DNA from: an uncultured Nitrososphaerota archaeon | GTDB taxonomy: Archaea; Thermoproteota; EX4484-205; JAAOZO01 | NCBI GenBank assembly: GCA_964408285.1 | Contig: CAYOYV010000002.1 | Location: 32,001-96,000, forward strand | DNA length: 64,000 nucleotides | Direction: 5' to 3' | Shown: positions 1 through 64,000 of the stretch, piece by piece | How positions within the stretch are numbered: position 1 is the first letter of the stretch | Layout: each line of letters begins with the position of its first letter | Made by a program: the position numbers and the translations under genes | Notes under the pieces: model-generated | Database searches by the model: none | Told to the model about the DNA's origin: nothing | Seen by the model: only the letters and a program-made list of their open reading frames with translations

Positions 1-1
1 T

Positions 2-439
2 CAGCTCAAGCGGATACCGCGATATCTTATCCGTCAGTCCGACTGAATCCAGTGTCTCCCTAGCCATATCCTCTGCCTGGTCCCTAGGTGCCTTCTTGAC
101 CTTTTCAATGGGGAAAGCGACATTGCGCAGGACCGTCATGTGTGGAAATAGCGTATAACTCTGAAAAACCAATGCTAGCTCCTGCCTGACCAGCGAGGCA
201 GTCTTCTCAGTCAGTTCACTCCCTTCTATGAATATTCTCCCCTTGGAGGGCTTAACCAAATACAGCAATGATTTCAGGAGAGTGCTTTTTCCAGATCCGC
301 TAGGACCTATTATCACAGCCTTCTCATTCTTGTGTATTTCAAGATCGATTCCGCATAGTGCCTCCGCTCCTCCGTAGGTAACATGGAGATCCTCGATTAC
401 TATCATTGGCCTTTCTGGGGGAGGGAGAATCTGGTTCAC
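2..439 (-). CDS. Polar amino-acid ABC transporter ATP-binding subunit (GlnQ-like), partial, runs off left edge
   Basis: Not in ORF track. Manual translation gives MIVIEDLHVTYGG...GPSGSGKSTLL (Walker A)...LVFQSYTLFPHMTVLRNV (Q-loop). Start is GTG 439 or ATG 406, directly after the permease. Confidence 0.9.
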   Translation of the reverse strand, partial: MNQILPPPERPMIVIEDLHVTYGGAEALCGIDLEIHKNEKAVIIGPSGSGKSTLLKSLLYLVKPSKGRIFIEGSELTEKTASLVRQELALVFQSYTLFPHMTVLRNVAFPIEKVKKAPRDQAEDMARETLDSVGLTDKISRYPLEL

Positions 440-441
440 GA

Positions 442-1110
442 CTACCTCTTCCGTATGTAGCCGGGAATTGATAACTTCTTCTCCATCGAAGCAGAGGCCC
501 TTGACAGCGTGAAGCAGATCGCGAAGTATATCGCTGCCACAAGCAAGTAGACCTCAAGTGGTAAGAAGGTCCAGGCCATTACATACTCCCCCCTTCTTGT
601 CAACTCGGCTACGCCAATCACTGAAACGAGGGAGCTCTCCTTTACGAGTGTGACAAGCTCATTCGTCAATGAAGGCAGGACATTCCTCAAAGCGAGGGGA
701 AGGATAATGTGATAGCCTATCTGAAAGCTAGTCAAACCCAGAGACTCCGCGGATTCGAGGTTCTCCTTGGGAATGGATTGAATTCCAGATCGTACTATCT
801 CGGCTTGGTATGCTCCGCTATTGAACCCAACTGCGACTATGCCGGCGGTTATTGGATCGAGTGAGATGCCGAAGGAAGGAAGGCCAAAATACACCAACAG
901 GATCTGAACTAGTAAAGGAGTCCCCCGTATTGCTTCAACATACACGGACGAGATCAGATTCAGTACTCTATCATCGGACATACGGCCAAGGCCGAATAGA
1001 AGCCCAAGCAGGAATCCGAGCGCGAAACCGGCAACGCTGATCTGGATCGTCAGTGGAACCCCTTGTAGCAAGTAGGGTACTATTGAGGTGAGAAAATCAA
1101 TCTCTGGCAT
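442..1110 (-). CDS. Amino-acid ABC transporter permease (HisM/GlnP family)
   Basis: RGTPLLVQ motif, AYQAEIVRSGIQSI and EAA-type loop ESAESLG; hydrophobic helices. Confidence 0.93.
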   Translation of the reverse strand: MPEIDFLTSIVPYLLQGVPLTIQISVAGFALGFLLGLLFGLGRMSDDRVLNLISSVYVEAIRGTPLLVQILLVYFGLPSFGISLDPITAGIVAVGFNSGAYQAEIVRSGIQSIPKENLESAESLGLTSFQIGYHIILPLALRNVLPSLTNELVTLVKESSLVSVIGVAELTRRGEYVMAWTFLPLEVYLLVAAIYFAICFTLSRASASMEKKLSIPGYIRKR

Positions 1111-1125
1111 TCCTATTTGCCCCTA

Positions 1126-1929
1126 TCAGGAACCGAACCACTTTTCGACCATTGTCTCGTACTTTCCGCTCGTCTGCAGATTTGCTATTACCTTGTTCAC
1201 CAGGTCCAACAGGTCCCTTGATTGCTTGCTGACGGCTGCCCCATATTGCTCACCGGTACTTATAGCGAAGTTGAATTGCAGTCCAGCAACTTTCTTGACA
1301 AACATCCTTCCGACGGGTTCATCCAGAAGAAGGACATCAACGTCTCCTTTCTGTAAGGCCAATAGAGCCACAGGCCATCTGTCGTAACCAATCACGTTCG
1401 CCTCTGGAATTGTTCCGTTTGCAACCAGATTATCCATGACCCACGCTTCTCCTGTCGTACCCGTCTGAACTCCTATCTTTTTGCCAGCGAGCGATCCGAT
1501 GTTCTTTCCAGCCAAGGATATCACTGCCTGACTGGCGTTGAAGTAGGGTTTTGAGAAATCGACCACTTGCTGCCTCTCCGGATATATAGATAAGCCAGCC
1601 AACACTAGGTCTATCTCATTGTTTTTCAAGGCAATTATGAGTGCATCGAAACTTATGTCCCTTATCTCCAGTTTCACGCCCAACTCCTTGGCTATTTCAT
1701 TCGCTATGTCAATGTCTAGCCCGACTACCGTATTGGACTCATCGACGAATTCGAACGGGGGAAAGTCAAGTGAGGTCCCGACGATCAACTTACCCCTGCT
1801 CTTGATCGTGGTAATGGTCGGGTATGCTGTTGATAGGTAGAGATTGTATATTGCCCAACCCGCAAGTATTATTACGACCACTCCGATCCCTGCATATATC
1901 CATTTATTCTCCATCTTTGATCGTAACAT
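1126..1929 (-). CDS. Amino-acid ABC transporter substrate-binding protein (SBP family 3) with N-terminal membrane anchor
   Basis: VGTSLDFPPFEF, GLDIDIA, RQQVVDFSKPY, GVQTGTT. Confidence 0.93.
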   Translation of the reverse strand: MLRSKMENKWIYAGIGVVVIILAGWAIYNLYLSTAYPTITTIKSRGKLIVGTSLDFPPFEFVDESNTVVGLDIDIANEIAKELGVKLEIRDISFDALIIALKNNEIDLVLAGLSIYPERQQVVDFSKPYFNASQAVISLAGKNIGSLAGKKIGVQTGTTGEAWVMDNLVANGTIPEANVIGYDRWPVALLALQKGDVDVLLLDEPVGRMFVKKVAGLQFNFAISTGEQYGAAVSKQSRDLLDLVNKVIANLQTSGKYETMVEKWFGS

Positions 1930-2020
1930 ACAGGCGAGGAGAGATCCAATTATGATTTATGTAACCCGCGTCACAATCTCCCATCTTTGTGTTCCAAGCA
2001 CAACATCGTCCGTGACTTTG

Positions 2021-2719
2021 TCAAGATTCGAATCGTCGAATTCCTAGGATGGTGTTCTCCAGGAGCGAATAGGCCAGAAGCGCTTGTTTCCTATCGATAA
2101 TAAGAACAGTGTCGGTGTGGCATGACATTATCTGAGTTATGTTTATTCCACGCCTAGCCAGAGAAGAGATTATGTATGAGATAACACCGGGGGTTCCTAT
2201 GATGTCCCTAGAGCTTATCATCACTATGGCTGACTGATCAAGCACAACATCCTTGACGTTTGCCTTGGGGAAGACTTCCTTGAGATCATCATACAGATCG
2301 GAATCCAACGCAATCGTTACGGACGATACTCCTTGTGTGAGTTGCATGAACCTGCTCCTGTCGACAGCATGCATCACTTGCATGATGTTCTCTTTGAATG
2401 ATTCCGTGCCGACAGTCAAGACCACTATTTCGTTCTTAAGCTCCAACTTGCTGTTTTTTATTATGTCAGTTATCCTTTTCTCTGAAATTGCTGCCGATTC
2501 CTCTCTCACATCTTCCTTTAGTCTTATGAGGGCCATCTTTATCGCATCAGGGCTGACATCCTTCTTTCTGAGGGTGATTTCGACTTCTGGAGCCAAGAAA
2601 TCCGCGACGGAGCTATAGTTCAGAAGATCCATCACTAGGCAGTCGTGGATAGAAGGGTGATAAGAAACGACTTCCTTAACGGACGACGCTACGGATCTTT
2701 CCTCACTTGATGTAACCAT
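2021..2719 (-). CDS. Archaeal ACT-domain protein (probable amino-acid-responsive regulator)
   Basis: N-terminal LLNYSSVA..L and IKMALIR; C-terminal ACT-like TPGVISYI..LARRGINI.QIMSCHTDT. Start moved to ATG 2719 because an AT-rich box lies at about 2746-2756. Confidence 0.75.
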   Translation of the reverse strand: MVTSSEERSVASSVKEVVSYHPSIHDCLVMDLLNYSSVADFLAPEVEITLRKKDVSPDAIKMALIRLKEDVREESAAISEKRITDIIKNSKLELKNEIVVLTVGTESFKENIMQVMHAVDRSRFMQLTQGVSSVTIALDSDLYDDLKEVFPKANVKDVVLDQSAIVMISSRDIIGTPGVISYIISSLARRGINITQIMSCHTDTVLIIDRKQALLAYSLLENTILGIRRFES

Positions 2720-2852
2720 TGAGACCAACGTAGACAGCTGCCTGAGGATATTTAACATCAATACCTAGAAGTGAGCGTGAGAACAGGATCCGGCAGTCCT
2801 AGTTTCAGCATGAATTACGCGATCTGATTAAGCTTATCTTTTCGTAAATCAC

Positions 2853-3872
2853 ATGATTGCGAGAATGCAAGTACTTACGGCAGGATTCTTGGTGGCGGAC
2901 ATAATAGCTGCCGACCTGCCTAAGCTAGCTGATGAGGGCGAACTGCTATTTGCGCCGAAAGGTATCCAGTTGAGCATCGGAGGGCATCCGGCAAACGTCT
3001 CAATTGACCTGAGGCAACTGGGGATTCCACCAAAGGAGGTCGCACTCGTTTCGGCGATAGGAAGAGACATGTTCGGGAATTTCATCAAGGACACTCTGGA
3101 AGCTCATCAGATTGTAACGCGGCTTCAAATAGTAGAGAATATTGACACGACGAAGAATATCATAATGGTAGTCAAGAACGAAGACAGAAGATTCCATCTC
3201 GATCTCGGTGCGAGTTGGCATTTGGATCCAAGGATGGTCGAGGCATTTCTCAAGGAGACTAGACCGGATATATTCTACGTGGCTACTGGCATAGTACGGA
3301 AGCTTGATGAACGACTACCACAAGTCTTGAAGACCGCCAAGGAGATGGGCTGTCTGACATTCGTAGACATAGTAAGGCCATACATGAAGGGCTGGGATTT
3401 CGTGATTCCTTCCTTCAGATCCACCGATATTTTCCACTGTAACGATTATGAAGCGACAGAAATAACTGGAAAGAACCAACTAATCGAGTCACTCGGTTTC
3501 ATTATCAAGGCAGGCGCACGCGCAGTCTTTGTCACGACCGGCCAAGGAGGCGCTACTGCAATGACTTCAGAAGGGGGCCTCGTTCGACAACCGGCCTTGA
3601 GAGTCACCGCCGTTGATCCAACAGGAGCAGGAGATGCGTTCTGCGCAGGCATCGTACGCGAGCTCTTAAGAAGGCGCGTCACGAAGGATCCGAAGGAAGC
3701 TCTCTCCATATCAAGCCTGCCGGAGATATTGCTCTATGGTCAGGCGGCAGGAGCCGCTTGCGTCACCGGAATAGGAACAACGACCAACGTGACAAGGGAA
3801 GTCGTGCAAGGACTCATGGACAGGCAAGGCAAATCAATTCTTAAGGCGACAGAATCCAGAGAGTTAGGATAG
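2853..3872 (+). CDS. PfkB/ribokinase-family carbohydrate kinase
   Basis: GGHPANVS, IGRDMFG and C-terminal signature VDPTGAGDAFCAG. Confidence 0.93.
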   Translation: MIARMQVLTAGFLVADIIAADLPKLADEGELLFAPKGIQLSIGGHPANVSIDLRQLGIPPKEVALVSAIGRDMFGNFIKDTLEAHQIVTRLQIVENIDTTKNIIMVVKNEDRRFHLDLGASWHLDPRMVEAFLKETRPDIFYVATGIVRKLDERLPQVLKTAKEMGCLTFVDIVRPYMKGWDFVIPSFRSTDIFHCNDYEATEITGKNQLIESLGFIIKAGARAVFVTTGQGGATAMTSEGGLVRQPALRVTAVDPTGAGDAFCAGIVRELLRRRVTKDPKEALSISSLPEILLYGQAAGAACVTGIGTTTNVTREVVQGLMDRQGKSILKATESRELG

Positions 3873-3941
3873 ACATTCATTAGAGATGCACTAGCGTGCC
3901 AGATTTATTAGCCTAGGTTCGGACGTGGAGGACGAGCTTCC

Positions 3942-5066
3942 ATGATCAGGGATATCAGGAGTCAAGGTAGGTTGAGAAGCAAGGATCAATTGGTGAAGCA
4001 TCTCGACGAGTTTAGATTGATGCCAAAATTCTCCGCCGGAGTTTGGTACTTCTTTCCATCCGGCAGTAGATTCCACGAAAGATATGGTGCTCCCGGCTCA
4101 ATAGAAGACACTCTCGGCATTGTCTCGAGACTCCATGATGAGGAAGCAATTGACAGCAGTTTCAGGCTTGAAGCGCACTACCCAAATGAAGTAAACAGAG
4201 ACAATGTTGATGATTACAGGGCAATCAAAAAGGAAACGGGAATCGGTCTTATCACAGTTGTGCCAAACCTGTTCTTCGAGAGGGAGTTCGAGTTCGGATC
4301 TCTATCAAGCCCAATCAAGGAAGTCAGGGACCATGCGATATCAAGGACCGTTGAAGCATTGACGCTTAATAGGGAATTGGATACTGATTTCATGATAGTT
4401 TGGCCCGGAATCGATGGCTACGAGAACCCATTCGCTACTGATTTCATCGGGATGTGGAATAGGTTTGAGGGGGGCTTGGCCTATGCGATGGATCAGGTTC
4501 CAGGAAGAAGAGTCGCAATAGAACCAAAGCCGTATGAGCCAAGGGGAAATAACATCTACAGGAATACCTCTAACGGGATACTGATGGCGCACAAGGTGGA
4601 GAGACTCCTGTTATCTAGGGAGAACAGAGAATTAATAGAAAAGGGGCACGCACTTGTAGCTCTCAATCCAGAAGTGGGGCATGTCCTGATGGGGCATGAA
4701 GAACTCGCGTATTCGCTTGCATCAATTCTAAGGGAGGGTAGGCTGGCTCACACCCACTGGAATAGCCAACCCTTGGGAAACTACGATCAGGATCTTAACG
4801 TCGGTGTCCTCGGACTGGATCAGCTGTATTCTGCACTTTTCACCCTGAAGATGCAGGGATATGATGGATATTTCGGCATCGACATCAATCCGGAAAGGAT
4901 GCCAGTTGATACAGCCCTGAAATTGAACATGAAGGCCATCAGGACCGCTTGTGACAAACTCAACCATATTCCGTATGAGGATTGGGTGAACTTGGTAGAA
5001 GCGATGATCAATCCATCAGCAAACAGGGGAATGATAGAAGAGACATTTCTGAGAAATCTCCTTTGA
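3942..5066 (+). CDS. xylA: Xylose isomerase-family sugar isomerase
   Basis: Metal-ligand motifs WPGIDG, IEPKPYEPR, LNPEVGH, HWNSQ..YDQDL, GIDINP; substrate not proven. Confidence 0.72.
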   Translation: MIRDIRSQGRLRSKDQLVKHLDEFRLMPKFSAGVWYFFPSGSRFHERYGAPGSIEDTLGIVSRLHDEEAIDSSFRLEAHYPNEVNRDNVDDYRAIKKETGIGLITVVPNLFFEREFEFGSLSSPIKEVRDHAISRTVEALTLNRELDTDFMIVWPGIDGYENPFATDFIGMWNRFEGGLAYAMDQVPGRRVAIEPKPYEPRGNNIYRNTSNGILMAHKVERLLLSRENRELIEKGHALVALNPEVGHVLMGHEELAYSLASILREGRLAHTHWNSQPLGNYDQDLNVGVLGLDQLYSALFTLKMQGYDGYFGIDINPERMPVDTALKLNMKAIRTACDKLNHIPYEDWVNLVEAMINPSANRGMIEETFLRNLL

Positions 5067-5142
5067 TGCCAATCCGGTCTAATGAGCATCTAGCTGTTGC
5101 GAAGGAGCCATATAGGCACAATTGAAGAAAAAGAAAGGTGAG

Positions 5143-6303
5143 CTAGAAGCTCACCACCATCCTCTTACCGGTAGATGCCGATTCTAGTATCGAGTCGAGT
5201 ATCACCGCATTTTTATATCCATCCTCGAATGTTGCACCTATCGGGGCTATCTGCCCATCATTGACGATTGCGTTTACGAAGTGATAGATTTCATTGATGA
5301 AGGTGTGTTCCCATCCTATTATGTGTCCTGAAGGCCAATACCTTTCGATGTACGGTTGCGTTTTCTCCGTCACCAGTATCTCGGTCCAGCCTCCTATAGC
5401 TTTCTGTTCTCCCGCCTTGTCGTAGAATCTGAGCTCATTCAACCTCTCCAAGTTGAACTCAAGCGATCCCTTCTCCCCATTCACTTCAAAGTTATTGTAG
5501 TTCTTTCTTCCAGTTGCGAATCTTGAGGCCTCTAGAGTGCCTATCGCTCCATTGGCGAATTCCACAGTCGCCTCGAACGCATCCTCGACGGTCACCTTTC
5601 CCCTTCTGGACGGTTGTGCAGGCAGCGGCCTTTCCTCAATGAAGGTCCTCGTGATTCCTGATATGGCAACGGGCTCTCCTATGACGAACCTTGCCAAGTC
5701 AACTATGTGGCTTCCGAGGTCTCCTAGTGGGCCACTTCCTGCACTGTCCTTCTGTAGCCTCCATACGAGGGGGAAGTCAGGGTCTACTATCCAATCCTGT
5801 AGGTACCTTGCCCTGAAGTGATAGATTTTTCCCAAGACTCCGGACTTCACGATGTTTCGGGCCAACTGAACTGCCGGAACAAATCTGTAATTGAATGCAA
5901 CCATTGTCTTCACTCCGTGTTTCTTGGATACCTCATACATGGCCTTCGCCTCTTTCGCATTTCTCGCCAAGGGTTTCTCGCAGATCACATGTTTCCCATT
6001 CTCAATCGCAAGTATGCTCGGCTCGGGATGCATGTCATTTGGCAGGCAATTGTCTATTATCTGGACCTCAGGATCAGCCACCGTGGCCTTCCAGTCCGTG
6101 GAATGTCTCCTGAACCCGAAGTTCTGGGCAGCCTCTTCTACCTTGTTTTGCGTCCTGCCGAATATGACGATCAACTCAGGAACCGCGGGCGGTGGGTAGA
6201 AGAAGTGGGGCATGCTCTTGAACGCGTGTGAATGAGACTTGCCCATGAAGGCATAACCCAACATGCCAACTCCGATTTTCCTGATGCTGGACATTCGTTT
6301 CAC
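5143..6303 (-). CDS. Gfo/Idh/MocA NAD-dependent oxidoreductase, levoglucosan-dehydrogenase-like
   Basis: GYAFMGKSHS, CEKPLA, AFNYRF, YLQDW..DP..PL.WR, GPLGDLGSH. Confidence 0.9.
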   Translation of the reverse strand: MKRMSSIRKIGVGMLGYAFMGKSHSHAFKSMPHFFYPPPAVPELIVIFGRTQNKVEEAAQNFGFRRHSTDWKATVADPEVQIIDNCLPNDMHPEPSILAIENGKHVICEKPLARNAKEAKAMYEVSKKHGVKTMVAFNYRFVPAVQLARNIVKSGVLGKIYHFRARYLQDWIVDPDFPLVWRLQKDSAGSGPLGDLGSHIVDLARFVIGEPVAISGITRTFIEERPLPAQPSRRGKVTVEDAFEATVEFANGAIGTLEASRFATGRKNYNNFEVNGEKGSLEFNLERLNELRFYDKAGEQKAIGGWTEILVTEKTQPYIERYWPSGHIIGWEHTFINEIYHFVNAIVNDGQIAPIGATFEDGYKNAVILDSILESASTGKRMVVSF

Positions 6304-7281
6304 CTACCACCAGGGCTTGACCTCGGGGGGCTTTATCTTCACAAGCGGCTTGAGGAAGGCTATTGCCTGTTCAACGCCAGAGTCCCTGCTGAAACACGGA
6401 TCCTCGTGTTCGACGCTGAGCGCGTAGTCGTACCCTGTTTCCAATAGCGCAGTTATGACTTGCTTCCATGGAACCTGACCCCAGCCAACTGTTCTGAATC
6501 TGACGCCTCTCGCGACTCTCGTCCAAGGGCCAGGAATGAGAACGCCGGTCCTAGAGACAACGTGGGGGATGACCTCAACATCCTTCGCATGGGCGTGATA
6601 TATCCTGTCATGTAGTTCGTAAATGAACTGCGCAGTGTCCATCCCTTGCCACACAAGATGCGACGGATCGTAGTTGAAGCCAAGTGCAGGATGCCCATTG
6701 CCTGCCTCGACCAATGCCTTAGCAGTGTCGAGATTGTGATTCAGTTCCTGGGGATGGGTTTCAAAGGCGACTTTCACTCCATGGTCTTTCGCAAAATCCA
6801 ATACTGGTAGCCATCGCTCCTTGAACAGGTTCAGGTAGCCATCCCAGATCTTCTGATTAGCTGGAGGGAAAGGGAACCACTTACCCCATTCTGGCACACC
6901 TGTGAAACCATTTACGACTCGAACTCCCAGAGACTGTGCTGCTTCTATTGTTCGCATCATCCTTCTGGTGCCGTACTTGACCTTTTCAGACGGAGTGCCC
7001 TTGAACCAATCGTCTGTGGATTCGTCGTGAGGACCTAGTATCAATTGGCCTTCAAGATGATTGCTCAATGCAGAGATCTCCAGACCATGTTTCCCCATCT
7101 CCCTAAGATATTCCTGCGACCCTCCCTCCACGACGCTATCTATGTCGATATGGTTGCTTCCTTTCCACGCAGCTATCTCAACCATCTCAAATCCGATAGT
7201 GGCAACGTATGACAGGACCTGATCTAAGGGTTGGTCATTGTATAGAGCTAGGAAAATTCCAACTTTCATTTCACTTTGCAC
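6304..7281 (-). CDS. Sugar-phosphate isomerase/epimerase, AP-endonuclease-2 TIM barrel
   Basis: FETHP, NYDPSH, HAHAKD, SVEHED metal motifs; abuts the oxidoreductase with no gap. Confidence 0.88.
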   Translation of the reverse strand: MQSEMKVGIFLALYNDQPLDQVLSYVATIGFEMVEIAAWKGSNHIDIDSVVEGGSQEYLREMGKHGLEISALSNHLEGQLILGPHDESTDDWFKGTPSEKVKYGTRRMMRTIEAAQSLGVRVVNGFTGVPEWGKWFPFPPANQKIWDGYLNLFKERWLPVLDFAKDHGVKVAFETHPQELNHNLDTAKALVEAGNGHPALGFNYDPSHLVWQGMDTAQFIYELHDRIYHAHAKDVEVIPHVVSRTGVLIPGPWTRVARGVRFRTVGWGQVPWKQVITALLETGYDYALSVEHEDPCFSRDSGVEQAIAFLKPLVKIKPPEVKPWW

Positions 7282-7494
7282 CCTTCGCTAATAAAGCTCT
7301 GTCAAGAAATATAAAGCTGAGCTGAAGTCGGCTCCCGAAATCATAGATGCATTCTGACGATCTTTGCCGGTTCGGAGAAGATGACCTATCCTATCCGTGT
7401 AATCCATTCCGAACATTGGTGATGCCGCTTTCGAGGTAACCAGATAACGGCAAGAGAATAACGTAAAATAGGGGGCCCTCTTCATCTCCTACGG

Positions 7495-9564
7495 ATGAGA
7501 ACAGAGGTCTTTAGCACAGGATTCCAAGTTGATGGCAATAGGATCGACTTCCTTTCCGGAGAATTCCACTACTGGCGAGTCAAAAGGGGAAATTGGGAGT
7601 CCATCTTTGATCGCCTAATAGCCATGGGACTCAAAGCCGTCTCGACATATGTCCCATGGAACTTCCATGCCGTGCATGGCTCATACGACTTCCGCGGCGA
7701 GACCGATCCGCAGAGAGACTTGGCCGGCTTCATAGATCTGGTGAAAAGCAGAAATCTTTGGATGATGATCAGGCCAGGGCCTTACATCTATGCCGAATGG
7801 AAATATGGCGGAGTACCAAAAGAGGCGTTTCAACTTCACAGATTTGATGGTCGATTCAAGTCACTTGCCTCCAAATACATATCAGCAGTTTGCGGTGATT
7901 GCATTGTCCGCAATCTATCAACTAGAGGCGGGCCTATATTCGTGTTGCAGGCGGATAACGAGATAGACCCTTGGATAAGGTTTTACCGAGAGCAATTAGG
8001 GCTGTCGAAGACATGGGGCCCCTTCAAGGATTTCCTTGCGGGTAAGTACAAAACTATAGTGGAGCTGAATAGGGCTTGGGAGTCACAACACCATGGCTTC
8101 GAGGACGTATGGCCCTTCGAGGAACATCCACTCAAGACAGAGCTGCCAATCGGCAAGGGGATCTTCACAAGATATCTTGACTATAGGTCGTTCCTGGATT
8201 GGGCAGTAGAACAAACACTGTCATGGGTGGTTGAGGAATACAAGAGGAATGGAGTTGATGTACCCATAATAACAAACACTTACGACGATTTTGTTTTCCA
8301 TGATTTGACGAAATTGACAAGGATAGTTGACCTTCCTTGCATGGACATCTATCTATCCAAACATCTTCCCGAAGAGGAATTCCTCAAGCTTTCGTACTGG
8401 GTGAGGGTATATTCCGCATATTCCAAGTTGCCCGTTGCAACCGAATTCCAATCGGGGATATGGACCGACTCCCTGTATTCCACTGGGCCGATAGATGGCA
8501 GACATGAGAAGCTCTTGGGGTTGGCCGCCATGGCTTGGGGGCTCAAGGGATGGAACTGGTACATGGCAGTTGGGCGAGACAATTGGACATGCGCACCGAT
8601 CAACGAATGGGGGCTGATAAATCCGGATGTCTATGAAGCCCTTACGCATCTCTCTTCCTTATACCAGAAGGTCAGGCCCTGTCAGCTGATCAGACTCACA
8701 GGCCTTGCGTTATGCCACTATAGACCACAGCTTCTGTTGGGACTTCCTTCTGAATTGTTTTCTGAGCATTGGGGAACTTGCTTCAGAAGCCTGCATAAGA
8801 CCGGCCTTGATTTCACTTTCTACAATCCTGAGATTGACGCCGAGAGGAGGCCTCTCGTGCTATACGCCGGAAATGAGATGATGTGGAAGAAAGATGCAGC
8901 AAATCTATTGAGGTCATGCAAAGGCGGGACGCACGTGGTTTTCTTCCGGAGCTTTCCAAGCAGGGATTTCTCAGGAGAGGAATTGGATGAATTCAACTTC
9001 ATGCCAAGGCCGATTGGAACCAGGGGAGAACCGAGGGGAAGACAGATGCTGGTAGAGCTATCATTTCGGAATTCAATTGCGACATCACTCATAGATGGAT
9101 TCGGTTTCTACGATGGAGACTGCGGCGAGAAGATCACATTGCATGGCATTTCAAAAGCCTCTGCCTATACCGATTCGGAGCCAGTCCTCGGTGAACATGT
9201 GGTAGGATCCTCCAAAGAGATTGGGAGCGGGCGAGCGACGATCTTGGGACTTGAACCCACAGCGGACATCATCGAATTCCTTGTGCGAGGGTTCTCTGTT
9301 TCCTTGCCAGGCAGGGCCCTGACTCCAGATACGCATGTTGCCGTACATCATGACACAGGTGACAATTCCAGATATGTCGTTTTCATGATAAATAACTCCT
9401 CCCGACCTCAACTTGCCTCCATGAAGTTGAATCTACCCTTGGGAAGGTATAGGTTCGCAGCCATTCAATCCAAGAATGAGGGGGTGATCGATGGTGACGG
9501 AGAATTGCACCAGTTCATCGATTGGAAGGACGGAGAGATAATCGAACTAGCGCAGATTCGGTGA
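7495..9564 (+). CDS. GH35-type beta-galactosidase / exo-beta-glycosidase
   Basis: SGEFHYWR, STYVPWNFH, IRPGPYIYAEW..GG; acid/base QADNE; nucleophile TEFQSG; GH42-like segment KYKTIVELNRAW. Confidence 0.88.
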   Translation: MRTEVFSTGFQVDGNRIDFLSGEFHYWRVKRGNWESIFDRLIAMGLKAVSTYVPWNFHAVHGSYDFRGETDPQRDLAGFIDLVKSRNLWMMIRPGPYIYAEWKYGGVPKEAFQLHRFDGRFKSLASKYISAVCGDCIVRNLSTRGGPIFVLQADNEIDPWIRFYREQLGLSKTWGPFKDFLAGKYKTIVELNRAWESQHHGFEDVWPFEEHPLKTELPIGKGIFTRYLDYRSFLDWAVEQTLSWVVEEYKRNGVDVPIITNTYDDFVFHDLTKLTRIVDLPCMDIYLSKHLPEEEFLKLSYWVRVYSAYSKLPVATEFQSGIWTDSLYSTGPIDGRHEKLLGLAAMAWGLKGWNWYMAVGRDNWTCAPINEWGLINPDVYEALTHLSSLYQKVRPCQLIRLTGLALCHYRPQLLLGLPSELFSEHWGTCFRSLHKTGLDFTFYNPEIDAERRPLVLYAGNEMMWKKDAANLLRSCKGGTHVVFFRSFPSRDFSGEELDEFNFMPRPIGTRGEPRGRQMLVELSFRNSIATSLIDGFGFYDGDCGEKITLHGISKASAYTDSEPVLGEHVVGSSKEIGSGRATILGLEPTADIIEFLVRGFSVSLPGRALTPDTHVAVHHDTGDNSRYVVFMINNSSRPQLASMKLNLPLGRYRFAAIQSKNEGVIDGDGELHQFIDWKDGEIIELAQIR

Positions 9565-9589
9565 TACCACCCCACTCTCCCTAACTGTT

Positions 9590-10057
9590 TCAGAATTCGT
9601 AGAGTCTATATCCGAGCAGACGAGTTCCATCCCGGTCGAAGTGAAATACACCGCGAAATCTCTTTCCTGCAATGAGAAGTGGAAGCCAGAACTTGTCGTC
9701 TTCCCACATTTGTCCATAGGGTATCTCCTGTAGACTAAACCATCTGATCTCTCCCTCAGAACTGGATTTGATCGATCCGCTGAATGAATCGACAAGGAAA
9801 ACGTAGACTATCCAGTCAACTTGCTTTTTGTGTCCGAAGTAGAATTTCAACACTCCATGCTGATTGATGCTGGAGACACTAAGTCCGGTTTCCTCGCGGA
9901 CTTCCCTAATGGCGCAATCTCCAGGTGTCTCTTTCTCTCTCAATTTCCCTCCTGGGCCGTTCCATCTACCTTCGCCGAACAGCCCCTTTGACTTCCTAAG
10001 CAACAGCACTTTCCTGTCGGAGATTATGTGGCAGAGCGTCGCGTAGATTGTTGCCAT
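9590..10057 (-). CDS. NUDIX hydrolase, MTH1/8-oxo-dGTPase-like
   Basis: Nudix box GGK..E.ETP..CAIREVREETG; FG.GRWNG.GG and MWEDD.FWLP. Confidence 0.9.
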   Translation of the reverse strand: MATIYATLCHIISDRKVLLLRKSKGLFGEGRWNGPGGKLREKETPGDCAIREVREETGLSVSSINQHGVLKFYFGHKKQVDWIVYVFLVDSFSGSIKSSSEGEIRWFSLQEIPYGQMWEDDKFWLPLLIAGKRFRGVFHFDRDGTRLLGYRLYEF

Positions 10058-10186
10058 GTGCGAGGCATTTACTTGGCAAAGCTGGTATTATGTTTTGCAC
10101 GAAGCCGAGACCTCAGGCTCAACGAATGCGCCCACGCGAGCGCTTTGTCAGATAGCGATATTAACTATTACGTGGCCTGTCAACCG

Positions 10187-10840
10187 ATGGCATCTTGGGA
10201 TGACATGTTTCGCGCAGGCCATTTTCGCCTTGAAGAACCTCAAGAACAAGTAGTGAAAATCGTCTCGGCTCTCAGAGAAAACAATGTAATAAGGGTATGC
10301 GATCTGGGCTGTGGACCTGGGCGCAATCTGATTTTCCTCGCAGATCAGGGATTCGAGGTCTACGGAGTTGACATATCCGAAACCGCACTTGAGATGACCC
10401 GGCAGAAGGCAGCCAAGCTGGGATTGAAGGTGAATCTGATGAAAGGCGACATGACCTCCCTGCTCTTCCCTGACCTTTTCTTCGACGCCGTCATATGTGT
10501 ATATGTCATTTATCATGGCACATTGTATTCGATCAAAAGGACTCTCCTCGAAATCAGAAGGGTTCTGAGACCCGGCGGATTTGTTCTTGTAACATTCCAG
10601 ACAAGGAGAAGTCACAAGTATGGATCCGGAAAGGAAATAGAACCGAATACCTTCGTTCAGCAGGAACCCCCTGAACTCGGAATCATTCACCATTTTAGCG
10701 ACGAGACAGAAGTGAGATTGCTGATGGAGCAATTTCAAATACTGAATGTGGAGCTCGAGGAATTGTCGACAAAGAACGGGAACCAACACAGCCATTGGCA
10801 GGTCTTGGCGAGGAAATCTCAAACTGGCAGGGGACTATGA
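10187..10840 (+). CDS. Class I SAM-dependent methyltransferase
   Basis: DLGCGPGRN, GVDIS, GDM, FDAV, RVLRPGG; ATG 10187 preferred to avoid overlap with the divergent NUDIX gene. Confidence 0.9.
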   Translation: MASWDDMFRAGHFRLEEPQEQVVKIVSALRENNVIRVCDLGCGPGRNLIFLADQGFEVYGVDISETALEMTRQKAAKLGLKVNLMKGDMTSLLFPDLFFDAVICVYVIYHGTLYSIKRTLLEIRRVLRPGGFVLVTFQTRRSHKYGSGKEIEPNTFVQQEPPELGIIHHFSDETEVRLLMEQFQILNVELEELSTKNGNQHSHWQVLARKSQTGRGL

Positions 10841-10925
10841 CCGAATGCGATTACGCATATCTTTCCGTTCTTCGTTTGTTTTATCAATTACCCCAATCAT
10901 ATCCACGACACATTAATTAACAAGC

Positions 10926-11546
10926 TTGGACTGTCTAGTCAGAGAAACAGTGGATACGCACATCATCATCGACAAGGCAATACCCTTTGTGATAATGATA
11001 GCACTTTGGCTCAATGGGTGGTTCTATCCCCTGTTACTCGTTCCTATACTATATGTGATGGTATTCGAAAAGAGAGGCCCATACTTCATTGGATTCGAGC
11101 TGAGCAAAATACGGAGATCAGCGGCTCTGGGCTTGATCGCGGGCAACTTGCTGTCATTGGTGTACCTTGGCTTGTTTATCTTTTGCCGAGTTGTGGTTCA
11201 ACCTCTCGGTGATATTGATTGGTCTGTTCTATTCACAAGCATGGTGTGGTTTTCATTCTATGATGAAATCGTCTACAGAGGGTTTTTCATCTCTCACTTT
11301 TCAGATGCTAATGAATCGATGTTCTCACCTAGGGGGCTTGTCGTCAATCTCCTACAGACCTTAATGTTCATTTCGACGCCGATCAAAGTGCTGTCAATAG
11401 GGCAACCTTTAGTTCTTCTCTTTTTCTCTCTTTTGGGATTCACGAATGGATTAGTATTCATGAGAACTAGGAACCTCGCTGGCTGCATTCTATCGCATTC
11501 GATCGTGATAGGTTCGACCTGGCTGTTCCCAAGGATATTCGGTTAG
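10926..11546 (+). CDS. CPBP/Abi-family intramembrane protein with degenerate motifs
   Basis: Multi-TM; DEIVYRG (EExxxR-like) and RTRNL..CILSH; other His motifs altered. Confidence 0.7.
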   Translation: MDCLVRETVDTHIIIDKAIPFVIMIALWLNGWFYPLLLVPILYVMVFEKRGPYFIGFELSKIRRSAALGLIAGNLLSLVYLGLFIFCRVVVQPLGDIDWSVLFTSMVWFSFYDEIVYRGFFISHFSDANESMFSPRGLVVNLLQTLMFISTPIKVLSIGQPLVLLFFSLLGFTNGLVFMRTRNLAGCILSHSIVIGSTWLFPRIFG

Positions 11547-11618
11547 AATTCGCGGTCTAGATGACTCCATTCGCGTTGCGACCCACGAAGTGGCAAGATT
11601 CGCCAAGGCGACTCCCAT

Positions 11619-12440
11619 CTATACTACTCCTCCTAATAGGGCACCAGTCAAATATGCTGCCCCAGCCGCAAGTGAGCCTACCATTGTCATTTCGACCCCA
11701 GCTATGTACCATTTTTTGCCCGTTACGTATGATCTGGCTGAGCCCGCTGCGAACACTGCTAACGCTGTCAAAGCAAGTGAAATCCCGAAATCCGCATCGG
11801 AGAGTGAGGGTAAGGCATAGGTCAGAATGAATGCCAGTAAAGGTATGATCCCTGCTATTATGAAGGCAAGGAAGGTGGCTAGGCCACTTTTCACTGGTGA
11901 CTTGTCTTCAGGCACCATGTAGAGCTCCTCAAGCATCATCGTGTCCACCCAATTTTCTCTGTTAGATGTCAGAAGATCTATGACTTCTTCGAGAACATGA
12001 CCTCGTAATCCCTTTTTCTCATATATCTGCCGGAGCTCTTCCCTTTCTTCGGCTGGTATGTTTTCTATCTCCCACGCCTCTCTGGCCCTCTCCGCACTCT
12101 TGTATTCCATTTCGGATTTCGTACTTAGATAGTTCCCCATAGCCATCGACACGCCATCTCCCAGCAAATTGGCAAAGCCCAAGATCAAGATGACGGCCGG
12201 CGACAGCGCCGCTCCTGCGGCTCCCGCGACAACTGCGAACGTCGTGATTATTCCGTCCAACGCTCCATATACCAGGTCGCCTACGTATGTTCCTTCCGTC
12301 TTCCTGTGGTATACATCCTCGTGTATCCTCTTTTCCCCATGAGCTTTTCTCGAGGCCAAAACATCTTTTCCTGAATAGGCTCTTTTTGCCTCCTCAATCC
12401 TTTCCGAAGGCATCCTGTTGGGGAGCGATAAGGTTGCCAC
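11619..12440 (-). CDS. VIT1/CCC1-family Fe2+/Mn2+ transporter
   Basis: VYGALDGIITTFAVVAG, DGVSMAMGNYLS, Glu-rich metal-binding loop, MMLEEL. Confidence 0.93.
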   Translation of the reverse strand: MATLSLPNRMPSERIEEAKRAYSGKDVLASRKAHGEKRIHEDVYHRKTEGTYVGDLVYGALDGIITTFAVVAGAAGAALSPAVILILGFANLLGDGVSMAMGNYLSTKSEMEYKSAERAREAWEIENIPAEEREELRQIYEKKGLRGHVLEEVIDLLTSNRENWVDTMMLEELYMVPEDKSPVKSGLATFLAFIIAGIIPLLAFILTYALPSLSDADFGISLALTALAVFAAGSARSYVTGKKWYIAGVEMTMVGSLAAGAAYLTGALLGGVV

Positions 12441-12562
12441 ATTAAAGGATTATCATGCGCTACTTCTGATCTATCTTGAAGGTTGCGTATCGGAATCTTG
12501 CCAGAGGAGTCGCTCGCGAACGAAATGCTTAAGACAACGCGGATTCGGGGATGGCACCTTGA

Positions 12563-13114
12563 ATGATAGAAGACCTGCTGGTACCTCTCGTTTCAGTCGC
12601 CATCGCGGAGCTGGGCGATAAGACGCAGCTATCGATTCTTTTGCTATCCTCAAAGACCGCGAAGCATCTCCAACTGCTTCTTGGTATTATCCTTGGGTTC
12701 TTCATAACTGATGGAGCTGCTATCTTGGCTGGCTCGTTCATGGCCACGATTCTTCCGATGGACTTCATCAGATGGCTCTCAGCTGCGCTGTTCATGATGT
12801 TTGGAATCCTGACCTTGAGGTATGGCAGCACAGCAGAGAAAGAAAAGATTCACCTAGGTAATCCTTTCCTCTCAGGATTCACGTTGATCTTCTTTGCAGA
12901 ATGGGGAGACAAGACACAGATAGCGTCTGGCGTATTTGCGACTAGGTATGATGCGATCTTAGTCCTGTCTGGAACGCTCGCAGCCTTGACATTGCTTTCC
13001 GTTGCGGCCGTCTATCTAGGTAAGCTAATCTCGGACAGGATCGACAGGCGACTCGTGACTTTGACAGCTGGAATCTACTTTATAGTGATTGGCATTTCAT
13101 TTCTTATTATGTAG
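12563..13114 (+). CDS. TMEM165/GDT1 (UPF0016) Mn2+/Ca2+ exporter
   Basis: Two ExGDKTQ motifs (ELGDKTQ, EWGDKTQ). Confidence 0.95.
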   Translation: MIEDLLVPLVSVAIAELGDKTQLSILLLSSKTAKHLQLLLGIILGFFITDGAAILAGSFMATILPMDFIRWLSAALFMMFGILTLRYGSTAEKEKIHLGNPFLSGFTLIFFAEWGDKTQIASGVFATRYDAILVLSGTLAALTLLSVAAVYLGKLISDRIDRRLVTLTAGIYFIVIGISFLIM

Positions 13115-13174
13115 CATCGGCGATTCTTTGGGAACTTGCTTGAGATACCAAGGGCTTCGTACCGGTTTCCGACT

Positions 13175-14497
13175 CTATGTAGAGGCCAATTTCCCGGCCC
13201 TTTCGATGAGTTCTTTCCTTTTCCACTCGATATCCTTCGGTATCAAAATCGAAGTGACCCCCAGGAGAACAGCGCATAGGAACCAAGTCACGGTTACTAT
13301 GACTAAAATAGCACTTTCAAGACCAATGGTGTCTGCAAGATAGCCCGTTAGTAAGGGGGCTAATGCGGATCCAACATTCTCGAAGAAGACTAACGTGGAT
13401 AGTCCAGAACTTCTCACCTCCGGGAGTGAGACGTCTTGGACAGAAGCCGACACTGAAGGTCCCGCCATTGGTATGAAAAACCCTGTCAGGCCTCCGAGTA
13501 CCAGAAACACTAGCATTCCCCCCTTCACGAGAATTGTCAGATCGAAGAGAATCAAACCGACTGCAACCGTTATGGATGCGAATATCATCCTCCCCTTCAA
13601 TGATCTCCGGAAGGACCAATCCCCCATTATCCCCGCAGCTATGTTGCCCAATGCCATGGCGATCAACGCCACGAACATCACCAACATCCTTTCATCTGGG
13701 TTGAATCCCCTAGCCAATTCCATGTATAGGAGCAGCCAATATGAGAGAATCTGCCAAGGAAAGACCCCGAAGAAGCCCTGGGCGAACAAGAGAATCGCTG
13801 ATTTCCTCTCGAATAGCTTCTTGATCGAATCCCTTGAGAACGTCTCTCTCAACTTGTCCTTCACTTCGGCAAGCTCCGGTTCAGTTCCACCTCTAGGCTT
13901 GTCCTTCACGGTTAGCAGAATCACTGCTGCTAGAATCAACCCGGGGACAGCAGTTATTATGAACGCCCCTCGCCAACCGAGGATGCCGCCCGCAATCGTC
14001 CCGACCAAGACTCCAATCAGAGTTCCGAAGGCATTCGAAGTGTTAACTAGGCCTATCGCCGTTGCCCTTCTCTCTGGAGGAAAATAATCCCCCAAGAACG
14101 AAATTATGCCACTTGTCGCCTCATTGTCTATTCCTGTAGTGGCTCTAGTGAGCAGTAGCTGCAAATAGCTTGTCGAGAATGCTGAGAGGACGGTCGTAAC
14201 TCCCCAGATCGCACTCGCCATGGAAACCATGAAAGGCCTCGCATAACGATCAAACACATATCCCCAGAAGGGCATGAACGCCACGGCAACAAAGATGGAA
14301 CCCGTCTGTATTGCTCCCAATTCCGTAAACGAAAGACCAAACTCTGACTGGATCAATGTAAGAAGAGGCGAGATCAGGAACTTGTCCGCGTTGTGTAGCA
14401 ACATGAAAAGGAAGAACATGAATGCAACATACCAAGATTCCCTAGGGATTCTCGATTCGCGATTGCCTTCAGGCATGGCTCCGGAACTGATAACCAT
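13175..14497 (-). CDS. MFS transporter
   Basis: About 12 TM helices; WGYVFDRYAR and GYLADTIG motif-A variants; FPPERRATA. Confidence 0.92.
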   Translation of the reverse strand: MVISSGAMPEGNRESRIPRESWYVAFMFFLFMLLHNADKFLISPLLTLIQSEFGLSFTELGAIQTGSIFVAVAFMPFWGYVFDRYARPFMVSMASAIWGVTTVLSAFSTSYLQLLLTRATTGIDNEATSGIISFLGDYFPPERRATAIGLVNTSNAFGTLIGVLVGTIAGGILGWRGAFIITAVPGLILAAVILLTVKDKPRGGTEPELAEVKDKLRETFSRDSIKKLFERKSAILLFAQGFFGVFPWQILSYWLLLYMELARGFNPDERMLVMFVALIAMALGNIAAGIMGDWSFRRSLKGRMIFASITVAVGLILFDLTILVKGGMLVFLVLGGLTGFFIPMAGPSVSASVQDVSLPEVRSSGLSTLVFFENVGSALAPLLTGYLADTIGLESAILVIVTVTWFLCAVLLGVTSILIPKDIEWKRKELIERAGKLAST

Positions 14498-14613
14498 GAT
14501 GCAAATATAAATTACTCGTCAGGAGCATGCAAAATTGCAGAAAATGGACGTTGTTTCACATGAGTATCTGAACGATCAGGAGCCTTCAAATGTTGAGGAT
14601 ACGTCTCAAGCCT

Positions 14614-15435
14614 TCAGCAGAGCGGCTCAAGAATGGCTTTTGCACTTTCGATGTCCTTGATCTGCTGAGGGCCAGCGATTTCCCGTTCAATTGTGAGAGC
14701 CCCGTCGAAGCCGCATGACTTCAATTTGGGGATGAGGGCAGGGAAATTAACCTTGCCTTGCCCCAAGGGCTTTTCCATGCCCAATCTCCTTCCATCCGTC
14801 GGATATTCACCATCTTTCGCATGCACTCCACGAACGTATCTGCCAATTGCATCTAAGGCGTCAACAGGATTCGCCTTGCCATACATTATAAGATTCGCAG
14901 GATCGAGATTTATCCCAAGATTATCTGCTCCTACATCCTGTATCGTCCTCAGGAGAGTCACTGGCGTCTCTTGACCACTCTCGAACCAGAAGCTCTCACT
15001 ATTCTCTGAACAAAACTGCGATATCTCCTTCAGAAGGGGAACGAGGCTGACATATAGACTATCCTGTGGATTCTCGGGTATGAAGCCGACGTGTGTTGTG
15101 ATACTCTCGACGCCGACCATCTTTGCAAAACTTGCCCCCTTCTTGAGAGCTGCGAGTCGGATTTCCCTTGTGTCAAATGGAACAAGCCCTATTGTAGCCG
15201 GTCCTTCCAAGAAGTCCCAAACATAAGTCCCTGGGAGACCAGTCCAGATAGTTGTGATCTCGACGTTGTTCTGCTCCGCCGAAATCCTCAGGTCGTTTGC
15301 CACTTCCCTCGTCAGTAAGTCGGGATTCCAGCATGAAACTTGGCAAGTCGGGAAGCCGAACTCACTAACCTTCTTCATCTCCTCCATTGGGCCGCTTTCC
15401 AAGGGGACTATCACTCCAAGTCTTAGTTTTGTCAT
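14614..15435 (-). CDS. Sugar-phosphate isomerase/epimerase, AP-endonuclease-2 TIM barrel
   Basis: THVGFIP, FESGQE, NLDPAN, HAKDG, TIERE; start moved to MTKLRLG. Confidence 0.88.
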   Translation of the reverse strand: MTKLRLGVIVPLESGPMEEMKKVSEFGFPTCQVSCWNPDLLTREVANDLRISAEQNNVEITTIWTGLPGTYVWDFLEGPATIGLVPFDTREIRLAALKKGASFAKMVGVESITTHVGFIPENPQDSLYVSLVPLLKEISQFCSENSESFWFESGQETPVTLLRTIQDVGADNLGINLDPANLIMYGKANPVDALDAIGRYVRGVHAKDGEYPTDGRRLGMEKPLGQGKVNFPALIPKLKSCGFDGALTIEREIAGPQQIKDIESAKAILEPLC

Positions 15436-15611
15436 GCACATGGCGAAGCAACACGCAGTATTTATGTTATGTAACGCATATCGAGTCAAAAGCATTTCAA
15501 TACATAACCGAAAAGGGGATATCTTCACGAGAGCCATGACCGAGACCAACATCATTGAGTTGCTATTTTATATAGAAGTTGTGAGGCCTTGAACTCGAGG
15601 CTTCCGGCGGG

Positions 15612-16289
15612 ATGTTTGGCCCAACGCATGCGCTCCTGGGATATCTTGTTGCCTATTTCGCTGTGAGGAATTCCAAATCAATTGATTTCAGAGATGGTGT
15701 CTTTGCTTTGGCTTGTGGAATCGCACCGGACATTGATTTCCTATCTCCTCTTCCTTTCGGAACTCCCTTTGGTCATCACGGTCTGGCTCATTCGCCTCTA
15801 CTATTACTCACGATCTCGAGTCCGTTTCTCGTGAAACGCAGATCAAACGCATTACCATATTTTTTGGCTTTGGTGTCGCACGTGGTGTCCGATTTCGTTG
15901 ACAACACAATCCCACTGTTCGGTCCCCTCTCCTGGGGAGAATTCGGTCTTCGCCTTTCTTATCAGGAGCAATTGGTGCCATTGGCTCTCTCCATAGAGCT
16001 GATCATCTGTTTTGCTTTCATATGTCTCGTTATCAGAAGGCCTAACGATCTTCCGATATCAATTCCAGAAAAATATGACAAGCTTGCCACATCTTCGTTG
16101 ATGATGATGCTTCTTGCTGGTCCCATAGTATCTTGGTACCTTGCCTCTTCATTCCAGATTTCTGTTACTCTCCCTCAGGCCTTTGTCTGGGCCTCGTCAT
16201 CGGTACTTGTTCTGTATTCTATAGCCTGTAACAGCTATCTTATCTTGGGAGCGATTTCGTCAGGAGTCAAAGAAAGAAAGCGGTCCTGA
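15612..16289 (+). CDS. Membrane metal-dependent hydrolase (YdjM-like)
   Basis: THALLG, PDID, HHGLAHS, SHVVSD. Confidence 0.85.
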   Translation: MFGPTHALLGYLVAYFAVRNSKSIDFRDGVFALACGIAPDIDFLSPLPFGTPFGHHGLAHSPLLLLTISSPFLVKRRSNALPYFLALVSHVVSDFVDNTIPLFGPLSWGEFGLRLSYQEQLVPLALSIELIICFAFICLVIRRPNDLPISIPEKYDKLATSSLMMMLLAGPIVSWYLASSFQISVTLPQAFVWASSSVLVLYSIACNSYLILGAISSGVKERKRS

Positions 16290-16378
16290 GGAAGGAAATC
16301 CGCATGATTGGGACAAGCGTCGATTGACCATCGAGAGGAAAAGCATTCATATTCTCTTGATTGGTGTGGATTCGCCAT

Positions 16379-17674
16379 ATGAAACGGAAAGTAATCCTGA
16401 TCATAATCGATGGCTGCAGACAGGACTACCTCCAGATGGGAGGCATTGATACAATCAGGCAACTCATGGATGAGGGAGCGTGTGCGCAGGATTGCAGGAC
16501 GGTTTTCCCTTCCATGACGCATCCAGCACATACCAGCATCGTGACCGGGCTCTACCCCTCTGGCCATGGCATTCTAGCGCATCATTACTTTGATAGGCGA
16601 TGTGGAAGATTGAGGGATTTCCTTTCATATAACAAATTCAGCGGGAATTCAATAGCGGAATTAGTCAAGTCAGCTGGAGGAAGGGTTGTTTCGATCGACG
16701 AATTCACAGCCCTTGGACGAGGATCGGATCTTTACGTGAACGTGCCATCCCATGACCCTCAGGAAGTTGCCTATTGGGCAGTTGATGCGATTTCGAGAAA
16801 AAGCCCTGACTTGTTGATCATGACGTTCTTCGACTCCGACAACATCGGAACGCGATACGGACCGCAGAGCGCCGAAGTGAAGACTTGCATGAGAAACATA
16901 GACGATCACATTGGCACCATACTCGGAAAGGCCAAGCAGTGCTACAAAGACGACGAATTGCTTGTTGTGTTGACCTCAGATCACGGAATGGCAAGCACCG
17001 GAAAATGTATACTCCCTGATGTTAGGAAGATGGCGCAGGCATCCTTGGGAGATTCTACAATCCTTGCCGAAGGACTCTATGCCCAGGTCTATTTCGATGA
17101 GATTCAAGCAAGACATATCGCCGAATTTGCCGAGATCCCTGGAGTAGATGTGATGCTGGAGGACAGAGAACTGCTGGCGTTGAACTGCCTAAATGAGAGT
17201 ATCGGTGATCTCGTTGTCTCATGCAAGGAGGGATACAACTTGATAGAGCAGGATGGCGGGGGACCTCAGGGCCTGCATGGCAGCCTAGTTGACGAGTGCA
17301 TGAGGGTTCCCCTCGTTCTATGGGGGGCCGGAGTGGTTCCTGGGAGGATGACCTTTTGCGAGGTGGTTGACATTGCCCCCACCATAGCACATTTCATGGG
17401 CATCAAATACCCACATTTCGATGGCAGATGGTTGGCCGAGTGCTTCACCGAATCACTCAAGATCACAACCGATAAGGTAACCGGAGCAGTCCGGGAGCTT
17501 CGGCTAGAGTACAGAACCAGAATTCAGATTATTCGGGAAATGATGGATGTCAGAAAAGCCGAGGCTGAAGGTAGGCTGAGCGAGAAAGAATGCTCAAGCA
17601 TCATTGGCGAATCAAAACAATCGCTACTGAAAGCCGTGTCAGAATACGAAAGGATAAAGAAACCATTGAAATGA
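16379..17674 (+). CDS. Alkaline-phosphatase superfamily enzyme (nucleotide pyrophosphatase/phosphodiesterase type) with C-terminal helical tail
   Basis: IIIDG, FPSMT.PAHTSIVTG, TSDHGM, GLHGS, DIAPT. Confidence 0.88.
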   Translation: MKRKVILIIIDGCRQDYLQMGGIDTIRQLMDEGACAQDCRTVFPSMTHPAHTSIVTGLYPSGHGILAHHYFDRRCGRLRDFLSYNKFSGNSIAELVKSAGGRVVSIDEFTALGRGSDLYVNVPSHDPQEVAYWAVDAISRKSPDLLIMTFFDSDNIGTRYGPQSAEVKTCMRNIDDHIGTILGKAKQCYKDDELLVVLTSDHGMASTGKCILPDVRKMAQASLGDSTILAEGLYAQVYFDEIQARHIAEFAEIPGVDVMLEDRELLALNCLNESIGDLVVSCKEGYNLIEQDGGGPQGLHGSLVDECMRVPLVLWGAGVVPGRMTFCEVVDIAPTIAHFMGIKYPHFDGRWLAECFTESLKITTDKVTGAVRELRLEYRTRIQIIREMMDVRKAEAEGRLSEKECSSIIGESKQSLLKAVSEYERIKKPLK

Positions 17675-17755
17675 AAACCGACCTTCGGTCTGTCTTTGAA
17701 GCGGCTTGAGACGCTCAGATTTAAATCCAGTTGGCTGGTTCAATGAACCATACTG

Positions 17756-19378
17756 ATGTCAGAAAGCGCTTGGTGGAAGGAAGGAGGGAGGTTGATTTTT
17801 GCCATCGTCATTTTGGTCATATTAGCATCCATAGTGGCAACGGCATACACGATCTTTTCACCGTTTACCCAGCCCATCATAGCCACGGTTAGTATAGATT
17901 ACTACATAGAGAGTGCCAGCGCCAGGAACTATGTCATGAACATGATTGACTATGCAATGAAAAACGACTCGATAAAAGCAGTTGTTGTAAAACTGGATTG
18001 CCCCGGCGGCTGGGCTGACGCAGTCGAGGAGATATATCTGGGGCTAGTCAGATTGAAAAGCAAGAAACCTGTCGTGGCCTCTGTAATAGGCTACGCGCTT
18101 TCTGGGGGATACTACATCGCCGTGTCATCCAACTACATATACGCAGTTCCAACTTCGTTCGTCGGAAACATAGGCGTTATAGGATTCGCACCCTCAAAGG
18201 GATACCCAAGCGAGCAAATCGTTGAGACTGGTCCAAATAAGGTCAGAGGTTTCTCCGAGAGAGGCTTCATATATATGCTTCAGGGCGCTCTGGAGAATTT
18301 CGTGGGCGCGGTAGTTGCTCAGAGGGGAGCCAAGCTTCTTGTGAACAAGACAGAACTATGCACAGGATCGATATATCTTGGCAGCCTAGCTGTTCGCAAC
18401 GGGATGGTTGATTCAGTGGGTTCATCGGAACATGCGATCGAGAAGGCCGCTTCTCTCGCCGGGATAACGCAATATGAGTTGGTTGACCTGAACAAAATAA
18501 CACAGGCGCCATCAGGTCTCATGACAATGAGCGGCAATGAATCAAAGGCAAGTGAGTTCAGCATCTCAAAACTCAGGGAACTGAGGCCGGCCCCAATATT
18601 CTATTACGTTTACCTGCCCCCGCAGTTGGGTAACATTTCAGGAGCGGAACTACTGAGGACTTGGGAGGCTGGAACGGAGACACCGACAGCGCCAATGACA
18701 GATGCTGGAGGGAAGAAAGTCGTCCTTATCGATCTCTCTCACCAGAACGCGTTCCTTAGGGACGAGCTTGTCATGCTGGTGTCGGAGATCGTGTCTAGGG
18801 ATGCCGTTGTTAGATATCTCAGCTCATCTATGGACTTCAGGTTCGCTTTGCAGGAGGCCACTTCGCTTCTGATAATCTCTCCGACTCGCGAATTCTCCAA
18901 CGATGAATTGACCGCTATCAGGGACTTCGTGAAGAAAGGAAAAAGACTGCTTATCATGAATGAGCCAACAAGGGCATTTCCTACCGCTGCAAACGGGTTA
19001 TCTGGCGATTTCGGCATAACATTCGGGAACGACTATCTCTACAGCTTGAATGAGTACGACGGGATATACAGGAATATATACGTGACTCATTTCGGGGCCT
19101 CAGAGCTCACTGATGGCCTGAATAAGATTGTCCTGTATACCGCTTCGAGCGTTTACTCAAAAACTGGCAGAATCGCGTTCACAGACAATGAAACGTTCTC
19201 CTCAGAAGCCGAGAAGCCAAGCGAATACGCGATCATGGTGTTCAAGGAGGGTGAAGGGATCGCTGCAATAGGGGATATGACCTTCCTTACGGAGCCTTAT
19301 TGCTACGTAGAGGATAATTACAGGCTACTGACCAACGTTGCCGCATTCCTGACGGGTCGTGGCGGATCCCCAGGATGA
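17756..19378 (+). CDS. S49 (SppA-type) peptidase fused to a DUF4350/GldG-like domain
   Basis: N-terminal TM, DCPGG, ALSGGYY, GNIGV, GPNK; C-terminal VLIDLSHQN...LLIISP..EFS.DE...IRDFV..G.RLL...IGD..FL...DNY.LL.N. Confidence 0.82.
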   Translation: MSESAWWKEGGRLIFAIVILVILASIVATAYTIFSPFTQPIIATVSIDYYIESASARNYVMNMIDYAMKNDSIKAVVVKLDCPGGWADAVEEIYLGLVRLKSKKPVVASVIGYALSGGYYIAVSSNYIYAVPTSFVGNIGVIGFAPSKGYPSEQIVETGPNKVRGFSERGFIYMLQGALENFVGAVVAQRGAKLLVNKTELCTGSIYLGSLAVRNGMVDSVGSSEHAIEKAASLAGITQYELVDLNKITQAPSGLMTMSGNESKASEFSISKLRELRPAPIFYYVYLPPQLGNISGAELLRTWEAGTETPTAPMTDAGGKKVVLIDLSHQNAFLRDELVMLVSEIVSRDAVVRYLSSSMDFRFALQEATSLLIISPTREFSNDELTAIRDFVKKGKRLLIMNEPTRAFPTAANGLSGDFGITFGNDYLYSLNEYDGIYRNIYVTHFGASELTDGLNKIVLYTASSVYSKTGRIAFTDNETFSSEAEKPSEYAIMVFKEGEGIAAIGDMTFLTEPYCYVEDNYRLLTNVAAFLTGRGGSPG

Positions 19379-19631
19379 TGCCAACCAGAACGAGATAGGC
19401 ACCTTCTATGACGGAACTGCTTCTCGGAGGGGTGCATCATGACGAAACAAAGCGAGAGCACATATTGGTCACATGACTTGTTCCTAGAAGAATCTAAACA
19501 AGATCCGTAGCAACAAGCATGAGATTGGTCTCTGGAATTCCGAGATTGAATTACTCTCATCCTAGCGTTGTCTGAGAGTGAGCAGTCACTAACTAAATTT
19601 ATCTAGAGGTAGTATCAATCAAGGGAGCAAT

Positions 19632-20435
19632 ATGTGCAGGATGTTAGGTCTCTTGTCGACTAGGCCGGTTCCGGCCTCGAAGTACCTGAGGGATGCTGAC
19701 TGTTCACTGTACAGACTCGCCGTACTAGGGCAACAAGGGGACGGATGGGGCATCGGCCACTATGTGAACGGAAAGCTAAGCATCTTCAAGAGTGAGAAAC
19801 CAGTCTATGAGGAGGAGCCACTCTTCCGAGACATGATTGACCAGATCAAATCCGTGGCCATCGTGGCTCATGTCAGAAAGGCGAGTAATCCTAGGAACTT
19901 ACCGAGGACTTCGTTAATCTCAAAGGAGAATTCCCAACCCTTCTATCACATGGATATTGTATTTGTCCACAACGGTACACTTTTCATTCCAGATCAAGTG
20001 ATGAATGAACTTGGCGAGTATAGGGGTCTTGTGCAAGGCGCCAACGACAGTGAGGTGCTTTTCGCGTATCTTCTTCTTAATCTGAAGAAGGAAGAAACAT
20101 TCGAGGAAGCCCTTAAGGGCCTAGAGAAGGGTTTGAGAGATATAAAGGAAAGAAGTGGATATCAGAGACAGCATCCGTATAGCAGTCTTAACCTCATATT
20201 CAGCGACGGCAGAGAGCTCCATGCGTACGAGAAATATCTCATAGAACCGGGAATCACCTCGTACTGCAGTCCAGCACCCTATTTCCAGATGCACTATTTT
20301 GCGGAGGACAACGGGATCGTTGTAGCTTCTGAGAAAATGAGTTCCACAAACTGGAAACCTCTAGGGAACGGGGAACTGCTAAGTGCAAGGGCAATTGATG
20401 ACAAGGTCGTATATGACATTCGCAGAATAAGCTGA
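19632..20435 (+). CDS. Class II glutamine amidotransferase (YafJ/EgtC-like Ntn hydrolase)
   Basis: N-terminal MCRM (Cys2 nucleophile), DGWG, AHVRKAS, NSQPF, HNG, DSE, VASE. Confidence 0.92.
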   Translation: MCRMLGLLSTRPVPASKYLRDADCSLYRLAVLGQQGDGWGIGHYVNGKLSIFKSEKPVYEEEPLFRDMIDQIKSVAIVAHVRKASNPRNLPRTSLISKENSQPFYHMDIVFVHNGTLFIPDQVMNELGEYRGLVQGANDSEVLFAYLLLNLKKEETFEEALKGLEKGLRDIKERSGYQRQHPYSSLNLIFSDGRELHAYEKYLIEPGITSYCSPAPYFQMHYFAEDNGIVVASEKMSSTNWKPLGNGELLSARAIDDKVVYDIRRIS

Positions 20436-20479
20436 ATCTGAACAGTCCGAGGATGAAACGCGCTCTGATCTAGCACTTG

Positions 20480-20638
20480 TTATCCATGTACAGCTATAGA
20501 GCTTAAATCGCTCTGGACTTCCCCAAGCCATGGGATGCACGAAAATTCGTGAATGAAATCGAAGAAAGATTGAAGGTTCCAGTCACATTAATATCAACTG
20601 GACCAGAGATGGAAAGCACTATAGATAGAAGGGCCTAG
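20480..20638 (+). pseudogene. purA: Remnant of adenylosuccinate synthetase, C-terminal end only
   Basis: 20534-20638 translates [34 protein letters not shown], matching the short archaeal PurA C-terminus. An in-frame TAA lies shortly upstream and the N-terminal bulk is absent. The left boundary is approximate. Confidence 0.78.
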
Positions 20639-20812
20639 TCGAGACCCCACAGTTCGGCGAGAAAGCCAGTAGAAGATGGTGTTCGTGCTTGATTCATCAC
20701 CCATGGCGAATCTGTGCGATACAACGAATAGTGAAGCAATATCACAGGCGGCATTTTGATGATGTAGGTTAGGCAATATCTATATTAATTCAAGACACCT
20801 GCCCTTTCAAAC

Positions 20813-22099
20813 ATGCTCGACATCAAGCTGATCAGGGAAAGTCCTGATAGGGTTAGAGAGAACCTCTCTCGGAGAAACGACAGTACTATCTTGGATTTGC
20901 TTGACAGGGTCATCGTGGCAGACAAGAAATGGCGCCAATTGCAGACCGATTTGAATACGTTGAGGCATGATAGGAACGAGATTTCATTGAAGATATCCGA
21001 TCTGAAGAAGCATGGAAAGGACGCTTCGAGTGAGCTACTCGAGGCAGAGAGAATCTCAAAGACGATATCGGGTCTGGAAGGCGAGTCTGACGAATTATCG
21101 GGGTCAATTCACTATTGCTTGATGAGGCTCCCGAATCTTCTGGACGAGGGCGTTCCATATGGGAAGGACGAGACGCAGAATGTCGTGATCAGGGCCTGGG
21201 GGAGGCCCCCGAAGTTTGATTTCGCCCCCAAAGACCATCTTTCAATATTGCTTGATCTAGGATTAATAGACGTAGAGAGGGGTGCGAAAACAGCCGGCGA
21301 GAGATTCTACTATTTGAAGAAGGATCTTGTCCTTTTGGATTATGCGATATTGGACTTTGGATTGAGGTTCATGATAGACAAGGGCCACATACCAATAGAG
21401 CCGCCCTACATGATGAACAGAAAGGCCTACGAAGGCGCAACAGATTTGGCCGATTTCGAGAATGTGATGTACAAAATAGACGGAGAGGATCTATACATGA
21501 TAGCTACAAGCGAGCATCCGATGTTGGCGATGTTCATGGATGAGGTGCTTCTGAAGGATGCCCTTCCGATGAGATTCGTCGGAATCAGTCCTTGTTTCAG
21601 AAAGGAAGTGGGAGCGCATGGGAAATACACAAAGGGACTTTTCAGGATGCATCAGTTTCATAAGGTGGAGCAATTCATATTTTGCGTCCCCGAGGAGTCT
21701 AGAAGATTCCATGAGGAGTTGCAGCAGAATAGTGAGCAGATGTATCAGAAACTCGGCATCCACTACAGGGTCTCATTGGCTTGCACTGGGGACATAGGAA
21801 CAATCGCTTCAAAGAGGTATGATGTCGAGATGTGGATGGCTGATGGCAATTATAGGGAGATAGGGTCGAACTCTAACTGCACTGACTATCAGGCCAGAAG
21901 GTCAAACATAAAATATAGGGAGAAGGAAGGGCAACCTCCTGTCGGATTTGTGCACACCTTGAATAATACGGCGCTTGCGACCAGCAGGACACTCATCGCG
22001 ATGCTGGAACAAAATCAGAATGCTGATGGTTCAGTGACCATACCAGAGCCCTTGAGGGATTACATGGGAAAGGATAAGCTCGCTAGATCAGAAAAATAA
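20813..22099 (+). CDS. serS: Serine--tRNA ligase
   Basis: MLDIKLIRE, coiled-coil arm, ATSEHP, CFRKEVG, GLFRMHQFHKVEQF, SNCTDYQARR, HTLNNTALA. Confidence 0.98.
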   Translation: MLDIKLIRESPDRVRENLSRRNDSTILDLLDRVIVADKKWRQLQTDLNTLRHDRNEISLKISDLKKHGKDASSELLEAERISKTISGLEGESDELSGSIHYCLMRLPNLLDEGVPYGKDETQNVVIRAWGRPPKFDFAPKDHLSILLDLGLIDVERGAKTAGERFYYLKKDLVLLDYAILDFGLRFMIDKGHIPIEPPYMMNRKAYEGATDLADFENVMYKIDGEDLYMIATSEHPMLAMFMDEVLLKDALPMRFVGISPCFRKEVGAHGKYTKGLFRMHQFHKVEQFIFCVPEESRRFHEELQQNSEQMYQKLGIHYRVSLACTGDIGTIASKRYDVEMWMADGNYREIGSNSNCTDYQARRSNIKYREKEGQPPVGFVHTLNNTALATSRTLIAMLEQNQNADGSVTIPEPLRDYMGKDKLARSEK

Positions 22100-22138
22100 G
22101 GCGGCAGTCGAATCAGCGCTATAGTCAGATGGCCTAGT

Positions 22139-23155
22139 TCATTCCAGTGAGATTGGATGACCTGACTCGGCAGATTTTATTATCGAACTGATGACCTTGG
22201 TTACTGCAAGACCATCTTCTCCGAGCACAGGAGGTTCAACGCCTTCCGCAACAGATCGAACAAAGCTTTGAAGACCCTCTCGAACAAAGCCACTTACACC
22301 TTCATCAGGAAGGACATAGACATCCGGGAATTCTGCTTTGCCCTCGCCAATAATCTTGAGACTCCCATGGTGGGATCTATCAATCCTTATGGCCGCTCTT
22401 TCCCCAAATACGTCCATCTTGAAATCGACAACAAACGGTTCCCCCCTCGGTAAGATCCAACTATTTTCCATGACTGCAACACCTCCTCCTCGGAACTCTA
22501 TGAGGCTTTCATAGAAGTCCTGGACCGGGATGCCCATTGATTCCAATACGGTTGATCTTGAAACTCCAAACACCTTCTTGGCCTCATCGTTGAAGAACCA
22601 CCTTAGCAGATCAAAGACATGGCTACCGAGGAACCAGAGGACACTTGTCTGCCTCGACCATTTTATCATCTCCGTTGGAACAAAAATCGTGTCGCTTAGT
22701 CTTGCATATGCATGTATGAGCTTCCCCGTTTTCCCTTCCTCTATCGTTTTCCTAGCCAATCTGAAGGGGGGACTCCACCTATTGCTGAAATTCAACATTA
22801 GCTTGACTCCATGTTTTCTTGCCTCGCTCACAATTCGCTCGGCTTCTGATACCTCAGTTGCAAGGGGTTTCTCCACCAACAGGTGTTTTCCATTCTCAAT
22901 TGCTGAAATAGATGGTTCGAAATGCAGATGATCCGGCGTACAAACTGAAACCAGTTCTATCTCTGGATCTGCAGCAAGGTCGTGATAGTCTCCGTAAGTC
23001 TTTGGAACGTGATATTCTTCAGCAATCTTTTTGGCTCTTTCGACGTTACGATCAGAGACCGCAACTAGATCAGCGTTCGTAATGCTCCTGAAGCATTTTA
23101 CCTGATGTTCTCCTTGGATGCCAACCCCGATCACGCCGATGTTGACCTTCTTCAT
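22139..23155 (-). CDS. Gfo/Idh/MocA oxidoreductase
   Basis: GVIGVGIQG, CTPDHLH, VEKPLA, SHVFD. Confidence 0.9.
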   Translation of the reverse strand: MKKVNIGVIGVGIQGEHQVKCFRSITNADLVAVSDRNVERAKKIAEEYHVPKTYGDYHDLAADPEIELVSVCTPDHLHFEPSISAIENGKHLLVEKPLATEVSEAERIVSEARKHGVKLMLNFSNRWSPPFRLARKTIEEGKTGKLIHAYARLSDTIFVPTEMIKWSRQTSVLWFLGSHVFDLLRWFFNDEAKKVFGVSRSTVLESMGIPVQDFYESLIEFRGGGVAVMENSWILPRGEPFVVDFKMDVFGERAAIRIDRSHHGSLKIIGEGKAEFPDVYVLPDEGVSGFVREGLQSFVRSVAEGVEPPVLGEDGLAVTKVISSIIKSAESGHPISLE

Positions 23156-23284
23156 GTAGCAAGCGCCGGCCTCGAAAATTATAAGTCTGAGCTGGCAGGC
23201 ATCCAACGAAACCGAATTCGACTATACTTCTGGTGCGCAGTCCCATAACTCTAATTAGGGGTCTGCTGCCACTTCAATACAGGG

Positions 23285-24421
23285 TTGAACTCTCGGGAAA
23301 GGGTCGTGCGAGCACTCGATCTGGGGGAAGCTGACAGGGTGCCGCTTTTCGAGATGCATATACCACCGAAGATATCCTCGAGGATCCTAGGCAGAGACGA
23401 AGTATTTGTCGGGAATACAGATCTTGTGCATGACCTGATTGCCAGAGGATACGACATCGATAGGTTGAATGAGAAGATATCCGATGAACTGGTTGAGGTC
23501 CACGCAAGGGCAGGACTTGATTGCATTAGGGTTCCGGGGGCATATGGGAAAGTAGGGGAGATCCGCAGAGAAGGAGACGGTATCTGGGTGATAGATGGAA
23601 AGCATTACAGATATTCAGCTGACTCGCTTTGGGACCTAGATGAGCCCAAGAGCTATGATCCTGATGAAGTGTTAAGTGAAAGTCACGAAATGGCAAACAG
23701 CCACTTCACAGATGGAGCGATATTCTCCATTCTCGAGAGAATCGCGAAAGAAGTAAAGGGATCTTCGTTCCTTTCTTTTGACGCCGACGGGTCTTGGGGG
23801 CCGATTGTCTCGAAACCATATCTTCTGCTGAGTGTCATGGGTTGGGTATATACTAGGCCAGATGTCGTGGAAGCCCTTATTGATGTTTTCACTCGGCAAG
23901 CCATAGAAAGAGGAAGGACGGCCATAGATCTCGGAGCCGATGCCATATTGATGTGCGTGGATTACGGTCATAGCAGTGGTCCATGGATTTCTCCCGAGAT
24001 GTTCAGAAGATTCGTTAAGCCTGCCCTGATCAGACAGGTCAACGCGTTCAATGATAAGGGAGCCTACGCAGTTCTTCACTCAGATGGCAACATCGCAAAG
24101 ATTCTGCCAGATGTGGTAGACGCAGGAATAGATGCCTATCAGGGTATAGACGTGATGGCTGGAATGGATCTGAAGACAGTGAAGGAGCAATATGGAAAGA
24201 GGACATGTCTCATAGGTAACGTCAATCCAAGCATAATCGAGTTCGGAACCAAGGAACAAGTATGTTTGGAGGTATCAAGGTGCATTCGGGACGGAGCTCG
24301 AGAGGGCGGTTTCATTCTTTCTGCTTCTGCGAATGTCTCGATCAATACGAACTTCGAGAACTTCAAGCTTATGTTGGACTATGCCAAGAAGATAGGAAGA
24401 TACCCCTTGTCTCTCAGTTGA
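23285..24421 (+). CDS. Uroporphyrinogen-decarboxylase/MtaA-CmuA superfamily protein
   Basis: MNSRERV..AL....DRVP, D.G....PWISPEMFRRFVKP, HSDGN, LIGNVN, GGFILS. Confidence 0.85.
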   Translation: MNSRERVVRALDLGEADRVPLFEMHIPPKISSRILGRDEVFVGNTDLVHDLIARGYDIDRLNEKISDELVEVHARAGLDCIRVPGAYGKVGEIRREGDGIWVIDGKHYRYSADSLWDLDEPKSYDPDEVLSESHEMANSHFTDGAIFSILERIAKEVKGSSFLSFDADGSWGPIVSKPYLLLSVMGWVYTRPDVVEALIDVFTRQAIERGRTAIDLGADAILMCVDYGHSSGPWISPEMFRRFVKPALIRQVNAFNDKGAYAVLHSDGNIAKILPDVVDAGIDAYQGIDVMAGMDLKTVKEQYGKRTCLIGNVNPSIIEFGTKEQVCLEVSRCIRDGAREGGFILSASANVSINTNFENFKLMLDYAKKIGRYPLSLS

Positions 24422-24558
24422 TGGTGCGATTCCATGTTCTCCATTGGTTTGTCAAACGCCGGGGATCGAAAGTCCAGTATCGATCGTAGAGAGAATCAAT
24501 TTTAGATCCGGAATAACCTTGAAGAATCCTTTAATCCAACCGAAATTGCTCACTACAT

Positions 24559-25458
24559 GTGAAGGTACTAGTAACTGGAGCCAACGGCTTCGTGGGAAGG
24601 AACATAGTTCCTTACCTCAGGAAAATGGGCCATGTAATCCTCACCACTGATCTTGATTCAGGGGGAGCTAGAGGTGACATAACCGATAAGGGCTTCGTTC
24701 TTCAGACCCTGATGAGACATGATTTCGATTCCATAGTCCACCTTTCAGCTGTAGCAGACGTTAGGAGATGTATAGAGGATGCCCATAGATGTTATGAGGT
24801 CAACTCATTTGGAACTCTGAATCTCTTGGAATTGGCAATCAGAAAGCGAGTCAGGAGGTTTATCTATAGCTCGAGCGCCAATGTCTATGGCGTGCCTCTG
24901 GAACTCCCGGTGCACGAGACAACTCCATTCAACCCAAGAACCCCCTATGATGATTCCAAAGTCATAAGCGAGAATCTCATCAGAAGCTACGGCAAGCACA
25001 AGGGTTTGCGATTCGTGATATTGAGGTCGTGGAAGCTGTTTGGTGAGTATGACATCCCAACCACTGCAGTCAGCAGATTCATTCTTGCCTGTCTCAGAGG
25101 TAATCGGATCGAATTGTACAACGGGGGAAAAGATACTACCGATCCATACCACATTGAGAATTATTGCATGGCAATTCAATTGTGTCTAGAGAAGGATGAA
25201 GCAGTGGGTCAAGCATTCAATGTTGGAACGGGAAACGAGGTATCTATAAGACAACTCGCGGAGCTCATAAAAAGTCTAACGAAATCCGGTTCAGAAGTCG
25301 TTGACCTGCCGCCAAGGAGCGTTGCTGAGTCACAGCCAATGAGGAGCTATCCCTCGATAGACAAGATCAGGAAGACTCTTGGCTATAAACCAATGATAGG
25401 TATTGAGGAAGGCCTCAGGAGAACCATCAGATATCACATTGACCATCCCAACTCATAA
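24559..25458 (+). CDS. NAD-dependent epimerase/dehydratase (extended SDR, GalE-like)
   Basis: VTGANGFVG, SSANVYG, catalytic YDDSK, FNVGTG. Confidence 0.92.
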   Translation: MKVLVTGANGFVGRNIVPYLRKMGHVILTTDLDSGGARGDITDKGFVLQTLMRHDFDSIVHLSAVADVRRCIEDAHRCYEVNSFGTLNLLELAIRKRVRRFIYSSSANVYGVPLELPVHETTPFNPRTPYDDSKVISENLIRSYGKHKGLRFVILRSWKLFGEYDIPTTAVSRFILACLRGNRIELYNGGKDTTDPYHIENYCMAIQLCLEKDEAVGQAFNVGTGNEVSIRQLAELIKSLTKSGSEVVDLPPRSVAESQPMRSYPSIDKIRKTLGYKPMIGIEEGLRRTIRYHIDHPNS

Positions 25459-25486
25459 GCATCGAATCCCCTGGGGCGTCCGTGGC

Positions 25487-26170
25487 TCATGCCAAGAGGA
25501 CAGCCATGATTCCGCTCAGGAATACACCGTCGAATGTTCCAGCTCCACCTATGCTCGCCATCCTTGCACCAATGCTGGGTATGGCAGGCAAATTGGTCAG
25601 ATCAGCTCCTATCAGCGTGCCTAGAACGCCCGATACGTAGGCTATTGCATAGGGTGCGTTTGAAGGAATAAGGATGGCCGTAAGAGCTGCGACAATCGGA
25701 GGCACAAAAGCAGGCGTAACTATCCCGACGCCACGCGTTGGCCTAGCAACCAAGTGGGCCACGATAGCAACGATGAATATTCCAAGAACGGCCTGAGGCA
25801 AAATGGAGATGTAACTGTATAGGACATAGAATGACAGGAGCGAGGGAACCAGAGCTCCTCCTACGTTTATGGCAATTATCGTGGTTTGGACTTTAGTTGT
25901 GGTGCGCGGAACCCTGTAAAGTACGCCAAAAACCTTCACGTATTCATCAACGACATCATAATGCTCAGCCGGAATCCGTGCTATAGGTATGTTGACATAG
26001 CTTCCCAAGAGACTGGATCCTATTATCAGGATAGCGCTCAGAGGACTCAGCCCGATTTCTCTAAGGGCGGCTCCAACGAAACCAAGAAGAAGAAAAACAA
26101 GAGCTATTGTTGCGATGACCCCAAGCAGGAAGAGGAAGGAAGGATGGACTGGCGAATGCAGGGATTTCAT
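25487..26170 (-). CDS. DUF1614-family membrane protein
   Basis: GSYVNIP, INVGGALVP, GTLIGADL, ASIGGAGTFDGVFL. Confidence 0.92.
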   Translation of the reverse strand: MKSLHSPVHPSFLFLLGVIATIALVFLLLGFVGAALREIGLSPLSAILIIGSSLLGSYVNIPIARIPAEHYDVVDEYVKVFGVLYRVPRTTTKVQTTIIAINVGGALVPSLLSFYVLYSYISILPQAVLGIFIVAIVAHLVARPTRGVGIVTPAFVPPIVAALTAILIPSNAPYAIAYVSGVLGTLIGADLTNLPAIPSIGARMASIGGAGTFDGVFLSGIMAVLLA

Positions 26171-26470
26171 GATCTAGAGGCATCACCTTGTTTGGTCTTT
26201 GCATTTAATTGTTTCCGGGTCATTTCAATATGAGTCGGTGTACTCTTTCATTGGCCGGGCGCTCTGACAGCCAATAGACCGAGACCTCTATTGTATCATC
26301 CAATCGCGCCCGTCTTGTTCGTGGGTCTGGCAGACTCCCTAGGATCGGCCGCAACGAATGGCGAGCCCGTTCCGCCTATAGTACGGATTGCCGTGTTAAC
26401 TGATGCTAGTCCTATTTGCCGGCATTGAGGAAACCTCTCACACTTAAATTCATGTCCGATAGAAATACTG

Positions 26471-27448
26471 GTGTTGGCCAAGGACCACATTGTCCGCGTA
26501 GGAATAGTCGGGTATGGTGGTATGGGAAAGCTGCATGCCGACAACGCAAGAAAGCTCGGCCTTTTTGGGATAGAAGCAATAGCTGACATATTGGCTGAGA
26601 GAAGGAAGGAAGCTAAGGCCGAATTGGGGGTAGCAACTTACGGGGACTATCGGAGAATGCTGGATTTAGAGGAAATCGAAGCGGTCTTTGTCACAACCCA
26701 ACCCAACACTCACGCCGAGATTAGCATCGAAGCGGCACGAAGAGGAAAGCACATCTTCTGTGAAAAACCTTTCACTCCCTCTCTTGTTGAGGCTAAGGAT
26801 GCCCTGAAAGTGATCAAGAAAAGAAAGGTAGTTTTCCAACTTGGGTTGGTTCTGCGATATACGGAATGCTACGGTCTCCTGAGGAGAGTCATCTCAAATG
26901 GAGAACTCGGGGACATCTTTGGTGCTCAGGCCAGATATGGAGGATATATGTTGAGTTACAAGCCCCACTTCGACAGGGGACATGACAGGGGGATGGTCAA
27001 TGGCAACACGATTCACATGATAGACATGTTACGGTTTCTATTCGGGCCGGTGAAGGAGGTGTGGGCAAGATTCGACAGAGGTTTCCCAAAGGGAACTGAA
27101 CTCGCTGGAGTGATTTCGTTCAGTCACCTGAACGGAGTCATGAGTGATCTCTACGCCTCAGGAGCGATGAGGGTTGGTTCATTCCTGTTCGTAAACGGCT
27201 CAGACGCAGATGCCGTCATTGAGAACAATACTGAATTGACCAAATTGAATAAGGAAGGATCACACAAGCTACTGCGGGCGAACGTTGGATTCCAAGAGGA
27301 ATTAGAGGCCTTTTGGAGGAATATTGTACTCGGAGAGCAGAACTTGGCTGGGCAGTCCGAAGCCTTGGAACTATCCAATCTGATGGAGTCGATATATCTG
27401 GCCGCTATCAAAAGAGCCGCGGTGCGGGTTCCTAGAGCTACCCTGTAG
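26471..27448 (+). CDS. Gfo/Idh/MocA oxidoreductase
   Basis: GIVGYGGMG, FCEKP, IHMID. Confidence 0.9.
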   Translation: MLAKDHIVRVGIVGYGGMGKLHADNARKLGLFGIEAIADILAERRKEAKAELGVATYGDYRRMLDLEEIEAVFVTTQPNTHAEISIEAARRGKHIFCEKPFTPSLVEAKDALKVIKKRKVVFQLGLVLRYTECYGLLRRVISNGELGDIFGAQARYGGYMLSYKPHFDRGHDRGMVNGNTIHMIDMLRFLFGPVKEVWARFDRGFPKGTELAGVISFSHLNGVMSDLYASGAMRVGSFLFVNGSDADAVIENNTELTKLNKEGSHKLLRANVGFQEELEAFWRNIVLGEQNLAGQSEALELSNLMESIYLAAIKRAAVRVPRATL

Positions 27449-27510
27449 ATGACTGGACGAGATCCCGCGGAAACGAATCAGGCTTATTAGAGAGCCAGAT
27501 CATAGATGCG

Positions 27511-28014
27511 ATGGGAATGAGCGAGGAGGCAAGATATCGAATCAGAGTGAGGTTCGGCACAACTGAGATAGAGGTCCAGGGAGACAAGGAGTTCGTGGAG
27601 AAGAAATACAGCGAGCTATTCGAGAAGCTTTCAACAGAAAGCCCAATGGCAAGACCGTCTGCCCCGACTAAGTTAGAGGCCCCAGTTGGAAAAACACCGT
27701 TCCCAGAGTTCATAGCGGAGAAGTCTAGGAGCGTGAACAAAGATCCAGACGATCTAACTGGCTCGCAGAAAATGATGGTAATCGCATACTATGAGTACAG
27801 GTACAGGGGAAAGGACTTCTCATACGATGATGTCGCGGCGAGCGCTTCTGAGGCAAGGCTGAGTGGTTTGACTAATCCTAGACAATACACATCCGACCTA
27901 ATCAAGAAGGGTTACCTACAGGAAGTTCAATGCCCGCAGGAAGAGAAGAAGAAATGTTTTAGGATATTGAGGAGAGGAATCCAATACGTGGAAAGCGACT
28001 TCCAGATCGAATAA
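27511..28014 (+). CDS. Hypothetical protein with probable C-terminal winged-helix domain
   Basis: N-terminal IRVRFG..EIEVQGD..FV; C-terminal NP.QY.SDLIKKGYL...FRILRRGIQYV, a wHTH wing pattern. Confidence 0.65.
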   Translation: MGMSEEARYRIRVRFGTTEIEVQGDKEFVEKKYSELFEKLSTESPMARPSAPTKLEAPVGKTPFPEFIAEKSRSVNKDPDDLTGSQKMMVIAYYEYRYRGKDFSYDDVAASASEARLSGLTNPRQYTSDLIKKGYLQEVQCPQEEKKKCFRILRRGIQYVESDFQIE

Positions 28015-28116
28015 GTCTGAAAATGATGGAGAGTTGAGATGACTGGCATCACGACGAGATAGATGCCTGTCGAATTTCCAGATAACATTAAAAACGGGAC
28101 CAGATATTCCTTGTTC

Positions 28117-28926
28117 ATGAAAGTGTATGTTGTGACTGATTTGGAGGGAGTTGACTGCGTCGTTCTTCCCAGGCAAGTCGGTCTCAGTGGTACAGAGGAC
28201 CCCATGTACCAAAAAGCTAAGCACCTCCTTACACAGGAGGTGAATGCGGCCGTAGAAGGAGCATTCAGCGCAGGGGCGGAACAAGTACTGGTTCTCGACG
28301 GACATGGGGCAAACTCCGCATACAATCTGGTCGTTGAGGAGCTCTCAGAGAAAGCGCACTATGTCCTCGGTTCTCCATGGGACAAATACCTGCCTCAGTT
28401 CGACAGGACGATAGATGCCGTCTTCATTGTTGGTCAGCACCCCATGGCAGGGACTAGGAATGGCGTGCTGGATCATACCATGTCTTCGGAAACTTGGGTC
28501 AACGCCTATATCAACAATGTGAAAGTGGGGGAGATAGGTTTCATAGCATATTATGCCGGATACTACGGAGTGCCTGTGGTACTTGTCACAGGGGATCATG
28601 CCGCCTGTGAGGAAGCTAAGACTTTGATAGGGCCTGAGGTGGAAGTCGCACCTGTGAAGTTCGGCCTGAGTCGCACAAGTGCGAGATGTCTATCCCCAGC
28701 AAAGGCCAGGAGCCTCATACGGGAAAAGGCAGAAGCGGCTCTGCAGAATCCAAAGTCCGTGAGGCCACTTCAGACAAGCTCTCCTGTTGAAGTAAGAATT
28801 GAGCTTCTGAACACGGCAGCAGCGAAAGGATTTCTCTCTAGGAAGTCCTCAAAACTGATTGATGAAAGAATTGTGGTCTTCACCGGGGACAGCATAGCTC
28901 AAGTATACGAATTCATGTTCGGTTGA
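28117..28926 (+). CDS. dppA: M55 D-aminopeptidase (DppA family)
   Basis: MKVYVVTDLEG, EVNAAVEGA, DGHG, GQH, LDHT, VTGD. Confidence 0.9.
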   Translation: MKVYVVTDLEGVDCVVLPRQVGLSGTEDPMYQKAKHLLTQEVNAAVEGAFSAGAEQVLVLDGHGANSAYNLVVEELSEKAHYVLGSPWDKYLPQFDRTIDAVFIVGQHPMAGTRNGVLDHTMSSETWVNAYINNVKVGEIGFIAYYAGYYGVPVVLVTGDHAACEEAKTLIGPEVEVAPVKFGLSRTSARCLSPAKARSLIREKAEAALQNPKSVRPLQTSSPVEVRIELLNTAAAKGFLSRKSSKLIDERIVVFTGDSIAQVYEFMFG

Positions 28927-29131
28927 GCCCTTAACATTTCTTGTTTATCGAGGACTGCATCGCAAAAGGACGTTACGAATGTCTCCTATGTAATCCTTCT
29001 AGTTGCTGCAAGGAGCATGACCTGAGTGCTCTTGAAGCGAATTCAGTAGTCGGTGAGTGCCTTGTGGACCCCTCACTCTAGCAATGCCAACAAAGAATAC
29101 ATAGAACCATCCAACCCCTAGTTTAGGGAGA

Positions 29132-32008
29132 ATGGTCACAGACGAACCTGGCCCGGACTCTGCCATTCTTGGGCTCCTACCCAAGCCAATGAGACATTCG
29201 CTCAAGGTCTTGGGGATCAAGGAATTGACCGAACCTCAGAGGAGAGCAATCCCTTCAATCATGAGGGGTGAAAACACGCTCTTGATAGCCCCGACCGGAA
29301 GCGGGAAAACAGAGGCTGCCATGATGCCAATACTCAGCACCATGATGGAGTCAAAGAAGGGAGGGGGGATATCATTGCTCTACATTACTCCACTGAGAGC
29401 ACTCAACAGGGACATGTTGAGGAGATTGATCAGTTGGACCAGCAGATTCAGTCTGACCGTTGAGGTAAGACATGGCGATACTCCTACCAAAGAAAGAAGG
29501 AGGCAGGCACTCAAGCCCCCGGACATCCTGATAACGACCCCGGAAACCCTGCAGGCCATCCTCCCTGGAAAGAGAATGCAGAGGAACCTGAAGCGCCTGA
29601 AATGGGTTGTCATTGATGAAGTGCATGAGATAGCCGAAAGCAAGAGGGGCAGCCAACTCTCAATTGCGCTGGAGAGACTTCAAAAGGTAGTCGGAAAGGA
29701 ATTTCAACGCATAGGCCTTTCTGCCACTGTCGGAACTCCGGAAAAAGTAGCTGAGCTTCTTGTCGGCAACGGGAGAAGAGTCAAGACAATTCATGTCCAC
29801 ACGAAAAAGGGGTATAGATACTGGATAAGGTGGCCTCAACCTTCTGAGGAGGACTTTGAACTTTCAACGACGCTATGCACCTCACCAGAGGCCGCTGCAA
29901 GGATAAGCACAATCAAGGAGCTTTCTGACCTGCATCTGTCCACCCTAATCTTCGTCAATAGTAGGCAAATCGCAGAGATGATGTCGCTCAGGCTGAATAC
30001 GATTGACCCGAGGATAGGTATTCACCATGGTTCACTTTCAAGACAGGAAAGGGAGAACATAGAAGATAGTTTCAAGAAAGGAGGTACAAAGGCCATCGTT
30101 TGCACCTCAACTCTCGAATTGGGCATAGACATTGGAACGGTTGACCTCGTCATACAGTACCTCTCGCCACGCCAAGTCGGACCCCTTATACAACGGGTAG
30201 GTCGATCCGGACATAAGCTGGGGTTGACGTCCGAAGGAGTGATAATAACGGCCTTCACGGATGATGCGATTGAGGCCATTGCAGTTGTCGAAAGGGCGGA
30301 AAAGGAATTGGTGGAACCGACTAGAATACACGAGATGGCCCTCGATGTCTTGGCTCACCAGACAGTAGGGCTTGCCCTTGACCAAGGCGGGATCAGGATT
30401 CACGATGCATTCCGGGTCATCTCGAGGGCCTATCCGTTCAGATTTCTGAAGGCCAGGAAATTCAGACAATTCCTAGATTTCCTTTCTGGCCTCTGGCTTG
30501 TCAGGATCCGCGGTGACATCATAATGCCAACCAGGAGATCGAGGCAATTCTACTTCACCAACCTATCCATGATACCAGACGAGAGGAGATACCCGGTAGT
30601 TGATCTCACATCCGACAGGGTGATAGGAATTGTGGGGGAGGAGTTCGTATCGATTAGGGCTAGGTTAGGGCTTCACTTCATCTGTAGGGGAAGAGTGTGG
30701 AACATCGAGCAAATCTCAGACGATGGTCAAATCTATGTGACTCCTATTGAGGATCCTAGAGCGGCTCTGCCCGGTTGGGATGGAGAGATACTCCCGATTC
30801 CATTCGATCTAGCCAATGAGGTGGGAGGTCTAAGACGCGAGATCGCGGATCGCCTCAAGATGGAAGAAGCGGAGAAGGTCGCGGAATACCTCAGAGAGAG
30901 GTTCCATCTGGAGAATTATGCCGCGAAGAGCATAATTCAAGAGATACAGGAGCAAACGAGATCAGGTGCCGCGATCCCAACGGACAAGACCGTCCTGATC
31001 GAAGGTTTTGACAGATATCTGATCATCAATTGCTGTCTGGGTGAGTTGGCAAATCGTGCTCTTGGATACATAATAGATCAGAGGCTTTCAGAAAGAGGTC
31101 TGATAAGGAATTGGTGGGCTGACGGATATAGGATCCTCTTGGAGCTCCCAATCGAGGTAACTGAACTGGACTTCGACCATCTCGCCAAAGGAATACTTCC
31201 ATCGAGTCCAGAAGAGGCAGAACGGGACTTCGCCTCAAGGATGGCTGCGAGATTTCCATTTGGCTATTACATGAAGTTCATTGCTGAGAGGTTTGGTGTC
31301 ATTCAGAGAGGGTTGGCGATGAGTGAGGACAGATTGCTTGATTTGTATAGAAGGTACAATAAGACTCCAATATACGACGAGACGATACGTGAGGTGCTCC
31401 AAGAGAAAGTGGACCTCGAAGCAGTCAAATGCCTGATAGAAGCGGCACAAGAGAAAAGGATTCGTGTTGTGACGCATATATCCAAAGAGAAGCCGACCCC
31501 AATATCCTATCACATATTGAACAGATTCGCTGAGCTGCCTGAGATCATTTCTCCCGAGGGCATGCAAGGGGATTCGCTGGAAAGGATCAGGAACACAATT
31601 TTGCATTCGGAGGTCGAGTTGCTCTGCATGAATTGTGGCAAGAGGTCTGAGCAAAAACACATCTGCGATCTATCTGAAAGGCCAAGTTGTTCATCCTGTG
31701 GTTCAACCCTCCTTGGGATCTTGCCAAGATACAAGAAGTACGTTGAGAGTATTGTCGAAAAAAGGCTGAAGGGAGAGCGCCTTGTGGGCGCGGAACCAAA
31801 TCTCCTTGCTGAGCTCAGAAGGAGTGCGGACATCGTTCATTCATATGGTAGGGATGGGATATTCGCATTGTCCGTCTACGGCATCGGGCCTCAGACTGCT
31901 TCCCGAATACTCTCAAGGATGCATTACAGTCAGGAAGAACTCCTGAAGGATCTGATGGAAGCGAAGCTGAAATTCATTCAAACCAGGCCATATTGGGATT
32001 CCAGATGA
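29132..32008 (+). CDS. lhr: Lhr-family SF2 helicase with C-terminal Zn-ribbon and HhH
   Basis: APTGSGKT, TPLRALNRD, RHGDT, DEVH, SAT, HHGSLS, LELGID, QRVGRSGH; CMNC..CSSC; YGIGPQTASRIL. Confidence 0.93.
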   Translation: MVTDEPGPDSAILGLLPKPMRHSLKVLGIKELTEPQRRAIPSIMRGENTLLIAPTGSGKTEAAMMPILSTMMESKKGGGISLLYITPLRALNRDMLRRLISWTSRFSLTVEVRHGDTPTKERRRQALKPPDILITTPETLQAILPGKRMQRNLKRLKWVVIDEVHEIAESKRGSQLSIALERLQKVVGKEFQRIGLSATVGTPEKVAELLVGNGRRVKTIHVHTKKGYRYWIRWPQPSEEDFELSTTLCTSPEAAARISTIKELSDLHLSTLIFVNSRQIAEMMSLRLNTIDPRIGIHHGSLSRQERENIEDSFKKGGTKAIVCTSTLELGIDIGTVDLVIQYLSPRQVGPLIQRVGRSGHKLGLTSEGVIITAFTDDAIEAIAVVERAEKELVEPTRIHEMALDVLAHQTVGLALDQGGIRIHDAFRVISRAYPFRFLKARKFRQFLDFLSGLWLVRIRGDIIMPTRRSRQFYFTNLSMIPDERRYPVVDLTSDRVIGIVGEEFVSIRARLGLHFICRGRVWNIEQISDDGQIYVTPIEDPRAALPGWDGEILPIPFDLANEVGGLRREIADRLKMEEAEKVAEYLRERFHLENYAAKSIIQEIQEQTRSGAAIPTDKTVLIEGFDRYLIINCCLGELANRALGYIIDQRLSERGLIRNWWADGYRILLELPIEVTELDFDHLAKGILPSSPEEAERDFASRMAARFPFGYYMKFIAERFGVIQRGLAMSEDRLLDLYRRYNKTPIYDETIREVLQEKVDLEAVKCLIEAAQEKRIRVVTHISKEKPTPISYHILNRFAELPEIISPEGMQGDSLERIRNTILHSEVELLCMNCGKRSEQKHICDLSERPSCSSCGSTLLGILPRYKKYVESIVEKRLKGERLVGAEPNLLAELRRSADIVHSYGRDGIFALSVYGIGPQTASRILSRMHYSQEELLKDLMEAKLKFIQTRPYWDSR

Positions 32009-32021
32009 GGAACCGTTCACC

Positions 32022-32029
32022 TTTTTAAG
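32022..32029 (+). promoter_or_regulatory. Putative TATA box for herA-nurA
   Basis: TTTTTAAG ending 28 nt before the herA ATG, inside the 49-nt lhr-herA gap. Confidence 0.5.
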
Positions 32030-32057
32030 CCGTTCGCTAATTCTAGAAGTTGTAATC

Positions 32058-33518
32058 ATGTCGGTCTCCGGTTTGGAAAGGGTTGGCATTGTTGCCAGTG
32101 ATTCAAGTGAGGCAAAGGCCAGGCTTCTCCTTGAGGAATCAAGGGAACTGACCGTGAGAGCGGAGGAATTGGTTGTGATTGAGACTCAGAAAGGCGAAGT
32201 CTTGGGAGTGCTCCGAATAGGGAGTGGAATCAACGAGGCACTCAACCCCAATGCTTACAGGCCAAGCATTGCATACGCCAAGAAGGGAGGAATCCCCTCT
32301 GGAGCCAGGGAGATATATACATTCGACATTCATGTAATGGGCGTAATAACTGAGAAAGGGCTGGAACAGAATCGTCTGATCATTCCCCCAAGGAGCAATG
32401 TCTACATCTTCCCGGAAGCTGCTCGCAATCCCCTGGAACATGTTGCCGTGGGCAAGGAGGTGGTCTGGAACGCCCATCTGGATAGGCATGAGAATTGGAA
32501 GATCCCGTTCGACAAGACATTCCTAGCATACCACATAGGCGTCTTTGGAGCTACAGGTAGCGGGAAGTCATGGTTGACCCGATATGTCATAGTTCCTGTA
32601 CTTCTCGAAGCAGGGATGAAGGTCTTGATGCTTGACTGGGGAGGAGCCGACTATGTACCGCATTACGGAAAGAAAGCTATCTCCATGTCTGATCTCAAAC
32701 TGGACGATGAAGCAATTGTGAGATATCTACTTCAGAAGGCAGAGCACTTCGGCTACACCGGGCAGATGAGGGATTCCAATCCAGTGAGGGAGGCCTTGGA
32801 AGATTTTGTCTCAAAACAATGGGAAGAGGAGTGCAGGAAGGAACCTGAGATGATATACATCGACATGAAGAACTACCTCAGGAATCACATTGATGAGGCT
32901 GTCACCAGAGATGATTTCAGGAGGGCAGCTAGGCGACGCATGGATTATGGCTTCAAGAAACTGGATGCATTTGACTTGGGGGCAGTACGGGGCACTTTGG
33001 CACTGGAGGATCTCATCTCAGACCTGAGGAATGAGGAAGGAGGTCTGAGGGTGATAGATATGAGCTTGGTTGGAAGCGACGAGAAGCTGTCGCTGTTCAA
33101 TTCCCTTGCCAGGTTCTTGGAAGATGAGATGGAAATCGGGAAATCGCTCAACATGGCTCTGATTGTGGATGAAGCCCCCCAATACGCTCCTTGGGAACCG
33201 AGGGGGATTCAGGGTGAGGCGACAGAACACATAAAGAACCTTTGTGCTCTTGGAAGAAAACACAACCTTTGCATGTCACTGATCTCCCAGGGAATAGCGG
33301 GAGACATAGGAATCAACGCAGCAGTGAGGAGGAATCTGAATACTCAATTCTTTGGGGCTCTACATCCGCTTGACATGATGGAGGCTGACAACTGGCTCAA
33401 GCCCTATGGCATTCAGAAGGAATATCTCCTATCCCTTAGGCCAGGTCAATTCTATTTTGTCGGGAAGGCAAATCCCTCTCCAATTCCTCTCCTGATAACC
33501 TTCAGGCCGGAGACCTGA
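32058..33518 (+). CDS. herA: HerA/FtsK-family ATPase (DUF87) with N-terminal HAS-barrel-like region
   Basis: HIGVFGATGSGKS (Walker A), LIVDEAP (Walker B), GRKH Arg finger, ISQ sensor, L.PGQF. Confidence 0.9.
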   Translation: MSVSGLERVGIVASDSSEAKARLLLEESRELTVRAEELVVIETQKGEVLGVLRIGSGINEALNPNAYRPSIAYAKKGGIPSGAREIYTFDIHVMGVITEKGLEQNRLIIPPRSNVYIFPEAARNPLEHVAVGKEVVWNAHLDRHENWKIPFDKTFLAYHIGVFGATGSGKSWLTRYVIVPVLLEAGMKVLMLDWGGADYVPHYGKKAISMSDLKLDDEAIVRYLLQKAEHFGYTGQMRDSNPVREALEDFVSKQWEEECRKEPEMIYIDMKNYLRNHIDEAVTRDDFRRAARRRMDYGFKKLDAFDLGAVRGTLALEDLISDLRNEEGGLRVIDMSLVGSDEKLSLFNSLARFLEDEMEIGKSLNMALIVDEAPQYAPWEPRGIQGEATEHIKNLCALGRKHNLCMSLISQGIAGDIGINAAVRRNLNTQFFGALHPLDMMEADNWLKPYGIQKEYLLSLRPGQFYFVGKANPSPIPLLITFRPET

Positions 33519-33524
33519 TCCCTC

Positions 33525-34724
33525 ATGTCGGAGGACTCACACTCTGCCTGGAGCAAACTGCCCATAGATCTTCAAGAGCAGTTCTACGGCAAAGTGGAGC
33601 AGGAAGCCAGGAGCCTGATAAAGGTCCTACAAGAGAGTGGAGTCGCCCTTGAGGAGGCAAAGCCAAAGATAAGGCCATACATACATGCCTCCACATTCGG
33701 AACCGACACGAATACGAAGATAGGGGCTGTGGATGGGTCATTCTCCCCTAGGGCAAGTGAGAGGATTGGGGGTAGATTCGCGGTGTACTCTGCAGGATTT
33801 CTGATGCTAAAGGACAAAGAGATTACAGATGAAGGCTATTGGGGAGACGATTTCAGACAAGATCAATCATATCCTCATCCTCTATTCACAGCAGGGTTGC
33901 AGGTCATCGAGTCCGAAATCGAGAAGGAAGCTTCACTGCGAGCGTTGGAAAAAAACCCAGACCTGCTTCTCGTCGATGGCGGCTTCCTTGGATTCGCATA
34001 TTCTTTATTCAAGATCAGAAAAGAAACAAGCGTTCCGGATTGGCTGGAGAAAAGAGCCCAACATGCTCTGGAGATGACGTATAGATTGCTGGACTCCGGA
34101 AAGTGCGCAGGAGTTGTCAAGAGGGGAAGAAGCAGAGCAATAGGAGGGTGGCTGTCGATGTTGGCAAGAAGAAGGAGCCCTCTTGTTAGATATCTTGACA
34201 AACAGATATTGTACGCCATGATGTCACCCCCTTCGGTTCTAGATTACGCTGAGATCCTAGGACGGCCGGGTTTCCACAGAACACATACAAGAATCAGTGA
34301 GCTTCTAGACAGTGGAAGAACAACGGACCCAATCGAGGCAATGGAAGAGGCTAAGTTCTGGGCTGTGAACTCAATGGCAAAAGCTCTCGGAACCACCGAC
34401 GAGAGAAAGATCAGGGATTTGGAATCACGCATTAACAGGATTCAAATCAGGGTCAGCGAAGATGCTCCTCCCTTTGAACTGGAGCTGGCAGCAGGTTCCG
34501 AAGACCGAATCATGAGAGCTTTGTTCTCAAGCTCGGATAACTTCAATCGGGCAACTGGACTCCCTATCGCGATAGATCTTGTCGATGAATATGTGTCCCT
34601 CCCCATGGAGTTCACAAAGGAATTCGTGACAGAGGTCGAGGCTAGATTGGCACAAATGTACGAAGGGGATCTAAACGACGTAAAAGGATTTTTCTCGAAT
34701 ATGAATCCTCAGAAAGAGTCGTAG
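33525..34724 (+). CDS. nurA: NurA-family nuclease
   Basis: GAVDGS and LLLVDG acidic motifs, GVVKR, terminal GLPIAIDLVD; 6 nt after herA. Confidence 0.85.
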   Translation: MSEDSHSAWSKLPIDLQEQFYGKVEQEARSLIKVLQESGVALEEAKPKIRPYIHASTFGTDTNTKIGAVDGSFSPRASERIGGRFAVYSAGFLMLKDKEITDEGYWGDDFRQDQSYPHPLFTAGLQVIESEIEKEASLRALEKNPDLLLVDGGFLGFAYSLFKIRKETSVPDWLEKRAQHALEMTYRLLDSGKCAGVVKRGRSRAIGGWLSMLARRRSPLVRYLDKQILYAMMSPPSVLDYAEILGRPGFHRTHTRISELLDSGRTTDPIEAMEEAKFWAVNSMAKALGTTDERKIRDLESRINRIQIRVSEDAPPFELELAAGSEDRIMRALFSSSDNFNRATGLPIAIDLVDEYVSLPMEFTKEFVTEVEARLAQMYEGDLNDVKGFFSNMNPQKES

Positions 34725-34825
34725 GTGGTGTCAGGATAAGCAGATAATACAAGCAAATGTGAGACCAGAGATCGGAATTACGAATCTCTTATATAGCTTT
34801 GGGGCTCTGCCTTAATAGCAGAAAA

Positions 34826-37456
34826 ATGAGAAGAGAAGAAATGGGATTAGTAGGCCTCTCGTTCTTGATTCTCTTACTGTTATCGTATGTCACTCCAAGC
34901 ATGCTCTATATGGCATCAGCTCCTGTGTCCGAACTCGCTAGGACATTTTGGCCAACTGATGATGCCCAAATCTATCAGAAATACCCAGATTCCAACTACG
35001 GTGGTCTTACATGGGTGGCCGTCCAGAGCGCGACTTCTGAGAATTGTCGCGGCTTGCTACGCTTTGACCTGAGCAACATCCCGCCCGGTGCCAAGGTGAT
35101 TTCAGCAAGGGTGTATCTGTTCAAATACATCGCACCTTCGGTATCGAGAACGTACTACTGCCATCCCGCCAGTAGTTCCTGGTCAGAAAGCTCACTAACC
35201 TGGAACAATCAGCCAGGAATATACACAACAGGATCAACCACGGTTATAGGTACGACTCCAAGCACATGGTCAAGCTGGGATGTGGCTTCATCGGTTCAGA
35301 AGTTCGCGGCGAGAGATGCTGCCAGTGCCGCATCAAACTACGGATGGAAGATAGGGGATAATAGTGAAGGTTCGGTCACTACTTATCAATCCTTCTTCTA
35401 TTCGAAAGAACACAGCGATGCTGCATATCGACCCTATCTGAGACTGACATATTATCCCCCTCATCTTGAACTCCAAACATATGGCTCGTCATTCGTTGCC
35501 GGGAATTGGGTCAAGATGACAGTGAATAGGAAGGATTACGATAACAACCCAATAACCAGGGGTAATCTCAATGTCAAGATGACCTCAACTTCAACTTCAC
35601 TGAACAAGAAATTCTCTCTGTCAGAGGGAGGAGCAGCTATTACAAGCTTGGTTATTCCAGACGGTTCAAGCTCCAAGGACTTCTGGTATTATGATGACAA
35701 GGCAGGGACTTGGACAATCCAGGCATTCACTGACGATTACATGTACTACGTGAGCGGAGTTCCCCCGTACATGATATTTGAGATGAACTACGGCGATGAT
35801 AAGGCGCAGCAGACTGTGAATCCGGCCGCTCTGGATCGTTTCGTCCTGAATACGATATCGTCTCCCAAGACTGCTGGGGAAGCCTTTATGATAACTATCA
35901 CAGCAAAGGATGTCTACGGCAACACTGTAACAACCTATACCGGCACGAATTCGCTTTCAGACACGACTGGAACAATGGCGCCACCGTTGACGGGTGCCTT
36001 CGTGTCTGGTGTGTGGTCCGGGAATGTAATCATCAATAAGGTCGCTTCCGCAGTTAGGATTTCAACGTCAGGGGGAGGGAAGACAGGGCAAAGTAACGCT
36101 TTCGATGTGAAGGCTGGCCCCCCAGCGAAAATTGCCATAAAGCCAGCGACATTGACTGCTGCTGCAGCAGTCCAATATTCTTCAATCACACTTTCTATTA
36201 GGGACAGTCACGACTTCAATACTTCAAGTGCCTCGGCGATAGTCATCGCGCTATCTACAACATCCCCTGACGGGGAGTTCAGGAATCCAGGAACTACGAC
36301 GAGGATAACCAGCATCACCGTGCCTCCCGGCGCGACTTACGTGCTTGTTGACTATTTTGACATAAGAGGTGGGACTTGGATACTCACCGCCTCTGCTGCG
36401 GGCTTGAGTTCTGGAACAGCAACGGTCACTGTAATCCCTGATACTAGGCCACCGGAAACCAGCATTAATGCCGGTTCTCCCAAGTATCAGACCAGCACAA
36501 CTCTATATGTTACAGATCTCACAGCATTTACGCTCTCTGCTATTGACGACGCTAGCGGAGTAAAGGAGACCAAATACAGGATAGACACCGGGCCCTGGAC
36601 TCTATATTCAGGAGATTTCAATCTGGGTACGTACTCCGAAGGGACTCACACCATCGGATTTTACAGTGTTGACAGGGCAGGCAATTCAGAGCCTGAGAGA
36701 ACTCTATCCGCTTTCATCGACAAGACACCTCCCCGGGTCCAGATCATAGAGCCAGTGGGATCGGTCGTGGCCAAGACAGCTTCTGTCAGATTTAGGGCCT
36801 CAGTTGTGGAAACAGGTTCTGGCATTGCCACTATTGAGTGCATACTTGATGGAACATCAAAGGGCCCGATGGCAAAGGAAGGAGAGGCATATGCAATTAC
36901 CTTGGATGTTGTGCCTGGAATGCATAGATGGAGTGTTGACGCAGTAGACAATATTGGAAACACCTTGGGGGCAACTGCTGAGACTCAATTCATCCTGACA
37001 ATCGATACTGATCCCCCAGTCATATCAAACGTTGCTCTCTCCCCTCCGTCACCTGTTTGGATGGAGCAAATCAAGGTGTCTGCCTCGATAACAGATGCGG
37101 CATCGGGCCTGAAGCAAGCCACCCTATATTACTCAACCGATAGTGGTGCAACTTGGAGCAAGATCACCATGACTCCGACCGCAGGAGCCTTCGAGGCCAC
37201 AATTCCCGCCCAAGGACCAATGGCGAAGGTACAATACTACATCGAGGCCTCGGACCTGCTTGCGAATACAACCAGAAACTCCACTCAGGAGATCTCAATA
37301 GGAATACCGATCTGGGGTTATGGCGCTGGAGGCCTGATCATCGTGCTGATTCTTATATTCCTACTGACAAGGCTCACGGGTAAGCCTGCTCAGGTGCCCT
37401 CGCCCACTTACCCACCACCCCCTCAGCCCCAACCTCCTCCGCCGCCACCTCCCTAG
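34826..37456 (+). CDS. Cell-surface protein: DNRLRE/CBM96-like domain, Ig-like repeats, C-terminal TM anchor and Pro-rich tail
   Basis: Signal/TM; DDAQI....PDSNYG, GLLRFDLSNIP....ISA.VYL, W.E..LTWN.QP, FYSKE....RPYL; repeated DT.PP Ig starts, YSVDRAGN.E. Confidence 0.85.
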   Translation: MRREEMGLVGLSFLILLLLSYVTPSMLYMASAPVSELARTFWPTDDAQIYQKYPDSNYGGLTWVAVQSATSENCRGLLRFDLSNIPPGAKVISARVYLFKYIAPSVSRTYYCHPASSSWSESSLTWNNQPGIYTTGSTTVIGTTPSTWSSWDVASSVQKFAARDAASAASNYGWKIGDNSEGSVTTYQSFFYSKEHSDAAYRPYLRLTYYPPHLELQTYGSSFVAGNWVKMTVNRKDYDNNPITRGNLNVKMTSTSTSLNKKFSLSEGGAAITSLVIPDGSSSKDFWYYDDKAGTWTIQAFTDDYMYYVSGVPPYMIFEMNYGDDKAQQTVNPAALDRFVLNTISSPKTAGEAFMITITAKDVYGNTVTTYTGTNSLSDTTGTMAPPLTGAFVSGVWSGNVIINKVASAVRISTSGGGKTGQSNAFDVKAGPPAKIAIKPATLTAAAAVQYSSITLSIRDSHDFNTSSASAIVIALSTTSPDGEFRNPGTTTRITSITVPPGATYVLVDYFDIRGGTWILTASAAGLSSGTATVTVIPDTRPPETSINAGSPKYQTSTTLYVTDLTAFTLSAIDDASGVKETKYRIDTGPWTLYSGDFNLGTYSEGTHTIGFYSVDRAGNSEPERTLSAFIDKTPPRVQIIEPVGSVVAKTASVRFRASVVETGSGIATIECILDGTSKGPMAKEGEAYAITLDVVPGMHRWSVDAVDNIGNTLGATAETQFILTIDTDPPVISNVALSPPSPVWMEQIKVSASITDAASGLKQATLYYSTDSGATWSKITMTPTAGAFEATIPAQGPMAKVQYYIEASDLLANTTRNSTQEISIGIPIWGYGAGGLIIVLILIFLLTRLTGKPAQVPSPTYPPPPQPQPPPPPPP
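37412..37453 (+). repeat. Low-complexity CCN tract encoding PPPPQPQPPPPPPP
   Basis: 14 codons before the stop, 12 of them Pro. Confidence 0.9.
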
Positions 37457-37473
37457 ACCCTCTGAGGTCTAGG
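37452..37473 (+). terminator. Inverted repeat over the stop codon (possible 3' hairpin)
   Basis: CCTAGACC-6 nt-GGTCTAGG; no U-tract follows. Confidence 0.35.
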
Positions 37474-37553
37474 CAGCGCGCACGCATACCGAGAGAAGCT
37501 CAAGGTCACACCATATACTTAATATCCAATAAGGAGATTTTCAACGGAATAGG

Positions 37554-38285
37554 ATGAAATACCGTCTGCTTTGCGAGATAGGACCAGATGGTTCCACTCA
37601 GATACTTGTTCAGGATTTACCTGGATGCTATAGCAGAGCCCCGACATTCGACGAGGCAGTCAGGAAGGTGCCAAACAAGATACGAGAATTCCTTGACTGG
37701 TTGAGGATACATGGGGAATCGATTGAGGAAACCCAATATGATGTTGAGACGGAGATATCAGAGACAATAAGAGGATGCTGGCCAGTGAATCTAGGTGACA
37801 GCCAAGCGTTGTTCAATGCAGATCTAAAGCCGCTGAACCAAGAAGAAGTGGATCGTTATCTCAATTATATGAGCTATGCTCGCGAGGACCTAATCGATCT
37901 TTATCTGAGAGTCCCGAAGGATGCGTTGGAATGGAAGCCAGACGATTCAACTCCTAGGAACATAAAACGCATTGCAGAACATGTGGGGGAAGTTGATTTG
38001 TTCTATATCGAGAGACTCAGAGGAAGAAGACACGAAGAATGGCCTCTGAATTTCCTGGAGACGACAGAGGAGACAAGGAAATTGAGGATGCTTGCTCTCT
38101 CGAAAGATGAGAGGAATTGCAGCGTGAGCTATCACCAGCCGGGAGGTTGGACCGGAACAACAAGCCCAGAAGGTTGGACGGCCAGAAAGGTTCTGAGGAG
38201 ATTCATATGGCATGAGAGACTCCACACCGCCACCATGAAGAGGCTCCTCAACCTGTTTGCTCAGCCAAAACAGGGAAAGCCATGA
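37554..38285 (+). CDS. HicB-like domain fused to a DinB/YfiT-like domain
   Basis: DLPGCYS.APTFDEA (HicB-type N-terminus); His triad EHVGEV..FY and WHE.LH (DinB). Confidence 0.8.
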   Translation: MKYRLLCEIGPDGSTQILVQDLPGCYSRAPTFDEAVRKVPNKIREFLDWLRIHGESIEETQYDVETEISETIRGCWPVNLGDSQALFNADLKPLNQEEVDRYLNYMSYAREDLIDLYLRVPKDALEWKPDDSTPRNIKRIAEHVGEVDLFYIERLRGRRHEEWPLNFLETTEETRKLRMLALSKDERNCSVSYHQPGGWTGTTSPEGWTARKVLRRFIWHERLHTATMKRLLNLFAQPKQGKP

Positions 38286-38441
38286 TCTGTCCAACATATT
38301 TCGGAAGCAGTTCATGGGAATTGACAGGACCGCGATGAGCTCACAACGCTAATGTACAATGCGCCGGAAAGGATTCTGCCTTCTGATATTTCTCTGTATG
38401 GACACAGTTTTAAATGAAGCCCCGGGGTGTGACATGATGCG

Positions 38442-39977
38442 ATGAGTGGGATTAGGTTCAGATATTCCGGCATCGTCGCATTCTCTGCCAATATCCTTTC
38501 GGTCCTCACGGGTCTTATCTTCTCGGTTGTGGTGACAAGGAGGTTATCGGTGCAGGAGTTTGGCACTTGGCAATTCTACTCGAGCTCATTAGCATATTTC
38601 GCCTTGCCCTCATATATAGTGAATTACTGGCTCACAAGGAACATTGGCCGTGGCAAGAGTGCTGTGAATTCAGCTCTGACGTTCAATGCCGTTTTCTCTT
38701 GGCTGGCGACGATCCTTTTCTTCGCAACATCGATTGTTCTGACGAACTACGCTTATGCTTCCAATGAGGTGATTATAGTCTTCGGGATTTGGCTCCTAAC
38801 GTCATATCTCTCTTCCACAACTGACGCCGCTGCCTCCGGTTCGCTTCCACACTTGTACGGATACGGGGTAGCGGTGTTTGAACTGGCCAAGGTCATCTCT
38901 GGCGCGATTCTAGTTGCTTGGCTAAGACTGGGGCTTGCAGGAGCCGTGATTTCCGTCGATATCGCACTATTACTGAGGTTCGTCCTTCTGTATTTCCTTG
39001 TTCCAGAGTCTCTAAAAGGGAGGATTGGGTTCTCAGAGGCATTTGGCTGGCTCAGGAGATTCTGGATTCCGCTAACCAGTGTTTTGCCGGGTCTGATATT
39101 CTCCCTAGATGTAATTCTTGTAACCATAATAACGGGCAATCCAACTTCCGCTGCGTATGTCAGAGCCTCCACGACCTTTTCGATGGTGATTCTATTCTCC
39201 AACTCCCTTTCCATCGCACTGTATCCGAAGCTTCTATCTGGAGGTGGTAGAAAGGAAATCGAGGACTCCCTAAAAATGGTAATGATGTTTGCGATTCCGA
39301 TGTTCTTGGGCATTTTCTTCCTTGCCGAACCATTGCTCTATCTTCTAAGGGCTCAGTATGCCACCGCGGTATGGGTATTGAGAGCCTACGCAACTCTACA
39401 TTTCCTGGGAACGATCAAGGCGATTCTTATCACGATTCTTCTTGGCACAGAGAAAGTCGACATTGACGAAACGGCAACATACAAGGAATTCTCGTCTTCA
39501 TCGTTGATGAAGGTGCCAATGGCCGACATTCTCAATTCATCGATATATATCGGCGTGATTCTAGTTTCGTCCTTCTGGCTGAATTCTATTGGAACCGAAC
39601 CTGTGATGCTCTCACTGAGTCTGGCAGTTATCTACATTGTGGCAATGCTGCCATTTCTCCTATACTATTGGAGGGCCTCGAAGAGAAGAGTGGAGTATTC
39701 GTTCCCGGTTGGGAGTCTCGCAAGATACCTCGCAGCAGGTTCAGTGATGGTTTGCTTCCTGTTGTTCTTCTTCCCAACTGGAGCTATGAGCGAGCAGATA
39801 TTCAACGTCATGGTGTCCCTACTTCCAGTGATCGGGGTAAGTGCCATCCTATACTTCTCAGTTCTGATCGCAATAGATGGAGAAACAAGGCAGCTCGTCG
39901 TATTGGTGCTAGCGAGAATTGAGAAAATCATCAAAGACCTCCAGTCTCCCATTACTCAATCCGACAAGGGGCAATAG
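38442..39977 (+). CDS. MOP-superfamily oligosaccharide flippase / polysaccharide export protein
   Basis: About 14 TM; TRRLS.QEFG.W, LG..GAV, LYPKLL, LA.PLL.LL...Y..A. Confidence 0.8.
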   Translation: MSGIRFRYSGIVAFSANILSVLTGLIFSVVVTRRLSVQEFGTWQFYSSSLAYFALPSYIVNYWLTRNIGRGKSAVNSALTFNAVFSWLATILFFATSIVLTNYAYASNEVIIVFGIWLLTSYLSSTTDAAASGSLPHLYGYGVAVFELAKVISGAILVAWLRLGLAGAVISVDIALLLRFVLLYFLVPESLKGRIGFSEAFGWLRRFWIPLTSVLPGLIFSLDVILVTIITGNPTSAAYVRASTTFSMVILFSNSLSIALYPKLLSGGGRKEIEDSLKMVMMFAIPMFLGIFFLAEPLLYLLRAQYATAVWVLRAYATLHFLGTIKAILITILLGTEKVDIDETATYKEFSSSSLMKVPMADILNSSIYIGVILVSSFWLNSIGTEPVMLSLSLAVIYIVAMLPFLLYYWRASKRRVEYSFPVGSLARYLAAGSVMVCFLLFFFPTGAMSEQIFNVMVSLLPVIGVSAILYFSVLIAIDGETRQLVVLVLARIEKIIKDLQSPITQSDKGQ

Positions 39978-39979
39978 AG

Positions 39980-42900
39980 TTATCTCGTTTCTACTCCCTC
40001 GGCTGGTTGTTCGTATGTCAAGAGTAGCTTTTCAGCTTGGACTTCTGTGTATTTGCTGCCCGAGATTATCGCGACGTTCTTTTTCAGGATGATGCTGGCC
40101 AAAGTCATCGCAGAGCTGATGGCCCCGTCGTCTGAGTCTATTGTGACCGTGTCCACATCCCTGAGTTCCTCCACGAGTCTGGATACAGTGCCCTGTGGAT
40201 TCTCCACCGATATCTTCCTGACTTCTATAGCAGGCGGCCAAATGCCCTCCCTCCACAATTTCCTCTTCAGCTCATTCATTTTCTGAGTCGTTTCTCCTCT
40301 TGAATAGACTATGAGAAGCTGCGGATGATATACCCTAACTAGAGAGAGGAGGGGCTCAATTGAACTTCCGAATGGAGCAGCAACCCTTGCCTTCGAGGCG
40401 GTCCACTCGAATACCAGCCTCCTTATGTGAGAAGCGACTTCGTGGACCTGTGTCTCTGCCATCTTGGGGTATGCGGAGTCTGGGTTTACCCTGAGTGAGA
40501 CCTGAAATCCAGTTCCTTCTCCGCTTTTGACTTCTATTGTATTATTCGAGGTGAATCCCTTGTTTCCGCTTCTGCTGTACTTGAACCTAACAGAGTGAAG
40601 AGGCCTACCATATTCGTCAACAGTGGACTTCTTTGAGACTTCGCCTATCAGTATCTCTAGTTGCTTCCCGCTTGCCGGCAACCTTTCGGCCAGATAATCG
40701 ACCAGAATATTCACCTTCTCTTGGGGAACTCGGGCAGGTATTTGCAGGATCCATTCATTTCCTATCTTCGCATGTTCCTCAAGCTTCCACTTAATCCTGA
40801 GAGAAGGCGTTGCAATTCTCGATGCGGTAAATGCAGGGATTGCTGCGCCTATCACGGAGACCAATACAGAGATCCCGACTATTGAGAGCATGTCGCCTGT
40901 TGATGTCTTGACGTCGACGGGTATTGAAACGCCTCCTAGAGAGAAAAGACGGAATGCGGCGAAACTCAGCAGATAACCGATTCCTCCACCTATTATTCCA
41001 AGCATAGCTCCCTCCGCCACATGGAGAAGGAATATGTGCGTTGGATTCAGGCCCACAGCGGAAAATGCGAATATCTCCGACCTTCTCTCTTGGACCGATG
41101 AGAGCAAAACCACTAGTATGTTGAGGACGATTATGACAAGTGGGATAATTGCTGAAACTCCCGTCAGCTCATTGACGGAACCCCTGAAGAAGAAAACCGG
41201 ATTCCCACCACTGGGAAGTGCGAGGGCATAGAAATTAGCGAGCAAAGACAGCCTTTCTCCCGCAGAAAGAATGTCCTCGCTACGGACTTCACAATACAGT
41301 TTTGACACCCTTGCTCCAAGTTTCATTGAGGTGGTGTCAGACGCAAGCAATAGGAATTCCGGGTCAACAGTAGTGTTCAACGCTGCCGGGCCTGCGACGA
41401 TCTGTATTGGCAGCCATTCCGCTCCATCTGGGTCCTTTAGACTCCTCAGTCTTGAACCATCGAAAACTCCAACAATCAACAGCTTGACATTCTTGAACAC
41501 CAATGACATGCCGACTTCCAGTCCCTGTGATCTTGCAACGTAGTCACTTATGAGAACGGAATTTCCCTCCAAGAATAATCTGTCTGTTGCGTTTCGAGGA
41601 TTGGTTGATGCCTTGATAACATCAATGTTTGGATCGCCTTTCGCTATTCCTCTCACGGCCATTATCGTAACTGAGCCTATCTCCCCTATGCCAGACTGGG
41701 ATGGGGGCGATTCAGCCTTCGCATAGGCCCCTATTAGGCCCGACTGGCTTGAGACAAAGTCCAAATCAATCCGAGTGAAGAATCCAGTGGGTTTTGACAC
41801 CAGAATAAGACTTGGGCTTTCGAGTGGCCACCTGGAATTCATAACGAATTGGCTAGCCCCAATAGTTGTCCTCATCGCGCTGAAAGTCGATAATCCCAAC
41901 ACAAACGTGGTAAGGGATATCAGGGATAGCAGTGTCCTTGTCTTCCTTTTCTTCATGTTCCCTGACGAGTAAGAAATGGCCAACATTATGGCGGGGACTA
42001 GGCTGACCCCTCCCTCACTCCTATAGTTGCTCATCAGCCTCGGCAAGAGGAAGAAAAGAATCAAAGCCACGAACAGGAAATAGGATCCGATTATGGCCTC
42101 CCCGAAGGAGAATTGAGCAAATCCAGGATATGTCTGATACACGATCGTCATCACCACTGCGAATGAGATAACAAGGAAGACTACTTCATCGCTGATCTTC
42201 TCAAACAACGAACCTGCCAAAGCAACGCAGACCAAGATCACAAGAGCGAAGATGGCCACTTGGCTGGTCGTCGCGCCCTTGTATATTGTATTCATAGCAC
42301 CCAGTATGTTCATGCTGACCAAGTACGCCCTCTTCTGGGCTTCTGCACCAACAGCAGGATTCACTGTTGAGTTGAATAGGATCAAGGCTCTGTCTATTTC
42401 TTCTAGCCTTTGGGATTCCAGGCCAAGATAGAACCCCTGCAAGCTCTGCTTCTCCACCGCCTTCTTGGCCTGTTCCACCATTCTATCGACCAGCATTTGA
42501 TTCCTAGCAACCAACATTGAGGCGAGTGAGGTGGAATTCACCGTCTCGCTTTCCTCCGCAATCAGAGGCATCGAAGCATTCCCCAACGAGCCATAGATTA
42601 TCTCATTGCCGATCCTTGCCTTCAGGGTGATTGCCAGAGGGATGTCAGAGGGAATTACAATGCTGCTGGGGTCTATGTTGAGAAGCCTGAGGTAAACGGC
42701 GTTCGTACTGGTGTAGTTCGTAACGAGGCTGGTTCCTTTTGGCAAAGCATAGACCTTCTCGAAAAGGACTCCGATTGCTTTGAATGATAGCTCGATGTCC
42801 GGGATTCTGTCTTGAGATATCTCAGTGACGAAGTTTGCTATTTTGACAATGGAACCTGGGATTAGGGTCAGATTAGCCGATTTCCTGTCGCCCGGGTTCG

Positions 42901-45427
42901 CATTGCCAAGACTCGCAATGACAGGAACATATACGCGATCTGACTCAATCACGGGGCCCCATAGCTCCAATCTACTTGTGCTCGGCATGCAAGTATAGGC
43001 CGAGCCGTTACGGACTTCCAAGAACCTGTAGGAATCACCCAGGACTAGCAGGAACAGAGAACGCGAAGGCATTTCGGCCCCAGTCAAAGAAACCTGCAAA
43101 GCAGCTGCCGCCCTGACGGAGAAGTCAAAGTGATTTACATCCTGAATGGAACCGTTGTTTGACTCGATGTACGTTTCGAATCTCAGACGATGACTCGAGT
43201 CCAAAAACGCTGGCATACGCAATGGAAAATGCCCAGCAAGAAAGGGCACCGAGTCGCTGCTTGGGATTGTTACGTTGAAAATGCCTGAATCCATGATTGA
43301 AGAGGTTGTCAGATCCAAGAGCCTCCAACTAAGCCTAGCGTTCTTCGCAGCATTCGGATCGTCATTGACTATCCAAACGTTGAGTCTGACAAGGGTTTCG
43401 AGGTCGCAGCTTAGCTCGGTACGCTTTGTGATGAAATCCCCTGCCCATTCTATGATCGCATGAGTCGGCCTAAACGCCTCGGAGACAATAAGACTGGAGG
43501 ACTTCTGCGTCCCATAGTAGTCCAATAGAGAGCCGGATACGGAGGGAAGGTAGTCCCTGAATAATCCTACAGTGATCCCTTCGGTATAGTTCCCCTTCAA
43601 CAACCTTGCCCTTTCAATTGCCGTCTTCAATATGGTGGCCTGATATCCCTGGCTCTCGTTCACGTAGTCAGAAAGGCTCTTGTATTCCTCAGGATTACCA
43701 AGATAGGAATACCATAGATTTGCTGAATAGCCATAGCCCTCCAACGAACGAATTAATCCGGAGGAGATCTGGTTTCCTTGGAACATAGACCAGAAGATAG
43801 ACTGAGCTGAAGGAAGGGATTGAGATCCCAATACGACCGGGAATGCCGACAAGTAGGATCTATAATTCTCCCAAGTCCGAGAACCCCATCCGAAATTCAG
43901 GAATTCATTCTCACTGCCAGAACCTTCTATGGTATGTCTATCGTGGTCCAACTCGCCCAACAACTCGGACAGAGACGCATCTGCCATCCTGTTGGCTCCT
44001 AATCTGAATAGATCTCCTGCACTTTCATCTGTCCAAGGGGGGAGTGTGTGAATACACCAGAGGACAACGCTCGGGCTGTTGTAGAGCATAAGTACCAACC
44101 TGATCAGTTGTCTCTGTGCCTCCCTCAAGGCCTCTTTGTCTGTGTCCAAAGACTTGGCATATCCGATCAAAGGCAGATCGCCCTGGACCATGAAGCCGTG
44201 GGCGTCAGCGTATTCATAGAAAGCAAGGGGTTCAACATGTGCGATTGGTCTAAGGAAATTCACATTCATCTTGCGAAGTAGCTCATAGTCCGCGGCCAGA
44301 TTGGCTGTTGAAGATGTGAAATTGTATGGATCCGATACATACGTTGTCCCCCTTAGGAAAATTCGTCTTCCGTTAATCGAGAACCTGGATCCAGTGTTAC
44401 CAAAAGCTGCCACGAAATCTCTGAAGCCAAATGCTCCGCTTATAGAGCCCTGACTTTTCGAGCCAACGAGCAGCTCGACCTTGAACTGATAGAGGTTCGG
44501 AGAGCCAAGATCCCAAGTTGACCAAGGAAGTGGATTTCCCGCTGCCAGATTCGCTTCCACCCACTTTGCCTCACCTGGATCAAGATCTGCCTTAATCCAG
44601 GACATCAAGGGTGATTCCTTCGAGCCGTCTAGACTCACCGACAAGGAGATGTCTGTTGAAGCCTTTGCTGTACCGGTGTTCTTTACGAACAAACGGAAGT
44701 TTGCACTTGCGCTGCCCCCTAGGGTCCCAGCAACAAGCGCGAGTTGAACGACAGTGCTGCCCGTTGTTGCCAGTTCGACATCATTCCACAGACCGATAGG
44801 CATTGCCGGATCTGTGCCAATTGGACCAATGCTTTGCCCAATGGGTCCGCTTGTTCCGTAGAGGCCAGTTAGGAGCCCGATCGACTCCTTATCTACAAGT
44901 GAATCAACGAACACCGTCAGCAGATTGTCAGAACCATGAACAAGGACATTAGTCACATCGAAAAAGAAGGGAGAAAAATATCCTGTGTGAGAACCTAGGT
45001 ACCTACCATTGAGCCAAACATCTGCCTTTGCCCAAACGCCCTTGAAGACGATAATGTATCTCTCCCCCTTCAATTCAGTAGGCGGCGTGAAGGTCCTCCT
45101 AAGCCAGAGCGTGGAATTATGTCTCGTAGACTTGAATTCAAAGGGGACGACAACCTTGTTCCAAGAGCCATCATCATAGGATTCTTCGTAATATAATTCA
45201 TAGTTGCCCCGCTCGAATGTGTCGTAGACATATTTCCATTCTCCGCTAAGTGAGATCTTAGTAATCGCGAAATAGTTGGGTTGTATGAAGGTTTGGAGCA
45301 CCTCTTCCGTTATCCCCTTCTCAGCCGGAACTATGATGTATTGTAGAATTGGAAGGAAGGCGATCCAAATCGTGAACAATGCGATTAGGACCGAAGACAA
45401 CAAGCGCAGCCTCGTCCTATTCACCAA
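39980..45427 (-). CDS. 1815-aa fusion: TM anchor, GH2-like ectodomain (apparently non-catalytic), MacB/FtsX-type permease, cytoplasmic domain and CARF-like C-terminus
   Basis: GH2: SLSGEW, LWLRRTF, FKGV..KADVWLNG.YLGSH.GYF.PF.FDVT, W..WDLGSPNLY, FGFR, INGRRIFLRG, AHVEP..FYE.AD..G. FtsX: RKTRTLL.L, SVQERRSEI..FSAVGLNP.HI..L...EG, PA..ASR..TP. Confidence 0.88.
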   Translation of the reverse strand: MVNRTRLRLLSSVLIALFTIWIAFLPILQYIIVPAEKGITEEVLQTFIQPNYFAITKISLSGEWKYVYDTFERGNYELYYEESYDDGSWNKVVVPFEFKSTRHNSTLWLRRTFTPPTELKGERYIIVFKGVWAKADVWLNGRYLGSHTGYFSPFFFDVTNVLVHGSDNLLTVFVDSLVDKESIGLLTGLYGTSGPIGQSIGPIGTDPAMPIGLWNDVELATTGSTVVQLALVAGTLGGSASANFRLFVKNTGTAKASTDISLSVSLDGSKESPLMSWIKADLDPGEAKWVEANLAAGNPLPWSTWDLGSPNLYQFKVELLVGSKSQGSISGAFGFRDFVAAFGNTGSRFSINGRRIFLRGTTYVSDPYNFTSSTANLAADYELLRKMNVNFLRPIAHVEPLAFYEYADAHGFMVQGDLPLIGYAKSLDTDKEALREAQRQLIRLVLMLYNSPSVVLWCIHTLPPWTDESAGDLFRLGANRMADASLSELLGELDHDRHTIEGSGSENEFLNFGWGSRTWENYRSYLSAFPVVLGSQSLPSAQSIFWSMFQGNQISSGLIRSLEGYGYSANLWYSYLGNPEEYKSLSDYVNESQGYQATILKTAIERARLLKGNYTEGITVGLFRDYLPSVSGSLLDYYGTQKSSSLIVSEAFRPTHAIIEWAGDFITKRTELSCDLETLVRLNVWIVNDDPNAAKNARLSWRLLDLTTSSIMDSGIFNVTIPSSDSVPFLAGHFPLRMPAFLDSSHRLRFETYIESNNGSIQDVNHFDFSVRAAAALQVSLTGAEMPSRSLFLLVLGDSYRFLEVRNGSAYTCMPSTSRLELWGPVIESDRVYVPVIASLGNANPGDRKSANLTLIPGSIVKIANFVTEISQDRIPDIELSFKAIGVLFEKVYALPKGTSLVTNYTSTNAVYLRLLNIDPSSIVIPSDIPLAITLKARIGNEIIYGSLGNASMPLIAEESETVNSTSLASMLVARNQMLVDRMVEQAKKAVEKQSLQGFYLGLESQRLEEIDRALILFNSTVNPAVGAEAQKRAYLVSMNILGAMNTIYKGATTSQVAIFALVILVCVALAGSLFEKISDEVVFLVISFAVVMTIVYQTYPGFAQFSFGEAIIGSYFLFVALILFFLLPRLMSNYRSEGGVSLVPAIMLAISYSSGNMKKRKTRTLLSLISLTTFVLGLSTFSAMRTTIGASQFVMNSRWPLESPSLILVSKPTGFFTRIDLDFVSSQSGLIGAYAKAESPPSQSGIGEIGSVTIMAVRGIAKGDPNIDVIKASTNPRNATDRLFLEGNSVLISDYVARSQGLEVGMSLVFKNVKLLIVGVFDGSRLRSLKDPDGAEWLPIQIVAGPAALNTTVDPEFLLLASDTTSMKLGARVSKLYCEVRSEDILSAGERLSLLANFYALALPSGGNPVFFFRGSVNELTGVSAIIPLVIIVLNILVVLLSSVQERRSEIFAFSAVGLNPTHIFLLHVAEGAMLGIIGGGIGYLLSFAAFRLFSLGGVSIPVDVKTSTGDMLSIVGISVLVSVIGAAIPAFTASRIATPSLRIKWKLEEHAKIGNEWILQIPARVPQEKVNILVDYLAERLPASGKQLEILIGEVSKKSTVDEYGRPLHSVRFKYSRSGNKGFTSNNTIEVKSGEGTGFQVSLRVNPDSAYPKMAETQVHEVASHIRRLVFEWTASKARVAAPFGSSIEPLLSLVRVYHPQLLIVYSRGETTQKMNELKRKLWREGIWPPAIEVRKISVENPQGTVSRLVEELRDVDTVTIDSDDGAISSAMTLASIILKKNVAIISGSKYTEVQAEKLLLTYEQPAEGVETR

Positions 45428-45451
45428 ACTGGCCTTGTACTTTTTTGCAAC

Positions 45452-45459
45452 TTTATAAA
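45452..45459. promoter_or_regulatory. Palindromic TATA box probably serving both divergent genes
   Basis: TTTATAAA in a 58-nt gap, 24 nt from TTG 45427 (minus) and 26 nt from TTG 45486 (plus). Confidence 0.7.
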
Positions 45460-45485
45460 CGCTTCAATGTTGTCTGGAAATTGGA

Positions 45486-47894
45486 TTGGATAGCTCGCAG
45501 AGGATTTCTTTGGCGTCTCAGGTCTTCAGTGCTTTGAAGGCAAGGATCATCTTGATCTTGATGATCGCAATTTTGGTCTTTGCCCTTGCGTCCATAAAAA
45601 CACTGTTCAGGGAAGGCATGATCCTTGGTCGGGACCATCCATTCCACATGCTTAATTGCTACTTCACAACGCTCTATATGTTACCGTCATTCAACATTCT
45701 TGGTTGGGATCCATACAACAACTATGGCTTGGTCTTCAATCAATACTACGATGCCGGGACGAACATCCTCATATCTCTGATCTACTACGCCTCCCTGGAA
45801 CAGCTGAATATATTCGATTCCTACAAGGTTGCCTTCGCACTTGCCTATGTTCTCATGGCACCGGTTACCTACCTCTTCATTTATTCGATTTCGAAGGATA
45901 AAATGGCCGGGTTGGTGGGAGCACTGCTTTCCATAATCGTGTTCCCAGCCGAGTCTTCCTTGTTCGATGCCGGTTTAAGACAAATGTACGAGACAGGAAT
46001 GTGGCCTGAGAGATTCGGCAACGTACTCTGCTTTTTCGGTCTTGCTCTACTGATTCTGTCCTTTGAGGAGAAAAGCCTCTCGAAGAGGCTGCTGACAACG
46101 GCATGGACTTCTGTGATTTTCGCCTGGACCGTCTTGACTCACGTTGTCGCAGGCCTATCTTTGGCTTCACTGGCAGCAGTCGGATGGCTCCTGCCAAGTC
46201 TCCATGACATCAAGTCCGCCATTACCGAAAGCAAAGACGGAATTCCTGGAATGGTCACGACAATTCTGCATCAGAACCGGAGGAAAACGTTCTCCTATCT
46301 CTCGGTTTGGGCCCTTTCCATCGGCCTGTGTGCTTTCTGGACTATTCCCCTCCTGGAGACTTTAGAGAAGTTTTACAGCTTCCCCGCTATCTCCTCATCG
46401 GGGGGGACAGACATGCTTGTCCAGGTATTCCAGAGCCTCCCATGGTATGTGTTGGGTTTCTATGTCATAGGGGCCGCAACACCTTTTCTCGACAGGAGAC
46501 AGATAAGGAATCCTCTTGCGATTGTGTCCCTTGCATCAGTCCTACTTCTTCAGATCCTGTCGTTGGTCAACCCAAACGACAAGTTCGTTGGGACAAGGTT
46601 GGTCTTCTCCGCATTGTTCTCCCTCATCTACTACCTGACAACTGATGATTACGCTGTTGGTTTTTCCCTCACCGGGACCTCACTTCTCCTTCTTCTTTCC
46701 ACGGGTCCAAGCACGCATGTGATCGATTTGCTCATCTTCAGACTGGACCTTTCGAACGCATTCTCCGTCGTTGCCTCTTTCGGGTATTCCAAGTTCGCCT
46801 CGGTGGCGCGGCTTGTGATTGTCATACTGTCTTCGATCGGATTCTCAAGATTGGCCAGCTTCCTTTATGCTCATGCTAGAACCGCTGGCTCCAAGAGGGA
46901 ATTCGTCCCTGTCGTCTATTCAATCGTGCTTGGATTCATGATCTTCCTATTCCTCAACTTCCAGATCAGCACTCAGATGGAGAATACTGATCTGAACTAT
47001 CCCTGGTCCCAGCAGATCAACCTGAAGCTCTCATCCGATTTTCGACTTGTGAGTCAAGCCGATTCGCTGATCTCATGGATCAAGCAGAACGGGGATAGCA
47101 ATTCCTACATCTTGATGCAGGACATCCTTGATATCGGAGACTGGATGGGTTTCCCGAAATCCCATTATCTGTACCTTACACCGGTTTTCACTGGAAAACC
47201 CATCGTGGGAGGAGTAGAGGGCAGCAACTATATCACCAATCCGATCTCCACTACCGACGGGGGCCAAATTCTGTCAATGCCAATCTCCAGGATAGTTGGG
47301 GAACTGGGCACATTCGACAGGCTGCTGGGAGAATTGGGAATAGGCCATGTTGTGGTCTTCGATATTAGATTGATCAAAGCCATGAATGCCAGCAGCCTGT
47401 TCCGCCTCTCGTACTATGACGGGTTATTTGCCGTCTTCAGAAGAGCAGAGCCCGCGTACATAGCCAGCGTTCAGAACGCCGGGGAAATCCTTGAAGCGAC
47501 CTACGAGATAAATGCGATGTCCTTCAAGGTCTCTGGGGCTGAAGGCAACTCGTCACTTCGTATAAGAGCTGTCGATTATCCGGGATGGTCTGCCAAGGTG
47601 AACGGAGAAAGCACAGAGATTCATCAGTATCGCCCTAAGATACAATCAGTGATGAATTGGAAGGGGGTCGTCGTTCCGGACTATGAAGTCCCATTCATTG
47701 AAATCTCATTGCCCGCCGGTCAATCACGAGTAGTTCTTGATTACCATAGGTCAACGGCCGGGGACTCGATCACAGGTGTCTCGCTTGTGCTGTTTGCCGC
47801 CTTCAACCTGCTTGGATCAGCCGTAATCGTGAAAGATCTCTATGCTAAGAGTGGTTCATCTGTCAAACATGCTGCGTTGAAGGGATTTCAGTGA
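45486..47894 (+). CDS. Polytopic YfhO / PTPS-related membrane protein, probable GT-C glycosyltransferase
   Basis: First loop GRDHPFH...GWDPY..YG..FNQYY, more than 12 TMs, LTH, AFW.IP, C-terminal YPGWSAKVNG beta domain and final TM. Confidence 0.78.
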   Translation: MDSSQRISLASQVFSALKARIILILMIAILVFALASIKTLFREGMILGRDHPFHMLNCYFTTLYMLPSFNILGWDPYNNYGLVFNQYYDAGTNILISLIYYASLEQLNIFDSYKVAFALAYVLMAPVTYLFIYSISKDKMAGLVGALLSIIVFPAESSLFDAGLRQMYETGMWPERFGNVLCFFGLALLILSFEEKSLSKRLLTTAWTSVIFAWTVLTHVVAGLSLASLAAVGWLLPSLHDIKSAITESKDGIPGMVTTILHQNRRKTFSYLSVWALSIGLCAFWTIPLLETLEKFYSFPAISSSGGTDMLVQVFQSLPWYVLGFYVIGAATPFLDRRQIRNPLAIVSLASVLLLQILSLVNPNDKFVGTRLVFSALFSLIYYLTTDDYAVGFSLTGTSLLLLLSTGPSTHVIDLLIFRLDLSNAFSVVASFGYSKFASVARLVIVILSSIGFSRLASFLYAHARTAGSKREFVPVVYSIVLGFMIFLFLNFQISTQMENTDLNYPWSQQINLKLSSDFRLVSQADSLISWIKQNGDSNSYILMQDILDIGDWMGFPKSHYLYLTPVFTGKPIVGGVEGSNYITNPISTTDGGQILSMPISRIVGELGTFDRLLGELGIGHVVVFDIRLIKAMNASSLFRLSYYDGLFAVFRRAEPAYIASVQNAGEILEATYEINAMSFKVSGAEGNSSLRIRAVDYPGWSAKVNGESTEIHQYRPKIQSVMNWKGVVVPDYEVPFIEISLPAGQSRVVLDYHRSTAGDSITGVSLVLFAAFNLLGSAVIVKDLYAKSGSSVKHAALKGFQ

Positions 47895-48285
47895 AGGGAA
47901 CCAACTGTCAATAATCGCATATGGAAATCGCCACCTGTTCAGAGCACGACTCCGAGCAGCACAATCAGAGCTCACAGAAGATGAGCTCGCGTTAAATGTG
48001 ATTCCAACTAATACCAAGCTAAGTGAAAGACAAATGGAGATATGAGGCAGAATAGGCAAATGGGGAAGATCCAGAATCAGCAAAGAAATCGATTGGAAGG
48101 AAATGGCCAAAGACCTTAGGGCTGACCTCGGTAGATCAGCATTCGCCTCCAGAACCACATATTACTTCAGCTGAAGAAGGGAGGTGGCGCACTAGGTTGA
48201 GAGGCTTTCTAAGACAACTATTCCTAACATATCGTGAGCTTGCCTTAAATACGGTTGTGAGAAGGAACTAAACAAGGTGAGAAAC

Positions 48286-49512
48286 ATGGCAGAGAAGATC
48301 GTCGTCGAACCTGGAAGAACTGCGGATTTGGACACCTTCGATGGAGATTTGGTGGCAGGTGGAAATTCGGTCATCAAATCCAAGTCAGGAGGCCCAATCG
48401 TGGTGACGGGCACGGCTAAATTCAAGGGAGATTGCAACATTCATTCCAATTTCCAAGCCAAGAACGTAAGGGGAGAAGACGGGAGAATCCATGTGCTTGG
48501 TGATCTTACGGTCGATGAATCAATTGATGTCCGAGAGGGGGAAGTCTTGGTTGATGGCCAAGCAAAAGCCAAGGAAATAGATGTCGAGAGGAGGCTGACG
48601 GTCAAAGGAGACCTGCATTCAGAGAGGGTGGACGTCGGGGGAAGTCTAGAGGTCGGGCGAGACTCCAATGTTACAAGAGTCAATGTGGGAGGAACCATGT
48701 CAATGAATGGCAATCTGAAGGGATCACAGCTGGATGTAGGTGGGTCGGCTGATGTAAGAGGAACAGTTGAACTTGAGAAGCTCTCTGTAGGCGGAAGCGC
48801 GAAGGTGGGATCAGGAACAATAAACTACATATCAGTGGGTGGATTCCTTGAGTCAACCGGGAAGCTCAGGTTTCGAGAAATTGATGTAGGAGGCGCAGTA
48901 AGATTGGCCTCTGGGGAAGGGGAAGGAATAATCAATGTCGGCGGAAAGGTGGATGTTGATGGAGACATCGAATTCAAGGAAATCGACGTTGGAGGGATGG
49001 CAACGATCAGAGGCAATGCAAAGGGCAAGAAGGTAGAGGTAGGAGGGAAGCTCAGAGTGGACAAGAGCGCGAAGATAGATGATAGTCTCGAAGTCGGTGG
49101 ATCAGTCGACGTCCATGATGACCTCAGCGGAGGCGACATTGAAGTGGGAGGCTCTCTTCGAAGCAACATATGCATAGCACGCAAGGTGAGAGTTGGCGGA
49201 AGGGTCGAGACGGAAAAAGGAACCAAGGCGGATGTCTTCGAGATAGGAAAGCGTGGGAATGTGAGAGGCCCTATCGTCGCAACCCGCGTAAGGATTGCAG
49301 ATGGAGCCCAGGTCGAGGACATCTATGCAGACGAAGTGGAAATTCGCAGGAATTCCTCCGCTCGAAATGTGTTCGCAAGAGCAGCAAGGATTGAAGGTGG
49401 ATGTGAAATCTCGGGGGAGGTGTTGTACACGGATAGGTTGGATTCCGACAGGGATGTTCAGTTCGGTTCAGAGCCCAAAAAAGTAGAAAAACTGCCGGGC
49501 CCCCCCGTTTAG
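48286..49512 (+). CDS. Bactofilin-like (polymer-forming) beta-helix repeat protein
   Basis: 12 successive hxVGG repeats at about 16-18 aa period; SD-like GGTGA before ATG 48286. Confidence 0.8.
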   Translation: MAEKIVVEPGRTADLDTFDGDLVAGGNSVIKSKSGGPIVVTGTAKFKGDCNIHSNFQAKNVRGEDGRIHVLGDLTVDESIDVREGEVLVDGQAKAKEIDVERRLTVKGDLHSERVDVGGSLEVGRDSNVTRVNVGGTMSMNGNLKGSQLDVGGSADVRGTVELEKLSVGGSAKVGSGTINYISVGGFLESTGKLRFREIDVGGAVRLASGEGEGIINVGGKVDVDGDIEFKEIDVGGMATIRGNAKGKKVEVGGKLRVDKSAKIDDSLEVGGSVDVHDDLSGGDIEVGGSLRSNICIARKVRVGGRVETEKGTKADVFEIGKRGNVRGPIVATRVRIADGAQVEDIYADEVEIRRNSSARNVFARAARIEGGCEISGEVLYTDRLDSDRDVQFGSEPKKVEKLPGPPV

Positions 49513-49524
49513 GGGGAACCCGGC
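49494..49524 (+). other. GC-rich stem-loop spanning the stop codon
   Basis: GCCGGG-CC-CCCCC / GTTTA loop / GGGGG-AA-CCCGGC, 11 G-C pairs. Confidence 0.5.
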
Positions 49525-49532
49525 GATCCTAG

Positions 49533-49793
49533 ATGAGCAAATCCAAGAGATCGAGAATAGAGATCTATGTGGATGTGCTGAGGACGCTACGCACCTATGA
49601 CGGTGGTTGCAGGATAACCCGGTTGGCCTATGGATCAAACATGCCGTTGGACAGGATGAGGAAAACAGCCAGTGACTTGATGTCCCATGGCTTGATCGGC
49701 GTAAGCGTTGAGGATCCTGGGATTTATTTCATCACCGCGAGGGGCATGGAGTTCTTGGAAGCTTACAAGAAGCTGTCGATGATCCTAGAATGA
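49533..49793 (+). CDS. Small archaeal winged-helix transcription regulator (HTH_45/ArnR1-like)
   Basis: RSRIEIYVDVL, ITRLAYGSNM, Y.IT.RG.EFL. Confidence 0.88.
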   Translation: MSKSKRSRIEIYVDVLRTLRTYDGGCRITRLAYGSNMPLDRMRKTASDLMSHGLIGVSVEDPGIYFITARGMEFLEAYKKLSMILE

Positions 49794-49969
49794 CCTGCGC
49801 ACAGCCGAAAAGCAATTACTGAGGGAATCGATGTTCCATCCGCCAGAGAATCCTTCGCACCCGGGGCTTATATAGGGTGCTTCAGCGAGCCAAAACCGGC
49901 TCAGAATCCTGAATATTCTTGTCTAACGAAATAGAAGATTTTATAAAACATGCCCTCACGGGGGCGGTT

Positions 49970-51334
49970 ATGGCAGAAAAAACTACATCTGAAACCAGCT
50001 CAAAACCATCTTCATCGAGTTCGCTTCTCACAAGATTCGCTGCCATCGCAGTGATCGCGCTACTAGTAGGGGCGGCGGTCGGCTATCTTGTGGCATCCTC
50101 TCAACTCAGCCCTCAACTGAAGGGCCTACAGGATCAGGTGAGTACGTTACAGACACAAGCGAACAACCTCACGAGCACGGTGAACGCACTCAAAGCCAAG
50201 TATGAGACTGTGAAGGAATACACCATAGGCGGTGCTTTAGGACTGAGCGGAGATCTTGCGCCGATTGGCCAGGTCCTCAAAGAGGTCGTGACATGGGCAG
50301 TGAAGGACTTGAACCAGCAGCTAGCGGATCAAGGAATCAAGATCAAATTCAATACGGTAATTGCCGATACGAAGACAAATCCGACCGAGGCCCTGAAAGC
50401 GGTGCAGACCCTGGCAGCGGCTGGAGTGCGAGTCATAGTTGGTCCATTAGCGAGTTCAGAAATCGCGGCTGTCAAGGCATACGCGGACGAGAACAAGATA
50501 GTCATAGTTTCTCCCTCCTCAACTGCGGCAAGCCTAGCGATTCCTGGAGACTTCATATTCAGAGACGTCTTCTCCGATGTCGCACAGGCTGCTGCCCTGG
50601 CAAGCTTGGCGAAATCCCTCAAACTGACGAAAGTCGTAGTATTCCACAGGGACGATCCGTATGGCATAGGCCTCGCGCAATTCTTCAAGAAGGATTTCGA
50701 GGCCCTTGGGGGGAAGGTGACAACCTTGAAGTATGCGACCGGCTTGGCGGACTACGCAAGCGACGTAGCAGCCCTCAGTAGCACTGTCAAAAGCTTTGGA
50801 GCCGACGCCGTGTTATCGGTGACCTTTGACACAGACGGCGTGAACATCCTCACCCACGCAAAAGACGATGCGACACTCAGGACGATAACACTGCTGACAA
50901 GCGAAGGAATTCACGGAACCCCTCAGCTTAAGGAACCAGCGATAGCGGCCTATCTTCAGCTAGTGAAGTATATCGGGACGAGACCTACTCCTGCGGCCAA
51001 TCCCCTTGCTGATACTCTTCTTGAAGCATTCAAGCAAAGAATGAAGAAGGAGACCGGTAGGGACTTCACGGTCTTCTCCGAATATATCTATGACGCCGTC
51101 TTCCTAGTGGGTAGAGCAATAGTGGCAGCAGGAAAGTACGACGGAGCGGCAATCGCCCAATGGTTGCCCAAAGTTGGCGCGAACTACTTCGGCTTGACCG
51201 GCTGGTGCATATTCGATGAAAATGGAGATAGACCCAGTCAGGGCTATGCAATATGGACCATTGCTCCCACAGATGGGGCATACGACTTCAAGGACATAGG
51301 GTCTTATGCGGCTGGCACTATAACCTGGGGATAG
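49970..51334 (+). CDS. livK: Branched-chain amino-acid ABC transporter substrate-binding protein
   Basis: TM plus coiled-coil spacer, LSGDLA, GPLASSE, SPSSTA, YDAV, FDENGD; TTTTATAAA about 23 nt before ATG 49970. Confidence 0.88.
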   Translation: MAEKTTSETSSKPSSSSSLLTRFAAIAVIALLVGAAVGYLVASSQLSPQLKGLQDQVSTLQTQANNLTSTVNALKAKYETVKEYTIGGALGLSGDLAPIGQVLKEVVTWAVKDLNQQLADQGIKIKFNTVIADTKTNPTEALKAVQTLAAAGVRVIVGPLASSEIAAVKAYADENKIVIVSPSSTAASLAIPGDFIFRDVFSDVAQAAALASLAKSLKLTKVVVFHRDDPYGIGLAQFFKKDFEALGGKVTTLKYATGLADYASDVAALSSTVKSFGADAVLSVTFDTDGVNILTHAKDDATLRTITLLTSEGIHGTPQLKEPAIAAYLQLVKYIGTRPTPAANPLADTLLEAFKQRMKKETGRDFTVFSEYIYDAVFLVGRAIVAAGKYDGAAIAQWLPKVGANYFGLTGWCIFDENGDRPSQGYAIWTIAPTDGAYDFKDIGSYAAGTITWG

Positions 51335-51390
51335 AGTGCCTATCCCCTTTTTACAATTCTTTATCAAGCTAGCTAATTGGTGGGTGAGGG

Positions 51391-52332
51391 TTGATCCCAT
51401 TCCTTTCAGAAATCATCAATGCCGTGGTGATAGGTAGCCTATACAGCCTCATGGCTTTGCCCCTTACTCTTAGCTACAGGATTGTCAAGTTCCCCAACTT
51501 CGCACACACTTTCCTGATAACAATGGGTGCATACGCAGCCATTTTCGTCTCTCTTCCCTTCTCAACAAGCGTTTTCGTTCTGGTTCCCGTTTCGTTCGCA
51601 GCAGGAGCGATACTCGCTACCTTCAACCACCTCCTAGTCTACGCCCCACTCATCAGAAGAGGAGCCACCCCCCTGACCCTTATGATAGCTTCGCTGGGCA
51701 GTTCTACGCTCCTAAAGTACGTCCTTTACTCAGTCATTGATGTATCTAGGAGACTCTGGAAGGTAGAGCTCTACTATCTATTGCCGAATGTTCCCATGGG
51801 AGAACCCTTCGTGATAGGAGACTTCTATGTGAGTCAGATCTTCGTTCTATCGGTTGCAATTGCCATCACACTCTTCGTCTCGCTGCAGTTGTTTCTCCTG
51901 AAGTCAAGGATTGGAAGAGCCATCAGGGCAGTTGCTGACAACGCGGATCTCGCTGAGCTCTCGGGAATCTCCAAGGACAGAATGATGATAGTCATGTGGA
52001 TCATAGCAGGGGGCATAACGGCCATAGCTGGTTTGTTCTGGTGTTTCTTCACCCGGTCCAGCCCGGAAATGGGAGATGCCGTCATACTGTCGGTCTTCGC
52101 TTCATCTGTGATTGGAGGGCTACAGAGTTTTCTCGGAACAGTATCGGGGGCATACATAATCGCGTTCTCAGAGAACGTACTGATCGCTGCATTGCACAAC
52201 GTTCTCGGACTTGACGTGAGTTTCAGGCCCTTCATTTCATTCTTGACGCTTGTGGTGGTTCTTCTCGTAAGACCTCCTGCCGGGGTTAGCCTCACCGCGC
52301 GGACAGTGTTTGGGAGGAAGAGAAAGAAATGA
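51391..52332 (+). CDS. livH: Branched-chain amino-acid ABC transporter permease
   Basis: NFAH, GRAIRAVADN.DLA.LSGI, IGG. Confidence 0.9.
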   Translation: MIPFLSEIINAVVIGSLYSLMALPLTLSYRIVKFPNFAHTFLITMGAYAAIFVSLPFSTSVFVLVPVSFAAGAILATFNHLLVYAPLIRRGATPLTLMIASLGSSTLLKYVLYSVIDVSRRLWKVELYYLLPNVPMGEPFVIGDFYVSQIFVLSVAIAITLFVSLQLFLLKSRIGRAIRAVADNADLAELSGISKDRMMIVMWIIAGGITAIAGLFWCFFTRSSPEMGDAVILSVFASSVIGGLQSFLGTVSGAYIIAFSENVLIAALHNVLGLDVSFRPFISFLTLVVVLLVRPPAGVSLTARTVFGRKRKK

Positions 52333-53450
52333 TAGACATATTGGGCTTCTTGTTGTCCTGGCTGACCTTCCTGGCGATATACACAATACTTTCATTGAGC
52401 CTGAATCTTGAGTACGGTTTTGCTGGCCAAGCCAATTTCGGAAAGGTCGCTTTCTACGCGATTGGAGGCTACACAGCTTCTGTTTTCTCTATTTCGCTGT
52501 TCCTCAGAGTATACGGACTAGGGTATGCGCTTCATGAACTCGATACGTTGATAGTGATGGGCAAGCTTGTGCCGAAGGATCCCGTCCTTGATGTCGTATC
52601 CTTCGTGGCTTCCCTAGTCCTTGCCTTTGTGATATCAGGAGCTATCGGATACCTGATCGCATATCCCACGCTTAGAGTTGGGCCGGAATTTGTTGGAATA
52701 ACAATCCTGAGTTTTGGAGAGCTACTTAGGGTATTTCTAAGTAACTATCAGACCCTTGGTGGCCCTTACGGTTTGGGGGGCATTCCTAACCCGTTCTCTT
52801 GGATCAATGATGTGGTCACCAAGAATGTCTGCTATACAGTGACGGTGATTGTCCTATCGGCCTTGATTTACTTATTCCTCCAGAGATTGGTTAACTCTCC
52901 ATATGGTAGGGCCTTGAAGGCCGTTAGAGAAGATGAGTCGGCCTCTCTCTCTTTTGGAAAGAATGTCCAGAAACTGAGGTCTCAAGTCTTCTTCATAGGC
53001 TCTGGACTGGCCGGCATAGCAGGAGCACTCTACGCGCATTACGCCACCTTCGTCAGCCCCGATAACTTCATCCCGTCGGTAACATTCGATGTCTGGACCA
53101 TAGTCATTCTTGGGGGAAAGGGAAATAACAAGGGGGTTGTCGTGGGGGCCATTCTGTTAACCCTTGTCGATAGATTGACGAGTGTCTTGTATTTCCTGTT
53201 CCCTGGATTTCCGATCGATCCTAACTTCATTAGGTGGATGCTAATGGGGTTAATACTTGTTGTGGCATTGATATTCAGGCCAGAAGGGCTACTCCGTGAA
53301 GGGTCAACCGAGACAATCGCGTGGAAGGTGCTCGCGAAATTCGAGGGACCAGAAGAGAGAAAGAGGCCTTCCCTCTTGAATAAGGTTGAGGGATTCCTTA
53401 AGGGGGCCATCACTCGAATAATCAAGTGGTTCACAATGGAGGGCGGATGA
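52329..53450 (+). CDS. livM: Branched-chain amino-acid ABC transporter permease
   Basis: LNL.YG.AGQ.NFG, SPYGRALKAVREDE, LGG.GN, RPEGLL. Confidence 0.9.
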   Translation: MIDILGFLLSWLTFLAIYTILSLSLNLEYGFAGQANFGKVAFYAIGGYTASVFSISLFLRVYGLGYALHELDTLIVMGKLVPKDPVLDVVSFVASLVLAFVISGAIGYLIAYPTLRVGPEFVGITILSFGELLRVFLSNYQTLGGPYGLGGIPNPFSWINDVVTKNVCYTVTVIVLSALIYLFLQRLVNSPYGRALKAVREDESASLSFGKNVQKLRSQVFFIGSGLAGIAGALYAHYATFVSPDNFIPSVTFDVWTIVILGGKGNNKGVVVGAILLTLVDRLTSVLYFLFPGFPIDPNFIRWMLMGLILVVALIFRPEGLLREGSTETIAWKVLAKFEGPEERKRPSLLNKVEGFLKGAITRIIKWFTMEGG

Positions 53451-54217
53451 TTAGGTTGCCGGAAGAGATTCTAAAGGTCGTTGATGTGGTGAAAACCTTC
53501 GGTGGCATCAGGGCCGTAGATGGCGTCAGCCTAACCGTTGAGAAATCCGGCATAGTGGGGTTGATAGGGCCGAATGGAAGCGGGAAGACGACACTTTTCA
53601 ATGCGATAACAGGCTTCTATCCCCCCGACTCTGGCGAGATATACTTCGATGGAAAACGCATAGACGGGCTTTCCCCGAATGAAACATATGGACTTGGCTT
53701 GGTCAGGACTTTTCAGAATCCGAGGTTATTCAAGGAAATGACTGTTCTGGAGAATCTGTTAATTCCCCCAAAGGAACAAAAAGGCGAAGAGCTCCTGACC
53801 GCTCCCTTCGAAAGATGGTGGGACGCGGAAGAAGAACAGCTGACCAGGAGAGCTCTGAGCCTTTCTGAAATCTTCATGTTGAGGGGTTTGGAGCGCGGAT
53901 CTACCTCTGACCTATCAGGCGGCCATATGAAACTTCTTGAAACTTCCAGGGGATTGATGGGAAATCCGAGAATGCTGCTCTTGGACGAACCTGCCGCAGG
54001 AGTCACCTATTCCCTAGCAAGGCAGATCTTCGACCATGTCACTGAATTGAGAGCGCGCTTGGGACTGACTTTCCTAATTGTTGAACACCGAATTGACATC
54101 TTACTGAATTACGTTGACCGGGTCTATGTGCTTCACCTTGGCAAGGTGATTTTCGAAGGAAGCCCGAAAGATGCAAGAAGTGATCGTGGGGTGATAAAGG
54201 CCTACCTTGGCGACTGA
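53447..54217 (+). CDS. livG: Branched-chain amino-acid ABC transporter ATP-binding protein
   Basis: FGGIRAV, GPNGSGKTT, RTFQ, LSGG, LLDEPAAG, VEH, AYLG; ATGA overlap with livM. Confidence 0.92.
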   Translation: MIRLPEEILKVVDVVKTFGGIRAVDGVSLTVEKSGIVGLIGPNGSGKTTLFNAITGFYPPDSGEIYFDGKRIDGLSPNETYGLGLVRTFQNPRLFKEMTVLENLLIPPKEQKGEELLTAPFERWWDAEEEQLTRRALSLSEIFMLRGLERGSTSDLSGGHMKLLETSRGLMGNPRMLLLDEPAAGVTYSLARQIFDHVTELRARLGLTFLIVEHRIDILLNYVDRVYVLHLGKVIFEGSPKDARSDRGVIKAYLGD

Positions 54218-54926
54218 TGGTGTTCTACTCGAGATAAGCGATCTCTCTTCGGGATATGGAAAGATGTTGGTGGTTCAGCACAGCAATGTTAGGGTGGACA
54301 AGGGTGAGATAGTCTGCTTGCTCGGACCCAATGGGAGCGGCAAGACCACACTTCTTAACACGATATGTGGACTGGCGAACAGATTTGAAGGCAAAATTAT
54401 GTTCGACGGAATCGACATAACCAACTGCAAACCAAATGACGCAGTAAGAATGGGAATAGGATATTCCCCCCAGGTCTCGAATGTGTTCCCGTCTTTAACG
54501 GCAGAGGAGAACCTCGAAGTTGGAGCATACACCAAGAAAGGATATCGTAGAGAAGACCTAGAATCCGTGCTGTCTCTATTCCCCGAGCTCGAGAAACGCA
54601 GGAAGAGCCTGGCTATCACTCTCAGTGGCGGAGAGCGGCAGATGCTTGCAGTAGCCCGTTCACTGATTTCTGAGCCCAAGCTCCTTCTCTTAGACGAGCC
54701 GACAGCCGGGCTTTCCCCAATAGCTTCGAGCACCCTATTGAGAAAGGTAACGGAGATAAGGAAGAGGGGGAAGACGATATTGTTGGTTGAACAGAATGCG
54801 AGGAGGGCACTTGAGATATCAGACAGGGCTTACGTCATGGTTGGAGGAACAATTGTCTTTGATGGAATAGCGCACGATGCTCTGAACGACCCTGAATTGG
54901 CACGACTATATTTTGGCACAACTTGA
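54207..54926 (+). CDS. livF: Branched-chain amino-acid ABC transporter ATP-binding protein
   Basis: GPNGSGKTT, LSGGERQMLA, LLDEPTAGLSP, VEQN. Confidence 0.92.
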   Translation: MATDGVLLEISDLSSGYGKMLVVQHSNVRVDKGEIVCLLGPNGSGKTTLLNTICGLANRFEGKIMFDGIDITNCKPNDAVRMGIGYSPQVSNVFPSLTAEENLEVGAYTKKGYRREDLESVLSLFPELEKRRKSLAITLSGGERQMLAVARSLISEPKLLLLDEPTAGLSPIASSTLLRKVTEIRKRGKTILLVEQNARRALEISDRAYVMVGGTIVFDGIAHDALNDPELARLYFGTT

Positions 54927-54974
54927 GCTTAGAGCGCTTGACCAACCAGTCGATTACGGCAGCTGGGTCTTGGA

Positions 54975-55406
54975 TTGTGGTTGAGTATCAGAGACCAGGG
55001 GATTTTCCTCAATGAAATCGAGGTCCCTTCGGTTCAAGTCGCTCGCGTTGCAGGAGTCGACAGATGTATCATGGGCGAGACGGTAAATGCGATAATCGCT
55101 GACGAAGAGTTGAGGAAGATGTTCGGGGCCTTAAGGTCGTCGGGGCACTCATTGAAGGAGATAGCCAGACATTTGGATTTGGGAGTAGTCGAGATAACCC
55201 CTGTCACCGCAAGGATACCGGGCATATTGGAGAATTCAGCCATGATCATTGCGAGAAGTGGACTGAGCATTAGACAGTCGATAGTGGACGATCCAGGGCT
55301 TTCACCCGAGCCAAAGCTTACTCTGATAGTGGAAAAAAAGATACCAGGGGAATTGATCTCGGAATTCCTGAAGATATCCGGCGTTGCCAAGGTTTCCATA
55401 TACTGA
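54975..55406 (+). CDS. Archaeal HTH-ACT amino-acid-binding regulator, apparently N-terminally truncated
   Basis: IEVP.VQVARVAGVDR, PGIL..SA..IA..GLSIRQ....DP.L.PEPKLT; in-frame TGA at 54939. Confidence 0.7.
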   Translation: MWLSIRDQGIFLNEIEVPSVQVARVAGVDRCIMGETVNAIIADEELRKMFGALRSSGHSLKEIARHLDLGVVEITPVTARIPGILENSAMIIARSGLSIRQSIVDDPGLSPEPKLTLIVEKKIPGELISEFLKISGVAKVSIY

Positions 55407-55464
55407 GCTCTTCTTCCTAGAACGGCTCATCAATCTAGGAATTAGCGGGACTTTGGATCTACCC

Positions 55465-56319
55465 TCAGAATATGGGCTCGAATCCCATTCTGGTCAGGCG
55501 GTCAATAAACGTCACTTGTTCCTTTTCACTCAATCTCCTGTACCGTTCCGCAGCATCGATCACCTTGGGCCACAGTTTGGTATCTCCTGCAATGGAATAA
55601 GTTGCTACGCCCTTCTGAGAGAGAGTGAACCAGACTAGCCTGTCGATCTCCTTCTGAACATCGCTCGGTTCATACCAGGTGGAATATCTCTTCTCTCCTT
55701 TCCATTTTCCCTTGGCAATTGACTTGATTGCCACAACTCCCAATCCCCTTTCGGACGCCGCTTTTAGAACTGGCCTGAAATCATTGGCCGGTGTGTGAGA
55801 TACAAGGGCTGAGGCGCTGACGGGCAATAGGATTGTGTCAAGGTCGAACATCTGAATTGCCCTCATGTGAACCCTGACATCGGCATGTCCTGTCAATCCT
55901 ATGTACTTTGTCAGCCCGGTTTCCTTGGCCTCCTTGAGAGCTTCTATTGCTCCGTTCTCTTCTGATGCCCGACTGAGGTCCTCAAAATCCCTCACGGCAT
56001 GCATCTGATACAGATCGAAGGATTTCACTCCCAGCCTCCCCAAGGACGCGTTCAACTCCTTCCACGCGCCCTGCCTGCTTCTTTCCAATGTCTTTTCGGC
56101 CAAAAAGAAGCGATCCCTGCATTTCTGAAGCCATGGTCCCAGCCTGGCCTCTGCATCACCATAGCTCGGGGCAACGTCTATCATGTTCAGCCCATGATCA
56201 AGTGCGAACTGGATTGATTTGTCCGCCTCCTCTTGGTTCAAGTGGCCAATACCTGCGCCTCCCAGGGCGACCATGCTCACATGTCTGCCCGTTCGTCCAA
56301 GAATTCTCTTTCTGAGCAA
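55465..56319 (-). CDS. Aldo/keto reductase
   Basis: RILGRTG, DVAPSYG.AE, EKT, DLYQMH, IG.TGH; TTG 56319 chosen from the TATA-like box at 56351-56358. Confidence 0.9.
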   Translation of the reverse strand: MLRKRILGRTGRHVSMVALGGAGIGHLNQEEADKSIQFALDHGLNMIDVAPSYGDAEARLGPWLQKCRDRFFLAEKTLERSRQGAWKELNASLGRLGVKSFDLYQMHAVRDFEDLSRASEENGAIEALKEAKETGLTKYIGLTGHADVRVHMRAIQMFDLDTILLPVSASALVSHTPANDFRPVLKAASERGLGVVAIKSIAKGKWKGEKRYSTWYEPSDVQKEIDRLVWFTLSQKGVATYSIAGDTKLWPKVIDAAERYRRLSEKEQVTFIDRLTRMGFEPIF

Positions 56320-56538
56320 TATGATTGGATCCCTCGTCCGAGGGACTGGGTATATAAGAATTAGAGAATAACGGTCACATAAGTGCGTTTCAATTGATCT
56401 CAGAACACCTTTCCCTGACATGTCGGCCATTGCTATTACCCGCTAAAGACGGATCGTAGGCGGTAGGGACATTCTATGTTTGCTGCATCCGATAAGCAGT
56501 TTTATATTAGCACAAGAAGCAGAACGTCGGGAACGAAG

Positions 56539-57684
56539 ATGCAGCCAAGAAAACTTCCAATTGCTTTGGTGGGATGTGGTGGCATAATGGGCGCACATCT
56601 GGGTGGATATAGGGACCTCTACACAAGAGGTATTCGGGTCTTTGATATCAGAGCGACCTGCGACACGGTAGAATCGATGGCGCGCGAGAAAGCCGAGGCT
56701 GTAGCAAACTTCCAGGAGTCGAGGCCGAAGGTATACACGAATCTCGAAGAGGTGCTGAGGAACCAGAACATCGAGGCCGTTGATATCGGCCTTCCTCACA
56801 ATATACACCACACTATCGCTTCGAAATGCCTTGAAGAAGGCCTCGATGTAATAATCGAAAAGCCATTGGCCATAACAATGAGGGCTGCCAAGGTCATCAT
56901 AGAGAAGGCTCAAAGATCTGGGAGAACTCTTGCTGTAGCAGAGAATTACAGACGAAGTCCTGCAAATAGGGCGATATGGTGGGCCATAAGAGAAGGTCTA
57001 CTTGGCGATCCGAGAATGATAATGTACACTTCTGCTGGATATAGTACCCAAGCATGGGGCTGGAGGGAATCCAGATTCTCTGCAGGCGGAAGCTGGGTAT
57101 TCGATGGTGGGGTCCATATTGCGGATCTTGACAGGTACCAGATCCACAGGGAAGCAATCGACGTATATGCGGTTCAGGACACGTTTGACCCGGTGAAGAA
57201 TGGGATCAACGTGACAGTCGACGACATGACGATGGCTATCATAAGATATGAGGGAAGGGTCTATTCACAATGGATCTGGACTAGAGCTGCACCGGGAAAA
57301 TCGACCTACAGCAGAATAATCCATGGGTCGAAGGGCTCTGTAAACGAGGAGTCACTCATGATGCATAGGGAAGGGGGGCTTGAGGTTTACGGACTCAATA
57401 ACCTCATCGAAAGGATGAACAAGGATTTGAGCCAAGAGGAGAAAGAGAGGATGTTTCCAGGTGGTGCTACGGACACGTTTTCGACAGAATTGCACGATTT
57501 CTACGATTCAATCGTAAACAAACGAAAACCGGAAGTGGATGGACATGAGGCATACAAGGACATGGCGATAACCCTCGGGTTCTACGAATCAGCAGTATCT
57601 GGGCGCCCCATCAGGGTATCGGATGTTGAGGAGCTGGTAATAGAGGAATACCAGAAGGAGATAAACGAGAAAGTAGGAATCTAG
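56539..57684 (+). CDS. Gfo/Idh/MocA oxidoreductase
   Basis: LVGCGGI, LPHNIH, IEKPLA, AENYRR, DGGVH. Confidence 0.9.
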   Translation: MQPRKLPIALVGCGGIMGAHLGGYRDLYTRGIRVFDIRATCDTVESMAREKAEAVANFQESRPKVYTNLEEVLRNQNIEAVDIGLPHNIHHTIASKCLEEGLDVIIEKPLAITMRAAKVIIEKAQRSGRTLAVAENYRRSPANRAIWWAIREGLLGDPRMIMYTSAGYSTQAWGWRESRFSAGGSWVFDGGVHIADLDRYQIHREAIDVYAVQDTFDPVKNGINVTVDDMTMAIIRYEGRVYSQWIWTRAAPGKSTYSRIIHGSKGSVNEESLMMHREGGLEVYGLNNLIERMNKDLSQEEKERMFPGGATDTFSTELHDFYDSIVNKRKPEVDGHEAYKDMAITLGFYESAVSGRPIRVSDVEELVIEEYQKEINEKVGI

Positions 57685-57777
57685 GTGGAACCCAAGGCTC
57701 CATGGAGGCCAAGCTGATTTCATAGTTCCGAGCTCATAACGGATAGAAAGATGGTCTGATCATACTGATGAAATGAC

Positions 57778-58059
57778 CTATATCACATGGAGGATTACTG
57801 TGTCCCCATGACTGAATCCTTGGACATCTTCACTTAGTCTCACGATCCTTTTTCCGAAGTCCTCGGGGTTCCCCTTGATGACCGCCAATTCCACTGCTCT
57901 TCCGATCGTCAAGCCGAGCAATTGACCTCTTGTCACCTGCACTTTGTCTCCTTCTTTCACGCCCAAGAGCTCCATTGCTACGGGGTCTAATGCAATAGCA
58001 TTCTTCGTTTTCGACTGCTTGAGTGAAAATCCGACAACAAACGTCAGGGCACTTATCAT
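57778..58059 (-). CDS. Stand-alone double-psi beta-barrel protein (CDC48/VAT N-domain-like)
   Basis: Two GD-box repeats: LDPVAMELLGVKEGDKVQV and PEDFGKRIVRLS...HGDTV. Confidence 0.68.
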   Translation of the reverse strand: MISALTFVVGFSLKQSKTKNAIALDPVAMELLGVKEGDKVQVTRGQLLGLTIGRAVELAVIKGNPEDFGKRIVRLSEDVQGFSHGDTVILHVI

Positions 58060-58066
58060 CTAGGTC

Positions 58067-58636
58067 TCAACCCCCCAACCTCTTAGCATAGCCCGCCATA
58101 ATCAACTCTGCGACATCTTCGTCTTTCAGGCCTCCGGTATTGATGATGAGGTCATACATACTTGGATCCTTCCAGTCCACCCTGCAAATCTTCCTCGCCA
58201 GATTCTCTCTGTCTTGATCGCTTGCCCTTATTTCCTCGAAGGCTTTATCATAGCTCAAGCCTCTGAGACCTGCCACATGCTTGGCCCTCATGTGTTCTGG
58301 GGCCACCAGAAACACCTTCAGCGTTATTGGAGCCAATGTGACAAGAAAACTGGACCTGCCTTCAAGAATCACGTTCCCACGTTCTAGGACATCTAGTGCA
58401 TGTGCGAAGAGCAACTGGTCGATCTCAACTTCACCGGATACAGAACTCGTCGCCAGTTGCTCGAATGTCAGGTTCGAGGTTGCAGCAACATTCCTGAGAA
58501 GCTTATCGGTGTTATATACTTTCATGCCCAGCTTCTTGCCCACTATTTCTGCTATCTCTGTACTGCCTGTTCCCAGTTCTGAAAAGATGACTAAAGTCCC
58601 GCTTCCCATCGTAGTATCACTGGGTTCTGAGTTCAC
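58067..58636 (-). CDS. Cytidylate kinase-like protein with degenerate P-loop
   Basis: SELGTGSTEIA, VILEGR, KVFL.AP...R, D.DR, YDLIINT. Confidence 0.82.
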   Translation of the reverse strand: MNSEPSDTTMGSGTLVIFSELGTGSTEIAEIVGKKLGMKVYNTDKLLRNVAATSNLTFEQLATSSVSGEVEIDQLLFAHALDVLERGNVILEGRSSFLVTLAPITLKVFLVAPEHMRAKHVAGLRGLSYDKAFEEIRASDQDRENLARKICRVDWKDPSMYDLIINTGGLKDEDVAELIMAGYAKRLGG

Positions 58637-58837
58637 TAGGGTTATTAAGCTTGTTTTCCGTTTGCGCGGTCAAAATCCGGACCAGTAGATCAACCTACAG
58701 TATGAATACGATTTAGAAATCAAGATCCTCAACTCCATCGATCTTCCAATGGTGCCGTGTTTCGGACAAATGGGAGGTTGTGCCAATATCCTTGATCGAT
58801 TGACGTTTCGCAGAAGTCTGCAGTCTCAGAAGACGAA

Positions 58838-59767
58838 CTAGAAAAGCCCCAAAATCGTCGTGGCTGCCCCGACTATCCAGCAATAATAGGCAAATCTGTA
58901 GAGCTCACTTCTTAACACATATTTCACAACGATTTTGAGGGCTACCAAACCGGTAATCGCCGAGATGGCCAATCCAAGAAGGAAGTAGAGGATGCCCTCT
59001 TGATATGAAGCGATTTCTCCTACCTTCACAATGCTCGCCCCCAGAATGGCAAGTATGGAGAGAAGGAAGGAGAACCTGTATGCAATGTCTTTCCTTATCC
59101 CCCTCAACAATGCTGCCGAAACTGTCAAGCCGCTTCTTGATATGCCTGGCATGATCGAAATGGACTGAGCCGCCCCTACCACAAGTGAGTCGATAAGGTC
59201 AAGCTCCTTCTCGCCATTGCAATGCCGGGTGGCGTAAAGTGCTAATCCATTTCCAAGAAGCGCCAAGCCAGTTGCGGTGAGGTTTGAGAAGAGTGATTCG
59301 AAGAATTCTTTGAATAACAGGCCGATGACCGCAACTGGGATTGTTCCGGCAATGGAGTATCCAAGTAACTTGAGGTATGGGTCGGAGAAATCCAAACTCA
59401 TCGCTGGTTTGATCATCGCTACAAGGTCATCCTTGAGCAAAATGATGATCGAGAGCAATGAGCCCAAGTGAAGCATGACATCGAAAGCCACGGATACCCG
59501 AATGCCCAAAAGACTTTGCAGAATCACAAGATGCCCTGAGCTTGATATCGGCAACCATTCCGTGAAACCTTGCACCATCGCAAGTAGCAGGACTTCGCCA
59601 ATGCCAATATTGCCCGAGTGAATTGGAAAGGACTCCAACCGAGGAAGGACCGAATCGACTTGCCATCTCACCAAGATAAGAAAGGTGAATCCGAACGCAA
59701 CCGCAAGAATAGTGGTGAACGGTATGGGCTTTGGGGACACATCCGCTTCTGTAGTGTTAGAGACCAC
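58838..59767 (-). CDS. uppP: Undecaprenyl/polyprenyl-diphosphate phosphatase (BacA family)
   Basis: QGFTEWLPISSSGH, HLGS, PGISRSG.T, FSFLLSI. Confidence 0.95.
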   Translation of the reverse strand: MVSNTTEADVSPKPIPFTTILAVAFGFTFLILVRWQVDSVLPRLESFPIHSGNIGIGEVLLLAMVQGFTEWLPISSSGHLVILQSLLGIRVSVAFDVMLHLGSLLSIIILLKDDLVAMIKPAMSLDFSDPYLKLLGYSIAGTIPVAVIGLLFKEFFESLFSNLTATGLALLGNGLALYATRHCNGEKELDLIDSLVVGAAQSISIMPGISRSGLTVSAALLRGIRKDIAYRFSFLLSILAILGASIVKVGEIASYQEGILYFLLGLAISAITGLVALKIVVKYVLRSELYRFAYYCWIVGAATTILGLF

Positions 59768-59859
59768 GGACTCTCGAATCGTGGCTCAAGTGCTCATATA
59801 TAACTCATCCCCGAAGCCGAGTAGATCCATCGATCATTGAAAGGGGGAAGAGGTGCTAT

Positions 59860-61398
59860 TCAGGTGATGTGTTTGTTCAGAAAGCGCCTGTGTCTGCTGA
59901 ACGTCTTTCTCAGACTCTTGCTGACTCCGTTCTGAATCTCCTGTAGTTCTCGATATATCTGGGCATTCAATGGCCTTGGGTGGATCCTCGTGCTTTCATC
60001 TAGCTTCACGTACCTTTCGCAAACTTCCTTGATGTCCATTCTATCTCCGCGCTGATTTGTGTAACACCATGCTGCCTGCAAAGCTGCGCCATATGCGGCT
60101 CCCTCCTCTATCTGGATGCAGACCACTTGGGTATTGAAAATGTCCGCTGCGATCTGTCTCCAAGCCCTGTTCTTTGAACCTCCCCCAGTGATCCTGATCT
60201 CGCCCGGTTCTATCCCGAGTTCCCTCATCCTATTCAGACCATAATTCATCCCCAGCGTGACACCCTCCACGGCCGATCGAGCTAGGATGGCTTTGTCGAA
60301 AGTTCCGCTATTGAGGCCATAATACACACCTGTGCCATCAGGCACGTTAGGCGTTCTCTCCCCTTCGAAATACGGAACAAGTATCAGACCATTCGACCCG
60401 ACAGGCGAGTGCTCAACTGATTCTGTAAGATCGTCATAAGACATCTTGAAAAGGTCACGGACGAACTCTGTGGCAACTGTGACATTCATCGTGCACAAGA
60501 GTGGGAGCCAAGCGTTCGTTGAATCGCAGAATGCAGCTATTTCGCCGACAGGGTCTATTACGGGGTGTCTAGAGTAAGCATAGACGGTGCCCGATGTGCC
60601 GAAACTCGCTGTTACAATCCCTTCAGTCGTGTTGCCGGTTCCTATTGCACTCATCATGTTGTCTCCACCGCCAGCGCTCACGACAACGTCATCTTCAAGA
60701 CCGAGCTGGTCTGCCACTTCTTTTCTCATCTTGCCGACGGGCTTATCAGAACCGTGGAGGGCAGGGAGTTTCTCCTCAAGTTTTGGATCAATAGAGTTCA
60801 TCACTTTCTTTGACCAGATCCTCCTTCTCACGTCCATTATGGCTGTTCCAGAAGCGTCACCGAACTCCATAGTCATTCTCCCAGTCAAATGATAATTCAG
60901 ATAGTCATGGGGCAACAGTATGAATCTAAGCCGGGCATAGTTCTGAGGTTCGTTTCTTTTTAGCCAAAGGATCTTAGGGGCAGTGTAGCCCGGCAGGAAT
61001 TGGTTCCCTATTGTTCTGATTACTTGCTTGGCCCCCCCGAGTTTCCGAGTTAGAAGCAAGCACTCCTGAATCGTGCTAGTGTCATTCCAGAGCTTTGCCG
61101 GCCTTATGATTTTTCCATTTTCGTCAAGGGGCACGAAGCCATGTTGTTGCCCGGATATTCCTATGGCCCTGACATGTCGGCCCTCGATCCTAGCCGTCTC
61201 CATCGAATTCCTCACCGTTTTGTAGAATGCGTCAATCCAGATAGAGGGATCCTGTTCCTTGTAACCAGGAGGTAGTCCCTCTATCAGCTCATAGCTCTGC
61301 GTTGCCTTTCCAGCTATATTTCCAGTCTCCTCGCTGAGTATGACAGCCTTCGTACTCTGCGTGCCAACGTCAACTCCAATGTAGTAATCCTTGCTCAG
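59860..61398 (-). CDS. xylB: Xylulokinase (FGGY family), probable CTG start
   Basis: Frame extends 61 codons upstream of the ORF-track start and includes YYIGVDVGTQSTK and EQDP..W; SGQQHG, LWND, GGGDN, GTSG, GERTP, GGGS. Confidence 0.92.
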   Translation of the reverse strand: MSKDYYIGVDVGTQSTKAVILSEETGNIAGKATQSYELIEGLPPGYKEQDPSIWIDAFYKTVRNSMETARIEGRHVRAIGISGQQHGFVPLDENGKIIRPAKLWNDTSTIQECLLLTRKLGGAKQVIRTIGNQFLPGYTAPKILWLKRNEPQNYARLRFILLPHDYLNYHLTGRMTMEFGDASGTAIMDVRRRIWSKKVMNSIDPKLEEKLPALHGSDKPVGKMRKEVADQLGLEDDVVVSAGGGDNMMSAIGTGNTTEGIVTASFGTSGTVYAYSRHPVIDPVGEIAAFCDSTNAWLPLLCTMNVTVATEFVRDLFKMSYDDLTESVEHSPVGSNGLILVPYFEGERTPNVPDGTGVYYGLNSGTFDKAILARSAVEGVTLGMNYGLNRMRELGIEPGEIRITGGGSKNRAWRQIAADIFNTQVVCIQIEEGAAYGAALQAAWCYTNQRGDRMDIKEVCERYVKLDESTRIHPRPLNAQIYRELQEIQNGVSKSLRKTFSRHRRFLNKHIT

Positions 61399-61425
61399 AT
61401 TGGCTCTCCGTTTGTGGTTGGAGTG

Positions 61426-61438
61426 TAAAATATATTAA
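61426..61438. promoter_or_regulatory. AT-rich box probably shared by divergent xylB and rpe
   Basis: TAAAATATATTAA, 27 nt from xylB CTG and 24 nt from rpe ATG. Confidence 0.55.
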
Positions 61439-61462
61439 GATTTGGCAGACTGCTGATTCATA

Positions 61463-62215
61463 ATGGCGGTTGGAATATCGCTATCATTGCTAGAGTATGA
61501 ATCGGAGCTTTCGAGAAACCAGGACAATCTGTTTCAATCAAGAAGCGCATATGATATAGAAAGACTCGTTAAAACAGGCTCGCTCTATGCCCTTCAGCTT
61601 GACATCATGAGGCCTCCCTTCATTGCGAGCAAATATGCTTTCTCCATGTCACTTGTGAGCAAGCTATGTGCGGCATTCAGTAGCAGAATCGCCCTTGAGG
61701 CGCATCTAATGGCGCGTGATCCTTTGCATCTCGTTGAGCAGTTCAATGGTTTCATATCCCGTAGTGATCATGGCCGACTCACTGTTACGATGCACCGCGA
61801 GGCCTACGATTCTGAGAGGGAATTCCTAGAGGCATTGCGAGAAGTGAAAAGCTATGGGTATAGGGTTGGGGCAGCGCTTGATCTTCCCACTCCGACTTCT
61901 ATGCTGACCGACGGCATTGCGGACATCGCTGATGTGGTTCTCCTGATGTGCGTGCCGATGGGTAGGGGAGCGCAGCAATATGATGAAAGGTCAACTGAGA
62001 AAATCAGGGAAATAGCGAATAGATTTCCAAGTAAATCAATAGAAGTTGACGGAGGAATCAATGAAAAGACTGCAGGCCATGCAGTGGGGGCTGGAGCCAA
62101 AATCCTGACGGTGGGTTCATTCATTACGAAGAGCCAAGAGCCCTTGGAGGCTCTCAGGCAATTGCAAGGCATATTAGGTGTTGTCTCGGGGACGGAGGGA
62201 AGCTTGGGAAAATGA
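61463..62215 (+). CDS. rpe: Ribulose-phosphate 3-epimerase-like protein (divergent)
   Basis: QLDIM, EAHLM..P, LMCVPMG.GAQ, IEVDGGIN, AGA....VGS. Confidence 0.75.
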   Translation: MAVGISLSLLEYESELSRNQDNLFQSRSAYDIERLVKTGSLYALQLDIMRPPFIASKYAFSMSLVSKLCAAFSSRIALEAHLMARDPLHLVEQFNGFISRSDHGRLTVTMHREAYDSEREFLEALREVKSYGYRVGAALDLPTPTSMLTDGIADIADVVLLMCVPMGRGAQQYDERSTEKIREIANRFPSKSIEVDGGINEKTAGHAVGAGAKILTVGSFITKSQEPLEALRQLQGILGVVSGTEGSLGK

Positions 62216-64000
62216 CAGCCGTGTGTTGCTTAGACATTCCTCCGATTGAAAGGACGAATTTGTTCTATGTCTCAAACAGACCTCCGCTGAAGTCCAATCC
62301 ACTTATCAAGCTCCCACTTGGGACTGTGAAGCCAGAGGGGTGGATTCTCAATCAACTCACACTGATGGCAAGTGGATTGACCGGTCGAATCACTGAGGTG
62401 AGCCCGTGGTGCAGATTTGAAGAGAGCGCTTGGGCCAATCCTGAGGGGGAGGGAGATTGGTGGTGGGAGGAATTGCCCTATTGGTTCAGGGGTTTTCATG
62501 ACCTTGGTCGCATCTTGGATGACAAACGCATCTTAGATGAATCGGGGAAATGGATGGAACGGGTTCTATCAAGTCAAGAAGCCGATGGATATTTCGGTAC
62601 AAGAGAGAACAAGCGAAATCATGACCTCTGGCCAAATATGATGATGCTCTATGCCTTGCGATCCTACTTTGAAGCTACTGGGGATGAAAGAGTTATCCGC
62701 CTTATGACCAGATATTTCAGTTGGCAGATGCAACTCCCTCTGGAATTCCTGCTCCCTGAGAGTTGGCAGAAATGGCGTGGTGGTGACCAACTTGACTCCA
62801 TCTATTGGCTGTACAATAGGACCGGTGAATCTTGGCTCCTTGATCTGGCACGGATCACGCATGAACGTACAGCTGACTGGACGGGTGGAATACCAACATG
62901 GCATGGAGTCAACATCTGTCAGGCATTCCGAGAACCAGCCCAGTATTATCAGCAGACTGGAGATGATCGCTATCTAGCAGCGACTGAAAGGAACTACATG
63001 CAGGTTATGGGAACGTATGGACAAGTCCCTGGTGGGATGTTCGGGGCCGATGAGAATTGCAGGGAAGGGCACATTGACCCTCGCCAGGCGGCAGAGACAT
63101 GTTCTATTGTTGAATTCATGCACAGCAATGAGATCTTACTGTCACTGACCGGAGATCCCAAGTATGCAGATCGTTGCGAGGAAATAGCTCTTAATTCATT
63201 TCCAGCTTCGATGACTCCCGACCTGAAGGGACTTCATTATTTGACTGCACCAAATATGATTCAGCTCGACCAGGGTGACAAGGCTCCAGCCCTGCAGAAT
63301 AGCGGAACGATGCTTTCCTATGATCCTTTTGGGTACCGTTGCTGTCAGCATAATGTTTCACATGGCTGGCCATACTATTTGGAGCACCTTTGGATGGGAA
63401 CTCATGGGAATGGTTTGGCCGCAGTTCTCTATGGCCCCTGTACGGTGAAGGCGAAGGTCGGAGATGGAACGACCGTCTGCATTTCCGAGAACACGGAGTA
63501 TCCATTTGCGGAAATCATAGATTTGAGATTTGCCCTACCGAACTCGGTTGAATTCCCCCTGCTTCTGAGAGTCCCGCGATGGTGTGACAGCCCAAAACTG
63601 TGCATCAATGGAGAATCAATTGACGCATCTGCAAAACCCACTTCATATCTTTCAATAGAACGAATATGGAATGATGGGGACGTTGTAAGACTTGAACTAC
63701 CAATGAAGCTCCGCGTCCGTAAATGGGCTAACAATGCGAATTCCGTCTCAATCGAATACGGCCCATTGACCTATTCGCTGAAGATAGGGGAAAAATGGGT
63801 AAGATATGGTGGGACGGACAAATGGCCAGCTTTTGAGGTCTATCCCACTTCTCCTTGGAATTACGGTCTTGTCATTGATCCGCAGAATCCCATGGCTTCC
63901 TTTGAAGTTTCAAGGAAGAAATCCCCAATCGCTCACCAGCCCTTCACATTGGAGAATGCTCCAATGGAGATCAGCACGAAGGGCAAGAGAATAGCAGATT
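62212..64000 (+). CDS. GH127/GH146-type beta-L-arabinofuranosidase-like protein, partial, runs off right edge
   Basis: Not in ORF track. ATG 62212 overlaps the rpe stop (ATGA). LPLGTVKPEGW, WEELPYW, HGVN, AETC, RCCQHN..GWP, T.YPF, LRVPRW, W..GD, YGPL. Confidence 0.9.
   Translation, partial: MTAVCCLDIPPIERTNLFYVSNRPPLKSNPLIKLPLGTVKPEGWILNQLTLMASGLTGRITEVSPWCRFEESAWANPEGEGDWWWEELPYWFRGFHDLGRILDDKRILDESGKWMERVLSSQEADGYFGTRENKRNHDLWPNMMMLYALRSYFEATGDERVIRLMTRYFSWQMQLPLEFLLPESWQKWRGGDQLDSIYWLYNRTGESWLLDLARITHERTADWTGGIPTWHGVNICQAFREPAQYYQQTGDDRYLAATERNYMQVMGTYGQVPGGMFGADENCREGHIDPRQAAETCSIVEFMHSNEILLSLTGDPKYADRCEEIALNSFPASMTPDLKGLHYLTAPNMIQLDQGDKAPALQNSGTMLSYDPFGYRCCQHNVSHGWPYYLEHLWMGTHGNGLAAVLYGPCTVKAKVGDGTTVCISENTEYPFAEIIDLRFALPNSVEFPLLLRVPRWCDSPKLCINGESIDASAKPTSYLSIERIWNDGDVVRLELPMKLRVRKWANNANSVSIEYGPLTYSLKIGEKWVRYGGTDKWPAFEVYPTSPWNYGLVIDPQNPMASFEVSRKKSPIAHQPFTLENAPMEISTKGKRIAD

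Follow-up and report, generated by a model that had tools for sequence, protein, structure and literature searches.

Within the window, by which we mean the whole 64,000-nucleotide stretch of DNA analysed, three ORFs and one promoter element make up the locus considered here:

38442-39977, + strand: flippase-like ORF (511 aa), from the ORF call
39980-45427, - strand: giant (1815 aa), predicted type VII ABC membrane subunit, from the ORF call, Pfam and structure matches
45452-45459, no strand assigned: palindromic TATA box, midway between both divergent starts
45486-47894, + strand: predicted GT-C glycosyltransferase (802 aa), from the ORF call and a structure model

The stops of the flippase-like gene and the giant are 2 nt apart. 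The giant and the GT-C gene start divergently across a 58-nt gap that contains one TTTATAAA, a perfect palindrome at 45452-45459, whose distance is 24 nt to the giant start and 26 nt to that of the GT-C gene. The ORF coordinates and this gap confirm the three ORFs and single shared TATA box reported in a first-pass annotation of this DNA. The TTTATAAA octamer is present in 11 copies across the 1.82-Mb genome (93.7 % complete; G000 below, where G numbers are genomes, L numbers loci and f numbers family labels), and the copy between the giant and the GT-C gene is likely to be a bidirectional promoter.

The giant begins with an anchor helix and a GH2 head, followed by beta domains with a helical stalk. 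Three additional TM helices precede its MacB/FtsX module, and the chain ends in a KA1-like domain and then a CARF-fold tail. The main domains are as follows:

43103-45280, - strand: GH2 head (residues about 50-775)
40793-41980, - strand: MacB/FtsX module (residues about 1150-1545; TM1, outer core domain, TM2-4 and coupling helix)
40394-40792, - strand: cytoplasmic KA1-like/helix-grip domain (residues about 1546-1678)
40028-40393, - strand: CARF-fold tail (residues about 1679-1800)

The combination of GH2, FtsX and CARF-like parts had been proposed from the sequence and is borne out by Pfam and structure matches. Residues 1425-1538 match Pfam FtsX at 49.5 bits (cut-off 25.5), and the module as a whole matches MacB 5gko in Foldseek (E 6e-10) and both 5xu1 (Z 16.7) and FtsX 8tzj (Z 15.7, rmsd 3.8) using VIA. 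The model of the giant also resembles LolC/E and has the outer core domain between TM1 and TM2 that is a mark of type VII. The KA1-like domain, which matches 3ost (VIA; Z 10.0, rmsd 2.8, 103 aligned), is present in every giant of the family (alignment A4).

In the head, PF02837 and PF00703 score above the Pfam cut-off and PF02836 slightly below it, and Pfam together with an alignment to 5n6u places jelly-roll, Ig and TIM-barrel in GH2 order. The closest solved structure is this beta-mannosidase, 5n6u, matched across the whole head at E 2e-67 with profile A8. Both catalytic glutamates are replaced: the acid/base site (after strand 4) reads H460-T-L-P where H-N-E-P is expected, with L462 replacing Glu, and the nucleophile site (after strand 7) reads V531-V-L-G where T/S-E-F-G is expected, with V532 replacing Glu. 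The earlier description of a dead GH2 is correct here but does not extend beyond this order, as among 45 orthologues both glutamates are found in 16, one in 1 and none in 28. Within the order, the TIM-barrels of the dead heads share 36-38 % identity. Intact heads occur, for example, in L064 and L065. Active, half-dead and dead heads provide a natural series for the change from enzyme to binding module inside a membrane machine. The strand-2 motif is (F/H)AHVEP and the same place in 5n6u is occupied by WGGG; hence, the sugar is likely to differ from that of the beta-mannosidase. Up to residue 1000 this giant contains 12 N-x-S/T sequons, and the outer part of giants has 5 to 22.

The tail has no Pfam match and sequence searches alone failed to place it. 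Using VIA, residues 1679-1799 match Csa3 6wxq (Z 13.6, rmsd 2.8, 118 aligned), Can2 7bdv (Z 13.1) and Card1 (Z 10.7). The canonical CARF loop is T-G-G-x-K/R. The tail reads D-S-D-D-G-x-L-S, which is not a cyclic-oligoadenylate loop, and S1765, D1766 and D1767 at the ligand-loop position are kept in 44 of 45 rows. An effector-less CARF with an acidic pocket hints at an unknown ligand. Headless giants of 1050-1170 aa also carry the tail, ruling out that it is restricted to GH2 giants. A search with Cas10 profiles matched G261 and, weakly, G012 and found no match in G000, G339 or G107; a CRISPR link of the tail was discarded.

For the 802-aa protein there is no Pfam or NCBIfam match, the YfhO (PF09586) and PTPS_related (PF10131) cut-offs included, and sequence searches alone were insufficient to place it. 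Its structure model (pLDDT 94) matches STT3 8agc (Z 23.0, rmsd 3.6, 481 aligned), AglB 3waj (Z 19.6) and AftD 6wbx (Z 18.7), the last over 569 residues, more than for STT3, and Foldseek also returns the GT-C fold (E 6e-9). The GT-C fold, for which a check had been proposed, is present in the model with its polytopic TM domain, post-TM1 loop and outer alpha/beta domain, and the conserved Asp after TM1 is D50 in 98 of 102 rows. The label YfhO-like survives as a family neighbourhood, though not as a profile match over the cut-off: distant relatives do match PF10131 and DUF6541, and the Atlas neighbours (0.98-0.99) carry YfhO/PTPS_related/DUF6541-type families on 33-52 % of members. Judged from the model and these relatives, the protein is a GT-C of the YfhO/PTPS_related/DUF6541 neighbourhood, and it is likely to be a pentofuranosyl transferase. 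A separate STT3-family gene is found elsewhere in the genome.

The head-to-head giant/GT-C pair was found in 15 of the 24 genomes with a GH2-headed giant (17 loci, five family labels), genomes that are kin and hence not independent counts, and in 9 of 41 metagenome loci. The hosts of the pair are hot-spring archaea. In 12 family-f4 loci, the gap is 100-109 nt and includes two back-to-back TATA-like boxes. The order persists across families at 32-38 % identity, the pair is duplicated together in G021, G024 and L161, and the giant and GT-C trees show the same two groups, the giant tree being a quick version in which long branches meet. A second GT-C clade, known from 4 loci, adjoins M28-giant or OPT genes in 3 of them. 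The linkage has exceptions. The two genes are separated in G001, G003, G005 and G375 and lie 7.7 kb apart in G285. G107 has an intact GH2 giant and no GT-C or UbiA match. Intact giants are head-to-head with another giant amid sugar-catabolism genes in L178, L180 and L182, a GH2 giant is behind an OPT-like gene in L181 and L037, and eight family-f12 genomes have GT-C and UbiA and no GH2-giant profile match at E<=1e-100.

The 511-aa protein has no Pfam match and no PDB sequence match, and PF13440 matches 1 of 22 aligned members of its family, at 6e-7. It is a candidate Wzx/MOP-like membrane protein and the weakest part of the gene calls. The family is widespread in the phylum and present in 40 of 61 relatives, many of which lack the giant and GT-C. 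A flippase next to the pair was found in none of 20 flippase loci, none of 40 loci of giants and GT-C paralogues and none of 41 metagenome loci. As the adjacency is seen in this genome only, the flippase was ruled out as a third member, and the three-gene module that had been proposed reduces to the giant/GT-C pair, the part for which gene order is conserved.

The conserved third gene, which sits behind the GT-C gene (an example is L038:11814-12671), is predicted from its sequence to encode a polyprenyl-phosphoribose-synthase-like UbiA protein. It is present in 29 of 31 GT-C genomes and in 0 of 370 others. The best match is NF008977, decaprenyl-phosphate phosphoribosyltransferase, at 175-198 bits, below the 234-bit cut-off, and residues N58, D59, D62, D66, R177 and E180 are invariant (11 of 11 rows). 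The residue pattern N-D-x-x-D-x-x-x-D plus R-x-x-E was tested in a Citrobacter synthase, according to PMC11127046. A search of this genome (93.7 % complete) found neither the synthase nor a remnant of it in the gap after the GT-C gene or the rest of G000, where the best matches were other UbiA proteins (E about 1e-9 to 1e-11). The search for a GT2 donor synthase elsewhere in the genome that the first-pass annotation had suggested did return nine matches, but none adjoins the pair in the loci read, and GT2 was rejected as the linked donor synthase because it is the UbiA type that tracks the GT-C. A DprE1-type ALO domain is absent from 5 of 5 genomes (the same search was positive in 3 of 14 controls), so that ribose is favoured over arabinose made via DprE1. 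No candidate for a 5'-phosphatase acting on lipid-linked ribose-5-P tracks the module; the DHH-like neighbour in f4 was dismissed because it is missing in 5 of 5 other genomes, and a PHP gene is next to the synthase in G339 only. Most f4 loci have BacA behind the giant, and in G375 it neighbours the synthase.

There is no ATPase gene within the locus. A search for a LolD/MacB-type ATPase elsewhere in the genome had been suggested, and two candidates that track the giant family were found there, together with two further genes:

G000, C18:18121-19460 and C1:146864-147589: mini-FtsX (single-copy) and two LolD-like ATPases
G000, C1:118652-119191: PqqD-like protein (PF05402)

Comparing the 33 relatives with at least two giant matches, among which mini-FtsX itself may count, with 28 others, mini-FtsX is present in 30 versus 0, the ATPases (E<=1e-90) in 32 versus 0 and PqqD in 28 versus 0. 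Mini-FtsX is also in 29 of 31 GT-C genomes versus 66 of 321 in the phylum sample, and lies no more than about 2.5 kb from a giant in seven family-f31 genomes. ATPase, mini-FtsX, ATPase, PqqD, giant and OPT are found together in the bacterial loci L133 and L135, and PqqD adjoins giants in archaeal and bacterial loci. The giant family is found in about a fifth of sampled Thermoproteota genomes and also in PVC bacteria. Two M28-headed giants are present in this genome, and giants other than the 1815-aa protein adjoin OPT/DUF6785 genes in it.

We give a probability of roughly 0.45 to the reading that the pair couples a lipid-linked ribofuranose transferase of archaea to a type VII ABC subunit that is driven by ATP and binds or trims glycans. 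The giant would belong to a set of several exchangeable membrane subunits serving a MacB/LolCDE-like machine, completed most likely by mini-FtsX and the two LolD-like ATPases encoded elsewhere, with the PqqD-like protein. The outer GH2 head would hold a glycan, which Thermofilaceae-type orthologues would also cut, and here would bind only. The sugar that the GT-C adds would be a pentofuranose, most likely that of ribose, donated by a polyprenyl-phosphate carrier. PRPP would be the starting material from which the UbiA-type synthase, for which no gene was found in this genome, makes the carrier sugar, and the acceptor would be a glycan outside the membrane, probably the N-glycan of surface proteins (giants or cargo). 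Movement of the head by ATP would present, move or release the glycan, and the CARF tail would be a regulatory input whose ligand is probably something other than cyclic oligoadenylate. Gene linkage, co-occurrence, folds and catalytic states are observed, whereas which subunits pair, which sugar and acceptor are used, how head and transferase are coupled and what the CARF does are deduced. A clan A GH2 is not expected to cleave an alpha-D-ribofuranoside; hence, the head and the transferase need not share one bond. Brockarchaeota- and Thermofilaceae-type cells are predicted to carry ribose on their surface glycans. It is rather unlikely that the whole is a surface glycan editor, in which an ATP-moved glycosidase or lectin relic trims or holds, the GT-C caps with ribose and the CARF reads a non-CRISPR ligand. 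If true, this would also be an archaeal lipid-linked ribosylation pathway, with one motor for swappable giants.

A doubtful rival makes the giant a foraging receptor that captures outside glycans, cuts them where the head is active, and passes the products to OPT-fold permeases, the GT-C only decorating the big outer domains of the machine or further surface proteins and hence being co-promoted. The OPT/DUF6785 genes next to other giants in the genome, the L037 and L181 loci with GH2 giants behind OPT, the intact giants that lie among sugar-catabolism genes and lack a GT-C, GT-C paralogues flanking M28-giant/OPT operons and the 5 to 22 outer sequons are all consistent with this. However, the 17 head-to-head loci lack an adjoining OPT gene, except for two OPT genes 3-7 kb off in G363, a dead head preserved at 36-38 % TIM-barrel identity suits binding better than feeding, and BacA behind the giant (most f4 loci) and the synthase behind the GT-C point to lipid-carrier chemistry. 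Export or maturation of peptides or small glycoproteins, where a PqqD/RRE-like protein picks the cargo, OPT moves it, dead heads of M28 or GH2 type keep it outside and the GT-C adds sugar to it, appears improbable given that no cargo gene was seen near any locus. It would account for PqqD in 28 of 33 relatives and next to giants in archaea and bacteria, and for degenerate heads of two unrelated enzyme folds. The best structural matches of the GT-C are the protein-glycosylating STT3 and AglB, but the scores for STT3 (Z 23.0) and AftD (Z 18.7) are close, AftD covers more (569 residues) and the genome has its separate STT3-family gene.

The first-pass annotation had favoured a sensor, with the dead head reading a surface glycan and signalling to the CARF, no dedicated motor and the flippase as third member. 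The giant has the look of a genuine ABC membrane subunit whose ATPase genes lie at other sites, and a pure sensor is therefore less likely. The CARF fold with its invariant S-D-D-G loop and a locus free of ATPase genes speak for it, as do the MOP-type flippases of known three-component systems (PMC11127046 and PMC3871713). Against these stand a tail that lacks an effector domain and also occurs on headless 1050-1170-aa giants, the dedicated ATPase pair that tracks the giant family, a flippase adjacency limited to this genome and the lack of a Cas10 match in G000, G339 and G107, and we consider a sensor very improbable. That the giant and GT-C are chance neighbours, sharing a promoter and functionally unlinked, can hardly be credited: the pair is split in four genomes and whole families have one gene only, but head-to-head order is kept at 32-38 % identity, the pair is duplicated in G021, G024 and L161, and the second GT-C clade again adjoins giant/OPT genes.

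In the literature covered (titles and abstract starts, with most subscription journals outside the scope), we found no description of the system, its parts or archaeal pentose glycans of this kind. This applies to a type VII ABC subunit with a glycosidase head and CARF tail, to PRPP-derived lipid-linked pentose transfer in archaea and to a shared motor (mini-FtsX, two ATPases and PqqD) for the giant family. With the type VII ABC systems (MacB, LolCDE, FtsEX, YtrEF, HrtBA, YbbAP and BceAB), the giant shares the four-helix FtsX module, the outer core domain, the coupling helix and co-occurring LolD-like ATPases. It differs in adding about 1050 outer residues, three TM helices and the KA1-like and CARF domains, and in that the ATPases and mini-FtsX (which lacks an outer domain) are encoded elsewhere and are apparently common to several giants. 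M28-headed FtsX giants have the same membrane and KA1-like core at 16-26 % identity, whereas the 1815-aa giant has a GH2 head and a CARF tail, and GH2 giants are partnered by GT-C and the phosphoribosyl synthase rather than OPT genes. The GH2 beta-mannosidases (5n6u, 2je8 and 9nfe) are the best sequence matches across the whole head, but in the giants the head is membrane-fused and both glutamates are lost in 28 of 45 orthologues. The fold of the tail is like that of the CARF proteins Csa3, Can2, Card1 and Csm6, though it lacks an effector domain and an acidic S-D-D-G replaces the T-G-G-x-K/R loop.

The main text of PMC11127046 describes outer pentofuranose addition in Citrobacter by PPPRS, a MATE flippase and GT136, and cites Pseudomonas pilin arabinosylation; in that text, archaea are named only in a reference title. 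The mycobacterial DPPRS/DprE1-E2/Aft-Emb system is of the same kind. The archaeal set resembles these three-component systems in its predicted UbiA-type synthase with the tested motif and its GT-C with the post-TM1 Asp. It differs in lacking a fused HAD phosphatase, a DprE1-type domain (5 genomes) and a linked flippase, and in that the GT-C is tied to an ABC giant, not to an O-antigen cluster. In Haloferax, as described in PMC3871713, AglD, AglR and AglS (lipid-phosphate donor, flippase and outer transferase) extend a protein-bound N-glycan. An archaeal lipid-phosphate monosaccharide donor would be common to both, but in Haloferax a glycosyltransferase supplies it as dolichol-P-mannose, while the system described here would combine a PRPP-type UbiA synthase with a type VII ABC giant.

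The three open reading frames proposed as one module in the first-pass annotation were confirmed in the window, which covers C2:32001-96000 of the source genome G000. They and the genes around them lie as follows:

29132-34724, row of genes for an Lhr-like helicase, a HerA-like ATPase and a NurA-like nuclease
34799-37456, flanking anchored protein of the cell surface (885 aa; CBM96 domain, Ig-like repeats)
38442-39977, +, flippase-like protein of 511 aa
39980-45427, -, GH2-headed giant protein of 1815 aa
45486-47894, +, glycosyltransferase (GT-C) of 802 aa
48277-49512, flanking 411-aa bactofilin-like beta-helix protein
58838-59767, BacA/UppP polyprenyl-diphosphatase, 11 kb from the giant/GT-C pair

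The convergent stops are 2 nt apart and the divergent starts 58 nt apart. The divergent gap holds a single palindromic TTTATAAA (45452-45459), at distances of 24 and 26 nt from the starts on either side. This octamer occurs 11 times in G000 as a whole, and the GT-C and giant genes are probably under the same promoter. In 12 loci of family f4, the gap is 100-109 nt and contains two back-to-back TATA-like boxes. Several f4 loci also have an Lhr-like gene in the vicinity of the giant/GT-C pair.

No sequence profile, those of Pfam and NCBIfam included, gave a name to the 802-aa protein. It has 252 matches at E<=0.001 among 1.84 billion representatives, and 9 of 32 scanned homologues match PF10131 or YfhO (E<=0.01). 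A model built from 102 sequences (pLDDT 94.3) gave only GT-C enzymes as top structural matches, namely STT3 (Z 23.0), AglB (19.6), AftD (18.7 over 569 residues), DPY19 (15.8) and ArnT (15.6), and D50, after TM1, is conserved in 98/102 aligned sequences. Hence, the protein is a true GT-C, with the fold that had been predicted for it. Two f12 genomes have another glycosidase gene at this transferase, for a GH39-like protein anchored in the membrane, and this gene overlaps the end of GT-C (L056:10003-11412 and L071:7570-8985).

The giant is a type VII ABC subunit whose head is a pseudo-GH2 and whose tail has a CARF fold, and the anatomy claimed earlier for it (dead GH2, FtsX, CARF-like) holds. 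Pfam places GH2 domains at residues 88-459 and FtsX at 1425-1538, and the best alignment for the TIM barrel, to beta-mannosidase 5n6u, puts L462 at the acid/base position and V532 at that of the nucleophile. Residues 960-1815, modelled from 42 sequences (pLDDT 82.8, pTM 0.55), match MacB and LolC/E, and a wide structure search found two more parts, a KA1-like domain matching 3ost (Z 10.0) and, at residues 1679-1799, a CARF fold (Csa3 6wxq, Z 13.6, rmsd 2.8, 118 aligned; Can2, Z 13.1). Hydropathy and the model suggest that the head, stalk and MacB core lie outside and the KA1-like and CARF domains inside; there are 12 sequons within the first 1000 residues versus one beyond residue 1500. The canonical CARF loop is T-G-G-x-K/R; that of the giant is D-S-D-D-G-x-L-S, with S-D-D in 44/45 aligned sequences and R1710 in 43/45. 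Headless giants of 1050-1170 aa carry the CARF tail too.

Among 45 orthologues, all >1600 aa and differing in the C-terminal half, both GH2 catalytic motifs (H-N-E-P and E-F-G) are kept in 16, the nucleophile only in one and neither in 28. In a quick tree of 23 sequences, the dead-headed giants of this order form one group and the half-dead form groups with the intact ones, a weak placement where long branches meet. Because the dead barrel shares 36-38 % identity with other dead forms, equal to or above the outer MacB core, and retains R394, H397, H460 and a G-W pair at 513-515, a binding role for the dead head seems probable from sequence. Among other head variants is another GH2 giant, of 1694 aa, which is more decayed and has lost parts of the barrel; its gene follows an OPT-like gene and one for a surface protein of 489 aa (L037:7660-12744 and L057). 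A further variant is a dead-headed giant of 2093 aa with an insertion of ~300 residues near profile positions 551-577 (L169:6972-13253). Free-standing GH2 proteins of 743-824 aa close to the giant's head (L093:6908-9139, L191-L196) are candidates for its source enzyme.

Adjacency of the giant and GT-C genes is conserved. Of 401 phylum genomes, 24 carry the GH2-headed giant, either complete or in pieces, and it stands head-to-head with GT-C in 15 of the 24 (17 loci: G000, ten f4 genomes, of which G021 and G024 have two copies each, G319, G339, G261 and G363), with G010, G011 and G107 not assessable at the locus because of contig ends. The genes are 7.7 kb apart in G285 and separated in G001, G003, G005 and G375, and G333 has the giant in pieces and no GT-C at that place. 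The pair was also found in two further Thermofilaceae loci (L120, L121) and in 9/41 metagenome loci. It can be duplicated as a unit, in tandem at L161:7881-16223 and as the two copies in G021 and G024. The tree places L061 (G319:C45) in f4, yet its genome has another family label and lacks mini-FtsX, and the contig is possibly misplaced. The fragmented giant and GT-C genes of the Thermofilaceae-type loci L083, L084 and L078 (G333, G375) reflect either decay or assembly error. A second GT-C clade adjoins M28-headed giant or OPT permease genes in 3/4 loci.

The flippase-like gene had been counted as the third member, but none of 20 flippase loci nor of the 41 metagenome loci has it beside the pair, and no flippase tracks the module across those 20 loci. 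The family is present in 40/61 closer relatives, in one of which (G033) the gene lies ~3 kb from two headless giants. Assignment of the 511-aa protein to the MOP flippases is weak.

The conserved third gene encodes a phosphoribosyl-synthase-like UbiA-family protein, found behind GT-C in relatives. For three proteins, the best profile is decaprenyl-phosphate phosphoribosyltransferase (175-198 bits, below the cut-off of 234). The synthase is present in 29/31 GT-C genomes versus 0/370 others, and co-occurs with GT-C even when unlinked, in six f28 genomes. The GT-C genomes without a match are G005, where a contig end cuts GT-C, and G000, whose contigs (93.7 % complete assembly) yielded none in repeated searches. 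Since no DprE1-type domain was found in 5/5 genomes searched, ribose is likelier than arabinose as the sugar. No phosphatase tracks the module in the genomes searched for a candidate. In most f4 loci, the gene immediately after the giant is an orthologue of the window's BacA/UppP; in G375 (L099), this orthologue comes after the synthase.

A LolD/MacB-type ATPase had been suggested as a gene to look for elsewhere in the genome, and five LolD-like ATPases were found in G000 (E<1e-60). Three are beside ordinary permeases, one stands alone (C1), and one accompanies a FtsX protein of 201 aa that has no outer domain (C18). Candidate motor genes and other giants are:

G000:C18:18121-19460, C1:146864-147589 and C1:118652-119191 (L101, L102, L103), single-copy mini-FtsX with no outer domain, two LolD-like ATPases and PqqD-like gene, scattered in G000
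G000:C30:294-6825, C3:180320-188773, C4:77161-80277 and C4:90486-93710, four further FtsX giants, two M28-like-headed beside OPT/DUF6785 permease genes and two headless

At least two matches to the giant were found in 33/61 relatives, which include 30 with mini-FtsX, 32 with the ATPases (E<=1e-90) and 28 with the PqqD-like gene, whereas the remaining 28 relatives have no match to any of these, though mini-FtsX may itself be among the giant matches and kin are not independent. The PVC-bacterial loci L133 and L135 group two ATPases and mini-FtsX with PqqD, a giant and OPT-like genes, motor genes also cluster with giants in L088 and L092, and in seven f31 genomes no more than about 2.5 kb separates mini-FtsX from a CARF-tailed giant. 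These genes are a candidate motor encoded in trans; one motor appears to be common to several giants, and it is likely shared by all FtsX giants. Mini-FtsX is present in 29/31 GT-C genomes versus 66/321 in the phylum sample, and GT-C hardly occurs outside genomes that have the motor.

We favour, at a probability of roughly 0.45, a reading in which GT-C would transfer ribose to a surface glycan that the giant's head holds or trims. A tight link between the two is opposed by several cases: G107 has an intact giant and no GT-C or synthase match in a genome search, eight f12 genomes have GT-C and the synthase and lack the GH2 giant, and the GH2 giant stands behind an OPT-like gene in L037 and L181. 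In L178, L180 and L182 it is paired with another giant amid sugar-catabolism genes, and a foraging receptor with a separate decorator is the strongest rival, if an unlikely one. An export and maturation line is a good deal less probable. That the giant, with its CARF tail, is purely a sensor is very unlikely, and that the pair consists of chance neighbours is more improbable still.

Haloferax AglD/AglR/AglS (PMC3871713) are the archaeal precedent for extending an N-glycan already bound to protein by one sugar taken from a lipid carrier; G000 carries an STT3-family gene. A literature search at title and listing level found no published description of the combination. Kelly et al. 2024 (PMC11127046) show that ribofuranose is added outside the membrane by a phosphoribosyl synthase of this type working with a MATE flippase and a GT-C, and give the residues N247, D248, D251, D255, R366 and E369 for the synthase. 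The archaeal UbiA proteins share this residue pattern, invariant in 11/11 aligned sequences. As a whole, the system appears to combine two known kinds in a manner for which the searches showed no description.

Follow-up and report, generated by a model that had tools for sequence, protein, structure and literature searches.

The far end of a long minus-strand gene in the window, as we call the whole 64,000-nucleotide stretch of DNA analysed here, raises the question of what a domain resembling the CARF fold does at the cytoplasmic end of a membrane permease. The best-known role of CARF domains is that of cyclic-oligoadenylate (cOA) receptors in type III CRISPR immunity. The gene occupies positions 39980..45427 of the minus strand and encodes an ORF of 1815 aa, in which a GH2-like ectodomain, a permease of the MacB/LolE/FtsX type, a cytoplasmic linker domain and the CARF domain follow one another in this order. 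The interval that the first-pass annotation had singled out as CARF-like (40020-40390) reads on the minus strand and corresponds to residues ~1680-1803, with residue 1681 encoded at 40385-40387 and residue 1800 at 40028-40030; the peptides quoted in support of it were found in this ORF, RVAAPFG at 1681-1687 and DSDDG at 1764-1768. Based on AlphaFold2, Foldseek and PADLOC, the CARF-superfamily Rossmann-like domain was delimited to residues 1675-1815 (39983..40405, minus strand), with a folded core at 1681-1806.

An AlphaFold2 model of the domain alone, built from a 50-row alignment, had a mean pLDDT of 91.1 and a pTM of 0.83, with strands at 1681-1685, 1704-1709, 1733-1738, 1760-1762, 1784-1789 and 1792-1797, and helices at 1691-1700, 1714-1726, 1744-1757, 1768-1780 and 1800-1806. 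All nine strand and helix elements that had been called by eye were reproduced in their order; beyond these, the model contains a sixth strand and a helix at the C-terminus. A two-domain model (residues 1540-1815, pLDDT 90.3) displayed the identical order of elements, and DSSP assignments on the models (pLDDT 90-91) described an alternating strand/helix Rossmann-like core ending in a beta5-beta6 hairpin. The C-terminal 276 residues were matched by 56 representative proteins at E<=1e-3, and an alignment over the length of the domain took in 74 distinct copies, indicating that it is not a chance pattern.

Foldseek comparison of the domain-only model with the PDB supported the CARF call, since all 11 matches listed for ranks 1-12 were CARF proteins (E 1.7e-5 to 1.7e-4, TMq 0.50-0.65): Csa3 (6wxq, 6w11, 2wte), which came first, Card1 (6wxw, 6xl1), Can2 (7bdv, three chains), Cam1 (8t66, 8t65) and Cad1 (9ofb), all of them CRISPR-ancillary proteins. 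The top-ranked structure, Csa3 of Saccharolobus solfataricus, aligned with a TMq of 0.60-0.63 and an rmsd of 3.8-4.3 Å over 135-137 columns at a sequence identity of 15-16%, and was again first for the two-domain model. The Can2 and Card1 structures (6wxw, 6xl1, 7bdv and 8bao) gave TMq values of 0.54-0.65; unlike these proteins, the window protein carries no PD-(D/E)xK nuclease. The first non-CARF fold appeared at rank 13 with a TMq of 0.38; other Rossmann folds follow the CARF proteins closely in a ranking where the CARF E-values are themselves modest (1.7e-5 and weaker). Receiver and PIN folds, which had been named beforehand as results that would speak against the CARF call, were absent from the matches listed up to rank 50, as were Toprim folds, and these three readings were rejected. 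A search of the BFVD viral models with the two-domain query was uninformative, its low-rmsd matches being only unnamed or SLOG/DprA-like Rossmann proteins.

Sequence profiles placed the domain in a defined CARF family. The PADLOC-DB model PDLC01990, 'CARF_m8--CARF_Beta-galactosidase_LolE_TM', matched the whole protein at E=0 with 1336.8 bits, aligning residues 4-1802 with positions 3-1787 of the 1791 in the model, and a second CARF_m8 model matched it at 1.2e-167. Taken alone, the domain scored 5.2e-29 and 9.4e-28 against the CARF_m8 models and gave weak matches to other PADLOC models (CARF1 0.004, Csa3 0.019). Two relatives, P0061 and P0054, matched the CARF1, CARF3, CARF4 and Csx1 models (1.7e-7 to 3.5e-5), the best cross-family link being to the CARF4--CARF_PDDEXK models, those of Can2/Card1 (P0054 1.7e-7, P0061 6.3e-6). 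No Pfam CARF model recognized the window's domain when its C-terminal 276, 146 and 140 residues were scanned, and the sole Pfam match of these segments, TcdB_toxin_midC (E 0.1-0.2), was discarded as noise. Sub-threshold matches to CARF_Card1 or HFX_2341_N were obtained for 4 of the 20 relatives scanned, the best one, of P0061 to CARF_Card1, reaching 1.1e-4 and 22.6 bits, short of the cut-off of 24.6. Atlas feature scores of 0.83-0.87 to HFX_2341_N, CARF_Card1 and Csa3_N clusters were taken as leads only. PDB sequence searches for the CARF and linker domains (a 12-row profile, P0061 alone and a linker profile) returned nothing significant, their best matches being a WalK sensor domain (0.03) and the PP-loop of GMP synthase (0.29). 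In PP-loop enzymes the motif sits after strand 1; here it would lie after strand 4 with ~50 residues remaining, and a PP-loop reading was rejected. From these results, residues 1675-1815 almost certainly belong to CARF_m8. PADLOC places this family among its defence-related profiles, an observation that counts against a non-defence reading.

The fusion is therefore not new, because the CARF_m8 model spans residues 4-1802 at E=0: judged from sequence, the entire GH2, LolE/FtsX and CARF combination is already the curated minor CARF family m8, and no structural difference from PDLC01990 and PDLC01991 ('CARF_m8--CARF_LolE_TM') was noted in this end-to-end match. Related archaeal loci encode full-length orthologues of ~1790-1830 aa, and a short form without the GH2 part is represented by relatives of ~1100 aa with CarboxypepD_reg N-termini; the family was found in Thermoproteota, Nitrososphaerota, Brockarchaeota and Bathyarchaeia. 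A search with the CARF-only profile recovered family members only, six of them of similar length and the longer ones with FtsX in 11 of 11 cases; at its sensitivity, no stand-alone or otherwise fused CARF_m8 domain was detected. The 'CARF_m' naming follows the style of Makarova et al. 2020, to whom the available part of PMC12409355 credits the families CARF7 and CARF_m13. Our literature survey, which covered work subsequent to or apart from the original description of the family, located no experimental study of CARF_m8; it also found nothing on a GH2/LolE/CARF fusion among papers on CARF domains and permeases (partly judged from search listings), none pairing CARF with FtsX, none relevant by title on CARF with LolE, and none relevant by title or abstract on archaeal fusions of FtsX and glycoside hydrolases. 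What the present analysis adds is the acidity of the ligand loop across the family, the cas-free neighbourhoods and a predicted dimer with that loop on its axis.

The remainder of the protein fixes the side of the membrane on which the domain lies. A signal-anchor TM helix at residues 9-27 (45347..45403, minus strand; hydropathy 2.4 over 19 residues) is preceded by three Arg, residues 1-9 containing 3 K/R and no D/E. The membrane region (residues 1057-1539; 40811..42259, minus strand) comprises, according to Pfam FtsX and hydropathy, three extra TM helices and, behind them, a 4-TM permease of the MacB type whose TM1 and TM2 are separated by a large extracytoplasmic domain. The Pfam FtsX match (residues 1425-1538) had an E-value of 5.5e-13 and 49.5 bits (cut-off 25.5); the NCBIfam ADOP, LolCE and MacB matches were weak, and MacB_PCD was present in relatives. 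PDB sequence matches included MacB, LolC and YtrF chains, and a profile containing TM4 matched the MacB-type chains 5xu1_M (5.7e-7) and 5gko_A (3e-5), the TM4 residues being the source of these matches. With eight hydrophobic segments, both termini inside and 7 K/R in the loop that precedes FtsX TM1, hydropathy topology and MacB homology argue that the CARF domain is very probably cytoplasmic, behind TM4 and a 135-residue linker domain, and not extracellular, the location that the first-pass annotation had regarded as contrary to its proposal.

The linker domain (residues 1540-1674; 40406..40810, minus strand) was delimited in the two-domain AlphaFold2 model, where it forms a beta-alpha-beta4 fold followed by a long helix, with a pLDDT >90 over most of its length. 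It is preceded by a conserved juxtamembrane motif, TPSLR.KWKLE, and had no Pfam family and no significant PDB sequence match. The linker is retained in relatives without a CARF domain (L023, L028 and P0057-P0063), so the permease can exist with the CARF domain missing.

On the opposite side of the membrane, the GH2-like region spans residues ~57-531 (43835..45259, minus strand; Pfam and NCBIfam). Of the sugar-binding, Ig-like and TIM-barrel domains that follow one another in GH2 enzymes, the first two, Pfam Glyco_hydro_2_N (5.9e-11) and Glyco_hydro_2 (7.9e-6), both scored above their cut-offs, the GH2 TIM barrel model reached 19.1 bits (below its cut-off of 21), and NCBIfam beta-glucuronidase and beta-galactosidase models matched at 1e-24 to 1e-15, all far under their cut-offs. 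At the positions that we take, from LacZ and GUS, to be the acid/base Glu (N-E motif) and the nucleophile Glu, the window copy carries substitutions at both (H-T-L and P-V-V-L-G). Among 13 aligned orthologues, nine have H-(N/D)-E at the first site, and eight of these nine, P0005 among them, have (T/S)-E-(F/L)-G at the second, the ninth (P0018) having S-D-F-G; both Glu motifs are missing in the other four (P0001, P0004, P0010 and P0017).

The pocket of the domain was compared with that of Csa3. As described in the available part of PMC8699464, the pocket of the Csa3 dimer is built from three elements, the beta1-alpha1 loop, the post-beta4 loop and the beta5-beta6 hairpin, with the conserved motifs T-h-G-F-(N/D)-E-x4-R and L-x2-G-h-R and a basic residue for phosphate. 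The predicted interface of the window's domain would build a pocket from the same three elements, but the two motifs are absent, the beta1-alpha1 loop reading P-h-(G/D/E)-x-S and the post-beta4 loop D-S-D-D-G (D1764 to G1768; 40124..40138, minus strand), so that acids stand where Csa3 has a conserved Arg. Csa3 differs as well in its C-terminal wHTH, its cA4 binding and its CRISPR loci. The acidity of this loop, noted earlier for this protein, proved to be a family trait: D/E is found at position 1766 in 63 of the 74 distinct domains, S-D-D is kept in 46, and a K/R occurs anywhere in 1764-1771 in a single domain. Many of the 11 domains without an acid at 1766 have Gly-rich loops (SGG, TGG, NGG type), which could hold a phosphate at the helix N-terminus, and some members may accordingly bind an anionic nucleotide. 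K/R at 1783 (71/74) and E1795 in beta6 (56/74) are also kept, while the most conserved positions are structural (R1669 74/74, P1702 74/74 and W1675 71/74).

Dimerisation, which had been proposed together with the fold, was addressed by modelling. A symmetric homodimer was predicted with a score of 0.60, the best of three controls scoring 0.00; of 30 proteins solved as same-chain pairs, 20 attained the mark for this score, as did 1 of 23 solved as single chains, counts that apply here only roughly because an own alignment was used. The runs agreed in at least 87% of contacts, with a partner pLDDT of at least 82. Fragment residues 224-230 (1763-1769 of the protein) contact their own copies in the predicted dimer, with 229:229 and 227:227 among its lowest-error residue pairs, placing the acidic loop on the two-fold axis. 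The modelling supports self-binding, short of demonstrating it, and the score may reflect likeness to solved CARF dimers; on balance, the domain probably pairs as a CARF-type dimer.

Thirty-two loci (250 genes in 112 clusters, ~10 kb on each side of the gene) were compared for their gene content. No CRISPR-Cas component was detected among the 112 neighbour clusters, a member of each being scanned, and the statement that the window carries no cas genes was borne out by the absence of Cas/CRISPR Pfam families in its 48 ORFs of >=150 aa and by the finding of no repeat arrays in the 64 kb with Tandem Repeats Finder. The conserved neighbours, which are envelope-glycan genes, were a YfhO-like membrane protein (18 of 32 loci), UbiA (14), BacA (13) and, in 11 loci each, NTP_transferase, TrmB and a gene with a weak match to DHHA1. 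The first of these is, in the window, an 802-aa polytopic membrane protein (P0064; 45486..47894, plus strand), whose gene was identified by synteny as the immediate divergent partner in 18 of 32 loci, the window counted. Its product had no Pfam family and no PDB sequence match, and resembled YfhO, PTPS_related and DUF6541 proteins in language-model features, with Atlas scores of 0.98-0.99 to clusters in which YfhO is present in 34-52%, DUF6541 in 47% and PTPS_related in 33% of members.

A second absence concerns the motor. MacB, LolCDE and FtsEX permeases normally work with an ATPase. The window protein has the FtsX 4-TM layout and the TM1-TM2 extracytoplasmic domain in common with these type VII ABC permeases; it differs from them in its N-terminal anchor, GH2-like ectodomain, three extra TM helices and 276-residue cytoplasmic tail, and in having no ATPase gene fused or adjacent in its loci. 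No MacB-type ATPase was conserved within five genes across the 32 loci, and the ABC_tran genes near some of them belonged to Znu, Opp or Liv sets, or were convergent to the CARF-less L028.

The most likely reading of these data is a non-cOA sensor or a dimer latch on a MacB-type permease. The acidic loop at the Csa3 Arg site, together with linkage to glycan rather than cas genes, leads us to favour, tentatively and at somewhat less than even chance, a CARF_m8 domain that acts as a cytoplasmic housekeeping sensor of a non-cOA ligand. Two copies would pair about a two-fold axis, as in the Csa3 and Can2 dimers and in a manner compatible with a MacB-type permease dimer, and the pairing would join the beta1-alpha1 loop, the acidic beta4-alpha4 loop and the beta5-beta6 hairpin in one symmetric pocket, which could sense a cytoplasmic ligand such as a cationic or metal-bridged metabolite. 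With the linker domain and the permease helices as intermediates, closing or opening of the domain would be relayed to the ~1000-residue ectodomain. FtsE-FtsX and MacB transmit ATP-driven movements outward, and the proposed relay would resemble theirs, here with no ATPase gene nearby. Such ligand-gated control of the ectodomain is possible, though doubtful. The functional proposal of the first-pass annotation, a domain that would gate the permease and probably would not bind cOA, is compatible with the sequence and its genomic surroundings.

The strongest competitor to this sensor is a ligand-less CARF remnant, which would merely hold two permease chains together or serve for docking and sense nothing. 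The absence of the canonical basic residue (K/R in the loop of 1 of 74 domains), the like-charged Asp residues opposed across the predicted axis, the strongest conservation at structural positions such as R1669, P1702 and W1675, and the existence of relatives without the CARF domain are all consistent with it. However, 46 of 74 domains retain S-D-D and 63 have an acid at 1766, across phyla-level divergence, which exceeds the demands of a contact surface, and E1795 and K/R1783 are conserved as well; we regard a remnant as plausible, if rather unlikely.

A genuine cyclic-oligonucleotide receptor, acting at the membrane as effector for a type III CRISPR or CBASS-like system located elsewhere in the genome, has more against it. 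The nearest structures are cA4- or cA6-bound CARF proteins, the membrane effector Cam1 (TMq 0.50-0.52) included, the CARF_m8 profile belongs to a defence-system library, and 20-odd relatives have Gly-rich variants of the loop that are reminiscent of nucleotide-binding turns. Cam1, Cap1 and other CARF-TM effectors likewise join a CARF domain to a membrane protein; in the available part of PMC9704534 fused TM domains are common among CARF proteins, and the effectors are small pore formers, activated by cA4 and encoded alongside type III CRISPR systems, while the available part of bioRxiv 10.1101/2025.11.13.688252 describes CARF membrane pores opened by cA4. Against these precedents, the window's CARF domain lies C-terminal to an 8-TM MacB-type permease bearing a ~1000-residue ectodomain, an arrangement unlike the small pore-forming effectors, and lacks cas linkage in the 32 loci, being syntenic with housekeeping envelope genes. 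In the window's clade the loop is acidic, and the Csa3 motifs, as given in the available part of PMC8699464, are missing. The domain is thus, as far as its sequence and context can tell, fairly likely not a cOA receptor, and the specific scenario of a membrane effector for a system encoded elsewhere is improbable.

Comparably improbable, or slightly more so, is a docking module for a partner in trans, either a distant ABC ATPase or the cytoplasmic loops of the YfhO-like neighbour. MacB-type permeases usually need an ATPase and none is encoded nearby, and the 800-aa membrane protein is tightly divergent in 18 of 32 loci; yet the MacB-typical N-terminal helix 'R-N-L-R-R-R..LRT' is kept, and an ATPase would dock there and not at the C-terminus, while the conserved loop would already be buried by the predicted self-interface. 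That the domain is no CARF but a generic Rossmann-like fold (receiver, Toprim, PP-loop or NAD(P)-binding) is very improbable, given that the weak resemblance to the GMP synthase PP-loop (E 0.29), the match of relative P0043 to OLD-like_TOPRIM_1 (0.017) and the dehydrogenase Rossmann folds from Foldseek rank 13 on stand against a curated CARF profile at E=0 and relatives matching four other CARF families at E<1e-5, the PP-loop and Toprim matches being non-significant.

The discovery value of this locus is limited because the fusion was already catalogued as CARF_m8. Its interest lies in a CARF fold that occurs in a housekeeping, envelope-related setting with a charge-reversed ligand loop, and that sits on a type of permease normally requiring an ATPase. 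In its boldest form, which we consider unlikely, the favoured sensor would work outside defence and would have replaced the ABC ATPase of a mechanotransmission machine of the MacB/FtsX type. A cytoplasmic non-cOA ligand at the acidic two-fold pocket would then open or close the dimer and so drive the GH2-like ectodomain, jointly with the conserved GT-C partner of the YfhO type, in remodelling or reading the glycan on the archaeal surface. A ligand, if found, would reveal what CARF domains sense outside defence, and would show how a MacB-type machine is driven or gated with no ATPase nearby.

The focal ORF (39980..45427, minus strand) encodes a protein of 1815 residues, and the domain of interest lies within its final 140 codons. 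With Pfam, residues 88-336 match the sugar-binding and Ig-like domains of GH2, residues 347-459 weakly match its TIM barrel, and residues 1425-1538 match the FtsX permease domain; no family was assigned to residues 1540-1815. The sole NCBIfam matches were all far below cut-off, the models being those of beta-glucuronidase, beta-galactosidase and MacB/LolCE. By hydropathy, an N-terminal anchor (residues 9-27, preceded by three Arg) is followed by a long hydrophilic stretch (residues 28-1056), three hydrophobic segments (residues 1057-1129) next to a K/R-rich loop and then four FtsX-type hydrophobic segments, with about 240 residues separating the first from the second. This profile predicts eight TM helices with both termini inside, which puts the tail in the cytoplasm, a placement consistent with the MacB-type PDB chains matched by the TM4 region and with the position at the cytoplasmic end of a permease proposed in the first-pass annotation.

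The tail was aligned with 48-49 relatives in two alignments, with inspection by eye. AlphaFold2 models reached a pLDDT of 90.3 for residues 1540-1815, as two domains, and of 91.1 (pTM 0.83) for residues 1675-1815 alone. The strand and helix alternation previously read by eye was reproduced in full, all nine listed elements appearing in order, and the models extend it by one more strand, the sixth, and a final helix. When the domain alone was compared with the PDB using Foldseek, the 11 rows covering ranks 1-12 were Csa3, Card1, Can2, Cam1 and Cad1 (E 1.7e-5 to 1.7e-4, TMq 0.50-0.65, rmsd 3.5-6 Å except for Cad1), and Csm6, Can1 and the ring nucleases Sis0455 and Sso2081 appeared below rank 13; Csa3 was again first with the two-domain model. 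The alternative of a non-CARF fold has a DXP reductoisomerase at rank 13 (TMq 0.38) as its first match and neither a receiver nor a PIN domain among the matches listed for the domain alone, and the CARF assignment holds on the top matches, all of them CARF proteins, together with the CARF_m8 profile of PADLOC-DB.

That profile, PDLC01990 ('CARF_m8--CARF_Beta-galactosidase_LolE_TM'), aligned residues 4-1802 with model positions 3-1787 of 1791 (E=0, 1336.8 bits), and PDLC01991 ('CARF_m8--CARF_LolE_TM') matched residues 983-1802 (1.2e-167). The CARF domain alone matched the two models at 5.2e-29 and 9.4e-28, and CARF1 (0.004) and Csa3 (0.019) weakly. Two relatives, P0061 and P0054, matched models of CARF1, CARF3, CARF4 and Csx1, with E-values from 1.7e-7 to 3.5e-5. 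The focal domain matched no Pfam CARF model; such models were reached by 4 of 20 distant relatives, all below gathering score, namely CARF_Card1 by P0061 (1.1e-4) and P0054 (7.5e-3), and HFX_2341_N by P0040 (3.2e-3) and P0031 (0.075). In an Atlas feature search, scores of 0.83-0.87 linked the domain to clusters with HFX_2341_N, CARF_Card1 and Csa3_N, links that by the tool's standard are leads only. The PADLOC-DB match settles the CARF identity, in favour of the earlier fold call, and because that database catalogues the whole fusion as CARF_m8, a minor CARF family, the fusion is not new. A passage of PMC12409355 attributes families named CARF7 and CARF_m13 to Makarova et al. 2020, and by that passage the 'CARF_m..' label style belongs to the 2020 CARF classification.

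The acidic loop D1764-S-D-D-G1768, noted earlier in place of the usual CARF motif, proved to be a real, family-wide trait. Among the 74 distinct CARF domains compared, 46 have x-S-D-D-x in the loop that follows strand 4, 63 have an acid (D or E) and 10 a Gly at position 1766, and just one has a basic residue (K or R) at any of positions 1764-1771; Gly-rich variants (SGG, TGG, NGG, SGE and others) were found in about 20 distant members. The Csa3 motifs T-h-G-F-(N/D)-E-x4-R and L-x2-G-h-R, as quoted in PMC8699464, are not kept in this family, in which the beta1-alpha1 loop is P-h-(G/D/E)-x-S. Other strongly conserved positions are R1669 and P1702 (both 74/74), W1675 and K/R1783 (both 71/74) and E1795 (56/74).

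Two copies of residues 1675-1815 were modelled together with a score of 0.60, the best of three controls scoring 0.00, with an agreement between runs of at least 87% of contacts and a partner pLDDT of at least 82. The mark used is reached by 20 of 30 solved same-chain pairs and 1 of 23 solved single chains, counts that hold only roughly here, since our own alignment was used. The model supports homodimer binding, short of demonstrating it, and its pass may stem from likeness to solved CARF dimers. In the predicted dimer the two copies meet through the beta1-alpha1 loop, helix alpha4, the beta5-beta6 hairpin, the last helix and the acidic loop (residues 1763-1769), which would contact its own copy; PMC8699464 places these elements around the Csa3 pocket.

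In the GH2-like ectodomain, residues 460-465 (window 44033-44050, minus strand) contain H-T-L, whereas 9 of 13 orthologues have H-(N/D)-E, and residues 529-537 (43817-43843, minus strand) contain P-V-V-L-G, whereas eight of those nine have (T/S)-E-(F/L)-G and the ninth, P0018, S-D-F-G. Both Glu motifs are absent in four of the 13 (P0001, P0004, P0010 and P0017). We take the catalytic Glu residues to lie in these two GH2 motifs, as in LacZ and GUS; the window copy thus has neither presumed catalytic Glu, and in this clade the ectodomain may be a pseudo-enzyme that binds glycan.

The tail family comprised 56 representatives at E<=1e-3, the named ones, from Thermoproteota or Nitrososphaeria MAGs, being annotated solely as 'FtsX-like permease family protein'. 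A genome scan gave 69 loci, 31 of them with the tail module in an ORF (in two pieces at L025), in MAGs of Nitrososphaerota, Brockarchaeota, Thermofilaceae and Bathyarchaeia. Two architectures were found, one of about 1800 aa with the GH2 region and one of about 1100 aa with CarboxypepD_reg-type N-termini; permease and tail therefore form a chassis with exchangeable ectodomains. L023 (472-4152), L028 (4571-7363) and P0057-P0063 keep the permease and linker domain and stop short of the CARF domain; next to the L028 copy lies an ABC_tran gene of 230 aa in convergent orientation. A CARF-only profile recovered this family alone, with FtsX in 11 of 11 longer matches. At L025:3965-9312, in a Thermofilaceae MAG, the gene is split into successive ORFs (973 aa with the GH2 part, then 309 aa, then 147 aa with the CARF domain alone), either by a frameshift or by an assembly error. 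Several genomes carry two or three permease-family paralogues, at times adjacent (L003, L010 and L017 in one MAG; L004 and L011 in another; L032:5549-7465, 8957-12178 and 18538-22074).

ORFs were called in the window and 31 related loci, and the 250 genes found up to five places away from the focal gene fell into 112 clusters, at least one member of each being scanned with Pfam. No CRISPR-Cas component was detected among these clusters, within about 10 kb, nor any repeat array in the window; the first-pass annotation likewise noted no cas genes in the window. The sole 'Cas'-named row, Cas12f1-like_TNB, was a zinc-ribbon match of 35 residues where a cation-efflux protein of L014 ends. The most frequent neighbour (18/32 loci, several others being cut at the contig end) is a divergent polytopic membrane protein of about 800 aa (802 in the window, 45486-47894, plus strand), with no match in Pfam or, by sequence, in the PDB, and with Atlas scores of 0.98-0.99 to clusters in which part of the members carry YfhO, DUF6541 or PTPS_related, presumably GT-C glycosyltransferases. 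UbiA (14 loci), BacA (13), NTP_transferase and TrmB (11 each) and DUF4432 (8) were also recurrent, as was a 316-aa protein (L005:16384-17334) that matches DHHA1 weakly, at E 4e-4 and under the cut-off, and lies downstream at +2/+3 in 11 loci in the company of BacA, NTP_transferase and TrmB; in the window this gene is absent from that position and BacA is at 58838-59767.

A convergent 511-aa multi-spanning membrane protein (38442-39977, plus strand), ending 3 bases from the focal stop codon, looks by eye like a polysaccharide flippase, matched no Pfam or PADLOC family and formed a singleton cluster, not conserved in related loci. Flanking the locus are an 885-aa CBM96/Ig-like protein (34799-37456) and a 411-aa bactofilin-domain protein (48277-49512), both on the plus strand and neither conserved beside the family gene elsewhere. 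Consecutive at 29132-34724 (plus strand) are an Lhr-type helicase, HerA and a weakly matched NurA, PADLOC naming the first two BrxHI-like and HerA ('Type III coevolved'), and four related loci also have an Lhr helicase no more than five genes away from the focal gene; these are probably DNA-repair genes retained by synteny, and the row was not accepted as defence-island evidence. The window otherwise holds sugar-metabolism and housekeeping genes, with GH35/42, GH127, three xylose-isomerase-like TIM barrels, five GFO/IDH/MocA oxidoreductases and PfkB and FGGY kinases in 1-28000 and 55000-64000, a richness that fits a glycan-degrading archaeon.

A cytoplasmic CARF_m8 domain with an acidic loop thus ends a MacB-type permease with a large ectodomain, with no cas linkage within about 10 kb. 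The CARF domain would pair as a CARF-type dimer under a permease dimer, and the state of the tail would be relayed through the linker domain to the membrane helices and the ectodomain, by analogy with MacB and FtsEX, which are ATP-driven. The acidic pocket would disfavour cyclic oligoadenylate, which is anionic, and favour either a cationic or metal-bridged ligand or no ligand at all. A ligand-less latch is the closest rival to this sensing model. A true cyclic oligoadenylate effector of a distant CRISPR locus would draw on the likeness to Csa3 and Card1, and has the acidic pocket against it. The tail might instead be a docking site for a partner in trans; no MacB-type ATPase is conserved near the focal gene across the 32 loci, the ABC_tran genes near the family being either parts of Znu, Opp or Liv sets or, at L028, convergent to the copy that has no CARF domain. 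The interest of the sensing model lies in the ligand that a CARF domain lacking the usual basic pocket would recognise, on a permease with no ATPase nearby.
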